A stretch of DNA of 64,000 bases, taken from the NCBI GenBank assembly GCA_052327205.1, contig CM126206.1:44020001-44084000 (forward strand), read 5' to 3'. Below are positions 1-64,000 of this stretch, one piece after another. Source of the DNA: Somniosus microcephalus (Eukaryota). Both the position numbers and the translations under genes were made by a program. The notes below the pieces were generated by a model. It had not been told where the DNA came from and made no database searches. It was given only the letters and a program-made list of their open reading frames with translations. Positions within the stretch are counted from its first letter, which is position 1. Every line of letters begins with the position of its first letter.

Positions 1-310
1 CGCCCCAGATGGAGGTTGAAATCACTGAGGATGAGAAGTCGTTCGGTGCAGAGGCTTAAGGAGGAGAGCAATGAAGATATCTCGGTAATAACATTTATGG
101 TACTTGGGTGAGCGGCAGAGAACAAGAATTTTAAATGAGGAGAGGGGGGTGGAATAAGGTGAGATGCTCAAAGGAGGAGAAAGTGCCGGAGGAGTAGGGG
201 AACAGACCAAGGTGTGATTTGATGATGCGAACCATACCGCCACCATGGCAGTCTGAGCGGGGCAAGTGGTGGAAGGTATAGCCAGGCGGGGAGGCTTCAT
301 TTAAGAGTAA
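1..310 (-). mobile_element. L2-clade LINE endonuclease-region fragment
   Basis: Translation LNEASPPGYTFHHLPRSDCHGGG resembles the APE-domain PPGY...R.GGGV motif of L2/CR1-group ORF2; frameshifted. Confidence 0.6.
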
Positions 311-534
311 TGTGTCATCACCCTTCAACCAAGTTTCGATTAGGCACTTTACAGCCTTCTGGACTCAAAGTTCAACAATTTCAGATCATAACCTTCGCCC
401 CGATCTCATATATATATATTTTTTATCCACACTCTGTCTGTCTTTTTCTTCTCCCCCACATGGCAGCTGTCTTTCATTCTGCCAGCGCAATTTACACTTC
501 ATCTAGAGCCATCCTTTGTTTCTTAACCTGTCCC

Positions 535-1143
535 ATAGAAACATAGAAGATAGGAGCAGGAGTCAGCCATTCGGCCCCTCGAGCCTGCTCCGCCATTCAA
601 TGAGATCATGGCTGATCATCCAAATTCAGTGCCCTGTCTCTGCCTTCTCCCCATATCCCTCGATCCCTTTAGCCTTAAGAAATATATCTAACTCCTTCTT
701 GAATATATTTGATGAATTGGCCTCAACTGTGGTAGAGAATTCCACAGGCTCACCACTCTTGGGTGAAGAAATTCCTCCTCATCTCTGTCCTAAATAGCTT
801 ACCCCTTATCCTTAGACTGTGACCCCTGGTTCTGGACTCCCCCGCCATCGGGAACATTCTTCCTGTATCAAGTCTGTCTAGTCCTGTTAGAATTTTTAAA
901 GTTTCAATGAGATCCCCTCTCATTCTTCTAAACTCCAGCGAGTATAAGCCCAATTGACCCAATCTCTCCTCATACGTCATTCCTGCCATCCAAGGTATCA
1001 GTCTGGTGAATCTTTGCTGCACTCCCTCCATGGCAAGAACATCCTTCCTCAGATAAGGCGACCAAAACTGCACACAATACTCAAGGTGTGGTCTCACCAA
1101 GGCCCTGTACAACTGCAGCAAGACATCCTTGCCCCTGTACTCT
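535..1143 (-). mobile_element. CR1/HER1-type LINE, 5'-truncated 3' end (copy 1 of a young subfamily)
   Basis: ORF2 C-terminus LYRALVRPHLEYCVQFWSPYLRKD...RMRGDLIE...SRTRGHSL; 3' tail of short CTATGTTT-like repeats. Confidence 0.93.
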
Positions 1144-1286
1144 AATCAGGACACGTGGAAAACTCCCCATCTGCACTTTGAACAGTACCATGGGATCTTT
1201 TACAGCCACCCGAGAGGACCAATAGGACCTCTGTTTAAGGCCTCATCTGAAAGAAGGTAGCACAGACAGTGCAGCTCTCCCTCAGT

Positions 1287-1745
1287 AAAGACAGACTTGC
1301 ATTTCTATAGCGCCGTTCATGACCATCGGGAGTCCCAAAGCGCTTTACAGCCAATGAATTACTTTTTGAAGTGTAGTCACTGTTGTAATGTAGGAAACGT
1401 GGCAGCCAATTTGCACTCAGCAAGCTCCCAAAAACAGCAACATGATAATGACAAGATAATCTGTTTTAGTGATGTTGATTGAGGGATAAATATTGGCCAG
1501 GACACTGGGGAGAACACCCCTGCTCCTCTTCGAAATAGTGCTATAGGATCTTTTACATCCACCTGAGTGCGCAGGCGGGGCCTCGGTATAACGTCTCATC
1601 CGAAAGAGGGCACCTCCGACAGTGCAGCACTCCCTTCAATACCGCACTGGAGTGTCAGCCAAGATTATGCGCTCAGGTCTTTGGAGTGGAGCTTGAACTC
1701 CTGGCCTCCTAACTCAGGCGAGTGTGCTACCTCTGAGCCAACGCC
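1287..1745 (-). mobile_element. tRNA-derived DeuSINE (SacSINE1/AmnSINE1-like), near full length; a partial copy lies at 1150-1285
   Basis: Reverse strand reads tRNA-like head, Deu-domain GTGCTGCACTGTCGGAGGTGCC...CGGATGAGACGTT...TCCTGGCCAATATTTATCCCTCAA, and tail ...GCGCTATAGAAATGCAAGTCT. Repeated many times in the window. Confidence 0.85.
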
Positions 1746-2573
1746 AAGACAAAGTAGATAACAGTTCTTTACAAAATGAAAACAAAAGGTTTTCAAATTT
1801 CAACATTAAGTTGTGTATGATGAAAATTGGCTACATTTGCAGAAACTATACAACAGTAAATCGCAAATCGTACCTTCCTAGATTAATAGTCATATTCTGT
1901 TTAAAGGAACCCACACATATTTAAATTGACAGTAAGAGTTGATCCCAAATCTGAACAAATGAACAGTAACTGCCTGTCTAAGTAACCAGGTTTCGCTGCA
2001 CATTCTTGTTCATCCCTTCAATGGGATTCTCAGAACAGAAAAGTTGCTGGACGTTAGCAAATTGACAGACTATCAAAGCAAACATGTCCTATTCTTGCCA
2101 CAACATCTTAGCAACCGTTTTGTTTGTGTGTAAGCCCAGATGTAGATGTCCATAGGTCACAAGGCCCCACTTACTCCCTTGCGCATCGTGCCTTGGGTAC
2201 ATTGTACCAGAATTACACACGCACACAGTATATACATTTCTCGATATTTCACTGAAGTTAATTCCTTTCTCTCACCATTTTTCTCGTTTCAATATTATGG
2301 GTGGTGTATTCCCAAATCAATATGGCACAATGAGCACTTCCAATAGCGACTAAAGGTCATAAATGCAACCAGGTCTTTTAATAAGTCATTACCAGTTTTT
2401 CATGCAGTGCACTTCCCTGTGAGCGCTGCACGCACTCATCCATTCCTGCCGGCTTCTGTTTTTTTATTAAAAAATCACAGTTTAAACTCGGTAGAAACAG
2501 CTACATGCAAGGTACCGTGCCTACTCCTATTATTTAGTTTAGAATTTACTGCTCAATATCTAGTAAAGCACCG

Positions 2574-3245
2574 TGGCCTAGAAATTCAGTAAGGCGCTGC
2601 CAGCTTTGCGGCCAGTTACCGCCCAAAGAGGGCTTCTGCGCCAATAGAGGAGGTTGCGCTGATATGGAGCTCGGTGGTAATGGCGGCGGTAGCGCTGCGC
2701 CGGCACCGATGATGTCATCGGTGTGCGCAGTGCCCCGTTTCTGCCCCGATGCCCATATTCAGTTGCCGCCGCCTCCTCCGTGGCGGCCGCTACTAACATC
2801 CGGAGACCGGGGCCTTACTGCAGCCTTAGTGGGGCGCATAAAGGTGGAGGTGCGGGCGGCCGCATGCCCGCACCTCCTTCACCACCCCCCCCCCCCCCCC
2901 CGCGGCATTGCCGGCTGCTTTTCGCGAGCCTGGCACTTCTCCGTGGTGCCGGGCTCATTTGCCGGCACAATCCAGCGGCGATCTCCCCGTTGCAGGCACC
3001 TCCACCTTGAGAAGGAGGAGGCCTGCAGTACCGCAGCCTGCCGCACCGCATCGGGTGTCGCAGCGGCACCTGGAGCGCTGAAATTCACTTTCAGCGCCCC
3101 AAGCGGGGGCGGGCACACCCTGGAATAGCGCCCGGTTCCGACTTGGGGCGCAAAAACTGAATATCTGACGGTCGCAACTGGCTCCGCGCCCAGCGCTAAC
3201 TTTTGGGCGCTAGCCAGCTGGCGGGGCCAGTGAATTTCTAGGCCC
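2574..3245. mobile_element. CpG-rich non-autonomous DNA transposon with terminal inverted repeats
   Basis: Left end TGGCCTAGAAATTCA, right end TGAATTTCTAGGCCC, with further imperfect subterminal symmetry; very GC/CpG-rich interior. TSD not clear. Confidence 0.75.
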
Positions 3246-3514
3246 AAGTGTCTAAATAAAAAAACTCAGGGCAAAAGTGAACAATTATTTGAGCCATAAC
3301 ACTATCTCCTAGCTCATTAGGCAGGAATTACAAGCAAAGGATCTGGCAGAGTTGTACTTTTACTATATTAAATTTACTTTCTGCACTCCCAGTAAACACC
3401 AATTGCATTTCTCTCCCATCTAAAGCAGTCCCCATACAATTTTATAGGTGTAAAATGTCTGTCAGGTAGGAATCACGCCACACATGCCCAATATGGGTAA
3501 TTTAAGAAATATTC

Positions 3515-3865
3515 CTCAGGATGTGGGCATCACTGGCAAGGCTGACATTTATTGCCTACCCCTAGTTGCCCTGAGAGAGTGCGGCTTATTCAACCACCTC
3601 AGATGGAAGTGGAGAGTCAACCACATTAGTGTGGTACTGGAGTCACATGTAGGCCAGACCAGAAAGGACAGCAGGTTTGCTTCCCAAAAGGACATTGGTG
3701 AATCAATTTTAACACCAATTTGACAAATTCACGGTCACTTTCACTGATAACAGGTTTTTAAAAAAAAAAAAGCCGAATGCAAATTCTTAAACTGCCACGG
3801 TGGGATTTGCACTTGCGTTTTCTGAATTACTAATCTACTAACATAAACATTGCACTATTATACAC
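3515..3865 (-). mobile_element. tRNA-head SINE sharing a 3' tail with the Crack-like LINE (other copies 20660-20975 +, 48770-48900 + partial)
   Basis: Tail GGATGTGGGCATCACTGGCAAGG...ATTTATTGCC is shared with the LINE at 31590; tRNA-like head toward 3860. Confidence 0.6.
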
Positions 3866-6040
3866 CTAATTTAATTTTTGTACTTTGACATTGAAATTTT
3901 TGACTATTTGTCCAGGAAAAGGCTGTGTTTAATTTTAATGTTAAATGTGGTTCACTTGCCGTTAGCTCCCAAAAACACACAAGTTATTCAGGTTGTGGAT
4001 TTAGACTTTTACCTGGGATACCACAGCAGTTAACAATTGTGTTTTCCACATACTAGTTTCAGATAATGGGAAATGTCCACCACCACCACCACATGTGCTC
4101 AATAGTATTTTTTGAATGGCTTCCATTCATCGAGCTATACAGATCCTGCAGGGCCAGCTTTGTGTGGGGGAAAACGATAGTTTGCAGCAGTTGAGAACTT
4201 GGCGAGAGCCATATAGTTCTTGCTCGTTGAGTACCATTCAGTCCACGATACTGACTAGTAAAGTGAGGTATGCCACATCAACAGCAAAGTTTACATAATT
4301 TTGTTTTTGATGCTACAAAGACAGATAGGAAATGAGTGAGGCTCATGAAAAGATGTCGCCATGCACTGGCAGGTGAGACACTTTGGAACTCAGTTACACA
4401 ATGAAGGGTCTTATTGTTAGAGTGCATAGACCTTAAAACAGTATCTACTTCAAAGTAAATCTTTTTCTGCTGAATTTGCACCAAAGTCCCAGTCCTCAGT
4501 ACAATTAACTACATGACCAAAATAAACTTGATTCCCCCTTTCACCACTTCACTACATTAGTCCTAGCTAGCCTGCCTCAATACTGAAGTGTCACCACTAC
4601 TGCCTAATTCATCTCAAAATACACAGCAGAATTCCATGACATCTCCCACAATGGAATTATGTCCTAAAAGCTTATGATAGTAAAAAAAAAATCAATGCTC
4701 ACACTAAAACATAATGCGAACCACTAATTGACAATGTAAGCCCATATGCTGGACCTGCACAATAAGCAAGATGCTAAATTTAGCACTCCTGACATCTTCA
4801 TACACCATACTCTGAAAATTAGTGTAGAATTCATACATAATTTAAACCTGCATCTAGACACATTAAGCAACCATTTGGAGATTTAAAAAAAACACGGTTT
4901 AGCTAATGCATTAGTTAATACAAAAATGTGTTTCACCAAACCTTTTTCTCCTTAAGCCACGTGACCATTCTACCAAAGTCTGCCTGCTCATAAGTCTTCC
5001 GTGGGTTTAAAACAATCCTTAAAAATGTGGGCAACAGCCAGTGATACTGTTCAAACTGTTGTAAATATAGGGAGTAGAAAGCAGTTTTAGGGGATTAACA
5101 TACCCACAGTTACCCTACCACAGCTACTTCAACTGAAGAACACTCAGCAGATAGATGACCTACCCGATAGAGCAATCTTCATGCCTTGAATGATATGCAT
5201 CCTCCACATACTGAAGCCCTCCTGGGAAACCATGTGCTGAGTATGCACACAAAGGTGTCACTGATATTACAAGTGTGCAGCATTGCACATTGTTACCTGC
5301 TCCTGCATGAGAGAATTACCAGGCCCATCACCCTGGCCATATTGTTTTAAAGTGAAGCAAATCACTCAACAGAGTGACACCCAAAAAACAAAACATGCCC
5401 CAGGGCCTGTGGGGAATTGCAGCTTTTGAAAGTTGTATTCTTCAAAAATTGAAGACTGAGCTACCATGTTGATAATCTATCCTCCTCAACACACAAGAGC
5501 ACACCGTAGTACAGTTAGGCCATATGTAGGAAACATAACCTCAGCTGTCAGCACCCATCGGCCAAAGGAATGATTGTGCACTGCAATTAAATCTGGATAG
5601 CATTGTCCAATAAAGGAGGAATGCTTCATGTGGCAGCCAGATATATGCTATTAAACTGGAACGAGATATCCGTATGCCCAGAAAGCACACATAGAACAGG
5701 TGGATTTAACCTTCACCCACCCCTCACCCAAACTTTTTCCCTCCAACATAGTAGTTACAATGCATCGTCATCCACTTGGCTATTCATTAAATCGGTGGTT
5801 TGCCATGGGCCTTCGCATCATAGAAAACAAACCTTTCAGGCTTCCTAAACTGCTCTGTATTAGATGCAACTTAGGACTTTGTGAGCATCTACAGAGGAAA
5901 TTAGGTCACAGTCCCAACAATGTGGATAAAATAATGCAACAACTTTTTGATCCAAATGAAACTGGGAAGCAACTGTAGATTTTAAAAAGCTGCATACGAG
6001 TCTAATGGACTGTCTTGAATGCCAACTCAAACAGTTGATT

Positions 6041-6566
6041 TACAGGAAACTCTCGTTTAAACGGCACCCAAATATCCAGAATTCTCCATTAACCGGCAAA
6101 ATTCTCGCGCCGAAAACAACACCTCAATAACCGGCAATGTTGCCGAGCCCAAGTCTCCTGTGGTGGCCAAGTTAGTCAGTGGGGATAGTTCTCCAAACTG
6201 CCACTACTCGGCTTCTTGGTGCTGTCGGAAGTCGAACACCTCAATACCCCTGTACCAGGAGTCTGACTCTCCCGTGCTGCCAGTAGTCTCTTCTGATCTG
6301 CCATTTTACAGGGGTACTGTGTCTCCCACGCTGCTGGTAGTCATTGCATTACCCTCAACTGGCAGTACTGTACTTAATCAAGCATCTTCCACCATCCATT
6401 TAACAACATTCTGTAGGTGAGTACCCAATTACTGTACACTGCACATTTCTTGATTTTTAAAAAAAAATTTTGTTAAAAATAGCCTCGGTAGATAATCCTC
6501 TCAGTCATCCGGAATTTTTGATCAACCGGCAACACGCCGGTCCCGGATACCAAAGAGTTTCCTGTA
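6041..6566. mobile_element. Tc1/mariner (pogo/Tigger-like) MITE, longer variant with a different interior
   Basis: TA-CAGGAAACT...AGTTTCCTG-TA termini; subterminal AACCGGCA repeats. Confidence 0.85.
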
Positions 6567-6754
6567 CATAAAAGGCTGGCCAGTTCATTAACACTGCCAT
6601 GAAGCTTTCCATGCAATGAAGAAACTCACATGGGACCCAACTGGACATATTTCTAAAACTGACTATCCATCGCAATATCGTATCAAACCAAATGTGAACA
6701 CGTCATGAAGGATGGAAATAGTGCCAACATGAAACCTACCTGAACAGAACTCAA

Positions 6755-6915
6755 ATAAAGACAGAAAATGCTGGAAATACTGGGTTCTGACGAAAGGTCA
6801 TCGACCTGAAACGTTAACTCTGTTCCTCTCTCCACAGATGCTGCCTGATCTGCTGAGTATTTCCAGCATTTTATGTTTTTAGTTCAGATGTCCAGCATTT
6901 GCAGTATTTTACTTA
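6755..6915 (+). repeat. Penelope-derived palindromic repeat containing a minimal hammerhead motif; degraded second copy at 12320-12510
   Basis: AAAATGCTGGAAATACT...AGTATTTCCAGCATTTT inverted arms, with CTGACGA-stem-GAAACGTT core at 6787-6815. Confidence 0.75.
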
Positions 6916-7089
6916 ACAGAACTTGTGGACCATCATATGAGAGTTAGTTTTTTTTAAAAACCACTGGAATTGTGAATATATTATACTTAACTGTTGTATT
7001 TAAAATAGTGAATTTGCACAGGTTTAAAAAAGACAGGCTGAAGGCTCAGATTTTTTTTTGGGGGGGGGGGGGGGGGAAAAGAGAGAAAG

Positions 7090-7845
7090 GAGGGGGAAAT
7101 AAAACATTTGCAAGGGACATCAAAGCCAACAGCTAAAGTTTTTATAAATATATTGAGAGAAAGTGGTAATGGGGACCAATTAGACAGATGCAGGTGAGAC
7201 TATAATGGATAAGAAAACGGCAGATTCATTAAATGAATACTTTGCATCAGTTTTCACAGTGGAGGAAGGTGACAAAATACCAGCGCTACAAGGGAACCTA
7301 AAATTAAGTCAAAGAGAGGAACTTGGATTCAACGCAAGTTTTAAAAAATTATATAAAAATGGTAATGGAGATGATAATGGGACTTACGATGGACAAATTT
7401 CCAGGACCTGATGGTTTCCACCCCAGGATATTGAAAGAAATTGCAGATGAGTTGGCCACAATTTTCTAAAGCTCTCTAGATTCAGGAATTGCACCTTTGG
7501 ACTGGAAAATTGCAAATGTCACTCCATTACTTAAGATAGGAGAGGGGAAGATATCAGGTAACTACAGACTTATCAATTGAGGGGATATTACTGGAATCTA
7601 TCAATCAGAGACGAGAGTGACTGAGCACTTGGACAAGTATGAACAGATCAGAGAGTCTCGCTCCCCCAAAAGGCTGTGCATATTGGGTCAACTGAAATTT
7701 TCAAGACTAAGATCAATAGATTTTTTGTTAGGTAAGGGTATCGAGAGATATGGAATGAAGGCGGGTAAATGGAGTTGAGGTACAGACCAGCTGTGATCTA
7801 AGTGAAAGATGGTATAGGCTCAAGGGGCTGAGTGGCTGTTCCTGG
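7090..7845 (+). mobile_element. Degraded, internally deleted CR1 LINE
   Basis: ADSLNEYFASVFTVEE, PGPDGFHPRILKE and WKIANVTPL motifs, followed by a CR1 3' UTR. Confidence 0.85.
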
Positions 7846-8510
7846 ACAGCTGTTCCTGGACAGCTAGACAACCAGGTAAGTTAGGGAAGGAGCCTGGCCT
7901 AGCAAGGGAAACTCACTCAACTCAAGCCGAGATTCGGTCGGAATCAGAAGCCTGACCAGGAAAAGTTAAGCAAACCCATTAACAAGAGGTAGGACTTATT
8001 TTTTTGTTCTCAGAGGGCTCTGTAGTTAGTAGAGTGTGATTTGATCACTGTTACTGTGTACATTCATTTGCTCTCTCTAAAAATAAAGCAGCTTAACAAT
8101 TTGCATCAGGCCTCATCTCACTATTGTTTTTCAGTCTGCCTTTGGAGAGAAAAAAAATGGAGAAGTGCACGAAGGTATGTGCAATAAGACATCCCGTTTA
8201 GATCACAAAGGGTTACGCCCCTGGGTTAAGCTATTGCATAAATAGACAATTGGCGGTACCGGGACCCACCTGAAAGCAAGATGCTCGGACCAGTTACAGG
8301 AGTACCCAAAAGACTATCTATGGGAGACCCAACATTCAAGAATGTGAAAGCTTCATTTTAAATTAAAACTAACAGTAAAAAACAATGCCAGTTTTCAAGG
8401 ACATTTTAAGCCAAAATCTACTAAAAACTGAGATACTTCACTCTAAGGAGGAGATTAAGAACATGTGGGACACCCATGGTTCTACCACTCCATGTAGTTC
8501 ATTAGTACAC

Positions 8511-8848
8511 TACAGGAAACTTTCTGGTATCCAGCACTGACGGGACCGAGCTGGTGCCGGTCGATCAACACTGCCGGAGAAACCAGCGCTAATGTTAAAA
8601 CATACGGAGCTTCTGAGCTCCGTATCTAGCAACAAACCCTGCTGCTTAGCAACAGCTTCAAAACAGTCGGCGCAGCTTGCAAGCGTCTCTGTAGCTAAGC
8701 AACAGCTTCAGCTAGACGCTTGCAGAGCCAGGAATGGAGAAAAAAAGCAACGAAAAGTAAAAAAAGTTATCTGAACCGACTCCTGAATTTTGCTGGTGGA
8801 TAGAGCATTCTGGAGATTTAACCTCCATTTAAACGAAAGTTTCCTGTA
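8511..8848. mobile_element. Tc1/mariner-type MITE (orientation A)
   Basis: TACAGGAAACTTT...AAAGTTTCCTGTA, 338 bp including TA duplications. Confidence 0.9.
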
Positions 8849-9208
8849 CCACTTTTGTGCTTCAATAAGAATTGATAACTAGTTTTCAGTCTCAACAGAT
8901 AATATGTATCTTCAGCCAGGCAATGCCAAGTCAATTCCTCGGTTTAACTTTTCTGATTTAAAGCTGCTCCCATCACTGCAGCACCAACTCAGACAGAAAC
9001 CATCGAGACCAAAGTAAGTTGGCAAATTTTATTTTGGACCGTTGAAAAGATTTGGAAGTAGTCAAACGAATTTGAAAGTAGGAAATACCTGGTTGCAAAA
9101 TTTGGCAAGAATCAATTGGATCAAATACCAGCTACATCTTTTTAAAAAAATCACAAGTTGTTGTACATGCCAATCAAATCAATTTCCTCCCTCCCAGAAA
9201 ACACTTAC

Positions 9209-9320
9209 TGTGGCTGCTCCATTGACCTGTACTGATTTACTTGCAGTAGAAAGAGGTGTAGTCAGTCTTTCCAAGGGAGTCTGTGTTTCTCTTTGCTTGG
9301 TTTCTTGGCTCTTTATTTCA
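9209..9320 (-). CDS. LARP4B: LARP4B penultimate coding exon (EIKSQETKQRETQTPLERLTTPLSTASKSVQVNGAAT)
   Basis: tttatag|T acceptor, ACA|GTAAGT donor; 112 nt. KSVQVNGAAT is conserved. The final exon (ELRKPSYAEICQ...) was not found in 1-9208. Confidence 0.94.
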
Positions 9321-9418
9321 CTATAAAAATAAAAGACCACAAATGTAACTTTCATTTTTGTTATAAACACCAACTATGAACATTCTTCCTAAAAAATAAT
9401 CCTGTAGCAGTGCATAAA

Positions 9419-9436
9419 GGCCACTAGGTGACACCA
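9419..9436 (+). promoter_or_regulatory. Candidate CTCF site
   Basis: GGCCACTAGGTGACACCA, one mismatch to the CCACTAGGTGGCAC core, preceded by a GCAGTGC upstream-module-like word. Confidence 0.4.
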
Positions 9437-9669
9437 GTACAGACTGCTACCCTTCCTTAAACTACAGGAGACACACCATTTTTTTTTTGGTTTCTGCAAA
9501 ATGAAGTGCACGAGGGCATGTGCAGGAAGATATCCAACGTGTCACCACCCCCCACCCCCATTCTATTTTTCAATTTTGTGTTATATAGCAGTGTGAGCAA
9601 CCTCTCCCCTCCCAGAAGTAAAAAGGTCAAAATCACACTATATGCAGAATAGCAACAAACACAACTTGT

Positions 9670-10150
9670 TCATTTTTGGGCACAGAGCCGATGTGGAAGG
9701 ATAGATTGGCTTTGGAAGAGGTACAGTGCAGATTCACCAGAGCTTAAGAGTTAAATTAGGAGGGCTGATTTCATAAACTTGGCTTGCATTCTTTGAGTTT
9801 CGAAGGTTGAGGGATGATCTAATCTTTTAGTGTTTAAAATGATAAAGGGATTCGATAGTGTAGATACAGAGAAACTAATTCCTCTGGGCTGTATCATTCT
9901 ATGGTGGGGAAGAGCTAGGCTATTTAGGAGAGAAATCAGGAAGCACTTCACACTCAAAATCTGGAACTTGCCCCTCAAAGGGCTATGGATGCTGGGTCAA
10001 TTAAAATTTATAAGACTGCGATCAATATATCTTTATTTGTCAAGAGTATCAAGCATATGGAACAAAAGTCAGGTAAATGGAGTTGAGGTACTGATCAGCA
10101 ATGGTCTAATTGAATGGCACAACTGGCTTGAAACTGAAGAGCCTACTTTT
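9670..10150 (+). mobile_element. Degraded CR1 LINE 3' end
   Basis: LALEEVQCRFTR...VFKMIKGFDSVDTEKLIPL and a CR1-type 3' UTR. Confidence 0.8.
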
Positions 10151-11802
10151 GTTCACATGAAGCACAGGCTTGTAAGAATCAAACACCAGAGGGAAAATTA
10201 TCAAAGGATCATATAAACCCTTGTTGCTTCCTCAGAGCAAATGCCAATAACTAGCTTGGTTTCTCCCTGTACTCATTAGAAACAAACACCAGTAAACTAA
10301 AGTTGTTGCTCAATATTAAGGTCAGGTGAGAATTCAATTTCTTCCAAACCTCTAGTGCCAAATCACACCCTGGACAGATCCCAACTCAATAAATCTGTTC
10401 CTCCAATTGAAAGTGCAAATCCTGTGCTTCCTTCCTTGTTATTTTAACCTTTGCTTTGTTCAGTATAGAGTTCAACCATCTGAATTACTATAAGCAATAT
10501 GGCCTTCAGGATATTGATGGGGCATTGATCATATTCTGTAGCTTTCCCCAAGGTCTTATGGTCCTCTTACTTACAAACATAAAAAGTTAGCATCACTGAT
10601 TCGGTATCACTGATGCACAACAGATCTTGCCCAGGTCATCGTCCTACCTCAAGAGAAAACAGAAGAGTTTGTATTTTTGCAAAATTCGTTGCTTTTGACA
10701 CTTGGATAAAACAGCACTCACTCCTGGCAACACCAAAGCTGCTCTGAGGTCCATCACTGTCTAAAGCAGGTCCGAGGCTCTATAGGATGGCCCTGCTTGG
10801 GTTAATCAAGGTAGATATTCTGACAAACCTGACCATAGTCTGCAATAAGCTTTGATAACTGGGAAAAAAACTACAAAAAAAGTTACCTTTACTAATTCCC
10901 TGTAGGGTGGCTACTTGATCAGCTTCCTACTCCGTCATGCTAAATTTATCAGCAGGTCCATTCTGGTATGAGCCACTTGTTGCTGGGTCTTGATAATAAA
11001 GACTGATTCCAGAACAAAGGTAGCTGCTTTGAACGCTATGGGAGCAATGAATAAGCTAACTATCAATTGGTTACTTAGAAGCTCTGATCACAACTGGGAC
11101 AGACAGACAGGTGGCTGATTCTAAAGATGGGGCCTGTGGTGACTGATGTTGGAGATGGAACTCAGTCATATGCACACACTTTGAATATGGTTCACCTTGT
11201 GCACATAATGGAAAGGTTCAAAAACATTCCCCAGTCCTACCTTTGGAGTGAATGAGCGATTCTATGGTGAACTGGGCGGCCCAGAGGGTCACCTTTCAGC
11301 AAAGGAATCAGGCATATCAAACCTTGTCCTGTGGTTCATGCTTCAAGTTGTACGATGATGGAAGATACCCCTGTGAGAATCTGTTATCTAAATACATGCA
11401 TGGCACTGAAGACAGGTTTTTAAACTGGAAACTAGACAGGACTGCAAGAATCCTTGTAACTAAAGAAAAAGACAAAGCTCCAACATGTGATGATTGTAGG
11501 AAGAGGATTTGTGAGCTATTTAAACACAAAGGAATAACCCAATACACAACATGACATGGATGAAATTCAGAGTTAATAAAAATAGTTAACATTTTATTAC
11601 ACTGACTGGCTGCAAGAACTACATTTTATCAACAGCTTCATGGCATTTAATTTTGCAAACTGTATTTTTACTGTAAAGAGAGTGCAAAATAATCAATTTG
11701 TCCATGACAGAACCAGTGAAACCGTAATTAAATCTAACTGGTGCACTGAACACAAAGTGCATGATTTTTGGAGGGAAGAAGCCAGCAAAAGAAACTGGCA
11801 AT

Positions 11803-11820
11803 GGGCGCCACCTGCTGGAA
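11803..11820 (-). promoter_or_regulatory. Candidate CTCF site
   Basis: Reverse strand TTCCAGCAGGTGGCGCCC is a canonical CTCF core in AT-rich, non-repeat intron. Confidence 0.55.
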
Positions 11821-14069
11821 ATGTAATGTAATACATTAGGAAGAGAACATCGAGCTGTACTGACCTTTATTATTTATATAGGGATAGGGGGCAATAGAAC
11901 AGTGCAAAAGCAATCAGAAGGCTATAAAAACAAGTAACACCAAAAACTGAAAAACAGACTCAAAGCTAATGCCATCTTTTTGGTTACTTTGTCCCCTATT
12001 TTGCCCTCCTGGAGTCTCAAAACCAAATACCTCCTATAACACACACCCTCAGCCTGCAACACTGCTACTGTGTAAAACTATCTCTACGTGAGTAAAACAG
12101 TACAATTTGCTTTTCTTCCCTGTGGAGAAGTGCCTGGACTTTTCACTGCACCTCCTTATAGCTGTCCAGTGAAGATGCTGAAAATATTGTGGTGATCAGA
12201 CACTGCTCAAACTAGAGTTATAGCAAGCTTTGCGTACAAGTGGCTGCACCGATTCTGATAGGGACAAGTTTTCCATTCCAAGATCAGAAAGGTAAGTCAA
12301 ACTAAGTTAGACTCTACAGAAACAAAACACAGAATACTGGAAACACTGCTGTCTGTAGATGCTGCCTGACCCAACAGATAAGTTCCAACGGTCCAAAGCC
12401 AAAAAGGTCAACTTGTCTGCTATCTCCACAGATGCTGCCTGACCTGCTCAGTATTTCCAGCATGGTTCTTGTTTTGAATTCCAGCATCTACAGTATTTTG
12501 CTTTTTGTTCAGACTCTACTGGGCTGCTTGCTGGGCCATAGCTGATGTCAACTGAGCAGCTGGCAGACATTGGAGACTCATAACACTGAAAATGATGTTA
12601 AAAATCTGAATTATTCCAACATGTCAGCAAACACCAAAAAATGTTTTATAACTAAATCCCAAGTTGTTCCTCCAAAAAGGTTGGCAGATGTGTATTAACT
12701 GTTCCAGCTGAAAGCAGAACTCCTAGTAGAAAGCTTGAAAGTACAGTTCCAAGATTACTGGCCAATTCAACATTCATGTCTGGTTGCGAGAGTCTTGACA
12801 GCAAATATATCTTGGGGATAAAAATAGTAGAACCCAAACTTTCATCCCTTATCACCATGAAGTGGAAATAATGATTCAAAATGCTTAAAGCACAGCAAGT
12901 TCAATCATTCTGGTTAAAAAGGAGCTTTAAGTGACTCCTTTTTAATACTATTAACAGGCAGCACTCTGTAGCATTGACCCTCAAACATTGGGGTGCAGTG
13001 AGCAGCATGGAAAAAGTTTCCCCAACTCCTAATCGATTGCTCCTTCACCCTAATGATGCGTTGCTTCCTGCTACTCGACACAAGTTTGCTTCCTGCTTGT
13101 CTGATTAACAATCTACAAAGCTTCATACATGGTGATATCATGAATGGACCCATGTCTATGACCGACTGAATGTAATAATTAAATGCAAGGGGGAAGGAGG
13201 AGAAAGAGATCAAAGAAACTTGATTAAATAGCCCCAGTAGTGTCTGGTATCCTATGAGGATTTAAAAAAAAATTCAATTTATGCACTTATTAATGCTAAT
13301 TGCCACACAATTAAGAGTACATAAAAGGACAATTCTACGATAAATTCAACATCGCTCAATTTTGCTTTGGAGGGGTGGCGAGGGGAAGGGGAGTCGGTCA
13401 TTGGTAAATAAAGCAAATTACATACGCATGGGAGAAAAGAGAGATAATCTGGAGCGAAAGATCAGCAAAGAACTTCAAAGAATAGATTATTGTGCATACA
13501 TGATTCACTGATGATCCTCTCAATTCAGAGTCGGGACATATGAAGTATATGCACACACAAAAACGGTTTACTCATATTGAAGTCTACTCCAAAATGCTGG
13601 AAAATGCACAAGTGGGAATAATTAATTAGGGAATGTGTCCCTAGAAACCCTGCAAACATAAATCTCAGTATGTATAGCTAGTGGTTGATGCAGCCCGACT
13701 GAGTTTGAGAATCGTTTCTCCATAGAAAAACCTCAAGAAACTAGCAATTTACCAAACAGGTCATCACCGATTTACCAGGATGAGCAAAGAAAATTGGTTA
13801 GTCTTTTTTTTTTTTAAAAAAAGCTTCTGTGGAGGTTACTAATATACAGCATTTAATACTATAATGTCCAAGCAGTTAGCGTTGCAGCATACATCATACA
13901 AGAGATCCTTGCATGTCCCCAATTATTTTCTGTTGTACGTTCACTAAGTTACCTTCTAGAGTTCAATTATGTTTAATTAAAACAGGTCCATCAACAGATA
14001 GGTACATATAAAGATGCTCTCATACAAGGCAGCTCATCAGTACCAATAGGCAGAATTTAAATAACTTAC

Positions 14070-14203
14070 GTGATTTCTGGTGAACGAGGTGGTGAAGGGG
14101 AGCCCTCAGAACTCACTGGCAGTGCAGTTGGAGATATGGATGGCAATGTCTCCCGTGGTATTCCCGAAGGTATAGTGTTAGTGCTTGCATCAACATTTAT
14201 ACT
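14070..14203 (-). CDS. LARP4B: LARP4B exon (SINVDASTNTIPSGIPRETLPS...SPSPPRSPEIT)
   Basis: ttttag|AGT acceptor, AC|GTAAGT donor; 134 nt. DASxNT and SPSP anchors match human. Confidence 0.92.
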
Positions 14204-14432
14204 CTAAAATAAAAATGATCAGTATCATAATCCTATTTACACTAGTCCAGAGATCTTACAGTAGAAATATATAGCCAGCGGACTTCACAGTCAAGCAAGC
14301 TGCAAGGTGCCATTTGGATCTCGGGTCTTGGTCATCTTTCTGCTTGCAATTTAGTTACAAGCATTAACCTTACCTCCAATACAATCCTCTTCCAACTCAT
14401 AACTACACTTCAGATTCTTGCACAAAGCACTG

Positions 14433-14757
14433 TACAGGAAACTTTCTGGTATCCGGCACGGACGGGACCGACGTGTTGCCGGTTCATCAACAATTCCGGA
14501 TAACCGAACGCTATAGTAAAAGATACGGAGCTCAGAGCTCCGTATAAAGCAACAAACCCACAGCTTCAAAACAATCGGCACAAGTTGCAAGCGTCTCTGC
14601 AGCTTAGCAACAGCTTCAGCTACACCCTTGCACAGCAACAAATCAATTAAAAAAGTAACTAAAAGTAAAAAAAAGTTACCTGAACCGACTCCTGAATTTT
14701 GCCGGTGGATAGAGCGTTCCGGTTATTTAGGAGCCGGATAATCGAAAGTTTCCTGTA
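14433..14757. mobile_element. Tc1/mariner-type MITE (orientation A)
   Basis: TACAGGAAACTTTC...GAAAGTTTCCTGTA, 325 bp. Confidence 0.9.
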
Positions 14758-15139
14758 CTGAGAACTTGAGAATAAATTTCGCACTCAATTTCCTTCGGTT
14801 AAGATTGCAAAATACTGATGTCAAATTACCAAATGGCTTGTTCAGACATGGAAATGTCCATCTTAGTTATCTTGGCCACAAAATATAAAATGTGAACTGT
14901 TTTCTATTTGGAAAATGGATAGCTGAGCTAATTATTATATGCATTTTGGCATTTGTTAATATACACTGGCAGTGTCAATAAGCGATCTGTTCAAGTCAAT
15001 CTAGATGCCTCGGATATGTATTAAAGTACTAATGCGTGTACGCAATCTAGGTGCTCAGGAACCAGATAAAGTGACGTAAACTGAAGAGAGCGTGTTAAAT
15101 TAGTACAGCCTCACAGTATAAACAATATATTTCAGAAGG

Positions 15140-15930
15140 AAAGAAAGGGACTTGCATTTGTATAGCACCTTTCAAAATGCTTTAGGGCCAATGAGGTACA
15201 AGTGTAGTCACTGTTGCAATGTAGGGAAATGCAGCAGCCAGTTTTGACACATCCAGGGCCCACAAACAGCAATGAGATACAAGATCAAATAATCTGTTTA
15301 ATAATGTTGGTTGAGGGATGAATATTGGCCAGACCACCGGGAGAACTCCCCTGCTTTTCTTCAACTAGTACCCTCTTACATTTACTTGCAAGGGCAAGTG
15401 GGACCTTGGTTTAACGTCTCATCTGAAAGACGGCACCTCCGAATTCAGCTTGCTCACCCATATCCTCATTACCAAGATGCTTTCTTCCACCTCCACTGGG
15501 ATACCTCGTCGATGCTCTCTAACTCATGACTCACTTGTCTAATATCATCGCAGTTGGCCTTCCCAGCTCAAGCCTGCACAAGTTACAATTCTTGCAAAAT
15601 ACTGCAGGCCATGATCTCACCACACAATGTCCAACACTCCCATAACCCCAATCCTCTCCAGGCTCTCAGCGCCCCAGTGTGTTGATTTCACAAGACTTAT
15701 CCTTGCTTTCCAATTCTCCCATGGCTTTCTCCCCATCTATCTTAAATGATGTTATCTAACATTATGCACCGGTTACTCCTTTAACACCAGGCTATGCCTT
15801 GTCCACAGCTCCATTATTGGTAATCACTCATTTAGCCACTGCATTTTGAAACTCTGCTTCAGTTTCCTCTGCCTTGCCACCTTCCTCCCTTCAAAAGCCT
15901 CCTCAAATCCCTTTTCTTTGACTGTGCTTT
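15140..15930. mobile_element. Partial DeuSINE (minus, to ~15440) abutting a degraded L2 LINE 3' region (plus)
   Basis: SINE tail ACTTGCATTTGTATAGCACC; L2-like remnants reading KLQFLQNTA and DFTRLILAFQFSHGFSPSI. Confidence 0.65.
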
Positions 15931-16722
15931 CAATCTCCACTACAACCCTGCTCTGATTGCATTTTCTGCCCTTCTGATCAGCATCTAAAATTTCTCAATG
16001 TAAAATAAATACTTGAGATGTCTTCCTATGTGTGAAGAATACAGAAATCTAAATGATTGAAGTGATGTTTCAGGGTAAGCGCTCTGCAACTCAAATAGCT
16101 TGTGGTTTTCAATGGAGAACAAAAAGATACATGCTGCCTTTTGGGAGTCATTGTGCCTGTAAAGCTCAACAGTTACCTTGTCTCCAAAGCTAGCCTTCAC
16201 CTTTAAAATAACTCGAGATACTATGTCTCCTCTCCATACTGGTATAATTTACCACACGACCAGTTTAAGTTATCAAATGGTCCAAGACACAGCACATTGA
16301 GCGAGATTAGGCAAGAAGTTGAAAGTAGTAAAAGACCTCCAATGGTGATATTAGCTCTGGGACTCCATAACAACCTGCTTGGGAGACATGTACATCATTC
16401 CTAAATTCCACTAGTTGTTATTCCATTCTACTTGGTGTAAAGGCTCTTCAGTAATGGTGCAAAGCTTTCTACATATACCCCCCAATCTAGATTTGCTCAG
16501 AATTCTTGGTCTGAAATCACCGTTTAACTGAACTGAATTATGTAATCATCTTTGTTCAGACCTGACTGATTCTCATCTGGCTAGAATCCACATCATATTT
16601 AAGACAGACAAATGCTGTACTTTGTTTCTATGGTTTCAAAACAATACAAGTTTATAATTAACTATTCCATAATTCTCTCTCAATGGAGTGTTCTTCAAAA
16701 GCAGAATAAATCACCACAATAC

Positions 16723-16899
16723 CTGTAATATCTGTGCCTTCTCTTTCGGAATTGCTTTGACCACGTTAGAAAGTCTGTTCTCAAGAACCTCTTCGGTCTT
16801 CAGGTTGCCTGCAGCTCCAGGCAAAGGAGGAAAGTTGGACAACCCTAGTTCAAAGTTGGGTGATGGTGGCTTTGGTGGAGGGGATTGTGTCTGGGATCT
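16723..16899 (-). CDS. LARP4B: LARP4B exon containing the conserved FELGLSNFPPLPGAAGNLK block (RACK1-interaction region of the LARP4 family)
   Basis: ttggcag|AGA acceptor; first GT donor CAG|GTATTG at 16723 (177 nt, phase 0 to 0). The 3' boundary is slightly uncertain (possible GC donor 15 nt earlier). Confidence 0.92.
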
Positions 16900-19800
16900 C
16901 TGCCAAAAAAAAGAGTTTTAAAAGATACAGTTCCCATTCCCAAAAAAATATCAAAAAGGCACTCAAATAAAATTGATCCCAATTTAACTGTCCAAGAAAG
17001 CACCAACCCATATTATTAAATGGATATAAAAAAAGATAGAATGTTTCAAATTGCTATTAGCCTTATGAAGAAGGTCTGTCACAAGTTTTCCCTCAGAGGG
17101 TATTGTACATACGAAACTGCTCACAGACAAATCTGGTGTTGGCATTAACTACAAACTTAGAAACATTATGTACAAAATCAAAAAAGCAAAGAACTCAAAT
17201 TTGGTGGAATGCCACCAGGGGCAAGAAACAGAACGACAGATTTGCATTTATATAGCGCCTTTTACAACCTCCGGACATCCCAAAGCGCTGTACAGGCCAA
17301 GAAAGTACTATTGATGTATAGTCACGTAGGAAATGTGGCAGCCAATTTGCACACAGCAAGGTCCCTCAAACAGCAAAGCGGTAATGATCAAATAACCAGT
17401 TTTACTGATGTATCCTTAAAGTCATTTTAAACTTCAACTCAATAGCAGCTCAAAATCGGTTTTGTTGCATAATTTTCCCCTCTCCCTCCTCCCCTTCTAG
17501 CTTAAAGAGTGAAAGCGACCTGGCAGCAATTACATTCATCTTAAAAGGAAGTTTCAGTAACTAGCATTTTGAAGCAGCATGTAAGATGTTTAGTGGCATG
17601 AGGCTCAGAGTAAAGAACAGAATTAACCAGACACAGAAAAAGGAGTGGGGTGAAGACTCACCAGAAATAGAAAAAAAAGCACTCAGGATTTTGATCTCCC
17701 AATGCAACATGCCTATCCAGAGCAGAGACAGGCAGCTTGCAATCCTAAGAGACCCTCCAGCTATAAATAAGCACTTGTTGTAATAGGTATACTTAGCTAA
17801 CCTCCTGTATGAGACTCAGACCAATTAAATACAAAGGCTTCAATATTAAATATTAGGTCAGAATTTTTAAAAGCCGTTTCAATTTATATATTGTAATCAT
17901 TAATGTCCCCATGCATATTTTTGGAACATAACACATTTAATGGTGGGTGCGCTGATGCAGAGTTCCTGGTCCTCAATCTCCTTTCTCCTGATGGGTAAAT
18001 ACCTAGCCTCTGCTCTACCTCCCTTTCCGCAGTGAAGATATTTGGCAGTACGCATTACATAAATATTTTCATAAAGGCTCATGCCAGCTTGGCTTTACCT
18101 TTGTCAAAACATTTTACAGCCTACATCCTCAATGATTTGATTAGTATTGGAAAAATAAAAGTGAATTTTGTGTAGCTTTGAGGACGGTATTGTCAGATGA
18201 TATGCTGTTTTATGATGGTCATTTTATGTTACGTACACTATATTAGTCAGTGTTAATGTCTTAGTCATTTCCTGATTGACCTGAGCCAAGATGAAGTTGT
18301 ATTTAACCTAGCCTATTCCTTTGAACTCCGAGTCAAACTGCATCAGAGGAGAAATGTCATATTTTACTTACTCAATACTGGTGGATGGGCAGTTTGAAAG
18401 AAGTGGTGAAAGAGAGCAGAAAGAGTACTGCAAAAAGGCACATCTAGAGGTCAATTATGTTAATTGGCTCTGTCCCAGGAAGGGTCTAAAAATACTATCC
18501 CTCCTCCAGAGACAAATGTTTATTGGCCTTCTGGTGCTCTTGATTGGTAGCAGCTTGGAAAACTCCAGCTTCTTTCCTTACAGAGAGGGGAGGTTAAAGC
18601 AAGAAACAAACAATCGTTTACTTTAAGGTGCTATTGTGATTTATTACTTTTTATTCATCAGAGCCACTCAGGTTCAAATGTGTTTATGTAGTTGCTAGAA
18701 CATGGAATGCATTGCCACAGGGAGTAAATGAGGCAGAGACCCTTGCATCTTTAAAGAAAATATGAATAAATTCTTAAGCAGAGAAGACTTAAGTGTTAGA
18801 GAGTGAGCAGGGCAGTGGAATTTGTTCTGGTTCGATCCAGCAAAACAACTGCCAAATACATGATGGGCTGAATGACCTCTGTGTGCTGTAAACTTCTTGT
18901 ACTCTGTGGGATAATTCAGAGTTCAAATAAAATATTCAATTTTCTTTTAAATGCTCAGAACAATACCATTGGAAGAAAGTTCTGTAACATCTCATGGGAA
19001 ATATACAAAAAGTTTGGAGATGGTGTTTTAAGCTGGATTTGAATTCAGTCAGAGATTAAATGAAAATTCTCTGCCAGTTGCAGGGTGTTACACAATGCAA
19101 GTTTGGAGAGTCTCAAACCACTTCGAAATGGTATGGACCCAAACAGAAGTGCGTACAAGCTGCCAAACCCATCGTGTAGGCCTTTTTCCGAGATTAAATT
19201 TCGGCAAAGTATGAGAACTTCACTCTGCATTGGCCTACACTTGATCTAATCTGGGAATGTTTAACATTGACCACAGATGCCTAAAATGGAAGTAGTGTTA
19301 GTGTCGAGCAACAAAAATCTATCATCTCAACGAACAAACCAATTCCACATGTCCAATTTTAAAATGAGACAGGACTTTACTTGGGGGAAAAAATTGTCAT
19401 ATCTGTAACAGTGAGTAGTTCACAGGACTTGGTCAACACTAAAAACTGCTCACTAAGTGCGCAACAACCAACAAAATAGGATCTATTTATTTGTAATGAC
19501 ACAGATATGGTAATAATAAAGTTAGGGATAATCAAGCATCTGGGACCAGTGATTAATTTTTTTAAAATTAAAATGCACATGATGATATTAAAGAGACAGT
19601 GCCATACTGCAGAACTTCAAACAGACCCTGAAGGAAATGAATATCACAAAAAGATTAATTGAAACACCTGCAGTAGAAAGTGGAAAGTGTGAAGTATTTA
19701 AGCACTCTAGTCTACACCAAGTCAAAACAAATTAAAAGTCAATGGAGGGTATCATGTTTACAAGGGGATATATAAAGAGTATGTTAGAAATAAGCAGAGA

Positions 19801-21456
19801 ACACAAGTCTGGGTAAATTACAAATAAGCAAATACAGGTTCAAAAATTTAGAAGTCAAAAGGAACAAGGACTTCTGAGAAAAAGATTTCTCCGATAAATG
19901 TAGTAAACAGAGTGTACTGGTTCATTTTGAAATAGTGTGACGCTGGAAACCCCAAGACAAAAAGCTACCCAAGTCAGAAATCAGATTGCCATTACTGGCA
20001 GAGGAGATAGACATTGTGCCAGTGACTAAGTAAAAAGGTTATGCACTTAAAAGAAAAAAAAAAGTCCATGATCCTTAAAGGAGTTGCATATTGAAATTTG
20101 TCATCTGAACAAACACTGGATTCTAGAAGATTGAAAAGTGGCCAAAGTAACACTACTTAAAGGAAAAGGGATCAAGGCACACCCAGAGGGGTATGATTCA
20201 AGCTGTTCCCTTTTATTAGCTGAAAACATTAGTTGAATAATATCTCAACAGGTTTTGGATTTTTCCCCCATAGTGTCTTTGCGTAACAAAAGAAGATTGT
20301 GCCGAGCAGAATGATGCTCACTTAATCAACAACTTGGATTTTCGAGCACCTTTAATGTAGAAAAGCATCCCAAGCCACTTCACAAAAATGTAAATTAGAC
20401 AAAAATGGACAGGAGCCAAAAAGGATGCATTAGAAGGGATGACCAAAAGTTGGGCAAAGAGTTAGATTTTAAGGTGGATCTTAAACGGTTATAGGGAGGT
20501 GGAGAGGTTTAGAGCGTGAGTTCCAGAGTGTAGGGCCGAGACAGTTGAAGGCCTGGCCACCAATGGTGGGACAAAGGGAGAGGGATAAATAAAAGATTGT
20601 AAAATGGTCAGAATAACAAGAGCCATACTTTGCTCTGAAGTGGATGCAACATCTGGGCATGATAGTGTAATTGTTACGGTACTAGACTAGTAAACCAGGA
20701 ATTATGAATTCAAATCTTAGCATGGCAACTTAATGAAATAGAGTTCAATTAATCTGGCAATTTCTGGGCCAGTACCAGAAATATGTCCATGAAAGCTGCC
20801 AGACTTGTAAAAACAAACTAGCTCACCGAACCCTTCAGTCCTACCTGGTGTGGCCCATGTGATTCCAGTCCCACATTGTAGGTTCAATCCCCTCTGAAGT
20901 GGCCTGGCAAGCCAGTTGTCAAGGCACTTAAGAATGGGCAGTAAGTGCAGCCAGTTTTGCCACATCCCATCAAATAAAAAGCTTCAGATGGAAACTTGAT
21001 CATCTCAACCACTGGACACATTTGCAGAGAATCTAATAAACAAACATTCAAGTTTCTCTCTCTGGGTCAAAGTGGTAGGAAGTATTCGATTCTGAGGAGT
21101 CTGCCCACGTTGCTGTACAAATCGCCTGACAGCAGTTTTAAGAACATATTCTTCCATATTTAATGCTGCTCAAAATGCCTCACAATGGTAAAGCTGTTTG
21201 GAATGAAGGTTGGGAACTGTGGTGCAAACCTTTTGTATACCACATTGGAGCAGAAACCATTTTAATGTTCACAAACCACAAACTTTTTCCACCCCTCTCA
21301 GGTTGAGATCGTGTGTTGGATGGGATAGGCAAGCTACTCCAGAGAGCTCAAAGCTCAAGCCAGCACTTCCATGTAGTGATGCTACATACTGGTGCTCCAC
21401 CACAACAACCTCAATGACAGTCAATATTTAAAGTTCCAATATTAAAAACTTCATAC

Positions 21457-21502
21457 CGTAAACTTGTCTTCCCTTTTCTTCCTGTATCCATATGAATTCT
21501 TC
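21457..21502 (-). CDS. LARP4B: LARP4B exon (KNSYGYRKKREDKFT)
   Basis: ttccag|G acceptor, ACG|GTATGA donor; 46 nt. Confidence 0.94.
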
Positions 21503-22004
21503 CTGGAAAAAAAATTAAAATTCCATAAAGACTTTAATATTCAAGGAAAACAAATCAGCATCTGCTGCATGTTTCTCTCATCTTCTACACACATCATAAA
21601 ATGGTCAATCTTTAAGTCATGCTTTGTTTGATGGTGCAAGTCAACCAAGAGACTCTCAGTTCAGCAGGTTTAAATCACAAACATATTTCTGGTCATTTTA
21701 TATGGGTATGATTATAGATTGCAATGTGCATGGAGCTCACTCATCAGGTGATAAACTGCAGACTAGCAACAAGGTAAAGAAGGGCTCGGGGGAGAGAAAG
21801 AGTGGAGAAGAGAAAAAGTCAAAAGACAAGATGGCACTACAGGCTGATCTGTAGAAAATTCAGGTTTCCACTTGTTTAGCAATAATTGCATTTTATTTAG
21901 CTAAACATCTTTTAGAAGATGTCTGACTGAAAACAGATCACGTCTGGAATGCGAAAGGAATCGATTCTCGGTATTATTTCCTTATTTCGGTTATTCAGAC
22001 TCAC

Positions 22005-22256
22005 CTTCCTCGGCCCATGCTGGGTGATGAATCAGCATTGATTTGCTCTGACCTTCCAATCCCAAAATCTCTCTTATTATAAGCTGCATTGCTATGGATC
22101 CGTGCCCTGTTAGGTCCAGCCGGTCGCATCTGAGGACTTCGAACACCATTCAACAGACGATCCGTAGAAAAATTAAATATCGTTGGGCTCTCCAAAAGTC
22201 CCGGTCCACGATCTGTGTTCGGTAACGTGGGGCGTAGATGAGATTTACTGTGGTTC
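22005..22256 (-). CDS. LARP4B: LARP4B exon (NHSKSHLRPTLPNTDRGPGLLESPTIFNFSTDRLLNGVRSPQ...SSPSMGRGR)
   Basis: gattag|G acceptor, AG|GTGAGT donor; 252 nt, phase 2 to 2. Confidence 0.96.
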
Positions 22257-25200
22257 CTAATCAGAAATGTAAATTAATTATGCTGATCTAGAGCAAGACT
22301 AATCATTGTAATACGAACAAATTAAGAAAACATAACCACTAACAGTAAAGTTTAAAAATTTGTAATTCAACATTGAAATCCCTAGGGTATAGTATTTTTC
22401 CACCAAAATAAGCAAGCTTTTGGAAATACTACAAAAAACTGGAGTGATAGGCAGTGCAAGATTGGAGGACCAAGAGGATATGCTACAGAAGGATAAAACT
22501 CCATGCTTGATGAATGCTGCAGCTACACTAGCTTGCTCCTGCATAACTTCTGGTCCTAGTCCCGAGACTAACCACCCCAGAGAGAAGTCTGGCTATCAAG
22601 GCCATGGCTAGCATCGTGATGATCCAGACCAACTCTCTCTTGCATGATTTACTGCTAGCAGCAGGTTGAAACAACCCCCTGCTACAACAGAGCCCACCTC
22701 CCCAAACATCTCAATTAAGCATCTGTCAGATTACAGCTAGTTGAGATTGATGTACAAGTCTCCACCCAAAGCTGAATAATTGCCCAGCAATTGGACCCCT
22801 TTCCTGCAGAGCTATTTTATATTTATAATAACTAAAAGGATAAGAAACACCTCTTGGGAAAAGCGGAGCGCACCATCTGCTATTGGCACAAGGACAGCAT
22901 TTAATGTAATAGCCTAACCAAACAAGATAGGGGAGATAGCGTGGCACTGTCTGGCTAGCCTGAGTTCCCAGATCAGTACGCATAATTATGCACACTGACT
23001 TGTGTGTATATTCCTGTAAATACTGCAAAACTGCAAGATTATCCCTCCGTTTGAACACCCCCTACTGAAGATACTACAGTCAAGCAGATTGCAATCTTTT
23101 CTTGTCTAGTTTTTAAGCACTGCAGACTTAGCATGCTCAATCAGGTGCACTTTGTTTAAAAAAGACAGCAATATATGCATTAAATACGTCAGTTCGGGGC
23201 ATCCCAGGAGGTCAAATGGCAGGTCCGCCCAGTTGCAGATCTGATGGCCACGAGTTGCAAAGCTGCCCGTCATTCCAACTTGCTTCCCTGAGGTAGCTCA
23301 GTTCCAGCCCATGCGATAAATGCTGAAAGGAGATGCATTCATTCCCTTTCAGAAAGATATCTGCAGACTAAATCAGTTCCTGCTCCAGTTATACCTCCTA
23401 ACTACAGTACCTCACAGCGGACTGTCCTGCCATCCAGGGTACAGGATAAGTAGCAGTAACAGGAGTTTTGTGAGGGGGGAGCGGGGGGCAGTAGGGAAAG
23501 AACTATTAGATCATCTGCTCAAATGTTTTTGACTTGTTGAAAGGTTGAAATGCTTTGAGCAGATATGGTTTCTGAAGATTATAAATGTCTTCCTCCCTCT
23601 TCTCACCCAACTTTCTTTCCTCATTCCTGCAGCATTTTGCTAATGTTTGTTCTGTGAGTGACTAGTTCCATGTGGAAGCACCTGGCCTCCTTTCACCACA
23701 GCTACTTACTAGAACAAAGGCTCAGATGAAGAATCCTAGTAACAAAATCGGCAGCCTACGATTCTGTGGCACTGAATATTGGAAGCTATATGTACAATGC
23801 CACCATACTGACCACAGCAGTGTTAAGATATGGTCCAAGATATTGCTTGCAGGAAATGGTGACCACATTACAGCAAGATAAAAATGTCCTCAAGAGCTAG
23901 ATCTTAAAAAAACAAACGAATGCAAGATAAGCATTTTTACATATGTTAATTACTACTTGTGGGGGAAAAAAACAGCTCAGATCTGAAACAAGTCAACTGT
24001 TGAAATGTTTTGAAAACAAGTGTTCCTGCTGCTTGATCACGACATAAAAAAGGAACACAGCAACCTCCTGCAATTACTCTGAAACACACTGCATATTATA
24101 TCCATTAATGCTGCAACAAATGTGCATTATCTTTCTCCTCTGTTGGCATGTATCCCATGGCCATATCCTTTCCTATAGGTACAGGCAGTTCTGTCATTTT
24201 TGAAGTCAAAACAATGATACAATTACACATTAAATAAAATGTTAGGCTTATTTAGCATATTGGTACCAATATACTACAGAAGATGATCAACTTAAACCCA
24301 AATACCTCCATGGTTTGAGATACGATTTGTTATTGTTTCAAGTTGCTCCTACTACCATTAGTGACGTCTACAACCACCAAAACTACATATCATACAACTT
24401 GTTCTCCAGGTACAACCCAAATATGGAAACAAAATGCAATGTACTTGGGAGTTTTCCCCCACAGATTAAGTAGTCATCGTTTGAACATTTTACACATATT
24501 ACTTCACTGAATATCCAAATGAAAACACTATGGTCACTATTGTTTTGACTTGCATACCCCACACGAAAGGGCCACATAGATCTTTAATCTGGAAAGTTTT
24601 TTTTTTAACAAAGTTCCACACAAAAGATTCCTAATTAAACTAAGAACTTCAGTAATTCAGAATAGAACATGTTAAATTGAATAAACCAAGATAGGAAACA
24701 TTATTCAGAAGGTAAAACATGGGGAGGTTTTGAATAAAGCTCCAAATGGCGTCAGCATTTGGACCCTTTTTCTAATCTAGATAAATGACTTGGATACCAA
24801 ATACTCTGGCAACACAAACGGGGAGAGCAGTAGACATGACACAGCTAGAAAGCTTTGCAGAATGGTTTACACTGGTTAGCCATTTGGGAAAATCAAACTT
24901 AACACTTCAGAAATTTGAAACAGTGTACTCTGGTCAGAAAACCTTGCATCATAGTTAAGGAATGCTTGGAACGGAATTAGAATCGAGACCTAAAGAATCT
25001 GGGAGTAATAGTGAACTTATTTTCAAACACCTAGACATTGTGGCAAGCTTTTTCACAAAGTTAATAAAAGCAGCAGCAACCCCATCTGCAGAAATATTAA
25101 TGCTTCAGAGTGCACTGGTCGCATCACACTTGGAGCAGTGTGTTCAGTTCTGATCACACCATAAAAAATGTAAAAAGTATTGGAAAAAAGCTCCCAAATA

Positions 25201-25531
25201 TAAAAGGAGCTGAGGTTTAAGGAAAGATGTGTTTTTAACAGTACGTATCTAAATTAATACATATTGCTATACTGATCTTAAGCCACTCTTACCCAAGTTG
25301 TCTTCCTCCTCTAAACTCTCTCCCCTATGGAAGGAAGCAGGAAACATACTCCAAGCCTGTAGCAATGACTTGTAATAAAAGGTATGCAAATGCAATTGGA
25401 TTTTCCTCCATTTCTATGGAACAGCCAATTTCCTTTTTGCACTTCTCTCCAGAAACTAGGAAGGCTGTGCTTGCTCCCAACCTAAATGCTCTCTACTTCA
25501 AAAAAAAAATTAACATTCAAAAAGATCTTAC

Positions 25532-25641
25532 CTGTTTCTAGGGTTATATTGTCTGAGTGAGGTCAAAGGGGCTGTAGCAGATTTGAAGTTTGGAGCTGCA
25601 GTAAATCCATTTATGAAGCCAGCATTAGGGAATGGAGATAC
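25532..25641 (-). CDS. LARP4B: LARP4B exon (VSPFPNAGFINGFTAAPNFKSATAPLTSLRQYNPRNR)
   Basis: ttgtag|GTA acceptor, AG|GTAAGA donor; 110 nt, phase 0 to 2. Confidence 0.95.
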
Positions 25642-28600
25642 CTACAAAAGAAATAGAATATGAGAGTAATATTTCAATTCTCTCTATATAAAAATGACAG
25701 CCCAAGTGTAGAAAAACATCAATAGTGCAATCTTTATTCCACATTTGTGAATTTCAGAAGGAATGTTTCAGTTACATAAATTACTGTGCTCATTTTTCCA
25801 TTTTGACAAAGCACTATCAAGAGTGGAACCGCAATCAAGTTACTTAATTTAGGCCAAGTTAAGTTTGAAGTCACGCCATTCATGAAATAAAGATTTCACT
25901 TTATTCTTGATGTTCAATAAAAGGCAGGAATTATGAATTTACAGTAGGTAAAATGTTGGTGCTTTCTACCTTCATCTGAAACACAGAAGCCATAAAGACA
26001 AATTGATGTGGCTTTGAAAAACATTGGATTTGTGCAACATGTCCTCTGAAAATCTTGAAGGACAAATAAGTTTTCAAGACATGAGCAATCCAGTGAAAAG
26101 AACTTAGTCTGATTTTCAGAAAGTTTTGAGCATCTGAGACTTTAAAAAGATAAAGGCCCATTGAATAAATGACATTAGCTTGCTAGCTTAATTTTAAAAA
26201 GCAGATGGTGATAAATGTGAAGTTATGTTGAGACAGTAATTAGCAGTATTCCACAGGAACCTGCTCCACATGCACTGGTTACACTATTACTTTTATTACA
26301 AAATTTTCTGAAAACGAAGCTACATGAGCAGATAACTAACGTCACAGGGCATTCAAAAAGACCTGGAAAAGCCATGGAATGAAACGGATTTTAATGTCAG
26401 ATAGTAGAGGAAACCAGTGTATACAATGGGTCCATTAACAAAGCAGTAACTTTGGGTTAATTTTGGGTATCTAACCCTCAAACAGATATGCGCTCTGGGG
26501 CATAGGTCAAAAAGCAACAAGGATAAATCCAGGGGTACAAGTTAGGATGGAGGATTCACAGACCACATGTTAACTAAGAGGGTATGATCCAAGTCTTGAA
26601 AATGAGATGTACATTTCTTGGAAAAATAAGTTACTGCACTCCGACTAACTGCAGAACTAGAAGACAAGTAACAAGTTCACAAGCCTCAAGACCAGAAATT
26701 AGAACCCCTCCTCCAGAACAGATGATGTCAGTGAAATAGGGTCCAAGCAAAATCTGTTCACGCCTCAATGACCTAACACCTTAAAAGAAGTCCCGCATAA
26801 AGTTGAAGGTTTTACGGCAAAGGAATTAAAACATTTTTTTAAATCTTCCGAAGACCACAATGCTCCTGTTGGGCTATGGCAATGTCATATGGTGCAGTGG
26901 CCGATTAAAGTAGGTTTTAGTATTAGGTCTGTATTCTGGAATTTCACTCAATTATATTGGGGATCAGATAAAGCATGTTTTCTTGGATGCAACTGCCAAT
27001 AAAACTAGATTTGAAGCCAGTGTTGAACAGATGCTGGAGATGTTCCAGAATATGCAGATCATGTGAACAGGATTGACCTAGTAGACCACTGAACAAGCGG
27101 TTTCCATTGTTATAAACTCAATTTAAATAGATGCCCTGCGGGAACTGATCAAAGTATATACAGACAGGAATGGGAAACCCTGACCCACCAGTTGTTGTCT
27201 TCAATAATTAGGTAGTCGGATGCGGTATTTTACTTCACAAGTTAGAATAGATGCCTCGTGAATGCAACAGGATCCTCCATTTACTCATTGTTGTGATGTT
27301 CAAGAAACATGGTTTGATGGGCTAACACAGGATTACCAGTATAACATTTGCTCCATCCCCTTGCATCTTTTGAACTACCCCTGGTATGAGGGAGAAATGC
27401 TAAGAAACCTTTGTGCCAAAGAAAAGGAGATACCACATGACCACCGACAGGAGCTACCATTCAGAAGGGTTAACAGATCTATCTTCAGATAAACACAACT
27501 CCAAGAAATGGGTTGAACTAACTCTGGACCTTCCACTCAGGAGCATGAAACGTGAGAATTTAATAACAGGACATTATTTTGTCTGCTGTGACTAGTTAAG
27601 CGAAGTAAGTGCGACTCAGACACTAGTATACTAGTTGGATTGCACCTTGGCAAACAGAGTGGGAATCAAACCGCTTTCCCTCTTAGTGGTCAATAAAACT
27701 TACGGTTATCTACACTGATGCAGAGCCAAAAAAGTGAAAACTGTTATTCTGGGAATACAGAGCGCACAAGCAGCGCAATTCAGAATGCTTAAGAATTTCC
27801 ACATTGATGCAGGAAAAATAAGTTAGATCGAACATTAAGTTTAGCTCAGACAGTTATTCTGGAGACTTAAGAATATCTTGAAATCAATGAAGTAGAGAAT
27901 ACACGCTGGGGTTGACCGAAATCAAAAGACAAAACAAAAGGATAAATGGCTCCCTGAGCCGACTCCCTACAACACAGCACAACTACTAGATCATGGACTC
28001 TATGCAACTTAAGTCTCCCAAAAAATATAACCAGAGGTAAAACACATAAAATTCTAAATTTCCTTGATCCTTTAAATCAAGAGCCTCTAATTAATAGTTA
28101 AGTTAGCTGCCTTCGTGTTATACAAAGAAAGGCAAGTTGCATTGCTTGAAGATGGAGCTTTAATTTTTGCACCTATATCCAAGAAACCTCTTGCTATCTG
28201 AACATTTCGATCTGAAGTAGTTTTCATCAACAGTGCAACATCCATCTTGGTTTAGTATTCAGCAATAGCCTACCAGCAAACCAACTGCAGTTCTACCTTG
28301 AAATAAAGCAGATTGAAATACAGTATTAAATTACTTTTTAGCTGGATATTCATGTGCTCTCATCCAGCAACTTGCCAGATGCCACATGGCCACCAACACA
28401 AGTCAAAACTCCCAGATTTCTGCTGGAGTCAATTAACTGTGGTCGTGCATTGACTAGGACTTTGACATCAAAAACTAAATAAGGTTCTCAAGTATATATA
28501 GATAAGAGAAGCATAGCCATGTTTCTTAGGAAGACGGGAGTGTGGCCCATCAAGTCTCCTTTCAAGTCACACAACAGAAACTAACGCATTTTGACTGGGC

Positions 28601-30021
28601 TTTTATATCTTAGGATCCAGCATGATGTGCATCTGCCAACTTCTGCAGCTGTAGATATCAACAACAAAGCAAATTCAGTATCTGCCCCTCATTCTAGCAG
28701 GCCTGAAGATAAAAAAGTTGCAGATGGACTATTTCAGGCAAACATTTCTCAAATTAGTAAGTGAAGTCAACCTGGAGGCACTCCTCGTTTTAAATCATTC
28801 TCATCTAGTGCAGAGACTCTATTTTAGATCGCCTACGCAGGAAGCTGATGAATTGACACCAATGTTTCTACAAGAAATTTGGAAATTAGGGCCTTTTCCA
28901 CCCAGATAGCAAATATGACAAATGGCCAAAAACTGCTAAAACCCCAGCTACTTTTTATCTCAGAACCCACTACCTCACCCCGACCTCCCTCTCTACCACC
29001 GCGCCAACACCGCCCGCCCCCCACCCCCATACCAAACCCCAATGTTTTCACACCTGATGCAAGAACATGAAACAAACTTTACAGAAGGGAAGAAATTAAA
29101 GCTGGCAGCAGCTTCCAAGAGATTTTTTTTTTTTTTTTTTAATGCCTACAACTTAGTTCATTTTTGGCTCAAAATCTGACTGTCGTGACTAGCAAGATGA
29201 AAGTGGAAAATTTGCACTTTAAGTTGTGAGAAACCCAAAAATCCCAAGCTTAGCCCAATATAGTTGTGTACTAATATACTGCCCTTGAGTGCAGAGATGC
29301 AAGTTTTATTCACTTCCCTACATAATGGGTTCCTAAGCGCGTCAGGCGACTAAAAGAGAGATTCGGTATGTGCTTCTGCCCCTCCCCCAGGATGAGTCGC
29401 CCATGTACTTGCTAGTGTCTGGTTCGGAGCTGAATTGCCAGACTTTTGGATGGAGGCCGTCTGCGCACGCAGAGGAAATGCTGCATAAAACGGGCAAGTT
29501 AAACAATTGAGGACATTAAAAAAAAAATCTTTGTTGACAGAGCAGCACTGGCAGAGACCTGGGAGCAAGTTGCCTGCCTGCCCGCAGCCTTCAGCTAATG
29601 AATAATAGGGCACAAAGGGAAGGAAACAACTTTCTCAAAATATAAATGCTGAAGTCATAAAAGCGATACGATAGCCTCGATGGGTGACTGATCAGTTCTG
29701 GACGAAGTCAATCAAAACACGCAATTACCCAGATGCTCCACCGTCCTATGGAAATTTTAAAGGATGCAAGTGTCCCAGTAGTTCTCTCTGTGTCTCAATA
29801 ATGAGTATGAAGCACGGAGATACATTTATAAAAGCAGATATTAGAGGTCATAGTTTGCAAGTGATTCTGTTATCGTTTAAAATCTTTTAGGTGCCCAATT
29901 ATAAAAAGGCACAATAAATTCAAGAGAATTCTAAAAGGTCAGTAATTATTACACAATTTGGTCAACTTTAAATGAAGAAATGATCAACAGTTTGAAACAA
30001 TTCCAAGTGCATCACACTTAC

Positions 30022-30231
30022 CAATGTAGGATCCAGGTAGCTATGGGTTGTAGACCAAGACTGAGGAGTAAGAAGGCTATAAAGTGGAAACTGCTGTTGG
30101 GGGCTGTATATCGGAGGCACATAAAATGATGTGTACCTCTGTTGTTGAGTGTATAGGTTCATATCAAGAGGTCTATAACCATTCTTTGGTAGAAAAGTAT
30201 TGATAGCCATTGGCTTTGCTTTTATCCTTGC
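30022..30231 (-). CDS. LARP4B: LARP4B exon (ARIKAKPMAINTFLPKNGYRPLDMNLY...HSYLDPTL)
   Basis: ttgcag|GCA acceptor, TTG|GTAAGT donor; 210 nt. Confidence 0.97.
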
Positions 30232-30331
30232 CTGCAAAAAAGAAAGTTCCAGGTTCAAGTTAATACTTGACACTGTACCGAACAGAAGAATCAAGGAACT
30301 AAATCAGTGTTAAATAGTATCCAACTTTTAC

Positions 30332-30385
30332 CTTTATAGGCTTTCCCTGGAAGGTTTTTACTTCTTCTCGAAGATATCTGTAAGC
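30332..30385 (-). CDS. LARP4B: LARP4B RRM exon (AYRYLREEVKTFQGKPIK)
   Basis: gccag|GCT acceptor, AAG|GTAAAA donor; 54 nt. Confidence 0.96.
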
Positions 30386-30933
30386 CTGGCCAATGTAAAT
30401 GACAAGTTAGAACACATGGTCACTCATGTTACAACACTACACATGTGGTGCATGATCAATAAACTACAGAAATGCACATTAGTTTTCAGTTAAAATGCCA
30501 GCTCTGGTGTGGTCGCAGGAATGCTACTCCGCTTGAATTATTAAGTTTGAAGTCAGCAGATTGATGATTAGAATTGCAAAGTTAGCATTACAGTCACAAA
30601 CAATTCAAGATAAACCACTCGTAATGGAAGCAGTTTTTTGTGCACTGGAAAACACTATCTGCTGAGAACACTGCTATCAAGTGTTCAATTCCTGTTCAGC
30701 AGATAAGGGTTGTATGCAGAACCACTGCCCTTCAAATACATTCAACCCAGATTTGAGAGTGTACATCATGTAAAAAATGTCCTTTAAAAGTTTTGCCATA
30801 TTTAAAAGTCTCGTTACTTAATTTTTGTTCTTTTTTTCTTTAAGCAGAACTTTTAACTAAAGGAGAAAACTGGCTCGGAGGTAAACAAAATACATTCACA
30901 ATAGAAACAAGCTCAGCGTACTCGACTGAAAAC

Positions 30934-30953
30934 AGTCAGTCAGTCAGTCAGTC
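30934..30953. repeat. (CAGT)n tetranucleotide microsatellite
   Basis: About five CAGT units seen directly. Confidence 0.85.
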
Positions 30954-31589
30954 ATTCAACTAGGCTACTCCAATGATCATGTCTTCTCGGGCATCAACTC
31001 AGTTTCTACATGCCGATTTAATAAACCCATAACAGGTCTCCACCGATCCCACATTATACATACTTATTTGAATATGAATATTCAAAATTGAAACTTCAGA
31101 AAATTAAACCAAGAAGTTATTCCTGGAAAACCCCTTATAAATGGTGGAGATGGTATGGGAAGAGCAACTATTATCACATTTGCAGGTAGTTTATTAAAGT
31201 TGAACAGTTCCAAGAATTGTTAATACACATCTTAATTTGCAAAAGGCTTATAATTATTGCTACAGCCTTTAGGACAAAGTGGGACATTTAATTCTTTGGT
31301 AATTTTCTTTTTTGTACTTAACGTTAAGGGCATTAATCCCATGAAATTGAAGACTTTCCATTTCAAGCACCCAGTGTCAACATCAAGCACAGTAGTTGGA
31401 GGCAGAGCAAAGTGCCCTTCATTCTGTCTCCGTGCCTCAGCACCAAGTGCGCCCTCTACTGCACCAGTGTATTATTACCCCCTTCCAATTTTTTGTATCA
31501 GCCATTCTGGGGCTTCTCTAAATTAGCAGTAGCTTTGTGCTGCAAACTCAGCCAACTGAATAAAAACCCCGCAAATGTATTTTTTTAAA

Positions 31590-32600
31590 ATTTGTTTATG
31601 GGATGTGGGCGTCGCTGGCACGGTCAGCATTTATTGCCCATCCCTAATTGCCCTCGAGAAGGTGGTGGTGAGCCGCCTTCTTGAACTGCTGCAGTCCATG
31701 TGGTGATGGTACTCCCAGTGCTGTTAGGTAGGGCGTTCCAGGATTTTGACCCAGCAATGAAGGATCGGCGATATACTTCTAAGTCAAAATGGTGTGTGAC
31801 TTGGAGGTGTTGGTGTTCCTGAGCGCCTGCTGTCCTTGTCCTTCTAGGTGGAAGAGGTTGCGGGTTTGGGAGGTGCTGCCGAAGAAGCCTAGGTGAGTTG
31901 CTGCAGTGCATCTTCTAGCTGGTACACACTGCAGTCACGGTACGCCGGTGGTGGAGGGAGTGAATGTTTAAGGTGGTGGATGGGGTGCCAATCAAGCGGC
32001 TGCTTTGTCCTGGATGGTGTCAAGCTTCGAGTGTTGCTGGAGCTGCACTCATCCAGGCAAGTGGAGAGTATTCCATCACACTCCTGACTTGTGCCTTGTA
32101 GATGGTGGAATGGCTTTGGGGAGTCAGGAGGCGAGACACTCGCCACAGAATACCCAGCGCCTCTGACCTGCTCTTGTTGCCACAGTATTTATGTGGCTGG
32201 TCCAGTTAAGTTTCTGGCCAATGGTGACCCCCAGGATGTTGATGGTGGGGGATTCGGTGATGGTAATGCCGTTGAATGTCAAGGGGCGGTGGTTAGAATC
32301 TCGCTTGTTGGAGATAGCCATTGCCTGGCACTTGTGTGGCACGAATGTTACCTGCCACTTATCAGCCCAAGCCTGAACGTCGTCTAGGTCTTACTGCATG
32401 CGGGCATGGACTGCTTCATTATCTGAGGCATTGTGAATGACACTGAACACTGTAGTTATCAGCAAACATCTACATTTCTGACCTTATGCTGGAGGGAAGG
32501 TCATTGATGAAGCAACTGAAGATGGTTGGGCCTAGGACACTGCCCTGAGGAACTCCTGCAGCGATGTCCTGGGGCTGTGATGATTGACCTTCAACCACCA
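31590..32600 (-). mobile_element. CR1/L2-group (Crack/Daphne-like) LINE 3' fragment
   Basis: KCQAMAISNKRDSNHRPLTFNGITITESPTINILGVTIGQKLNWTSHINTVATRAGQR is a post-RT region; homologous copy at 63258-63710. Confidence 0.82.
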
Positions 32601-32734
32601 CAGTGTATTCTACATACAATCCTTACAAACACAGGTGACTTTCATGTCATCAATCTGGACCCAAGTCCCAGAAGCAAAAGGCTGTGTGACGCAGTGCACC
32701 ACCCAGTTTAAAAGAATCTTATAAGACAAACTAA

Positions 32735-33194
32735 CAAAGAAAAGACTTGCATTTATATAGCACCTTTCACAACCATCAGATGTCCCAAAGCGCTTAACAG
32801 CCAATGAAGTGCTTTTGAAGTGTAGTCACTGTAGGAAATGCAGCAGCCAATTTGCACACAGCAAGCTCTCACAAACAGCAATGTGATAATGACCAGATAA
32901 TCTTTTTCAGTGATGTTGATTGAGGGATAAATATTGGCTAGGACACCAGGGATAACTCCCCTGCTCCTCTTTGAAGTAGTGCCATAGGATCTTTTTCGAT
33001 CACCTGAGGGGGTGGACAGGGTCTCAGTTTAACATCTCATCTGAAAGACAGCATCTCCGACAATGCAGCACTCCCTCAGTACTGCTCTGGAGTGTCAGCC
33101 TAGATTTATGTGCTCAAGTCTCTGGAGTGGGACTTGAACCCACACCCTTCTGACAGAGGCGAAGAGTGCTACCCACTGAGCCACAGCTGACACT
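32735..33194 (-). mobile_element. Full-length SacSINE1-like DeuSINE
   Basis: tRNA head with A/B boxes (GTGGCTCAGTGG...GGTTCAAGTCCC), Deu domain and AAGTCTTT tail. Confidence 0.9.
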
Positions 33195-33329
33195 CAACAG
33201 AACTTAGTGCTGTACTGAAAGCTTGTGCAGAAGTACAACTGATTGAAGCACAAAGTATTTAAATTGCTAAAGATTTCATGTATACATTGTCTCAATTTCC
33301 AAAATCTTGGTAAGAATAATAGGCTTTAC

Positions 33330-33440
33330 CTGTTGTGCATCAGCCTCTGATTCAAAGGTGATAAACCAGTTGTCATTGTAGGCAAACTCACAACTCATGA
33401 ACTTCGGGAAATTTTCTCCTCTGAAGAGTGCTTCTACCTC
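33330..33440 (-). CDS. LARP4B: LARP4B RRM exon ([37 protein letters not shown])
   Basis: cccag|GAG acceptor, CAG|GTAAAG donor; 111 nt, phase 0 to 0. Confidence 0.97.
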
Positions 33441-33504
33441 CTGGGAAGAAAATAAGCTTGATATTATGCCAAATACATATTCCATGCAGGCAGGTTCTAC
33501 CTAA

Positions 33505-33832
33505 TACAGGAAACTTTCGATTTACCGGCACCTAAATAACCGGAAATCTCAGTTAACCGGCAAAATTCAGGAGTAGATTTTACTTCATATTGTATTTGCC
33601 TTCCTCCGTCTGTTGCTGTGCAATGGTGTGGCTGCAGCTGTTGCTAAGCTACAGAGACGCTTGAAACTTGTGGCCATTGTTCTACACTTGTTGCTAAGCA
33701 ACAGGGTTTGTTGCTTTATACGGAACCGTCAGCTCTCCCTATCTTTTACTATAGCATTCGGTTATCCGGAATTTTTGATGAACCGGCACCACGTCGGTCC
33801 CGTCCGTGCCGGATAAAAAAAAGTTTCCTGTA
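33505..33832. mobile_element. Tc1/mariner-type MITE (orientation B), 65 nt from an exon acceptor
   Basis: TACAGGAAACTTTC...AAAGTTTCCTGTA, 328 bp. Confidence 0.9.
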
Positions 33833-34377
33833 ATGTCATCCAAGTAGAAGACAGTTCCTGTGCAATTGCTCTTAAAATATACAACTCCCTTTAATCCCAA
33901 CCACTCAAGAAGCACATACATAGCCTTCACTAAGCACTACCCCACACAATCGCTGCCCTGGCACAGATTTCCTTCTATAATTTATGCCCTGGAGCACTAA
34001 CTACCTCAACAGTCAAGCATTTTACATGGTTACATGAGTGGAGTATTCCACAACATGAGAGTCGACAGGTTGTCACAGCAGTAGTTATAACAAGCAGCAA
34101 AACCACTGGTATTTTTTTTGTACGATTATCCTTTTGGGTCAACTAGTTCCAAAACAATTTTGGACCGAAAGTCCAAATTCTTTGAGGCTGGTCTAAGGGA
34201 CTGTTCTGTGGTTTAAGATCATAGTGACTTACCCAATACCTGGCAAGAAAGGGAAATGTACCTTTCAAATTAAGAAAAAAAACTGTAACCTAAAAAGTGA
34301 GCATCCTCCATCTCCCACACAAGAATTTTACTCTACAGATTAGCTACAAGAGTTTTGTTCAAATTAGACCAACATGT

Positions 34378-35190
34378 TATAAGAACATAAGAAATAGGAG
34401 CAGGAGTAGGCCATTTGAGCCTGCTCTGCCATTCAATAAGATCATGGCTGATTATCTACCTCAACTCCACTTTTCTGCACTATCCCCATATCCCTTGATT
34501 CCCTTAATATCCAAAAATTTATCTATCTCTGTCTTGAATATACTCAACGACTGATCCGCCACAGCCCTCTGGGGTAGAAAATTCCAAAGATTCACCACCC
34601 TGAGTGAAGAAATTCCTCCTCATCTCAGTCCTAAATAGTCAACCCCTTATTCTGAGACTGCTCCCTGGTTCTAGACCCCCCCCAAGCCAGGGGAAACATC
34701 CCCCCTGCATAGAGGAGAGGGTGCAGAGGAGATTTACCAGAACAGTCCCAGGGATGAGAGACTTCAGTTATGTGGAGAAGCTGGGGTTGTACTCCTTAGA
34801 GCAGAGAAGGGCAAGAGGAGTATTTGACAGAGGTGTTCAAAATCAAAAGGGGTTTTGAGAAGAGTAAATAAGGCGAAACTGTTTCCAGTGGCATGAGGGT
34901 CGGTAACCAGAGGACAGATTTAAGATAACTGGCGACAGAAACTGGCGGAGGAGCTGAAAGCAAGTTTCATTTTTGGACTCATGGGGAATCAAGGGATCGG
35001 GCAGGAAAGTGGAGTTGAGGTGGAAGATGAGCAGTGATCTTATTGAATGGCGGAGCAGGCCTGAGGGGCTATATGGTCTACTACTGCTCCTAATTCTTAT
35101 GTTATGAGAGGAATTGTTCTTAATGCAGCAAGTTGTGATCTGGAACACGCTGCCTGAAAGGGCGGTGGAAGCAGATTCAATAGTAACTTC
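34378..35190. mobile_element. Cluster of opposite-orientation CR1 3' ends
   Basis: Minus 3' end 34378-34700 (AAGAACATAAGAAATAGGAGCAGG...) joined to plus fragments (ERVQRRFTRTVPGMRDFSYVEKLGLYSLEQRR) and a plus 3' UTR at 34975-35105. Confidence 0.85.
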
Positions 35191-35699
35191 TAAAAGTCTA
35201 CTGGGGATACCAACTGCATTACTTGAATATCTGGAACAAGCTAATCGATCACTATTTATCCCATAACAAGTGGAATTGCCTCTTTCCACTTTGACTAAAA
35301 TGTTAAGGAATATTCACCAGCCTGAAGGCACCATTTATTCTCTCCATCCCCAACAGGACAAATTTGCCCAGATGCAATTTATTTCTTTAAAAATCCGCAT
35401 GTAGATTCGTACTCCAGTAATTGCGTACATTTAGCAGTGATCTGGATTTCTCTCACGGATCTTGTAGTCAGCACTATGGAGTTGGAGCTTGATCTAGTGC
35501 ATCAGCTCAGTTTCCTGTGTATTGGCTATGGTACTAATGTTCCTGAAGATCTCGCTTACAAGAACTATGCTGAACCTGCTTGCCAGTCATTATACCCCAT
35601 CTTGCACTAACTTCTGGATCCCATTTGATAGTTTTTAAATTCAACTGAAAAATGTCATTATTTTAAATTAGAGCGTGTCTGTTTTTGCTCAATTCTTAC

Positions 35700-35803
35700 C
35701 TCAATGGGTGTCGACTCTGGTACTTCTCGTAGAATTACAATGCAGCGGTTTTGATTTGGCCTGACTTTCTCTCCTTTCTCATCCACTTGGACCAAAGGCA
35801 ATG
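35700..35803 (-). CDS. LARP4B: LARP4B LaM-RRM junction exon ([35 protein letters not shown])
   Basis: ttttag|CA acceptor, GAG|GTAAGA donor; 104 nt; 88-nt intron to the preceding exon. Confidence 0.97.
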
Positions 35804-35891
35804 CTAAAATGAATTACAGGATATTTTCATATTTTCAGCAACAATTCTCTTCAAAATACTGCTTTTTACATTTTATGCAACACATACTTAC

Positions 35892-36028
35892 ATCTCAAAA
35901 CTTCAATAATCAGGTCCACATCTGTGCTCAGTTTCTTCACATGGTCAAGGTTTGCTACAGTCAGTATTGGCACATACTGGTCACTATCCATTTGGGAGAC
36001 CAGGTACATATCAGTGGCCAGATTTTCT
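35892..36028 (-). CDS. LARP4B: LARP4B La motif exon (ENLATDMYLVSQMDSDQYVPILTVANLDHVKKLSTDVDLIIEVLR)
   Basis: ttgcag|A acceptor, T|GTAAGT donor; 137 nt. Near-identical to human LaM. Confidence 0.97.
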
Positions 36029-36609
36029 CTGCAAAAAAAAAAATTACACTCAATGTGAACAACCAGAATTTTAATTAGATTTGCACCCATTTCCAAGCTC
36101 AATGTTAATGAAGTATTCACATTTTAAGGAATTGTTCAAGTTTTGAGTGCCTAAATGCCTACTTAATATGTTCCAATAAGCCAACAGATTGACTTTTCAA
36201 ATTAGAGAAACACATAGTTCCACTGACTGGATGATAGTTAAAGTTGTAACTTTAACTATAGTATTCAGCCATACAGACCAGAAGTTTGCAGGATCAATTC
36301 CTGGTTAGCTCAACTGAACCAAGTTAGAAATTGGGGCACAGTTAGCCTCAGTGTCCTTAGGAGGATAAAGAACATAAGCAAACATTTCTAATCATTGTCC
36401 AGTGACCACTGATGGAACATGTGGAATTACGGCAAGAGGTGGGCTGGGTTTGGCTTTGCACCATAGAATGTACTGATGCCCATGGTCGGCATTATGGGAC
36501 CTGAACACTAAGCAGCTGGATCTTCAGTACAGTACATGGTGCTTCCTGTGTTTTGGCTGTGGTGCTAATGTTTGCTAGCATGCTGCATTTCTGAAGATCT
36601 TGGAATCTT

Positions 36610-37000
36610 AGTCAATCATAATGGCACAGGAGGCCATTTGGCCCATCAAGCCCATACCAGCTCTCTGTAGAGCAATCCAGTCAGTCCCATTCCCCTGCTC
36701 TATCCCCGTAGCCCTGCAAGTTTATTTCCCTCAAGTGCCTATCCAGTCTCCCTTTGAAAACATTGAGCGTCTCCGCTTCCATCACTTCCGTCGGCAGCGA
36801 GTTCCAGGTCCTCACCACTCGCTGCGCAAAAAAGTTTTTCCTCACATCCCCCCCTGTATCTCTTGCCCAAAACCTTAAATCTGTGTCCCCTAGTCTTTGT
36901 ACCATCAACTAGTGGGAACAGCCTTTCCCCGTCTAGCCTATCCAAACCCACCATAATCTTGTACACCTCTATCAAATCAAACCTCAACCGCCTTTGCTCT
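36610..37000 (-). mobile_element. CR1 LINE 3' end
   Basis: DLIEVYKIMVGLDRLDGERLFPL...TRGHRFKV; [15 protein letters not shown]. Confidence 0.88.
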
Positions 37001-37576
37001 AATGAATCTTACTCAGAAGAACTTTGTCCCCACCCCCTCCCCCACCTCTCCAACTTGCACTAACTTCTGGATCTCATTTCTTTGATAGCTTTTCAAGATC
37101 TATAAGCTTACAGCACCTTCTAGTGAGGAGAGAAAAGTTAAAGGGGCAGTGTTTTTAAAGAGATGACTCATTTGGTTCAGGTATACCAATTCCTCTATTT
37201 GTCCACAATCAATGTTGGATGCCTAAGGTATGCAGACACCCAACACCAAGTTGATTTCTTGCAGTTTAGAATTTCATTAATTTGTTTGTTTATTTTGTTT
37301 AGAATTTTGTCGGCAGAATTTGTGCAGTACTTTTGAGATACTGAAAGCATGTTCTGTTTTTGGAAGCCGGGAGGAGGGAGAAGGGATATTCATTTTCAAT
37401 TTGGTAAGAAAACCATTTTGGTCAAAAAACTTTAAAGAGTGTATATTATCTACAGCATTAATTATCAAGTCCAAATGGTTAAACTACATTGTTAAGCACT
37501 TAAATCTGCAATAGAGATTAAATAAAATTAATCTCAACATGTATAAACTAAGAAAAACCTACAACTAAGGACTCAC

Positions 37577-37667
37577 CGAGACAAACAGAACTCCAGTGTC
37601 TTTTTCAGCAACTCTCGAAGGTCTTCTTGACCAACTGTCTGCTGTTCCAACAGAGACTGATCTCCTC
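37577..37667 (-). CDS. LARP4B: LARP4B exon, start of La motif (…GQEDLRELLKKTLEFCLSR)
   Basis: tttgtag|GA acceptor, TCG|GTGAGT donor; 91 nt, phase 1 to 2. LKKTLEFCLSR is a LARP4B La-motif signature. Confidence 0.96.
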
Positions 37668-38914
37668 CTACAAACCAAAAGAAAAACAAGAGTTTCTCCA
37701 GGAAAAATGCACTTGTACATTACCGATCTAATACAGTGCAACTTAATCTCTTTCACCCACATTGCACAGCAGTGTCTTTCATGGTTAGGCTGTCATTGGT
37801 GGCAGACCGGTAAATTACATGAGTGTAGCAGCCGATTTCACAAAGTTAATTTATAAATTTAAAATCCTACAAGAAACCTAATACAGCAACTTGTGTATGC
37901 AAGATCTGTCAGTTACAAGATGGGTTAGGAGGGGTTTTTACCTCACATCGAATGCAAAAGCCTGACAAACGTAGATGCCTTCAAAAGAAAGTGTATAAAA
38001 AGGGAACAAAGGCTGCAGTGAAGAGAACATTTAAATATATGGTGAAATTATTAAATAGAATGGCTAGTACTAACTCACTAGAACAGTGCATGATATCCCA
38101 GACTACTGTCTGCACATTGATGTTGAATTCTGTCAATTTAGGGAAAACAAAATGAACATAAAAACAGATTGCTGTGGATTAACCTTCCACATATGTTCCT
38201 ATGTATCATATAACATTATACATCAAGATGAAAACCTCCACAGACTTGCAGTTCACAGCAGGACACATTTTAGATAGTGATCTAGGACTGAAATATTCAA
38301 CCAAAACGCTCGAAGCCCTAAAATTACTAGGAAATATTTAAGCTATATTAGAATAGTGCCCATTGACATTAGAATCAATTCTCAGGTTAATATAGGCTCA
38401 CACTGGGCCCTGAAGTGAAGTACCAAAGAGTTCAAGGAAAAGTTGTTGTGCAAATAATTCCAAAAAATGTACAACAGCTGAAATGCACCAACACATCCAG
38501 GCACAGACACAATGACATCATACAATTGCCAGGACCAAAAAAGTTCTCTTTTCAAAAGGTCAATTTAGACTGTAACCTGACAAGAATAAGAAAGAAATTT
38601 AAGCATAACTATATTGTGCAAATAATTGACATATGGAATAAGTTACCAAGGAGGCCGTTGAAGCAAACGTGTTCCATGCATTCCTTATACTGTTCATTTT
38701 GGTTCAAAGTGAACATAAACCGAGACGTGCTAGCAAAGCATAGAAATCCACTGCCCATTAAAATTGCGAAAATCACAATTGAAGACAGATGGTAGAGTTA
38801 TTCCAACTGGTCATGTGAATCATGAGAAACTCAAACAATGTATGGCGCAGGTTTTTGTGAAATGAACTCAAGAGAATCAATGTGATAATTAAACGGCAGT
38901 GTTTTTTCTTTTAC

Positions 38915-39079
38915 CTGTCTGTCTGGTTCCGTGCATTGTCTCATACTCTGAATAGAAAGAATCAGAGCACTGGAGTGTTACAGCATCCAGATCTGGCTGC
39001 TCAGGGGAAGGAGCTGTCAGAGAGGACTCCTGTGATGGACTTTGAAATGACTTGCCAGCATCACCATTGGTCTCAAACC
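38915..39079 (-). CDS. LARP4B: LARP4B exon (GFETNGDAGKSFQSPSQESS...SEYETMHGTRQT)
   Basis: tgacag|GG acceptor, ACAG|GTAAAA donor; 165 nt, phase 1 to 1. NGD and SEY anchors resemble human LARP4B. Confidence 0.88.
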
Positions 39080-39204
39080 CTGTCAAACACAAAGCAGTAT
39101 TAAATTTTTTTATACAGTAAGTTACGTCAAATTACAAGAGTAAGAATTTCATTTTTTTACGATTCTCTCTTCATTCCTCCCCCCCCCACCAAATGCTTGA
39201 GATT

Positions 39205-40330
39205 TTATAGAATCATACAGCACAGAAGGTGGTCATTCGGCCCATCATGTCCGTGCCAGCTCTGAAGAGCTATCCATTTAGTCCCACTACACTGCAAATT
39301 TCTCCTTTCAAGTAGATATCCAATTCCCTTTTGAAAGTTCCTATTTAATCTGCTGCCACCATCCTTTGAAATCATAACTCTCTGCATAAACAAACATCGC
39401 ATCTCTCCACTGTTTTTTTTGTCAATTATATTACAGGAAACTTTGTGTTATCCAGAGGCGAACCATCCGGCAAGCTGGAGTCACCGGCAAAAATCAGGAG
39501 CCGTTTTTTATTCTTTTCGTTTCTTTTCTTTGCTTTTTTTGAACAGTCAAGCTCTGCAACGTCTGTAGCTAAGCAACAGCTTCAGCTAGAGACGGTACAG
39601 AGGCACTTGCCGACTGTTGAGGCTGGGGTTTATTGATTCATACGGAGATGAAAATCTCCGTATGTTTCAACATTAGCTCTGGAGTGTACGGCAGTTTTGA
39701 GGGAACGGCAGCAGCTTGGTCCCGTCGGTGCCGGATAGCACAAAGTTTCCTGTACATCTGTCTCCTCTGGTTACCGACCCTCCTGCCAGTGGAAAAAGCT
39801 TCTCCCGTTCTACTCGATCAAAACCCCTCAATTTTAAATCTCCCCTTAACCGTTTCTGCTCGAAGGATATACTTGCCTTGGAGGGGGTGCAACAAAGTTT
39901 CACTAGATTGATTCTTGGATGAGAGGGTTGTCCTATGAGGAGCGATTGAACCGAAATGGGCTTATATTCTCTGGAGTTTAGAAGAATGAGAGATGATCTC
40001 ATTGAAAGGTATAACATTTTGAGAGGCCGTTTCCCCTTGCTGGGCAGTCTAGATCTAGGGGTCATAGTCTAGGGGTCGGCCATTTAGGACTGAGATGGAG
40101 AATTCTTTATTACTTGGGAGGGTTGTGAATCTTTGGAATTCTCTACCCCAGTGTGCAATGGACGCTCAGTCGATGAGTATATTCAAGACTGAGATCGACA
40201 GATTTTTGGGCACTAAGGGAATCAAGGGATATGGTGATAGGGCGGAAAAGTGGAGTTGATGTTGAAGTTCAGCCATGATCTTACTGAATGGCAGAACATG
40301 CTCGAAGGGCCGTATGGCCTACTTCTATTT
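39205..40330. mobile_element. CR1 3' end (minus, interrupted by a MITE) fused to a plus-strand CR1 3' end from ~39860
   Basis: CR1 ORF2 tail motifs on both strands; the host sequence resumes after the MITE. Confidence 0.82.
39432..39754. mobile_element. Tc1/mariner-type MITE (orientation B) nested in CR1
   Basis: TACAGGAAACTTTGTG...CACAAAGTTTCCTGTA, 323 bp. Confidence 0.9.
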
Positions 40331-40494
40331 CAGATGTTCTTCTGTAAGAAAGGCAATCCCAGCTTCTCCAGTCTCCCCACATTTGATTCAAAATACAATG
40401 CGAGTTAGTCTGCTAGGCCTACGAATTCTGTCACTCATTTCGTTTCCGCCACTGCCAAAGCACTGAAGCGGCCATAATCAAAGTCAGTGTTACA

Positions 40495-41370
40495 TAACAA
40501 CCACTTGCATTTATATAGCACCTTTAATGTAGTAAAACGTCCCAAGGCACGTGATTTATCAAATTTTTTTTACACCAGGCCACAGAGATTAGGACAGGTG
40601 ACCAAAAGCTTTGTCAAAGAGGTAGGTTTTAAGGAGCTTCTTAAAGGAGGCAGAAGCAAAGGGGTTTACGAAGGGAATTCCAGAGCTTAGGGCCTGGGCA
40701 GCTGCAAGCAAGGCCGCCAATGGTGGAGTGAAGAAAATCGGCGATTCACAAGAGGCCAGAATTGGAGGAGCGTAGAGATCTCAAAGGGTTGTAGGGCTGG
40801 AGATTACAGCAAGGCCCATGGAGGAATTTGTAAACAATGAGAATTGTAAAATCAAGGCGTTGCCGGACTGGGAGCTAATGTTGGCTAGTGAGCGCATGGG
40901 CGATGGGTGAATGAGACTTAATGCTAGTTAGGATACGGGCAGCAGAGTTTTGGAAGAGCTCATGTTTACAGAGTGTAAGGTGGGAGGCTTGTCAGGAGAG
41001 CATTAGAATAGCCACGTTTAGCGGTAACAATGATATAGATGAGGGTTTCAGCAGCAAGTGTGCTGAGGCGGGGGGGGGGGTGGAGGAAGAGAAGAGGGGT
41101 GGTAACGGAGGTGGAAGTAGGTGGTCTCAGTGATGGAGCAGATCTGGGGTCAGAAGCTCATCTCAGGGTCAAATAGTACGCCATGCTTGATTGAGGCTGA
41201 ACCGGACTGTTCGCAATCAGTGGCCAGGGGGAAAGATAGAGCTGGTAGCTAGGGAATGGAGTTTGAGGCAGGGACCAAAGACAGAGCCTTTGGTATTCCC
41301 AGTATTTAGTTGGGAGGAAATTTCTGCTCATCTAATGCAGGATGTCTGACAAGCAGCGTGACAAATCAGA
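40495..41370 (-). mobile_element. L2 LINE 3' fragment
   Basis: Homologous along its length to 53420-54525; same tail ACTTGCATTTATATAGCACC. Confidence 0.8.
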
Positions 41371-41474
41371 GGTTAATTTTTTGGGTTATTTCTAAAGATA
41401 CCAGCTGGCCATGTTAGTATATAGCTTTGAAAGAGAATTCTTTTGGAATAAAAAATAAATTAAGAATTCCATAC

Positions 41475-41610
41475 CTTCTGGGCAAGTATCAGGAGCCCCC
41501 AATTGTTCTTCCCAAGGTTCACAGGCATTGCTCGCAGCAGCATCCAGATTTAGCACGTGATTTGCCCATACTTTGGCATTAGGATTCAGCTCTGAAACCT
41601 TGGCCGACTC
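41475..41610 (-). CDS. LARP4B: LARP4B exon carrying the PAM2w motif (ESAKVSELNPNAKVWANHVLNLDAA...CPE)
   Basis: ELNPNAKVW is the LARP4-family PAM2w motif. Acceptor ctttggtag|GAG, donor GAAG|GTATGG; 136 nt, phase 0 to 1. Confidence 0.95.
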
Positions 41611-41819
41611 CTACCAAAGCAAAAAAAAATGTTGCACTTAAAGACTGCTATGCAGATTACTTGTTTTTTAAATAAAGCATTTTCAGGGTTAAAGTCTGTT
41701 CCAGAAACAGTGAACACTAAATCTGCAATCTTAGAGCAAGTGTTGTAACTATAAAATTGTGCACAAAACAATGTTATAGTACTCATTTGACAATATTAAA
41801 ATATTTTAACTGGACACCA

Positions 41820-42740
41820 CAGCTTGCATTTATATTGGTACCTTAAAGCAGAAATAAGTGCTGCAAAGCACTTCACAGGAAAGCAAGCAACAGACACCAA
41901 GCCTTAGTGGGAGATATGACCAAAGGTTTGGTTGAAGAAATAGGTTCAGAAGAGGGGGGGGGGGGGGCAGAGAATTTATGGACGGAGCTCCACCGGGTAG
42001 GGCTGAGGCACCTTAAAGGTCTGCCAATAAACCAGAGGTTTACAGCAGATAAGGCCAAGTGTCCCATTCTTTCCAGGCCAGCTCTCTGCTAGTGTGATCC
42101 AAATCTAATCCCACTGCACTGCTCTTTGCCTGTATTTCCCTCTGCCCAAGGAATGTTTCAAGCAGAGACCAATGCATGTTTTAAGGGAAGAGGAGACAAA
42201 ATTTGATGCAAAGCATTCCATGCTCTAATAAACTTGTGTGAAGAACTTTTTTCGAACTTCTCTTCTCGCTGATACTCATCACCGACTCTCCAACTAGAGG
42301 GAAGTCTTTCCCATCAAAACCCTTCCGTTTCCAAAAGCTCTTAAATCTGCTCTTAGCTTTCTCCACTTCGGTGGAAATAGTCCCAATATCTCAAGTCTCT
42401 TCTCTTAACTTCCATTTCTTCTCCCTGGTATTATCCTAGATAACCCCACTGTAATCTATTCAAGGCTTGATATTGTTTTCTACAATGGAGCATCCAAAAT
42501 AGCACGAATAATAGTCACTAATAAATCCAATAAGGAATTCAGAAGAAACTTATTTACTCAAGAGTGGTGTAAATGTGCAACTTGCTATCAGAGTGGTTGA
42601 GACGAGTAGCATAGATGCCTTTAATGGGGATGTTAGGTAAGTAGATGGGGAGAAAGGAATACGATATGTTGATAGGTTGAGATGAAGCAAGGTGGGAGGA
42701 GGCTCATGTGGAGCATAAACACCAGCATGGGCTGAATGGG
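41820..42740. mobile_element. Mosaic of an L2 tail and degraded CR1 3' ends
   Basis: L2 tail at 41820-42030; CR1 remnants on both strands (AATAAATCCAATAAGGAATTCAGAAGAAAC...). Confidence 0.6.
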
Positions 42741-44209
42741 TTAGGGTTAAAGTTCAAGTAATTCTATGTAACACTCCCTATGCCCAAGTCTCTCACACAG
42801 ACCCAGCAATAACCCGAGTACACCACTTCCAACTCTTCTCCATTCCAAGAAACACTCAGGTGTGGCCAGGGGAGTAAAGGTGGCAGCAGAGCTTCAAATC
42901 TTGGATGCAAAGAAATGTACTGCACCTTGCACTGAGTGAGGGCGGAGAGGTGGGGCAAGGGGGTATGTGAAGGTGATCAAATCATGTAGAGGGAAAAAAT
43001 GGTCATCTTTTACTTTCAAATGGGTGGGGCGCAACAGTAATGCTCGACACGGTCAACCCAGGTCTGGTGGGGGATAACAAAACTAGTTGCACACCAGATC
43101 TACAATCCTAGGGTGCAGAGGTAACAATAGTAGGTATGGGAAACAGCAAATGGAGACGAGGGCAAAGGTGGTTGTGACGAGTGGAGGGCCAGGAGTGAGA
43201 ATTGGGAGTTTGAGGGCAAATAAGTGAAGGAGCTTGGTGAGGGGAGGAAAGTAATAGTCCCTGTTTACCCGCCCCCCCCCCCAAAACCAACCACGGCAGG
43301 GGGCAGCTAACACTGTTCAGATTAATTGAAATATTCTCACATCTAGCCTGTATGTCTTGTCAATAGTTTAATTCCAAATTCTTTAGAGACTGGCCACTCG
43401 TCAACTTTCTTCCCATTTCTGTGCACTTAGGATTGCTTATTTTATCCTGCACTTGGTACATGTTCATTTCAGGCTCAGCTAAGCTCCTCCTGCCCCAGTT
43501 CGGAATGCAAGTATACAGCAACACCCAGTCATTCCTAAATTTTTCAGCCAAAACAAATGATTTGCTATTATTAGTAGAAAATACATGTACCTGTAACTAA
43601 ATTCTGAAGTCACAATTAACCTATAGCCTTGAGCAATTCTACACATTACATGTGCTGACAAATTGAAGTTGCAATGTCCAAGCATTTTTTGTTATCCGCT
43701 ATAGCGACAGAAGCATCACACACAAAAATGTCACACACAAATTTAAGGATAGTCCATTCACAACAGAAAGCAGAACTTTTGCACAGCCAGAAATATTAAA
43801 GTTCCAGACTTGTTTTTGGGCAGTGCCCGATAAGACACAATATGCACGACATGAGCAAAACCTCAAGTTCACCAAGCACAGAAACCATAAGGATCAGTAA
43901 CAGCAGGACGGAAGACCGAAAGACCTAGCTAAAGCACAAGGGCTGAGATCCCCACCAAGAACTCTGATGGACAATAATTTTCAATGTCATATGAGGCCTG
44001 AATCTCCATACCCTGTTCCACTGTGCCCATGCACTCGCAAGAAAGCAATGGTGCATTTGTGAAGACTTTAGCAAAAATTATTTGGATCAGCATAATGCTC
44101 ATAAGTACCAATGATTTAAGATAGCAGTTCAGCACCTTATCCACTTTATTTACATTTTTTTTTTTTTTTTAAACAAACTTTGGACATTTTTCTATTATTC
44201 TGCACTGTC

Positions 44210-45300
44210 CTGGTTTGCTCAGCTTACCCACCACTACACTGGAGTACTGCATTCAGTTTTGGAAACAAAAGCTCTGGAAATATATATCGGCCTTGGAAGG
44301 GGTACTGCGCAGATTCATCAGAATGATACCAGGGCTTAAACGGTTGAATTATGAAGATAGATTGCATGAACTTGGCTTGTATTCCCTCGGGTTTAGACGG
44401 TTGAGGGGGCGATCTAATCAAGCTATTTAAAATAATGGTGCAGGTCAGCTGTGATCCAATTGAATGGAACAGGCTGGAGGAGCTGAATGGCCTACACTGG
44501 TTCCTATATTCCCATCTCCTGCTCCATTATTGGAGACCAACTTGTCAAACACAACTACTGCACTTCTGGGGGAATGTTGATAAAACCTCGTCACCTTCCT
44601 TCACAGCTCATGAAAACTTAGCTCAGTCTTCAAAATCTCGAACCATATCCATCACTGCTCAGCTCTTCCTCCCCTCCTTGTATTCTTCGACTCGAGTCAC
44701 TATATCATTGCAAGTTGATTTATAAATACCTCATTATACTTTACACGCTTTGCTGGTGCATTCCAAAACTAATCTCTGCCCTGCTCCTTTTTCCTGATTC
44801 AAACATTTATCCAATGTTCCCTAAAAGATGCAATGGTCTTGGCCTCAACCACTCCCTGTGGTAAAATATTCCATGCTCCAGCAACCCACAACGTAAATAC
44901 ATTTCTCACTAAGTGCCAACTTTAAATTTGATGACCCCTCATGACTGAATCCCAAAGGGACGTGGTCTTTCCAAATTCATCCCATAAAGCCCTTCATAAT
45001 TTTAAACAATCTGACAAATATCTTGGCTTTCTCTGTTGCAGTGGAAATAGTCTCAGTATCTCAAGTCTCTCCTCCTAACTATAATTTGTCATCCCTGGCA
45101 TCATCCTGGTGAATCTACGCTGTACAGCTTTCATGTCCTTTCTGTAATGGAGTGTCCAAACTTGCACACTACTGTGACCTCACCGATGTTTTGTACAGGT
45201 TTATCATTACATCTTCACCCTTTTACTCTATGCCCCTAATTATGAATCCCAAAATGCTGCTGGGCCTTTATGGCTTCATCTACCTGCACTTGCAGGGAAT
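44210..45300. mobile_element. Degraded CR1 fragments (plus 44210-44510; minus 44720-45300)
   Basis: LEYCIQFW...ALEGVLRRFIRMIPGLKRLNYEDRLHELGLYSL. Confidence 0.8.
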
Positions 45301-46003
45301 TTTTTTGAACTGCCTTCTATGTATTTGATGGCACTCCAGTTACTCGGATTATGCCACAAGCGAGACGGTTATGAAAAGACAAGCAAAGCTAGAATCCGCA
45401 TATATCTTAAAACAACAACGTTGGAGGAGAAAGAGAGGGGTAGCCAAATCATTAAAGGGGACATCAGTGTCAGTCCTTCCGCTGGCTAAGAACAGAGAAA
45501 AGGAAGCATGGTTAGACAGGTTTTAAACAGGCGTCTGCAGTTTGCTCCCTTGCTGTCTGTGAAATAAAGTAGCTTAATGATTCGTATCTGGCCTCAGCTC
45601 ACCAAGTGTTTCTCAATCTGCCTTCAAAGTGCACATGGGTGCACATGCAAAATGCACTATATCCAGGTAGATCCCGACAAATCCTATTGTTACACGCCAT
45701 GGTATAATGAGATATTGGCAAAACACTCAGGCTACTTGCATCGGTGAGCAGCATCACCATATCCAGCGAATATCGAGACCCCCAAAACAGGCACCCAAGG
45801 TGACGAGATAATCAGGGCCAGAGAATCTGAAACTGTTAAAAATTGGCAAACGAGCAGAAGAAACGAGGTCAGAAAATGAGAGGTTGGGCAGGAAAATGAA
45901 GAAAATCCTCCAGCTTGCAACCAAGGTTTCTAAAAGGAACAGATGAAGGATAATGTGAAGCCGAGGACCAAATTTAGGTTGAGGATTCAAGAATCAATGC
46001 AAT

Positions 46004-46338
46004 TACAGGAAACTTTGATATCCGGCACTGACTGGACCGAGCTGGTGCCGTAGCATCAAAAGTGCCGGACATACCAGAGTTAATGTTTAAACATACAGAA
46101 CCGAGAAGCTCCGTGTGAATCAACAAACCCTGTTGCTTAGCAACAGCTTCAAAACAGTCGGCTGCAGCTGCAAGTGTCTGTAGCTGAAGCGGTTGCTATA
46201 GCTACAGGCCTTGCAGTGCTTGACTGGGAAAAAGAAAGCAACGAGAACTAAAAAAAAAATAGAAAATGGCTCCTGATTTTTGCCGTTAGGTCGAGTATTC
46301 CGGACATATAACCTCCGGATAAACCAAAGTTTCCTGTA
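46004..46338. mobile_element. Tc1/mariner-type MITE (orientation A)
   Basis: TACAGGAAACTTTG...CAAAGTTTCCTGTA, 335 bp. Confidence 0.9.
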
Positions 46339-46916
46339 TGTATAATATATGCTGGAACTGCACAAAATGGCAAGAACAGTTTTGAGGATTCAATTTAATG
46401 AGTTGGAGCAGAAGGTGCTAATATGCGCTGACTCCATTGTTGCAAGTGGAAATCTTGGACAGTTTTCTTTGCCTTCCCTAGTCCCTGAACATGAAGGCCA
46501 AGTTCAGCAATTCAATGCTTCACTAACCAACATCAATAGACTCCGTACAAACTAGTGGTGAAATCCAAGTCTGAGAAAGCAAATAAAATGGCAGTGATGA
46601 AGTCTCAACTCCAACTCGAGAAGTTTAGAGCCAAAAATCTAAAACAAGGTTTTTCCAAAAAGTTGGCTGCGCTTTGAGACTGAAGGAGGAATATGGAAAA
46701 AATAGCGAACTGATTTTAAAAATATAAAAATACAAAAAAGGAAACTGTAAATGCTTGAATTCTGAAACAGAAAACATGGAAATACACAGGTGTCAGTATG
46801 TATCTGTAAACAGAAAACACTAGTTGGCTTTTGAGTGTGCATTCTTCATTAAAGTTTTTTTTATGCACAGGAAATACTTAAATTTAAAATGCCACTGTAT
46901 ACAAAGTAGATCATTT

Positions 46917-48137
46917 CATAGAAACATAGAAGATAGGAGGAGTAGGCCATTCGGCCCCTTGAGCCTGCTCCGCCATTCAATGCGATCATGGCTGATCATC
47001 CAAATTCAGTACCCTGTCCCTGCCTTCTCCCCATATCCCTTGATCCCCTTAGCCTTAAGAAATATATCCAACTCCCTCCTTCGTGAATATATTTAATGAA
47101 CTGGCCACAACTGTCTTCTGTTGTAGAGAATTCCACAGGTACACCGCTCTCTGGGTGAAAAAATTCCTCATCCCTGTCCTAAATGGCTTACCCCTTATCT
47201 CCAGACTGTGACCCCTGGTTCTGGACTCCCCCGCCATCGCGAACGCCCTTCCGGCATCTAGTCTGTCTAGTCCTGTTAGAATTGTATATGTTTCAATGAG
47301 ATCCCCTCTCATTCTTCGAAACTCTAGCGAATATAAGCCCAATTGACCCAATCTCTCCTCATAAGTCATTCCTGCCATCCCAGGTATCAGTCTGGTGAAT
47401 CTTCGCTGCACTCTCTCCATGGCAAGAACATCCTTCCTCAGATAAGGCAACCAAAACTGCACATAATACGCAAGGTGTGGTCTCACCAAGGCCCTGTACA
47501 ACTGCAGCAACACATCCATGTTCCTCTACTTGAATCCTCTCGCTATGAAGGCCAGCATACCATTTGCCTTCTTAACCGCCTGCTGCACCTGCATGCTTAC
47601 CTTCAGCGACTGAAGCGCAAGGACACCCAGGTCTCGTTGCACTCCCCCTTCGCCCAATCTATTGCCACTCAGATAATAATCTGCCTTCCTGTTTTTGCCA
47701 CCAAAGTGGAGAACCTCGCATTTATCCACATTATACTGCATCTGCCCAATCACCCAACCTGTCCAAATCCAAATCTGCTATTACATCTTTTATAATGGAC
47801 TCTAGCATTTTCCCCACTACCGATGTCAGGCTTACCAGTCGAAAATTCCCTGCTTTTTCTCTACCACCTTTTTTAAATAGTGGGGTTACATTAGCTACCC
47901 TCCAATCCATGGGAACTGTTCCAGAGTCTATAGAATTTTGGAAGATGACCAGCAATGCATCTACTATTTCTAGGGGCCACTTCCTTAAGTACCCTAGGAT
48001 GTAGATTATCAGGCCCTGGGGGATTTATCGGCCTTCAATCCCGTCAATTTCCTTAACACCATTTCCCTACAAATATGGATTTCATTCAGTTCCTCCCTCT
48101 CATTAGAGCTTTATGTTCCCCGACATCTCTGGGAGAT
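46917..48137 (-). mobile_element. CR1/HER1 LINE fragment (copy 2 of the young subfamily), internally deleted RT
   Basis: VPMDWRVANVTPLFKKGGREKAGNFRLVSLTSVVGKMLESII; YNVDKCEVLHFGGKN; LYRALVRPHL; same 3' UTR as 535-1143. Confidence 0.93.
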
Positions 48138-48172
48138 TTCAATTAAAGAAAAAGTCCAAAATTTAAATGTTT

Positions 48173-48494
48173 TGTAGGAATTGCCAAATTCCTATCTAAG
48201 AACTGAGGTCGACTCAGGCGATCAAACAAACAAGTTTTAATGCAGAACTAACGAGTTTAAGCAGTTTGTCGAGATCGATACAGGAGAACCACGAAAACAG
48301 GTCTTTGCTGGTCGGAGGCTCCACGAGGACTGCCAGGGCGGTCCCGTGGATGGCGTCATGACGTTTCTCCCGCGCTTGGGTGGTCACATGATTAGCGGCA
48401 TGTCGTCATCGCGTTTACCCGCGCTTTACCGCAGTCTCAAAGGAACGCGCCCCGTGCATGCAAACAGTATGTACAAACACAGAAATCACTAACA
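48173..48494 (-). mobile_element. Probable solo LTR
   Basis: TG...CA termini (minus strand reads TGTTAGTG...TCCTACA), 322 bp, CpG-rich, ATTAAA plus GU-rich tract near the 3' end. TSD not convincing. Confidence 0.5.
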
Positions 48495-49010
48495 GACTGG
48501 TACAGGCTTAGGTTGGAGTCAAACCTGGTTAAAGGGAATGATGTACAGTTGCTCAAAGTCCCTCAGTGGCTCTGCCACACTTTCATAAATAAATGCTGTT
48601 CACTCCTAAAAAATATCAAAGTTGAAGAATTTTAATGAGAATGTTGGATTGTTGTTTCATTGAAAGGAAATGACAATGAAGTTTAAGACAGTGTTTAAGA
48701 TGGAAGACGAAATACCATCCTCATTGCTTCTGAACATAAACTGAATGAGCTATGTTTAATTTGTAGGGTATGAGCGCAGTGTGGTTATGGTATGGACTAC
48801 CAACCCAGAGGTCACAAGTTCAAATCCCACTTTTGAATTAAATAAATCCAGGGGCAGGCACCAGAAAAATAGCCATGAAAGCTGCCTCATCTGGCCCATA
48901 CGTGACTCCAAAAAAAATTTAAATGGCAAATTTGCTGACATGTACAAAAGTTACACTTTTAACAGAGCCAAAAGGTGGGATTAAATCGGTGTCATTTGAA
49001 AGATACTCAC

Positions 49011-52000
49011 AGTCTGGTCACATCTGTTGAGCCAACTCCAAGAATCAATGGTTTCGGACACAGAAAGCCGGTATGGATACATCCCAGTAAGGCTTTTGGG
49101 GGCAACATTCTTTGATGCAACCGACTGGACTATATCATTTTGTTGTGGTCCGATCTCTTTGATAATTCCAGAGAAGTTGGTGTTCCATAAGTAACCCATA
49201 CGGCTGTCTACATTTATCTTCAGCTGTTCAGAAAATATATTCTCAGCTACATCTTCAAACATTGCGTCAATTTCTGGATTGATAGTCCATGGTGGCCAGA
49301 CGTCATGTTCTAAATTGTGATCTACTTTAGGTTCATCTTCAGACTCTCTCAAAATGACTGCCATCACATCCACACATCTCTCATTGCTTCTGCACAGCAC
49401 ATCAGATGAGCTTTTCTCTTTTTCATCACCACTGCTGAAGATTCCAGCTATGACATGAGGTATTTCATATGAAGGAGTTGATGCATATCGATCTATCTGA
49501 CTAGGATCTACAAGACTGTGAACAGTCATTTCACATGATTCTGTTGATGTGTATAATTTAACAGCCTCCGCATCTGTTGAAGCACTAGTAAAAGGAACAC
49601 TCTTTTCTAGTGCTGGGGCATTAGCTTGTGAACACTTCCCCTCCTTTGTTTCAATTTCAAAGGTGGGTGGACTCTTCACAGACTTATCCAATAACGGTGT
49701 GGTTTTACAGCTCGTGCCGAACATGACTTGCGGAACTTCATTTTGCACCCAGCACAAAACGGGATTGTAGTACTCATTTGTAATCCAGTCAGCATCAAAT
49801 GTTTGTTTCAAGTCTTCATCAGTCTTTTCATTACAACATTCTGAGAGATGCCCATTTACAAAGCTAGTTCTGTTCTCGATCTGTGGATGGATATTTTGCA
49901 GAGTCTCTGAACCTCCAAGTGCTGCATTTGGAGCTGATGAAATTTGCCTATGTGCAGAAAGATTATTTTGAATCTGAAGGATCTGTTCAGTTATTCCATT
50001 CAATAAACTTTCTTCATCTTTCAGACTGTTGGTATATTGTTTTAGGCAGATGTCTGCATTGTTTTCTACAGTATCAGAGAAATTATGGGTGGCAAAATCC
50101 ATTTCACTGCTTACTTCAGTATTGACTGCTAAAAAAGCAGCAGAATCTTGGTTTTGTTCACTATACCTTGTCTCACCTTTTTCCTGTTGGTTTTTCATAT
50201 TTGTTTCTGTAGCTGGTCCTTTCTGAACAGAATCCCAGATATCATCATTAGTAGGCAAAATACTTCTGATTTCATCCAACTCTGTTAAAGCAACACTGGC
50301 ACTGCAGCCAATGTTAAATGGCTCAGACAGACATGTATCATCATACATTTCAACAACTGCGTCGTGTTCAGCTGAAAGGTGAAGTCTTGAATTTTCCAAT
50401 ATAGTTTCTTCAGAGACATAGGGCACCCTCAATTTGAGGTCAGCTTGCAAAATGTCATCAATGCACACTGATGAAAGTTTACCACTTTGGTCACCTCTGC
50501 TTCTTTGATTAAGTATCTGCTCCTCAATGGTAGAATTACTGATATAAGCTACATCATCTAACTTGGCACAAGAACTGGATTTCAAACTATTCCCTTCAGC
50601 TTTCATATGCTCAAGTGGTTTTTCAACAGAAGGTACAGATAAGGACTTTACATCCAAGTATTTATCTTCCAGAGGTTCCACAAACACATTTACATGACTT
50701 AACTTAGTAGCTTGATCTTGTTGCAGTTTGTCAGTCTCACTCTTCTGATTGGTAAACTCTGTTTCCAGCAAATTAGATGGCACACTAACTAGATGGCTAA
50801 GAATTAGCTCACCTTCAAGACAACAGTCTGACATTGATTCAGAGTTAGAATTAGGTATTTTTTCTACTGAAGAATTAACAGGCCATAAATAATTTAACTT
50901 TGGCAGCACGGCTTGCCTGATTACAGAGGAGTCGGAGATAATATTTTGGCCATTTCTTACCCCATCAAGCTGCTGCACAGCTGTGTTTGGATACATCATA
51001 CTTTTGGATTCCAACATATTGAGCTTGCATTGTTGATATTCATTAATTCCTGTACCTTCAAAATGAGTGCAATGTTTTGCGGGGGACTCTGTCTCTATCT
51101 GCTTTGCTGCACACAGATGGTAGCATTTGGCATGGTTGTAAATATTTGCATATTTTGAAGCACAAGTGTCTGAACTAATGAAGTCATTTACCTCAGTCAA
51201 GTTCTCAGAAAGTGAAGATTTTACAAGGCTGTGTTTCTTTCCACATTTAGGATGAGTATCGAGACTTTCTGCCTCATCTTTGGTCATTTCTGCAGATAAA
51301 AGTGCTGCATTTGATTCTGGCAGCAGGAATATAGCAGCTTGTGCCTCATCAGGGTATACTTCAGTGGAAAAACCATGCTGCTTCACAATGTCTACTTCTA
51401 CGGTCATCGCTGGTGCGACTTGAACTACTTCCTGCTGCTCAGACACAGCTGCTCTACTTAAAGGACAGTGTCTTGAAAACTCCCCAGCAGTATCAACAGA
51501 CCATGTTAGGCTTTGCTTTCTATCAGCTGCAACAGCTGAACAGTATAGATCTGAAGCAATTTGATGAGGGAAAACAGGTGCCCCGTCATCATTGTCTACA
51601 TCCTCCAGATCTATTGTACAGATACTATAAAAATCATTGGTTCGAGATTGAATATAGATTTCAGCAGACACGTTACTGGTATCCAAGAAATGTTCTTGTA
51701 TATTATGCTGTGTTGTAATACATTGAACTCCATCAGTCTTGCTATTTTTAGCATAAACCTCTGCCACGAGTGAGTGACACTTAAGTTCTTGCTGTTGAGA
51801 GTGGGAATTCTCAAAAGTCATCTGGCAACTTGTCAAATTTGTGCCATTTAAGGAAGCCTCTTCCTTGGGGTGCGAGAGCACAATCTTGTCCTCTGGATGA
51901 TTACAGTCTAATAGAAACGGCGCACCTTCAGTAACATTTTCAGTTCTCTGCCTCCGAACAGAGTTTTCAGCCATTTTAACAGGACTCCCTGACTTTTGGC

Positions 52001-52466
52001 GTTTTCTTTCCAGATCTTCCTTTCCTTTAACATCCAAGATTTTTTTCCTTGATAGACCAATCGTCTCCCACAGACTCCTTGTTTGTGCATTTGACAATGA
52101 AGGATCATCTGTCAGGAAGTCGTCACTAGCTTTCCTTCTAAGATTTGCAGCTTGCTGCAGGCACATTTGACTATGGTAGAAGGGTTTCTTTGTTAGCAAG
52201 AACCAGATTACGTGCCTGCTGTTCTTCAACCATCCTTGGTTAGTATCCACACTTGCATTCACAATTTGTGCACGCTTCAGCGTGCCATATTCGTGAGCCT
52301 GTTCATCCAAGTCCCCATTTTCAGTCACTTCTTTAAGTATTGACCCTGGGTTCTGGATCCAGTTTTCAGTATCTGTTTCACTTCTTACATTCCTTAACAA
52401 ACTTGTTTTTTCGGTGACATTGTTGGCCAGCAAAGGACTTCTCTCTTTACTGAAGCAACAACCCAT
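49011..52466 (-). CDS. LARP4B: Giant alternative N-terminal coding exon of LARP4B (1152 aa, acylation signal MGCCFSK, acidic/Ser-rich, probably disordered)
   Basis: 3486-nt stop-free ORF (48981-52466). Kozak aagcATGG with in-frame TAG TAA 15-10 nt upstream. Consensus donor ACT|GTGAGT at 49011/49010 is phase 0, and the next LARP4B exon (41610) starts in phase 0. Splicing is inferred, not observed. Confidence 0.78.
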
Positions 52467-53419
52467 GCTTCGCAGTTACTACAACAAACCGGCACGCTGC
52501 TAAAGCTCAGTGCTCTGAAACAAACTTCCAACTGGAGCAGAGGCTAGCCAACACCCACGTACCAAAAATAGCACCTTTGACGCTGTTAAAAATTCATGTG
52601 CTACTGCCAGTCAAATCTTTACAGCACAGCCTGGTTAACTTATTCCTAAATTAATAACACCGTATCAAATTTCCACTTTATGCCATCAGGTTTTGCAATG
52701 GAGGGGTTTTCTGATTTACAATAAACCTGTATTCCTCATTAAGCCTGCATTCAGCAACTAATTACAATCTTAAAGCAGCATAATACTGGGATTCCAGATT
52801 TTAATTTTGGCTGTTCAGAGTTGCTGGGTAGTAACCGGTTAGAATTTCTGCCATTAGTGGATAAGAACATAAGAAATGGGAGCAGGAGTCAGCCATTTGG
52901 CCCTTCAAGCCTTCAAGATCATGGCTGATCTACTGCAACTCCACGTTCCGTACTATCCCCATATCCCTTGGCTCCCTTAGTATACAAAAATCTATGGATC
53001 TGTCTTGAATATACTCAACAACATTTCTGGAACTTAATTATGAAGATCGGCCATTGCACCTTAAAACCTCTCCACTCAAATTTCAGCATCACAGCATGGT
53101 ATTCTAGTGTAATTCAAAATATTTATTGTTCCTAAAAGATAGTACAGACAACAAATATTTGAACTTTACAACACAAATGTTGTATATTTTTCTACTTCAG
53201 TGTCAGCTGCAGCTCAGTGGGTAGCACTCTCGCCCCAGTCAGAAGGTTTTGGGGTCAAGTCCCATTCCAGAGACTTGAGAACAAAAATCTAGGCTGACAC
53301 TCCAGTGCGGTACTGAGGGAGTGCTGCACTGTGGGAGGTGTCAGCTTTCGGATGAGATGTTAAACCGAGGCCCCATCTGCTCTCAGGTGGACGTAAAAGA
53401 TCCCATGGCCACTATTAAA

Positions 53420-54525
53420 ACAACTTGTATTTATACAAGCGCCGCTAACGTAGTAAAACATCCCACGGCGCTGCACAGGAGTATTTTAAGACAAAATTTG
53501 ACGCCGAGCCACATATGGATAAATTAGGGCAGATGACCAAAAGCTTGGTCAAAGAGGCAGGTTTTAAGAAGCGTCTTAAAGGAGGAAAGAGGTAGCGAGG
53601 CGGAGAGGTTTAGGCAGGGAACTCCAGAGCTTAGGGCCTAGGCAACAGAAAGCACGGCCACCAAAGGTTGAGCAATTATAATCAGGGATCCTCAAGAGGG
53701 CAGAATTAGAGGAGCACAGATATCTTGGGGGTTGTGGGGCTGGAGGAGATTACAGAGATAGGAAGGGGCGAGGCCATGGAGAGATTTGAAAACAAAGATG
53801 AGAATTTTGAAATCGAGGCACTGCTTAACCGGGAGCCAATGTAGGTTGGCGAGCACAGGGGAAATGCGCAAATGGGACTTCGTGCGAGTTAGAACACGAG
53901 CAGCCAAGTTTTGGATGACCTCAAGTTTACGTAGGGTAGAATGTGGGAGGTTGGCCACGGGTGCATTGGAATAGTCAAGTCTAGAGGTAACAAAGGCATG
54001 GATGAGGGTTTCAGCGGTGGATGAGCTGAGGCAGGGGCGGAGACAGGCGATGTAACGGAAGTGGAAGTAGGCAGTCTTTGTTATGCTGCAGATGTGTGGT
54101 CAGAAGCTCATTTCAGGGTCAAATATGACACCAAGGTCGCAAACAGTGTGGTTCAGCCTCAGACAGACATTAGGGGGAGGGATGGAGTCAGTGGCTAGGG
54201 AACAGATTTTGCAGCGGGGTCAAAAAAAATTGCTTCTGTCTTCCCAATATTTAATTGGAGAAAAGTTTTGCTGATCCAGAACTGGATGTCGGACAAGCAG
54301 TCTGACAATTTAGGCACCGTGGAGAGGTTGAGAGAAGAGGTAGTGAGTTAGAGCTGGGTTTCGTCAGCGTACATGTGAAAACACTGTTTTCAGATGATGT
54401 CACCAAGGGGCAGCATGAAGATGAGAAATAGGAGGGGGCAAAGGATCGATCCTTGGGGGACATCAGAGGTAACGATGCAGGAGCAGGAAGAGAAGCCGTT
54501 GCAGGTGATTCTCTGGTTTACGATT
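53420..54525 (-). mobile_element. L2 LINE 3' fragment
   Basis: LRKLEVIQNLAARVLTRTK...ISPVLANLHWLPVKQCLDFKILIFVFKSLHGLAPSYL is a typical L2 ORF2 C-terminus. Confidence 0.9.
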
Positions 54526-54593
54526 CTCTGATTTCGAAGAGTATGGGCGTTATTCCCAGTGTCCTGGCCAATATTTATCCCTCAAATCAACAT

Positions 54594-54920
54594 TACAGGA
54601 AACTTTGGTTTATCCAGAGGGTAACTGTCCGGAATGCTCGAGCCACCGGCAAAAATCAGGAGCCGTTTCGTAAGGTTTTTTTTCTTTTCGTTGCTTTTTT
54701 TCCCCCCACCAGTCAGGCTCTGCAAGGTCTCACTGAAGCGGTTGCTAAGCTACAGAGACGCTTGCAAGGTACGGCCGACTGTTTAGAAGCAGGGTTTGTT
54801 GCCAGATACGGAGCTCAAAATCTCCGTATGTTTCAACATTAGCGCTGGTTTGTCTGGCAGTTTTGATGGGACGGCAACAGCTCAGTCCCGTCGGTGCCGG
54901 ATAGCACAAAGTTTCCTGTA
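54594..54920. mobile_element. Tc1/mariner-type MITE (orientation B) nested in a DeuSINE
   Basis: TACAGGAAACTTTG...CAAAGTTTCCTGTA, 327 bp. Confidence 0.9.
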
Positions 54921-55849
54921 CTAAACAAAACTGATTATCTGGTCATTATCACACTGCTGTTTGTGGGATCTTGCTGTGCATAAATTAGCTGGCGTGTTGC
55001 TTACATTACAACAGCGATTACACTTCAAAAGTACACCATTAGATCCTGAGGCAGTGAAAGGTGCTATATAAATGCAAGTCTTGCTTGTTTTTAAGCAAGT
55101 TGCTTTATGGAATTTGAAGTTGGCTCCTGCGGCAAATGCCACTCTTGTTGCCCTAGTAGGTGCAATGGTTGCCAGTTTACATTCTTGAGCTTATTTTCAG
55201 GTCACAGCTGTTGGCTAACTGGTAAGTTTTCAACTCACTGAATGAAAATATTGCACCATTAACGAAAAATCGGATATACAAGCTATTCATGCAACGTTTG
55301 ACATCCAAATATAGGCAACAGATGAAGTGAGTGAGGCCTATACCTCCAATTACATAGCAATCTGAAAAGCTTTTTTTAAACTTAATATAAAGAATCTAAT
55401 TGAAGGATTTCCTGTGGTCCTGCACTACAACCTAGAATGTCTACATGTATAGTCCTAGTACATACTAGGATTAAAACCGTGGCTGGAAGTAGAGGCAATT
55501 TAATTGAACAAATAACTCGCACAATATATAGAGATTACTGATCAAACAAAAACAGCTTTTGGGAAAACAGGGAATAACAGATAAAAGCCTTCAATGTCTA
55601 CAGGTGTATTTTTGGGGGGTTTGCAGGAGAGGGGGAAGTGCTAGTGTTAAATAATTTTCACTTAGTTTTAGGTCAGAAACTCTGGTAGAGTGGTACAGGT
55701 TCTGAGCTTTATCCTACCCAGGAGTAGGAGACAGTGCGTGGCACTGTGTATGTCGTAACATTCTCTCTTCCTTCCTTCCTTCTCCTCTCTTCCCCCCCCC
55801 CCCCCCCCCCCCGAGGTATGCATAGAGGATGCATTAGTATTTGAACCAA

Positions 55850-56805
55850 GCATCAGCTTAGCTCAATGGCAGAGCTCTCACCCGAGTCAGGCAGTCATAT
55901 GTTCAAGCTCATTCCAGGCACTGAGGGGGTGCTGTTGTGCTGTATTGCAGTCTTTCGGAGGAGTCATTACATTGAAGACCCACCTGTTTGTTCTAGGTGG
56001 GCGTAAAACACCCTTTGGCAGTATTCAAAGAGCACGGGAGTTCTATGTCTTGGCCAACATTTATCCCACAACCAACACAAATCAAAACGAATCAACGGTC
56101 ATTTTGCTCATTGCCATTTTAGAAGTCAGTGTACACAAATTGGCTGCCACATTTGCTTACATAACAGTGGCTAAACTTCAAATAGGAGTCCTTGGCTATG
56201 AAGCCTGAGGCATTCCAAGCACATGAAAGTTTTTATACAAGTGCAAGTTCAAGACTCTAGCAGGTAGACATTCTATCTATACTTGTAATTGCAGTTACAA
56301 TGAAAATGGATCAATCTGCTAGCATCCAGGGCATAAATATATCAAGAAAAAAAATTGCATTTATATAGCACCTTTCGCAATCTCAGGATGCTCCAAAGCG
56401 CTTTACCGCCAATTGAAGTGTAGTCACTATTGCAATGTTGGAAACGCGGCAACCAATTTGTGCACAGCAAGAGCCCACAAACAGCAATGTTATAATGACC
56501 AGATAATCTGTTTTAGTGGCGTTGGTTGAGGGATAAACGTTGGCCAGGACACTGGGGATAACCCCCTGCTTTTCTTCGAAATAGTGCCTTGGGATCTTTT
56601 ACCGCTACCGGAGAGGGCAAACATTTCATCCGAAATATTATTTTTTTTCCCTGAAGATGACCACGTTGGAATGTTCTTTGGAATAGAAAAGATGCGATTT
56701 GCAGTGAGAAAAAGACTTGCATTTATATAGCGCCTTTCACAACCACTGGACGTCTCAGTGCTTTACAGCCAGTGAAGTACTTTGAGTGTAGCCACTGTTG
56801 TAACT
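55850..56805. mobile_element. Cluster of DeuSINE copies (plus 55850-56250; minus 56345-56640; tail 56705-56805)
   Basis: Deu-domain and tail words shared with 32735-33194. Confidence 0.78.
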
Positions 56806-57322
56806 GTTGATTTGCAGGAAGCAGTTATAACAGACATTGCACCATCAAAAGCAGAATTTAAATCCAGCAGGAACAAATGGCAGTGGCTTCTGGCAGCTGA
56901 TGAGGGCCCTAGTTTCAGACAGTTGTGCCATTAATTTTGGCTGGATTTAAATCCAGGCCCTGAAGGTGAAGGATCCAGTGTTCTAACTCACTGCACCACC
57001 CATCCTTTTCTAGGTAACTTTCCAACATGGCCTTTTTCACAAAAGCTGCATTTCGAGATGCCAAGCCTACAGCACAAGTGCAACAACTATTCATCACTAA
57101 TTGGCCAAGCAGAACCTCAAGGATAACTAGTCCGAGAAATTGCTTTTGTTTTGATGCACTCTAAGGTGCAATGAACTCCTGATTGTGGCACATAATGTAC
57201 AAGCTTCACCTTCCATCTAACCCACTGCATGCCAGGCCAGAATGCTCACTGACAGATACTGGGTCAAAAATGCAAAGAAAAATATTCCTATTCACCTGTA
57301 TAGTTATCTTCACCAGCACGTT

Positions 57323-58697
57323 ATAGAAACATAGAAGATAGGAGCAGGCCATTCGGCCCTTTGAGCCCGCTCCACCATTTAATGAGATCATGGCTGATCA
57401 TCCAAATTCAGTACCCTGTCCCTGCCTTCTCCCCATATCCCTTGATCCCTTTAGCCTTAAATATATCTAACTCCTTCTTGAATATATTTAATGAATTGGC
57501 CTCAACTGCCTTCTGTGGTAGAGAATTCCACAGGTTCACCACTCTCTGGGTGAAGAAATTCCTCATCTCTGTCCTAAATGGCTTATCCCTTATCCGTAGA
57601 CTGTGACCCCTGGTTCTGGACTCCCCGGCCATCAGGAACATCCTTCCTGCATTTAGTCTGTCTAGTCCTGTTAGAATTTTATAAGTTTCAATGAGATCCC
57701 CTCTCATTCTTCTAAACTCCAGCGAGTATAAGCCTAATCGACCCAATCTCTCCTCATACATCATTCTTGCCATCCCAGGTATCAGTCTGGTGAATCTTCG
57801 CTGCACTCCCTCCATGGCAAGAACATCCTCTCTCAGGTAAGGTGACCAAAATTGCACAATACTCAAGGTGTGGTCTCACCTAGGCCCTGTACAACTGCAG
57901 CAAGACATCCTTGTTCCTGTACTCGAACCCTCTTGCTACGAAGGCCAACATACCATTTGCCTTCTTAACCGCCTGCTGCACCTGCATGCTTACCTTCAGC
58001 AACTGGTGCACAAGGACACACAAGTCTCATTGCACTTCCCCTTTTCCCAATCTATTGCCGTTCAGATAATAATCTGCCTTCCTGTTTTTGCCACCAAAGT
58101 GGATAACCTCGCATTTATCCACCTTATATACTGCATCTGCCCAAATCATACTGGAGTTTCTCGGCATCCTCCTCACAGCACACACGCCCACCCAGCTTTG
58201 TGTCGTCTGCAAACTTGGATATTACATCTAGTTCCCTCATCTAGATCATTAATATACAGTGAAAGCTGGGGTCCTAGGCCCGATCCCTGCGGTACCCCAC
58301 TAGTCACTGCCTGCCACTCAGAAAAAGACCCATTTATTCCAACTCTGCTTCCTGTCTGCCAACCAGTTCTCTACCCAAGTCAGTACCTTGCCCCCAATCC
58401 CATGTGCCTTAACTTTACACGCTAATCTCTTATGCGGGACCTTAAAGTCCAAATACACCACATCCGTTGGTTCTCCCTGATCTATTTTTACCAGTTACAT
58501 CCTCAAAAAATTCCAGTAGATTAGTCAAGCACGATTTACCTTTTGTAAATCCATGTTGACTTTGTCCGATCCTGTCACTGTTTTCCAAGTGCTCTGCTAT
58601 TAAATCCTTTATAATGGATTCTAGCATTTTCCCCACTACCGATGTCAGGCTTACCGGTCTATAATTCCGTTTTCTCTCTACCACCTTTTTGAATAGT
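57323..58697 (-). mobile_element. CR1/HER1 LINE fragment (copy 3 of the young subfamily)
   Basis: NYRPVSLTSVVGKMLESIIKD...QHGFTKGKSCLTNLLEFFEDVT; same 3' UTR as copies 1 and 2. Confidence 0.93.
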
Positions 58698-58977
58698 TAT
58701 TAGTTGAATTAAAACATTTGCTAACAGGACAAAAGCCCAGCAAATTTTAACTTTGTTTTTACTGTAATCAGGAAGAGTTATTTGAGTGAGACTTGAGATT
58801 TATAATTGACCCAAGAAATTCAAACCCGAAACATTAACCCGACCTTTGTCCAGACGCTGGTGGACTTGCTCTGCACTCCCAGTATTTAGCGGTGTTTCAG
58901 TTTCTATCATAAAGAACCATGCTGATCAGAGTGATTAAAATAGCATAATTAGCAACATATGTTTTGGAGCAACTTAC

Positions 58978-59058
58978 CAGAGGGGAACTGTCCACAACTT
59001 CTTGCACTTGCTGCACCTGCGGTTCAGCCACAACTTTAGTGTCCTGGTCAGAAGTCAT
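58978..59058 (-). CDS. LARP4B: LARP4B canonical first coding exon (MTSDQDTKVVAEPQVQQVQEVVDSSPL, 27 aa); exon acceptor at 59111
   Basis: Matches the human LARP4B N-terminus MTSDQDAKVVAEPQ as I recall it. Acceptor ttcacag|AT at 59112/59111; donor CTG|GTAAGT at 58978/58977, phase 0, 81 coding nt. Confidence 0.93.
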
Positions 59059-60389
59059 GAGCCGTCTGCTTTCTGGCTCCGTAGAGAGAATTTTGCTCGT
59101 CAGCAAAGAATCTGTGAACCAAAATATACATGAGCAGTTGTCACAAATTTACAAATACATTTAAAACAGGATTTAATATCTTGAATTTTTAGACATTTCG
59201 TTTTATATATCCCAATTTCTATAAAAGCAATAGAAATGGGGCAGTGCAGATTCACTGTGATTTTACTAGTGAAAAGAAACTGCTGGTATAAAGACTTGAG
59301 ACTTTGGGGCTTTAGTCTGTGGTACAGAATATTAAGGGGTGACCTGATTGAAGTCTTCAAAATTATAAAAGGTTTTGGTGAGGCAGATAGTGATGGATTA
59401 TTTTTTTACTGGTCAGCAAGATGCCAACATGGTGGTAAATTTAAAATATTCAAAATCAATAAAGACAGGAGAAAAATTGTGTTGCATGTGGAACTTTCTG
59501 CCACAAATTGTTGAAGCAGAGTCCATAATAAATTATTTTATAAGTGAATCAGGTAGCGCTTTAAAAAAATGAAGGGTTATGGGGAGTGATCAGTAGAGTG
59601 GCCATATCATGGAGAAAGATGCAGACAGGCTTAATGGGCCAAATGCTATGCTGTAACAATTTAGGATTCGCCAAACAGCCCCATTACAAAGCAAATGGTT
59701 AAAAGGGAATTTTCCCATTTCTGGTGCTGCACTTCCTCCTACCTGATGATACTCAACAGCCCCTCTGCTTCATAAATCCATGTATAAGCTCCATTTTAAA
59801 CTACTAATCTGTAAAGTACACACTCCCAGGACAGAAGAATCTACTCAAGAGTACACCCACTAAATCCTCTCTGATCAGTTTTAGATCAAGGAGGAACAAA
59901 GCAACTACTTCAATTTTGGGACTAAAAAGGTTAGCAGGATCCTGCACACCAGCCATAAAAAAAATTTTAAAAAACACTTTGGGACAATTTAAGAAAATTG
60001 CAGAATAAAGTTCCCTCTAAAGGAGGATACAAATAACTAGAAATAGATTTTTAAAGAACTACCTAGTAAACTCATGACATTTTATTGAGATATGGGCGTC
60101 GCTAGCAAGGCTACCATTTATTGCCCATCCCTAGTTGCCGTGGAGAAAAATGTATTTACAATCATTAAGTAATTCTACAGGAAAACAATTCTTCAATTAC
60201 AATAGTGCACTTTAAACTGTGGTTATTTCTCCCACCACACCCAATAATTCAGGTGCATTAACAGGTAGAAAACACTTTGCAGGGGTAAACACAAGGTTAA
60301 AATGGTAATGACAGTAATTTCTGTTGCAAGCTGCAAATCCTCTTCATTTGTTGCTTAAACATTTTCTACTTTCCTTATGATTTCTAAGG

Positions 60390-61620
60390 TGATTATGGGA
60401 TAGAAGGGGCAGTAGCAGCATGGATACAAAGTTGGCTACGGGATAGAAAACAATTGTTTTTCAGACTGGAGGGGGGTATACAGTGCTGTTCCCCAGAGTT
60501 CAGTGAGGACCACTGCTGTTTTGATATACATTAATGATTTTGACTTGGGGGGTACAGGCAATGCTCCCTCTAATTTTCACCTTTAATAGGCTGCATGGCC
60601 CATTCAAAATTCTGCACATGCGCGGTTTTTCCATTTAAAAGCCAGTGAGCCAGCTGCGAGGGACCGCCAGAGTGCTGCGCAGCCTAAAGGAAGCATTGAG
60701 TACTGGGCACAATTTTGAAATTTGCTTTTGACACAAAACTTGGAAGTGTAGAAAACAATGAGGTAGATAATAATATAAACTTCAAGAGGACATACGACAG
60801 GCTGGTGGAATGGGCAGGAACACGGCAGATGAAATTCAACGCAGCAAAGTGTGAAGTGATGCTATTTGGTAGGAAGAATGAGGAGAGACAATACAAGCTA
60901 AGTTACAATTTGAAGGGGGAGCGGGAGCAGAGACACCTTGGGGGTGTTTGTGCACAAATCTTTGAAGGTGGCAGGACAGGTTAGCAAAGCAGTTAATAAA
61001 GCATGGAGGACCCTGGGCTTTATAAATACAGGCAGAGTACAAAAGCCAGGAAGTTATACTAAACCTGTATAAAACACTCGTTCGGCCCCAGCTGGAGTAG
61101 TGTGTCCAATTCTGGGCACCACATTTTGGAAAGAATGCGAAGGCTTTGGAGCGGGTACGGTAGAGATTTACTGGAATGGTTCCAGAGATGAGGGATTACA
61201 GTTGCGTGGATAGTCTGGAGAAGCTGGGGTTTGTCTCCTCAGAGCAGAGAAGGCCAAGAGGAGATTTGATAGAGGTGTTTAAAATCATGAAGGGTTCAGA
61301 GAGAGTAAAGAGGAACTGTTTCCAACAGCTGAAGGGTCAATAACCGGAGGACACAGATTTAAAGTGATTGGCAAGAGAACCAGAGGCGACATAGGGAAAA
61401 ACTTTACACAATGAGTGGTTAGGATTTGGAATGTACTGCCCGTTAGGGTGCTGGATACAGATTCAACAGTAGCCTTCGAAAGGGAATTGGATAAATACTT
61501 GGAGGAAAAAATTGCAGGGATATGGGGAGAGCGGGACTAACTGGATTGCTCTTCCAAAGAGCCGGTGCAGACTCGATGGGCTGAATGGCCTCCTTCTGCG
61601 CTGTACTATTCTATGATTTG
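60390..61620 (+). mobile_element. CR1 LINE RT-3' fragment interrupted by a hAT MITE
   Basis: VPQSSV...YINDFDLG...KFAFDTKLGS...QMKFNAAKCEVMLFGRKN, and a 3' UTR ending ...TTCTATGATT. Confidence 0.88.
60559..60698. mobile_element. hAT-type MITE, 140 bp
   Basis: TIRs CAATGCTCCCTCTAA / CTAAAGGAAGCATTG; 8-bp flanks GGTACAGG / AGTACTGG (6 of 8 identical). Confidence 0.8.
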
Positions 61621-62984
61621 AAGACCACACACTAATAGCTAATGTGGAAGATTTGTTTCTGGCCAAGATAAATGTACAGGCAAGAAGGAAAATTAGACAT
61701 GGCAGAGTAGCATGCTGATGAATGGGCAGAGCTTGCTTTCTTCAGTTTCCATTCCCAACAACCATTTACTGTTCAACTCTTTGAATCCCCAAGAACCTAA
61801 TTTGAATGCAGATCAACCTAATGCAGTAAAAATATGCTCCTGATTGAAACAGGTCATAACTAAATTGAGTAAAAGTCCAGTTCCAGGTCATCAAATAGTA
61901 TGATGGATGCTTGCTGTGGAAAACAAAAATATACCACTTAATGTTGTAAAAAAAGCAGAAGCCAGATCAAAGATTGTTAGAGGTGTGTTGGCAGCAGATA
62001 AATGTTCCTTCATTCATCTCCACACGGAAATAAATTAGAGACTTTTTCCCCATCCCACTCACCCCAAGGGAAACCTTATCCCCACCTCAACATTCCATCT
62101 GAAGCAAGCCTTTAATCCACAGAACACCACCAAAACACAGGTTAATTTACTCTGTTTTCCCCTGGACTATGATGACAAGCTATTGATTCTGTCTATGTAT
62201 GGCCACTGATACTGCCTTTAAACAAAGAAGCAATGGGGAATTACCAATTTGATCTCCGTACATTTTGGCTGTATTTAACAAAGCAAAAAAACAGTGCTTC
62301 ACCTGAACCCAGAGAAGAGTCATGTTTGAGACAAGATAGATTTAGGACTCTTCATATGCCAATATGAATCTCCATCTGCAAATGCAAGTACTGATTGGTG
62401 GCAGAAGAGGTCCTCAAAAAGATGAGAATTCCACAGTTTCTAAGGAAAGACATACTTGTGAATTTCTGATGGCCCTACTGCTGAAAACCCACTGCATGAA
62501 AGTGTCCTAATCATTAGATAATGACAATACTGGTTCTTACTCAGCCATTGTTGAAGTTGCAATACCCCAAAGTCATTTGGTCAAGCAGACTAGATTTATA
62601 TCCATCCAAGTTTGTTTGGGGGGGGGGGGGGGGAGAATCAATTGTGTGGTTGATTGGGACTACAATGCTGCAGTCAGTGCTACATGTTCAATCGTCATTC
62701 AAATTAGATTACATATGCCAGTATACAGGTTTTAAATCAGTGAAACATTAAGCCTCTTCACTTTCAATAGTAATACTAAGCACTTATGTTCATTTTGTAC
62801 AAGTCTATAAAGCTGCAAGACATGAATGGATCCTCCCTCAAAACAAATTGCTACAAAATTACCAGTTTTACCACTGCAGAAACAAATTTGCCCACAAGAG
62901 ATTTTGCTACTCTACCGCTGTAAAAGTCAAATGACAAATTATACCTAACTTTTTCTCTTATTCCTGGCATTCAAAGGATATGGG

Positions 62985-63845
62985 TCAGTGGCAGCATCAT
63001 AGAATTTTACAGCACACAAGGAGGCGATTTGTTAATTTCACCCGAGCCAGAAGGTTGCAGGTTTAAGCCTCATTCCAGATGAGAGTACATAAGGCAAGAT
63101 GACACTCCAGTGCAGTACAAACAGGAGTTCTACACTGTCGGAGGTGCCGCCTTTTGGATGAGACCGTAAACCGATGCCTTATCAGGTGGACACAAGATCC
63201 CATGGCACTACAAGGACCAGTGGCCTGGCCAACATTTATCTTTCAACCAATGTTGAAAACTCAAGAAGCTCAACACCATCCAAGACAAAGCAGCCCGTTT
63301 GATTGGCACCCCATCCACCGCCTTAAACATTCACTCCCTCCACCACCGGCATACCGTGGCTGCAGTGTGTACCATCTACAAGATGCACTGCAGCAACGCA
63401 CCAAGGCTTCTTTGGCAGCATCTCCCAAACCCGCAACCTCTTCCACCTAGAAAGACAAGGGCAGCAGACGCATAGGAACACCACCACCTCCAAGTCACAC
63501 ACCATCCTGACTTAGAAGTATATCGCTGATCCTTCATAGTAGCTGGGTCAAAATCCTGGAACGCCCTCTCTAACAGCACTGTGGGAGTACCTTCACCACA
63601 CGGACTGCAGCGGTTCAAGGCGGCTCACCACCACCTTCTCAAGGGCAATTAGGGATGGGCAATAAATGCTGGCCTTGCCAGTGACGCCCACATCCCATAA
63701 AAACAAATTTAAAAATCCATTAAAACAGATTATCTGATCATTTATCTCATTGTTAGTGCGACCTTACCATGCCTACACTTCAAAAATACTTAATTGGCTG
63801 TAAAGTACTGTGGGGCTCCTGATGTCACGAAAAGCACTATATAAT
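62985..63845 (+). mobile_element. DeuSINE interrupted by a Crack-like LINE 3' fragment (63258-63710)
   Basis: SINE breaks after CCTGGCCAACATTTATCTTTCAACCAA and resumes TAAAACAGATTATCTGATC; the insert is homologous to 31590-32030. Confidence 0.8.
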
Positions 63846-64000
63846 TTATTATGTAAATTTATTTTAAGGAAGAGCCAAAGTAGATGATAACCTACTCCCT
63901 AGAATGCGACTATAAGAGGTCAGTTGAAATCACAATCTCCTAGATAACAGAGCAGAGAAAGAAATTCTATAAAGATGCTGGAATCAGTTTCCCTGTCAGG

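Follow-up and report, generated by a model that had tools for sequence, protein, structure and literature searches.

LARP4B has been studied, in cancer included, as a soluble factor of about 740 aa, and the canonical protein binds PABPC1 and RACK1 (PMC7356810). What keeps mRNPs attached to endosomes and lysosomes is an open question in the field. Upa1 of Ustilago binds poly(A)-binding protein via a PAM2 motif (PMC9249222), and ANXA11 uses a disordered region (PMC12852828). Residues 1-39 of LAMTOR1 contain an acidic dileucine and sites for palmitoylation and myristoylation, and direct fusions to the lysosome surface (PMC7039192). The short peptide MGCCFSKT is a myristoyl and palmitoyl tag that carries tdTomato to membranes (10.1101/2020.09.18.303743).

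The window analysed here, 64,000 nucleotides of Somniosus microcephalus (assembly GCA_052327205.1, contig CM126206.1, positions 44,020,001 to 44,084,000), contains most of a LARP4B gene, with a very long open reading frame on the same strand between the canonical first coding exon and the exon encoding the PAM2w motif. The parts of the gene are as follows.

58978..59058, minus strand: canonical first coding exon (MTSDQ...), 27 codons, used instead of the giant exon; ends in phase 0; 83% to coelacanth LARP4B
52467..52760, minus strand: 5' leader contiguous with the giant ORF, at least 294 nt, with short uORFs (contig X1-8, from a related organism)
49011..52466, minus strand: giant alternative first coding exon of LARP4B, coding part, 1152 codons (homologous spliced models and RNA)
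49005..49010, minus strand: donor GTGAGT, phase 0 (ACT/GTGAGT, exon end 49011)
48981..49010, minus strand: nine-codon read-through tail and stop, intronic and unconserved (ORF translation, homologue comparison)
41475..41610, minus strand: first shared exon, PAM2w motif LNPNAKVW, acceptor ttttttgctttggtag/GAG at 41610 (contig X2-9)
9209..39079, minus strand: 13 further shared LARP4B exons covering the La motif, RRM and C-terminal regions (coelacanth LARP4B match, frame check)
39079-38915, 37667-37577, 36028-35892, 35803-35700, 33440-33330, minus strand: further shared exons 1-5
30385-30332, 30231-30022, 25641-25532, 22256-22005, minus strand: further shared exons 6-9
21502-21457, 16899-16723, 14203-14070, 9320-9209, minus strand: further shared exons 10-13

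The ORF (52466-48981, minus strand) translates to 1161 aa plus a stop and is the longest of the 18 ORFs of at least 120 aa in the window, the runner-up having 196 aa. The probability of 1161 open codons by chance is 1e-27 from the stop frequency of the window and 1e-35 from the base composition of the ORF; the two alternative frames of the same strand contain 70 and 130 stops over this stretch. Its start context is GTTG TAG TAA CTG CGA AGC ATG G, with A at -3 and G at +4, and the in-frame TAG TAA directly 5' of the ATG leaves no open frame upstream. The length of the ORF, these upstream stops, and the phase-0 donor at 49011 and acceptor at 41610, all reported in the first-pass annotation, were reproduced when the sequence was re-checked. 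The frame was also said to be free of transposable element insertions, and the giant exon overlaps none of the window's 48 self-repeat intervals. Contig X1-8 aligns to 52386-52760 without splicing. No CpG island was found near the giant exon; some 42 kb upstream there is a CpG-rich stretch. Be it driven by a promoter of its own or joined by splicing to a distant non-coding exon, this is the first coding exon of its transcript.

Contig X2-9 contains the PAM2w exon as an exact spliced piece. The 14 shared exons within the window join in an open frame of 608-613 aa (613 with acceptors 37667 and 16899), and the last LARP4B exon, of about 97 aa, was located 0.5-0.8 kb past the window's left end (L002 9522-9235). 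The predicted spliced giant isoform thus comes to about 1862 aa in total, within the 1.8-1.9 kaa first proposed. The host gene encodes a PAM2w motif and a La motif followed by an RRM, as expected of LARP4B, and its exons from 36028-35700 onward match coelacanth LARP4B at 78-94%; Pfam La was found in the coelacanth long isoform. The gene is of the B type: the MTSDQ exon, with the conserved P2+ start, matches coelacanth LARP4B, and the RRM exon agrees at 28-31 of 36 positions with teleost, coelacanth and human long models but at 19-21 of 36 with a separate, more distant paralogue, recognised by its RRM exons on C33. In the 100 kb upstream of that paralogue we found no 5' exons, arm-like ORF or MGCC start that could be a LARP4A counterpart.

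RNA covers the giant exon on the LARP4B strand in one of the two raw runs. In this run (X8) depth was 0.5-7.8 across all seven giant-exon bins, in a single direction, which was also that of the PAM2w-exon bin, and 0-0.4 in three low-repeat intron bins; the other run (X7) had no reads in six of the seven bins. The alignment of transcript contig X1-3 stops exactly at the donor, 49011, with 29 nt left over. The joint 49011->41610 is absent among the 15 joints listed (there are 505 more), in a table swamped by repeat reads.

Spliced full-length models exist for coelacanth (XP_064410714.1), teleosts, seals, otters and kangaroo rat. Automated annotation had thus found the isoform, a question left open at first pass: RefSeq and TrEMBL contain predictions of it for teleosts, coelacanth, birds and mammals. 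These entries, unreviewed or predicted, share the exon, start, donor position and PAM2w join (human A0A8I5KVU2, 1735 aa; mouse XP_011242555.1; coelacanth XP_064410713.1/714.1). They agree with the proposal of an alternative first coding exon with its own start and a donor in phase with the PAM2w exon. Among 138 stored proteins with MGCCF, 86 run on into PAM2w and 84 reach the La motif, and in 82 of the 86 spliced models a WxW sits 16-18 residues ahead of LNP. The arm itself has diverged to less than 25% identity between lineages (15-21% to the window protein), but its net charge (-65 to -97 in seven species) and length are kept. A homologue search with residues 975-1152 gave 0 of 268 candidates at E<=1 and added no protein from amphibians, gar, lamprey or other cartilaginous fishes, which is not evidence of absence. 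Two outcomes named at first pass as refuting, a frame disrupted or absent in related species and a lack of reads across 49011->41610 in any tissue, were not encountered: many species have the ORF open, and RNA covers the exon. The giant exon is almost certainly real, an ancient alternative first coding exon that is used conditionally.

We found no description of the giant isoform among the LARP4B papers listed by our searches, and the word 'isoform' does not occur in the available text of two LARP4/4B papers, including PMC7356810. Supplementary tables of acylation or lysosome proteomics could contain arm peptides. The giant exon is retained from fish to humans, and the function predicted for it starts from its N-terminus.

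52446..52466, minus strand: MGCCFSK, predicted anchor with N-myristoylation at Gly2 and S-palmitoylation at Cys3 and Cys4; M1-F5 the same in all 40 aligned rows
52428..52445, minus strand: second acidic dileucine ERSPLL, aa 8-13, in this species only; two motifs occur in 1 of 62 N-termini
52395..52412, minus strand: conserved acidic dileucine EKTSLL, aa 19-24, fitting the adaptor-binding consensus [DE]XXXL[LI]; in 62 of 62 N-termini

Dually acylated, SH4-like N-termini have Met-Gly, Cys at 3 or 4, Ser at 6 and Lys or Arg at 7, and the giant exon begins with this pattern. An MGCC start was present in all 73 unselected sequences (72 homologues and the query). Among 62 distinct N-termini, a set chosen by MG[CS]C[FY], MGCCF was found in 62, S6 in 57 and K/R7 in 61. 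Just 10 of the 1161 positions are invariant in the 40 aligned rows, and seven of these are M1, G2, C3, C4, F5, E19 and L23. An acidic dileucine, E-x-x-x-L-[LI], starts at residue 13-19 in all 62 distinct N-termini, compared with 35 of 1975 background windows (1.8%); these N-termini are mostly mammalian, are not independent of one another, and were retrieved by a similarity search that takes in the N-terminus itself. A transmembrane anchor was rejected, as the maximum hydropathy is about 1 and there is no transmembrane segment. On this sequence pattern the giant isoform is very probably membrane-anchored, and the dileucine beside the predicted lipid anchor, unmentioned at first pass, points towards sorting to endosomes or lysosomes and not just membrane binding of a general kind.

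The rest of the exon encodes an arm with a mean AF2 pLDDT of 36, a value that a poor alignment may have partly lowered, with no helices or strands and no predicted fold. The acidic, Ser-rich, disordered arm described in the first-pass annotation is borne out. A few islands stand out.

51618..51632, minus strand: FYSIC, aa 279-283, followed by acidic residues; in all 14 non-therian rows and 24 of the 26 therian ones, I282 and C283 invariant
49458..49508, minus strand: DPxQ[IV]DxYAxTPSYEIP, aa 987-1003; TPSYEI in all 14 non-therian rows and none of the 26 therian ones
49032..49079, minus strand: YPY...WxW at the end of the arm, just ahead of PAM2w; W1143 invariant

FYSIC, DP..TPSYEI, GYLW and PY..WxW are probably linear motifs for putative partners. 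LIR, FFAT, SH2-ligand and GW/WG motifs came into consideration as candidate readings of FYSIC, TPSYEI and WxW.

The giant exon replaces the 27-aa canonical start with an arm of about 1,000-1,180 aa and would keep PAM2w, the La module and the C-terminus. We propose that Gly2 is myristoylated and Cys3 and Cys4 palmitoylated, which would place the protein on the cytosolic face of a membrane. The adjacent E-x-x-x-L-L could then bind an AP clathrin adaptor and bring the protein to late endosomes, lysosomes and related organelles, as the N-terminus of LAMTOR1 does. The long, negatively charged, disordered arm may act as a spacer for the module that binds PABPC1, RACK1 and mRNA, reaching tens of nanometres off the membrane by a rough polymer estimate. 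Such an isoform would tether translating or transported mRNPs to late endosomes and lysosomes in some tissues. That a lipid-anchored, adaptor-sorted LARP4B tethers PABPC1-bound mRNPs to these organelles through a long spacer seems to us an evenly balanced proposition. The fuller version, in which an overlooked vertebrate isoform, human included, is a directly acylated, adaptor-sorted, single-chain tether of PABPC1-bound, ribosome-engaged mRNAs there, is offered more tentatively.

The same tether might instead sit at the plasma membrane, a polarised domain or the TGN and recycling compartments, with the dileucine serving endocytic cycling or polarised sorting. AP-2 uses [DE]XXXL[LI] motifs. Several AP complexes are bound by such motifs (PMC2173715), so the sequence does not settle the destination. 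The membrane tag of mT/mG, MGCCFSKT from engineered MARCKS, is identical to the window N-terminus in its first seven residues and is delivered to the plasma membrane instead of lysosomes; it is, however, artificial and has no dileucine. Among natural proteins, LAMTOR1 is the nearest precedent that combines the three signals in its first 40 residues, and it goes to lysosomes; in the giant exon the dileucine varies no more than the lipid sites do. We regard a plasma membrane or TGN tether as unlikely, though a serious competitor.

Anchoring could also serve removal, the long isoform sequestering PABPC1 and LARP4B target mRNAs on membranes, or sending them into multivesicular bodies or lysosomes to be degraded or exported, and so opposing the soluble isoform. 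This would require the same sorting signals, and the present tests do not separate tethering for translation from tethering for disposal. Every RNA- and PABP-binding exon is retained, however, and a very long spacer of conserved length would fit holding large mRNPs apart better than packing into small vesicles, which makes disposal a distinctly less likely role.

It is improbable that the arm is mainly a stand-alone membrane protein of about 1,050-1,160 aa made by read-through of the donor, with the LARP4B fusion a minor product. Stand-alone arms make up 47 of the 138 stored MGCCF proteins; those from crocodile, anole and two monkeys are among them, as 'uncharacterized' entries in TrEMBL. In 41 of these 47, however, the conserved donor position is visible as VS 6-7 residues past WxW, and the tails that begin there are unconserved, as expected of gene calls on unspliced DNA. 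The 86 models spliced to PAM2w and the break of contig X1-3 at the donor also argue against a stand-alone product, as does the absence of AATAAA up to 1 kb past the stop (the first ATTAAA is 220 nt away).

Slightly more doubtful still is an isoform that is real but neither lipidated nor sorted, its arm forming a soluble condensate or scaffold domain. Disorder would suit such a domain, and an in-frame ATG upstream, found in 16 of the 138 proteins (some seal, bat and monkey models begin 6-21 codons ahead of MGCC), would hide Gly2. Against this, the other 122 begin at MGCC, in-frame stops precede the ATG in the window, and G2, C3 and C4 are invariant.

A transposon or viral match had been named as a danger to the whole idea and was not seen. 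The giant exon has one match in its own 6.4-Gb genome, the pattern MGCCFSKE likewise has one (as has a control pattern), and all three phmmer matches are vertebrate proteins, one named LARP4B. The two Pfam matches to the giant ORF were both under the cut-off and the ESM Atlas gave no usable match, but these nulls and the weak conservation of sequence count for little beside a P of about 1e-27 or less, a single transcribed copy, and a frame open for about 1,000-1,180 aa in most of the 62 lineage variants, and a functionless ORF of chance or transposon origin is refuted by this conservation across species and can be set aside with near certainty.

If the lipid-anchored tether on late endosomes and lysosomes is correct, it would be a new mode of attaching mRNA to vesicles, switched by the choice of first exon, and would make the isoform a candidate factor in mRNA transport coupled to lysosomes and in local translation, in neurons or other polarised cells. 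If the long isoform is made, knock-downs of LARP4B would have removed two differently located proteins and cDNA rescues restored only one; variant analyses based on the reference isoform would be treating about 3 kb of human coding sequence as intron.

Relative to canonical LARP4B, the giant isoform shares PAM2w, the La motif, the RRM and all downstream exons, but loses the short conserved P2+ start (PMC7928011) and gains an arm of about 1,150 aa with a predicted membrane anchor. Its predicted signals are the same set, myristoyl, palmitoyl and acidic dileucine, that LAMTOR1/p18 has in its first 40 residues. Residues 1-50 gave no LAMTOR1 match among PDB sequences at E<=10, where solved constructs may lack the N-terminus; the four matches obtained (E 0.6-1) were taken as chance. 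The giant isoform would thus work like LAMTOR1 in targeting by analogy, without being a relative of it, and the cargo differs: Ragulator for LAMTOR1, an mRNA-binding module here. Upa1/Rrm4 of Ustilago, ANXA11 and FERRY link mRNPs to endosomes or lysosomes, as we propose for the giant isoform, but their hold on the membrane comes from lipid-binding domains or RAB5 (FYVE-PI3P, annexin repeats and RAB5, respectively). The terms 'myristoyl', 'palmitoyl' and 'lipid anchor' do not occur in the accessible text of a 2025 review (PMC12852828). If our reading is right, the giant LARP4B isoform would differ from all of these in carrying its anchor and its RNA-binding module in one chain, switched on by the choice of first exon.

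The long isoform belongs to a known gene, LARP4B, and to no new system. LARP4B exons in the window were traced using coelacanth LARP4B as a guide, which placed the giant ORF between the canonical first coding exon (MTSDQ) and the first exon common to both isoforms (PAM2w).

59058-58978, minus strand, MTSDQ exon (traced with coelacanth LARP4B)
52466-48981, minus strand, giant ORF, an open frame of 1161 aa
41610-41475, minus strand, PAM2w exon (traced with coelacanth LARP4B)

Translated in full, the ORF is uninterrupted, six times as long as any other in the window, and the computed probability of such a frame by chance is 1e-27 or less. Its ATG has a strong context and is closely preceded by in-frame TAG TAA, making it a true alternative N-terminus, as the first-pass annotation had proposed. 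The donor at 49011 (ACT/GTGAGT) is in phase 0, as are the MTSDQ donor and the acceptor at 41610, so the splice anticipated on first reading keeps frame. The 14 shared exons join into an open reading of 608-613 aa and the last exon, just past the window edge, adds ~97 aa, giving a total of ~1862 aa, within the 1.8-1.9 kaa predicted. A transposon or viral match had been named among the findings that would overturn the idea; the giant exon is single-copy in its own 6.4-Gb genome, is untouched by the window’s repeats, and a Pfam search of the ORF found no domain. By every sequence test the long protein is a LARP4B isoform.

The giant exon is transcribed. Four runs were aligned to 41300-57200, and reads of X8, a raw RNA run, fell in all seven giant-exon bins at depths of 0.5-7.8, against 0-0.4 in three low-repeat intron bins. 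Its first mates over the exon lay on the plus strand (minus-side depth 0-0.04), the direction expected for minus-strand RNA and identical to that in the PAM2w-exon bin. A second run with the same species label, X7, had no reads in six of the seven bins, so use of the exon looks tissue- or state-dependent across these two samples, whose tissues are hidden. Two contig sets from a related organism, whose status as RNA is a guess, list nine pieces within the giant exon at 2-5% divergence, and one set (X2) includes a piece that matches the spliced PAM2w exon exactly. A contig from the other aligns over 49010-49420 with 29 nt left unaligned; its alignment ends exactly at the donor once a single extra base is discounted, a G that GT has in common with the next exon’s GAG. 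The 49011-to-41610 junction, proposed as a check, is not among the 15 joints listed, all repeat-derived, beyond which there are 505 more. Two ~830-bp LINE-like fragments (46912-47749 and 57312-58144, 90% identical) and other window repeats attract very high read depth.

A further contig is unspliced across 52386-52760, which puts the leader at 294 nt or more. Six upstream ATGs lie at 52597-52854, each with a short ORF of 2-17 codons; those from 52750 downwards are part of the leader seen in transcripts, where they could limit translation. A CpG-rich stretch (C5:44114500-44116500), ~42 kb 5' of the exon, is a candidate main LARP4B promoter.

The exon is real and conserved from teleosts to human, the cross-species evidence being mostly automated gene models. 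Searching 1.84 billion representatives with phmmer gave three matches: isoform X2 of coelacanth LARP4B (1880 aa), plus one stand-alone ORF each from crocodile and anole. A profile search, with the best 8000 candidates scored, yielded five more, from seal, otter, kangaroo rat and two teleosts, and the kangaroo-rat arm as query gave 65 matches in placentals, monotremes and birds. A further homologue search, with residues 975-1152, gave none of 268 candidates at E<=1, and no amphibian or jawless-vertebrate sequence came out of these searches. Cluster look-up gave human A0A8I5KVU2 (1735 aa) and mouse XP_011242555.1 (1723 aa), which answers the earlier question of whether automated annotation already predicts the isoform: databases carry it anonymously, as ‘isoform X1’, and it is uncharacterised as far as we searched. 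Among 138 distinct stored MGCCF proteins, 86 run on into PAM2w and 47 stand alone; in 41 of these 47, V-S follows 6-7 residues past the WxW-type motif, as in the window, and is the GTRAGT donor translated in frame. From the spliced models and this donor remnant, exon, frame and donor are judged common to teleosts, coelacanth, sauropsids and mammals. Several models (P0046, P0081, P0084, P0095, P0100 and P0011) have shorter arms, about 340-870 aa; as these retain the N-terminus and, for the most part, the end of the exon, they suggest splicing within the giant exon, which would tune spacer length. A LARP4A-like paralogue lies at C33:39701229-39713347, a region where simple repeats and ORFs resembling retroelements abound; a search of the 100 kb upstream did not recover its 5' exons.

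The arm itself has diverged to 15-21% identity with the window protein (~10% in the middle). What it conserves is length (mostly 1,000-1,180 aa), net charge (-65 to -97), D+E content (14-17%) and Ser content (11-13%). A hydropathy scan of the arm found no hydrophobic helix, and AF2 with 40 rows gave pLDDT 36 and no secondary structure, in keeping with the acidic, Ser-rich disordered arm first described. Ten positions are invariant (M1 G2 C3 C4 F5, E19, L23, I282, C283, W1143), and FYSIC and WxW islands recur in 38/40 and 39/40 aligned rows. A TPSYEI island is present in 14/14 non-therians and 0/26 therians, which suggests that therians lost a partner or phospho-site; the longer motif DPxQxDxYAxTPSYEI (49458-49508) is shared by all 14 rows from fish, coelacanth, reptiles, birds and monotremes.

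The N-terminus is the most constrained part. An MGCC start is present in 72/72 homologues from the searches, and an acidic dileucine, E-x-x-x-L-[LI], starts at residue 13-19 in 62/62 distinct N-termini, which are not independent, being mostly mammalian and drawn from the 138 proteins, out of 207 stored, that were picked for MG[CS]C[FY]. The motif varies at its middle residues, matches 35/1975 background windows, and occurs in all non-mammalian lineages found. Ahead of this conserved motif, the species of the window carries another acidic dileucine, ERSPLL (52428-52445). Sixteen of the 138 models begin 6-21 codons upstream of MGCC (seal, bat, monkey; e.g. P0010, P0071, P0075, P0129), and translation from that ATG would hide Gly2. 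Window residues 1-7 are those of the engineered mT/mG tag MGCCFSKT, in which Gly is reported as myristoylated and both Cys as palmitoylated, sending tdTomato to the cell membrane (10.1101/2020.09.18.303743). [DE]XXXL[LI] signals are described as AP-complex ligands for sorting to endosomes and lysosomes (PMC2173715), and LARP4B as binding PABPC1 via PAM2w and associating with RACK1 (PMC7356810).

Because of these three features, and inferring acylation, location and function alike, we put at about even the chance that an acylated N-terminus would hold long LARP4B on a membrane, AP complexes would sort it through the dileucine, and the arm would be a spacer displaying the mRNP-binding module at late endosomes or lysosomes. 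Against this, the tag by itself localises to the plasma membrane, and a search of PDB sequences with residues 1-50 found no similarity to LAMTOR1, whose N-terminus targets lysosomes; a lipid-anchored tether at some other membrane has a modest chance. That the isoform sequesters or disposes of mRNPs, using the same sorting signals, is rather doubtful. The arm as a stand-alone protein, as in the 47 models, is improbable given the in-frame donor most of them carry, and a soluble scaffold marginally more so, the MGCC start being fixed. A chance ORF is very unlikely, given its computed probability and the open frame in other species.

The lysosomal-tether reading, with its fixed N-terminus of predicted lipid anchor and dileucine, is a sharp, cheaply testable hypothesis on an open question. 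The evolutionary LARP survey, in its accessible text, describes the short LARP4B N-terminus alone (PMC7928011), and we found no description of the long isoform in the LARP4B literature searched, which covers few subscription papers. The Upa1, ANXA11 and FERRY machineries are all listed in a 2025 review of mRNA transport coupled to vesicles, which nowhere uses the terms myristoyl, palmitoyl or lipid anchor (PMC12852828). The searches run found no homology of long LARP4B to any of the three. By hypothesis it would nevertheless act like ANXA11 and FERRY, and would work as does Upa1, which is described as combining PAM2 with a membrane-binding domain (PMC9249222).

Follow-up and report, generated by a model that had tools for sequence, protein, structure and literature searches.

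How mRNAs and ribosomes become attached to endosomes and lysosomes in vertebrates is an open question, and few linkers are known. ANXA11, FERRY and AKAP1-LARP4 link mRNPs or ribosomes to the organelle surface, attachment being by calcium/lipid binding, through a Rab5 effector complex, or via a separate transmembrane anchor. In Ustilago maydis, Upa1 has been described as combining a membrane-binding end and a PAM2 for the poly(A)-binding protein in one protein (PMC9249222). Short membrane addresses have been characterised separately. Residues 1-39 of LAMTOR1, which hold an acidic dileucine and both acylation sites, have been reported to bring fusions to the lysosome surface (PMC7039192), and a similar N-terminal layout has been described in fungi for Ego1 and for VTA of N. 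crassa (PMC6028147). Dileucines are read by AP-2, AP-3 and in some cases AP-1, leading to direct lysosomal sorting or to surface uptake, and in mucolipin-1 [DE]xxxL[LI] has been described as a plain AP-2 internalisation signal (PMC5297682). The peptide MGCCFSKT, the engineered MARCKS tag of mT/mG mice, has been reported to be myristoylated and palmitoylated and by itself to go to the plasma membrane (bioRxiv 2020.09.18.303743, PMC9183799). LARP4B has been described with a main form of 738 aa, 2 isoforms being given (PMC4693254); its PAM2w binds the PABPC1 MLLE (PMC7356810), it binds RACK1 via two short motifs (PMC13293227), and in cancer lines the endogenous protein is reported to locate to mitochondria and to nuclei, isoforms not being distinguished (PMC10963253).

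The window considered here is a stretch of 64,000 nucleotides from the shark Somniosus microcephalus (C5:44,020,001-44,084,000). LARP4B was mapped in it by tblastn, with the canonical first coding exon, the PAM2w exon, the La and RRM exons and later exons down to 9209 all on the same strand, and the core exon 30231-30022 is 94-99% identical to the named LARP4B of sharks, rays and chimaera. The intron between the canonical first coding exon and the PAM2w exon contains a giant alternative 5' exon, whose ORF (52466..48981, minus strand) runs for 1161 aa up to the first stop and begins MGCCFSKERSPLLANNVTEKTSLL. In positions of the window, the features of the locus are:

58978..59058, minus strand: canonical first coding exon of LARP4B, coding part, 27 codons (tblastn; donor CTG/GTAAGT, phase 0)
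49011..52466, minus strand: giant alternative 5' exon of LARP4B, coding part, 1152 codons (ORF; phase-0 donor; homology to chimaera and coelacanth long isoforms; sense RNA in run X8)
52446..52466, minus strand: start codon and putative N-myristoylation/S-palmitoylation signal M1-G2-C3-C4-F5-S6-K7 (sequence; conservation in 70 distinct N-termini; identity to the mT/mG tag)
52428..52445, minus strand: first dileucine-like motif, ERSPLL, residues 8-13 (strict in 1 of 70 N-termini; not conserved)
52395..52412, minus strand: conserved acidic dileucine, EKTSLL, residues 19-24 (strict in 68 of 70)
51609..51632, minus strand: island FYSICxxD, residues 279-286 (F, Y, S, I, C and D at 0.92-1.0, clade-weighted; also in Xenopus)
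49473..49508, minus strand: island DxxQxDxYxxxP, residues 987-998 (clade-weighted conservation; decays in several placental mammals)
49032..49190, minus strand: tryptophan motifs LW (1093-1094) and WxW (1143-1145), just before the PAM2w splice (0.98-1.0, clade-weighted)
41475..41610, minus strand: PAM2w exon (PABP MLLE-binding motif), common to both forms (tblastn; phase-0 acceptor)
30022..37667, minus strand: exons of the La motif, the RRM and the conserved region behind them (tblastn; La family match at the locus)

A preliminary description had singled out 52466-52395 as the N-terminus of a LARP4B isoform and had given no strand. This observation is confirmed, as these letters are exactly the first 24 codons of the giant ORF, on the minus strand, and the assignment to LARP4B is borne out by the PAM2w, La motif and RRM exons of the LARP4B orthologue downstream on the same strand. 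The giant ORF has a single match in the 6.4-Gb genome. Its ATG carries A at -3 and G at +4, and no earlier start is available in frame, since an in-frame TAA stands four codons upstream. After 49011 follows the donor ACT/GTGAGT in phase 0, in agreement with the canonical donor and the PAM2w acceptor, both likewise phase 0; the spliced long isoform would measure ~1,860 aa in the shark (1152 + ~711), with the giant exon in place of the 27 canonical N-terminal residues. The exon product is acidic (net charge -72), with hydrophobicity nowhere at transmembrane level and no credible domain in a Pfam scan, and in four long isoforms La was the only domain that Pfam found.

The giant exon opens predicted LARP4B isoforms of ~1,500-2,100 aa in chimaera, coelacanth, frogs, reptiles, birds and mammals, and annotated long isoforms joined to the core are available for chimaera (XP_007899383.2, 1933 aa), coelacanth, frogs (Xenopus laevis XP_018122646.1, 2129 aa), turtles, birds, monotremes, marsupials and placentals, the last including mouse (XP_011242555.1, 1723 aa, also listed from Logan assemblies of public runs) and human (A0A8I5KVU2, 1735 aa, TrEMBL). 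The sequence of the long isoform is already known, as entries in RefSeq and TrEMBL that are all predicted or unreviewed. A word-index search with the whole giant ORF gave no match, and a full HMMER scan with the shark exon gave three relatives, from coelacanth (E 8e-25), crocodile and anole, all starting MGCCFS; further long isoforms came from cluster look-ups and from a search with manatee residues 1-260 (76 matches). Among the 120 listed matches (of 978) to the core exon, 17 are at least 900 aa long, 11 of which begin MGCC and 6 otherwise; the dileucine is strict in 9 of the 11, the remaining 2 being frogs with LF. MGxC lies within 40 residues of the start in 153 of the 172 collected sequences of at least 900 aa. 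Of the 19 without it, 16 were checked individually: 15 map to the interior of an MGCC orthologue and one gives no alignment, yet has an MGCC sibling; the other 3 share a checked start. With MGCC and one E-x-x-x-L-L conserved across jawed vertebrates, this is an ancient alternative exon. Shark and ray entries show short LARP4B only among the listed members (15 of 17 and 14 of 14), so the giant exon seems to be unannotated in these groups; the listed caecilian entries are also short forms only, and no long teleost form turned up, in searches that were insensitive to one.

Gene models vary around this plan. In bat, seal and one further model (P0201, P0204, P0205, P0230, P0262) there is an in-frame ATG further upstream whose use would mask Gly2, and the codons directly before the MGCC start look conserved in these. 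The elephant model starts inside the giant exon, by which the anchor would be lost if the model is real. Several models (P0056, P0062, P0334, P0339, P0337, P0108, P0289) contain only the 3' end of the exon, via internal acceptors, or skip its middle; the canonical form may therefore also acquire the WxW segment, and the arm may differ in length. Elsewhere in the genome, two other La-motif loci are presumably LARP1-like, judging by the La sequence, and core exons of the LARP4 paralogue lie at C33:39701230-39703330 (39.70 Mb). No giant-exon homologue was found in 100 kb of the LARP4 locus, ~96 kb of it upstream, a repetitive region with gaps in which the PAM2w exon was not located. In the ESM Atlas, shark residues 1-40 gave nothing at or above 0.9 and human residues 1-50 no usable match.

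At its N-terminus the exon product combines Gly2 after the initiator, a small residue at position 6 and Cys within residues 3-5, the arrangement expected for dual acylation, and the mT/mG membrane tag opens with the same heptapeptide, MGCCFSK. Conservation was surveyed over 70 distinct first-30-mers, a set in which G2 and C4 are fixed by the selection pattern and which, being partly seeded with the N-terminus itself, is biased to anchor keepers and to mammals. In this set C3 and F/Y5 occur in 70/70, K7 in 65/70 and S6 in 63/70, S6 being missing in ruminants and two other mammals. Myristoylation of Gly2 and palmitoylation of Cys3 and Cys4 are predicted for long LARP4B with a high degree of confidence. 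As the mT/mG tag is acylated and targets the plasma membrane, the anchor is very likely functional, but no lysosomal address alone; the tag's plasma-membrane destination means that the location of the long isoform hinges on the dileucine. In four frog genera (P0095, P0103, P0424, P0428), residues 8-21 show an extra Cys at residue 10 plus LF for LL, possibly a linked change of anchor and sorting signal.

Both ERSPLL and EKTSLL match [DE]xxxL[LI], a pattern present 3 times in the 1152-aa exon product, 2 of them within the first 24 residues. Among 20,000 composition-matched draws, 2.1% placed at least one motif between residues 8 and 24 and 0.04% placed two there; the test being post hoc, conservation deserves more weight. 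In 68 of the 70 distinct N-termini the second dileucine is strict, with its glutamate at residues 13-19, and both frog types carry LF. The first is strict only in this shark, the sole shark/ray N-terminus in the set; chimaera has ERGPVV at this place and bony vertebrates are three residues shorter here. In a conservation profile of 26 aligned sequences with seven clades weighted equally, E19 and L23 score 1.0 and L24 0.86 against an exon mean of 0.36, and 36 of the 1152 positions reach at least 0.85, including 1-8, E19, T21, L23 and L24 and none of 9-18. The two tandem dileucines of the preliminary description thus stand in so far as both fit the consensus in the shark, and fall as a conserved design. 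What is kept from shark to human is G2/C3/C4 and one ExxxLL, which agrees with the conservation on which that description had made its reading depend. EKTSLL lies in putatively unstructured sequence (AlphaFold2 pLDDT ~39). Behind the dileucine, at residues ~33-45 (P0290, P0120, P0121), coelacanth and amniotes have an ISKTLSSL-type sequence with the hydrophobic spacing of an amphipathic helix, which is absent from shark and frogs.

Most of the remaining exon would form the long flexible arm that had been proposed, a proposal that fits its 1152 residues, modelled as disordered. With an 18-sequence alignment, AlphaFold2 gave a mean pLDDT of 33.9, and 1145 of the 1152 residues are below 50, values consistent with disorder, although the shallow alignment also lowers confidence. 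Within the arm, the islands FYSICxxD, DxxQxDxYxxxP, LW and WxW are likely candidates for partner-binding motifs, W1143 and W1145 being invariant in the 18-sequence alignment. FFAT and LIR readings of FYSICxxD were set aside for their poor fit to the consensus patterns. A GWW motif has been reported to be required for endosome binding by the fungal Upa2 (PMC9249222), and the likeness of WxW to it is a lead only.

Transcription was assessed by aligning four RNA/contig runs to 41300-57300: raw RNA reads of X8 (31% read), X7 (24% read), and contigs of X1 and X2, which are presumed RNA, have a different species label and are of low depth. In X8, the seven bins of the giant exon have depths of 0.7-8.0 with first mates on the plus strand and of 0-0.04 on the minus strand, a pattern that in most stranded libraries corresponds to minus-strand, that is sense, RNA; depth is 0-1.0 in four low intron bins and 2.2 in the bin with the 136-nt PAM2w exon. 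Six of the seven giant-exon bins are empty in X7, so that sense cover of the exon is found in one (X8) of the two stranded runs. Contigs of X1 and X2 cover the giant exon patchily. One X1 contig aligns from 49010 and leaves 29 letters unplaced; as G is the first letter of both the intron and the PAM2w exon, this break fits a contig spliced 30 nt into the PAM2w exon. An X2 contig extends 21 nt into the intron past the giant-exon donor. Another X2 contig, solely on the PAM2w exon, has a depth of 36 and fits the canonical form; since giant-exon contigs have depths of 2-6, the long form looks minor in X2. At the other end, contigs continue unbroken for 200-420 nt 5' of the ATG, which fits a first exon or pre-mRNA. 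The joint 49011-41610 was absent among the 15 joints listed of 385, tables that were dominated by repeats, and no RNA holder for the giant exon was found among the record listings. Two LINE fragments in LARP4B introns (46938-47860 and 57340-58679), reverse-transcriptase-like, 87-94% alike and CR1-like, attract most RNA reads.

The giant exon is therefore real, conserved and transcribed, with an acylation signal and one conserved dileucine. The explanation that we favour, and consider somewhat probable, is that a lipid-anchored, adaptor-sorted LARP4B tethers PABP/RACK1-bound mRNPs to endolysosomal membranes. The alternative 5' exon would swap 27 N-terminal residues for ~1,000-1,400 mostly disordered ones. 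Removal of Met1, myristoylation of Gly2 and palmitoylation of Cys3/Cys4 would then, with high confidence, yield a peripheral membrane protein. With moderate confidence, AP-1/2/3 would recognise the single conserved dileucine, 9-15 residues past the anchor, which would thereby sort the isoform to late endosomes or lysosomes, on their cytosolic side, in the manner of LAMTOR1. With lower confidence, the intact PAM2w, La module and RACK1-binding region, carried distally on the arm, might keep PABP-bound, ribosome-engaged mRNAs close to this membrane for local translation, stabilisation or co-transport. Exon choice would toggle LARP4B between soluble and organelle-bound pools. Taken by itself, an endolysosomal home of long LARP4B appears probable, while RNA tethering as its job is a tentative suggestion. 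For the proximity to mTORC1 raised in the preliminary description, no evidence was found. Counted against the favoured explanation are the plasma-membrane destination of the anchor alone, the AP-2 option, LF in frogs, the losses of S6 and the gaps in X7, as well as mitochondrial and nuclear LARP4B, the non-MGCC models, the intron read-through in X2 and the joint absent from the list.

The lipid-anchored isoform might instead reside at the plasma membrane, recycling endosomes or the TGN, with the dileucine as an AP-2/AP-1 cycling signal and the mRNPs serving cortical or Golgi-associated translation, which we judge unlikely. The conserved motif has no proline before LL, where the LAMTOR1 of this genome has one, and presumably resembles the dileucine of HIV Nef, both of which count in favour of such a location. 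So do the surface destination of MGCCFSKT when alone (bioRxiv 2020.09.18.303743, PMC9183799) and the palmitoyl-proximal dileucine of mucolipin-1, which drives AP-2 uptake; endolysosomes are nevertheless the end point of most proteins with such motifs listed in the same source (PMC5297682), and in amniotes the anchor-to-motif spacing and the acidic linker are close to those of LAMTOR1. Identical signals would also serve disposal or export, with LARP4B and its mRNPs taken into multivesicular bodies or lysosomes, to be degraded there or loaded into vesicles, or with PABP/RACK1-binding capacity sequestered from the cytosol. Canonical LARP4B stabilises mRNA, and a membrane pool could conceivably act oppositely. 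Disposal or export nonetheless appears quite improbable, given that an arm of ~900-1,400 residues with conserved islands suits cytosolic reach over packaging and that the like address of LAMTOR1 is reported to hold that protein on the cytosolic face (PMC7039192).

More improbable again is a main product made of the giant exon alone, through an intronic stop or internal splicing, which would act as a membrane scaffold via its islands and without the RNA-binding core. It would explain the free-standing models called 'uncharacterized' in crocodile, anole and gelada, the human model of 552 aa that ends with no PAM2w, and the X2 contig entering the intron, but the donor a few codons past WxW is kept in all clades while read-through tails differ, and many models, together with the Logan-listed mouse protein, join the core. 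Finally, all database entries are predicted or unreviewed and the initial whole-ORF homology search was empty, as might be expected if the ORF and its motifs were chance or an annotation artefact; an open frame of ~1,000 codons whose start and motif islands recur from shark through to human, and sense transcription of the exon, make this very improbable, and conservation largely refutes it.

In a survey of mostly open-access papers, no description of a long or lipidated LARP4B was found, and a lipid-anchored LARP was not found described, which gives the isoform interest even if its compartment is not the lysosome; supplementary proteomics tables may contain peptides of it. The LARP4B literature examined uses the 738-aa form, and knockdown or antibody results may mix two pools. 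A conserved isoform that joins a membrane address to a PABP/RACK1/RNA-binding module, present in mouse and human, makes the question of attachment directly testable. In its fullest form, which we put forward as possible and no more strongly, jawed vertebrates would have a self-contained lysosome/late-endosome mRNP tether, an acylated, adaptor-sorted LARP4B holding PABP-/RACK1-bound translating mRNAs on a 1,000-residue leash. If true, it would provide RNA hitch-hiking and lysosome-proximal translation with a linker that has so far been missing, switched by one exon, and the tether could be removed with canonical LARP4B untouched.

When compared with known systems, the N-terminus resembles that of LAMTOR1. 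In this genome, the first exon of LAMTOR1 on C10 supplies 14 residues, starting MGCCYSS (L005:9114), and EGKPLL lies on the following exon (L004 near 9304), so that, if the exons join in phase 0, the glutamate of the motif is residue 18, against 19 in shark long LARP4B and 13-19 in LARP4B orthologues. Gag/pol retroelement-like open frames occur in LAMTOR1 intron 1 (L004) and at loci L014 and L029. As a layout, the LAMTOR1-like address proposed initially holds against this genome's own LAMTOR1, with G2, C3/C4 and an acidic dileucine within 25 residues; the address of the LAMTOR1, Ego1 and VTA type has, like long LARP4B, an MGCC start, S at 6, a linker and one [DE]xxxLL ending near residue 21-24. 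The LAMTOR domain (PF15454) had no Pfam match in the giant exon at E up to 1, and because a PDB sequence search with residues 1-30 gave 0 matches at E up to 10, there is no detectable homology to LAMTOR1 by sequence; the likeness is read as convergent, not as family membership. The payloads differ, being Ragulator for LAMTOR1 and, for long LARP4B, a predicted RNA-binding module ~1,100 residues away. The mT/mG tag has the identical heptapeptide and is artificial, without a dileucine and directed to the plasma membrane. Canonical LARP4B (738 aa) is a product of the same gene and has PAM2w, the La motif, the RRM and downstream exons in common with the long isoform, to which the putative anchor, sorting motif and disordered arm are confined. 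ANXA11, FERRY and AKAP1-LARP4 are unlike long LARP4B in that they are not known to use a lipidated splice isoform of the RNA-binding protein. The nearest mechanistic parallel is Upa1, which also combines a membrane end with a PAM2-type motif. Upa1 uses a FYVE domain on PI3P endosomes, a domain that Pfam did not find in four long isoforms, and binds the RNA transporter Rrm4, whereas long LARP4B would rely on predicted acylation and a dileucine for its anchor and on RNA binding of its own.
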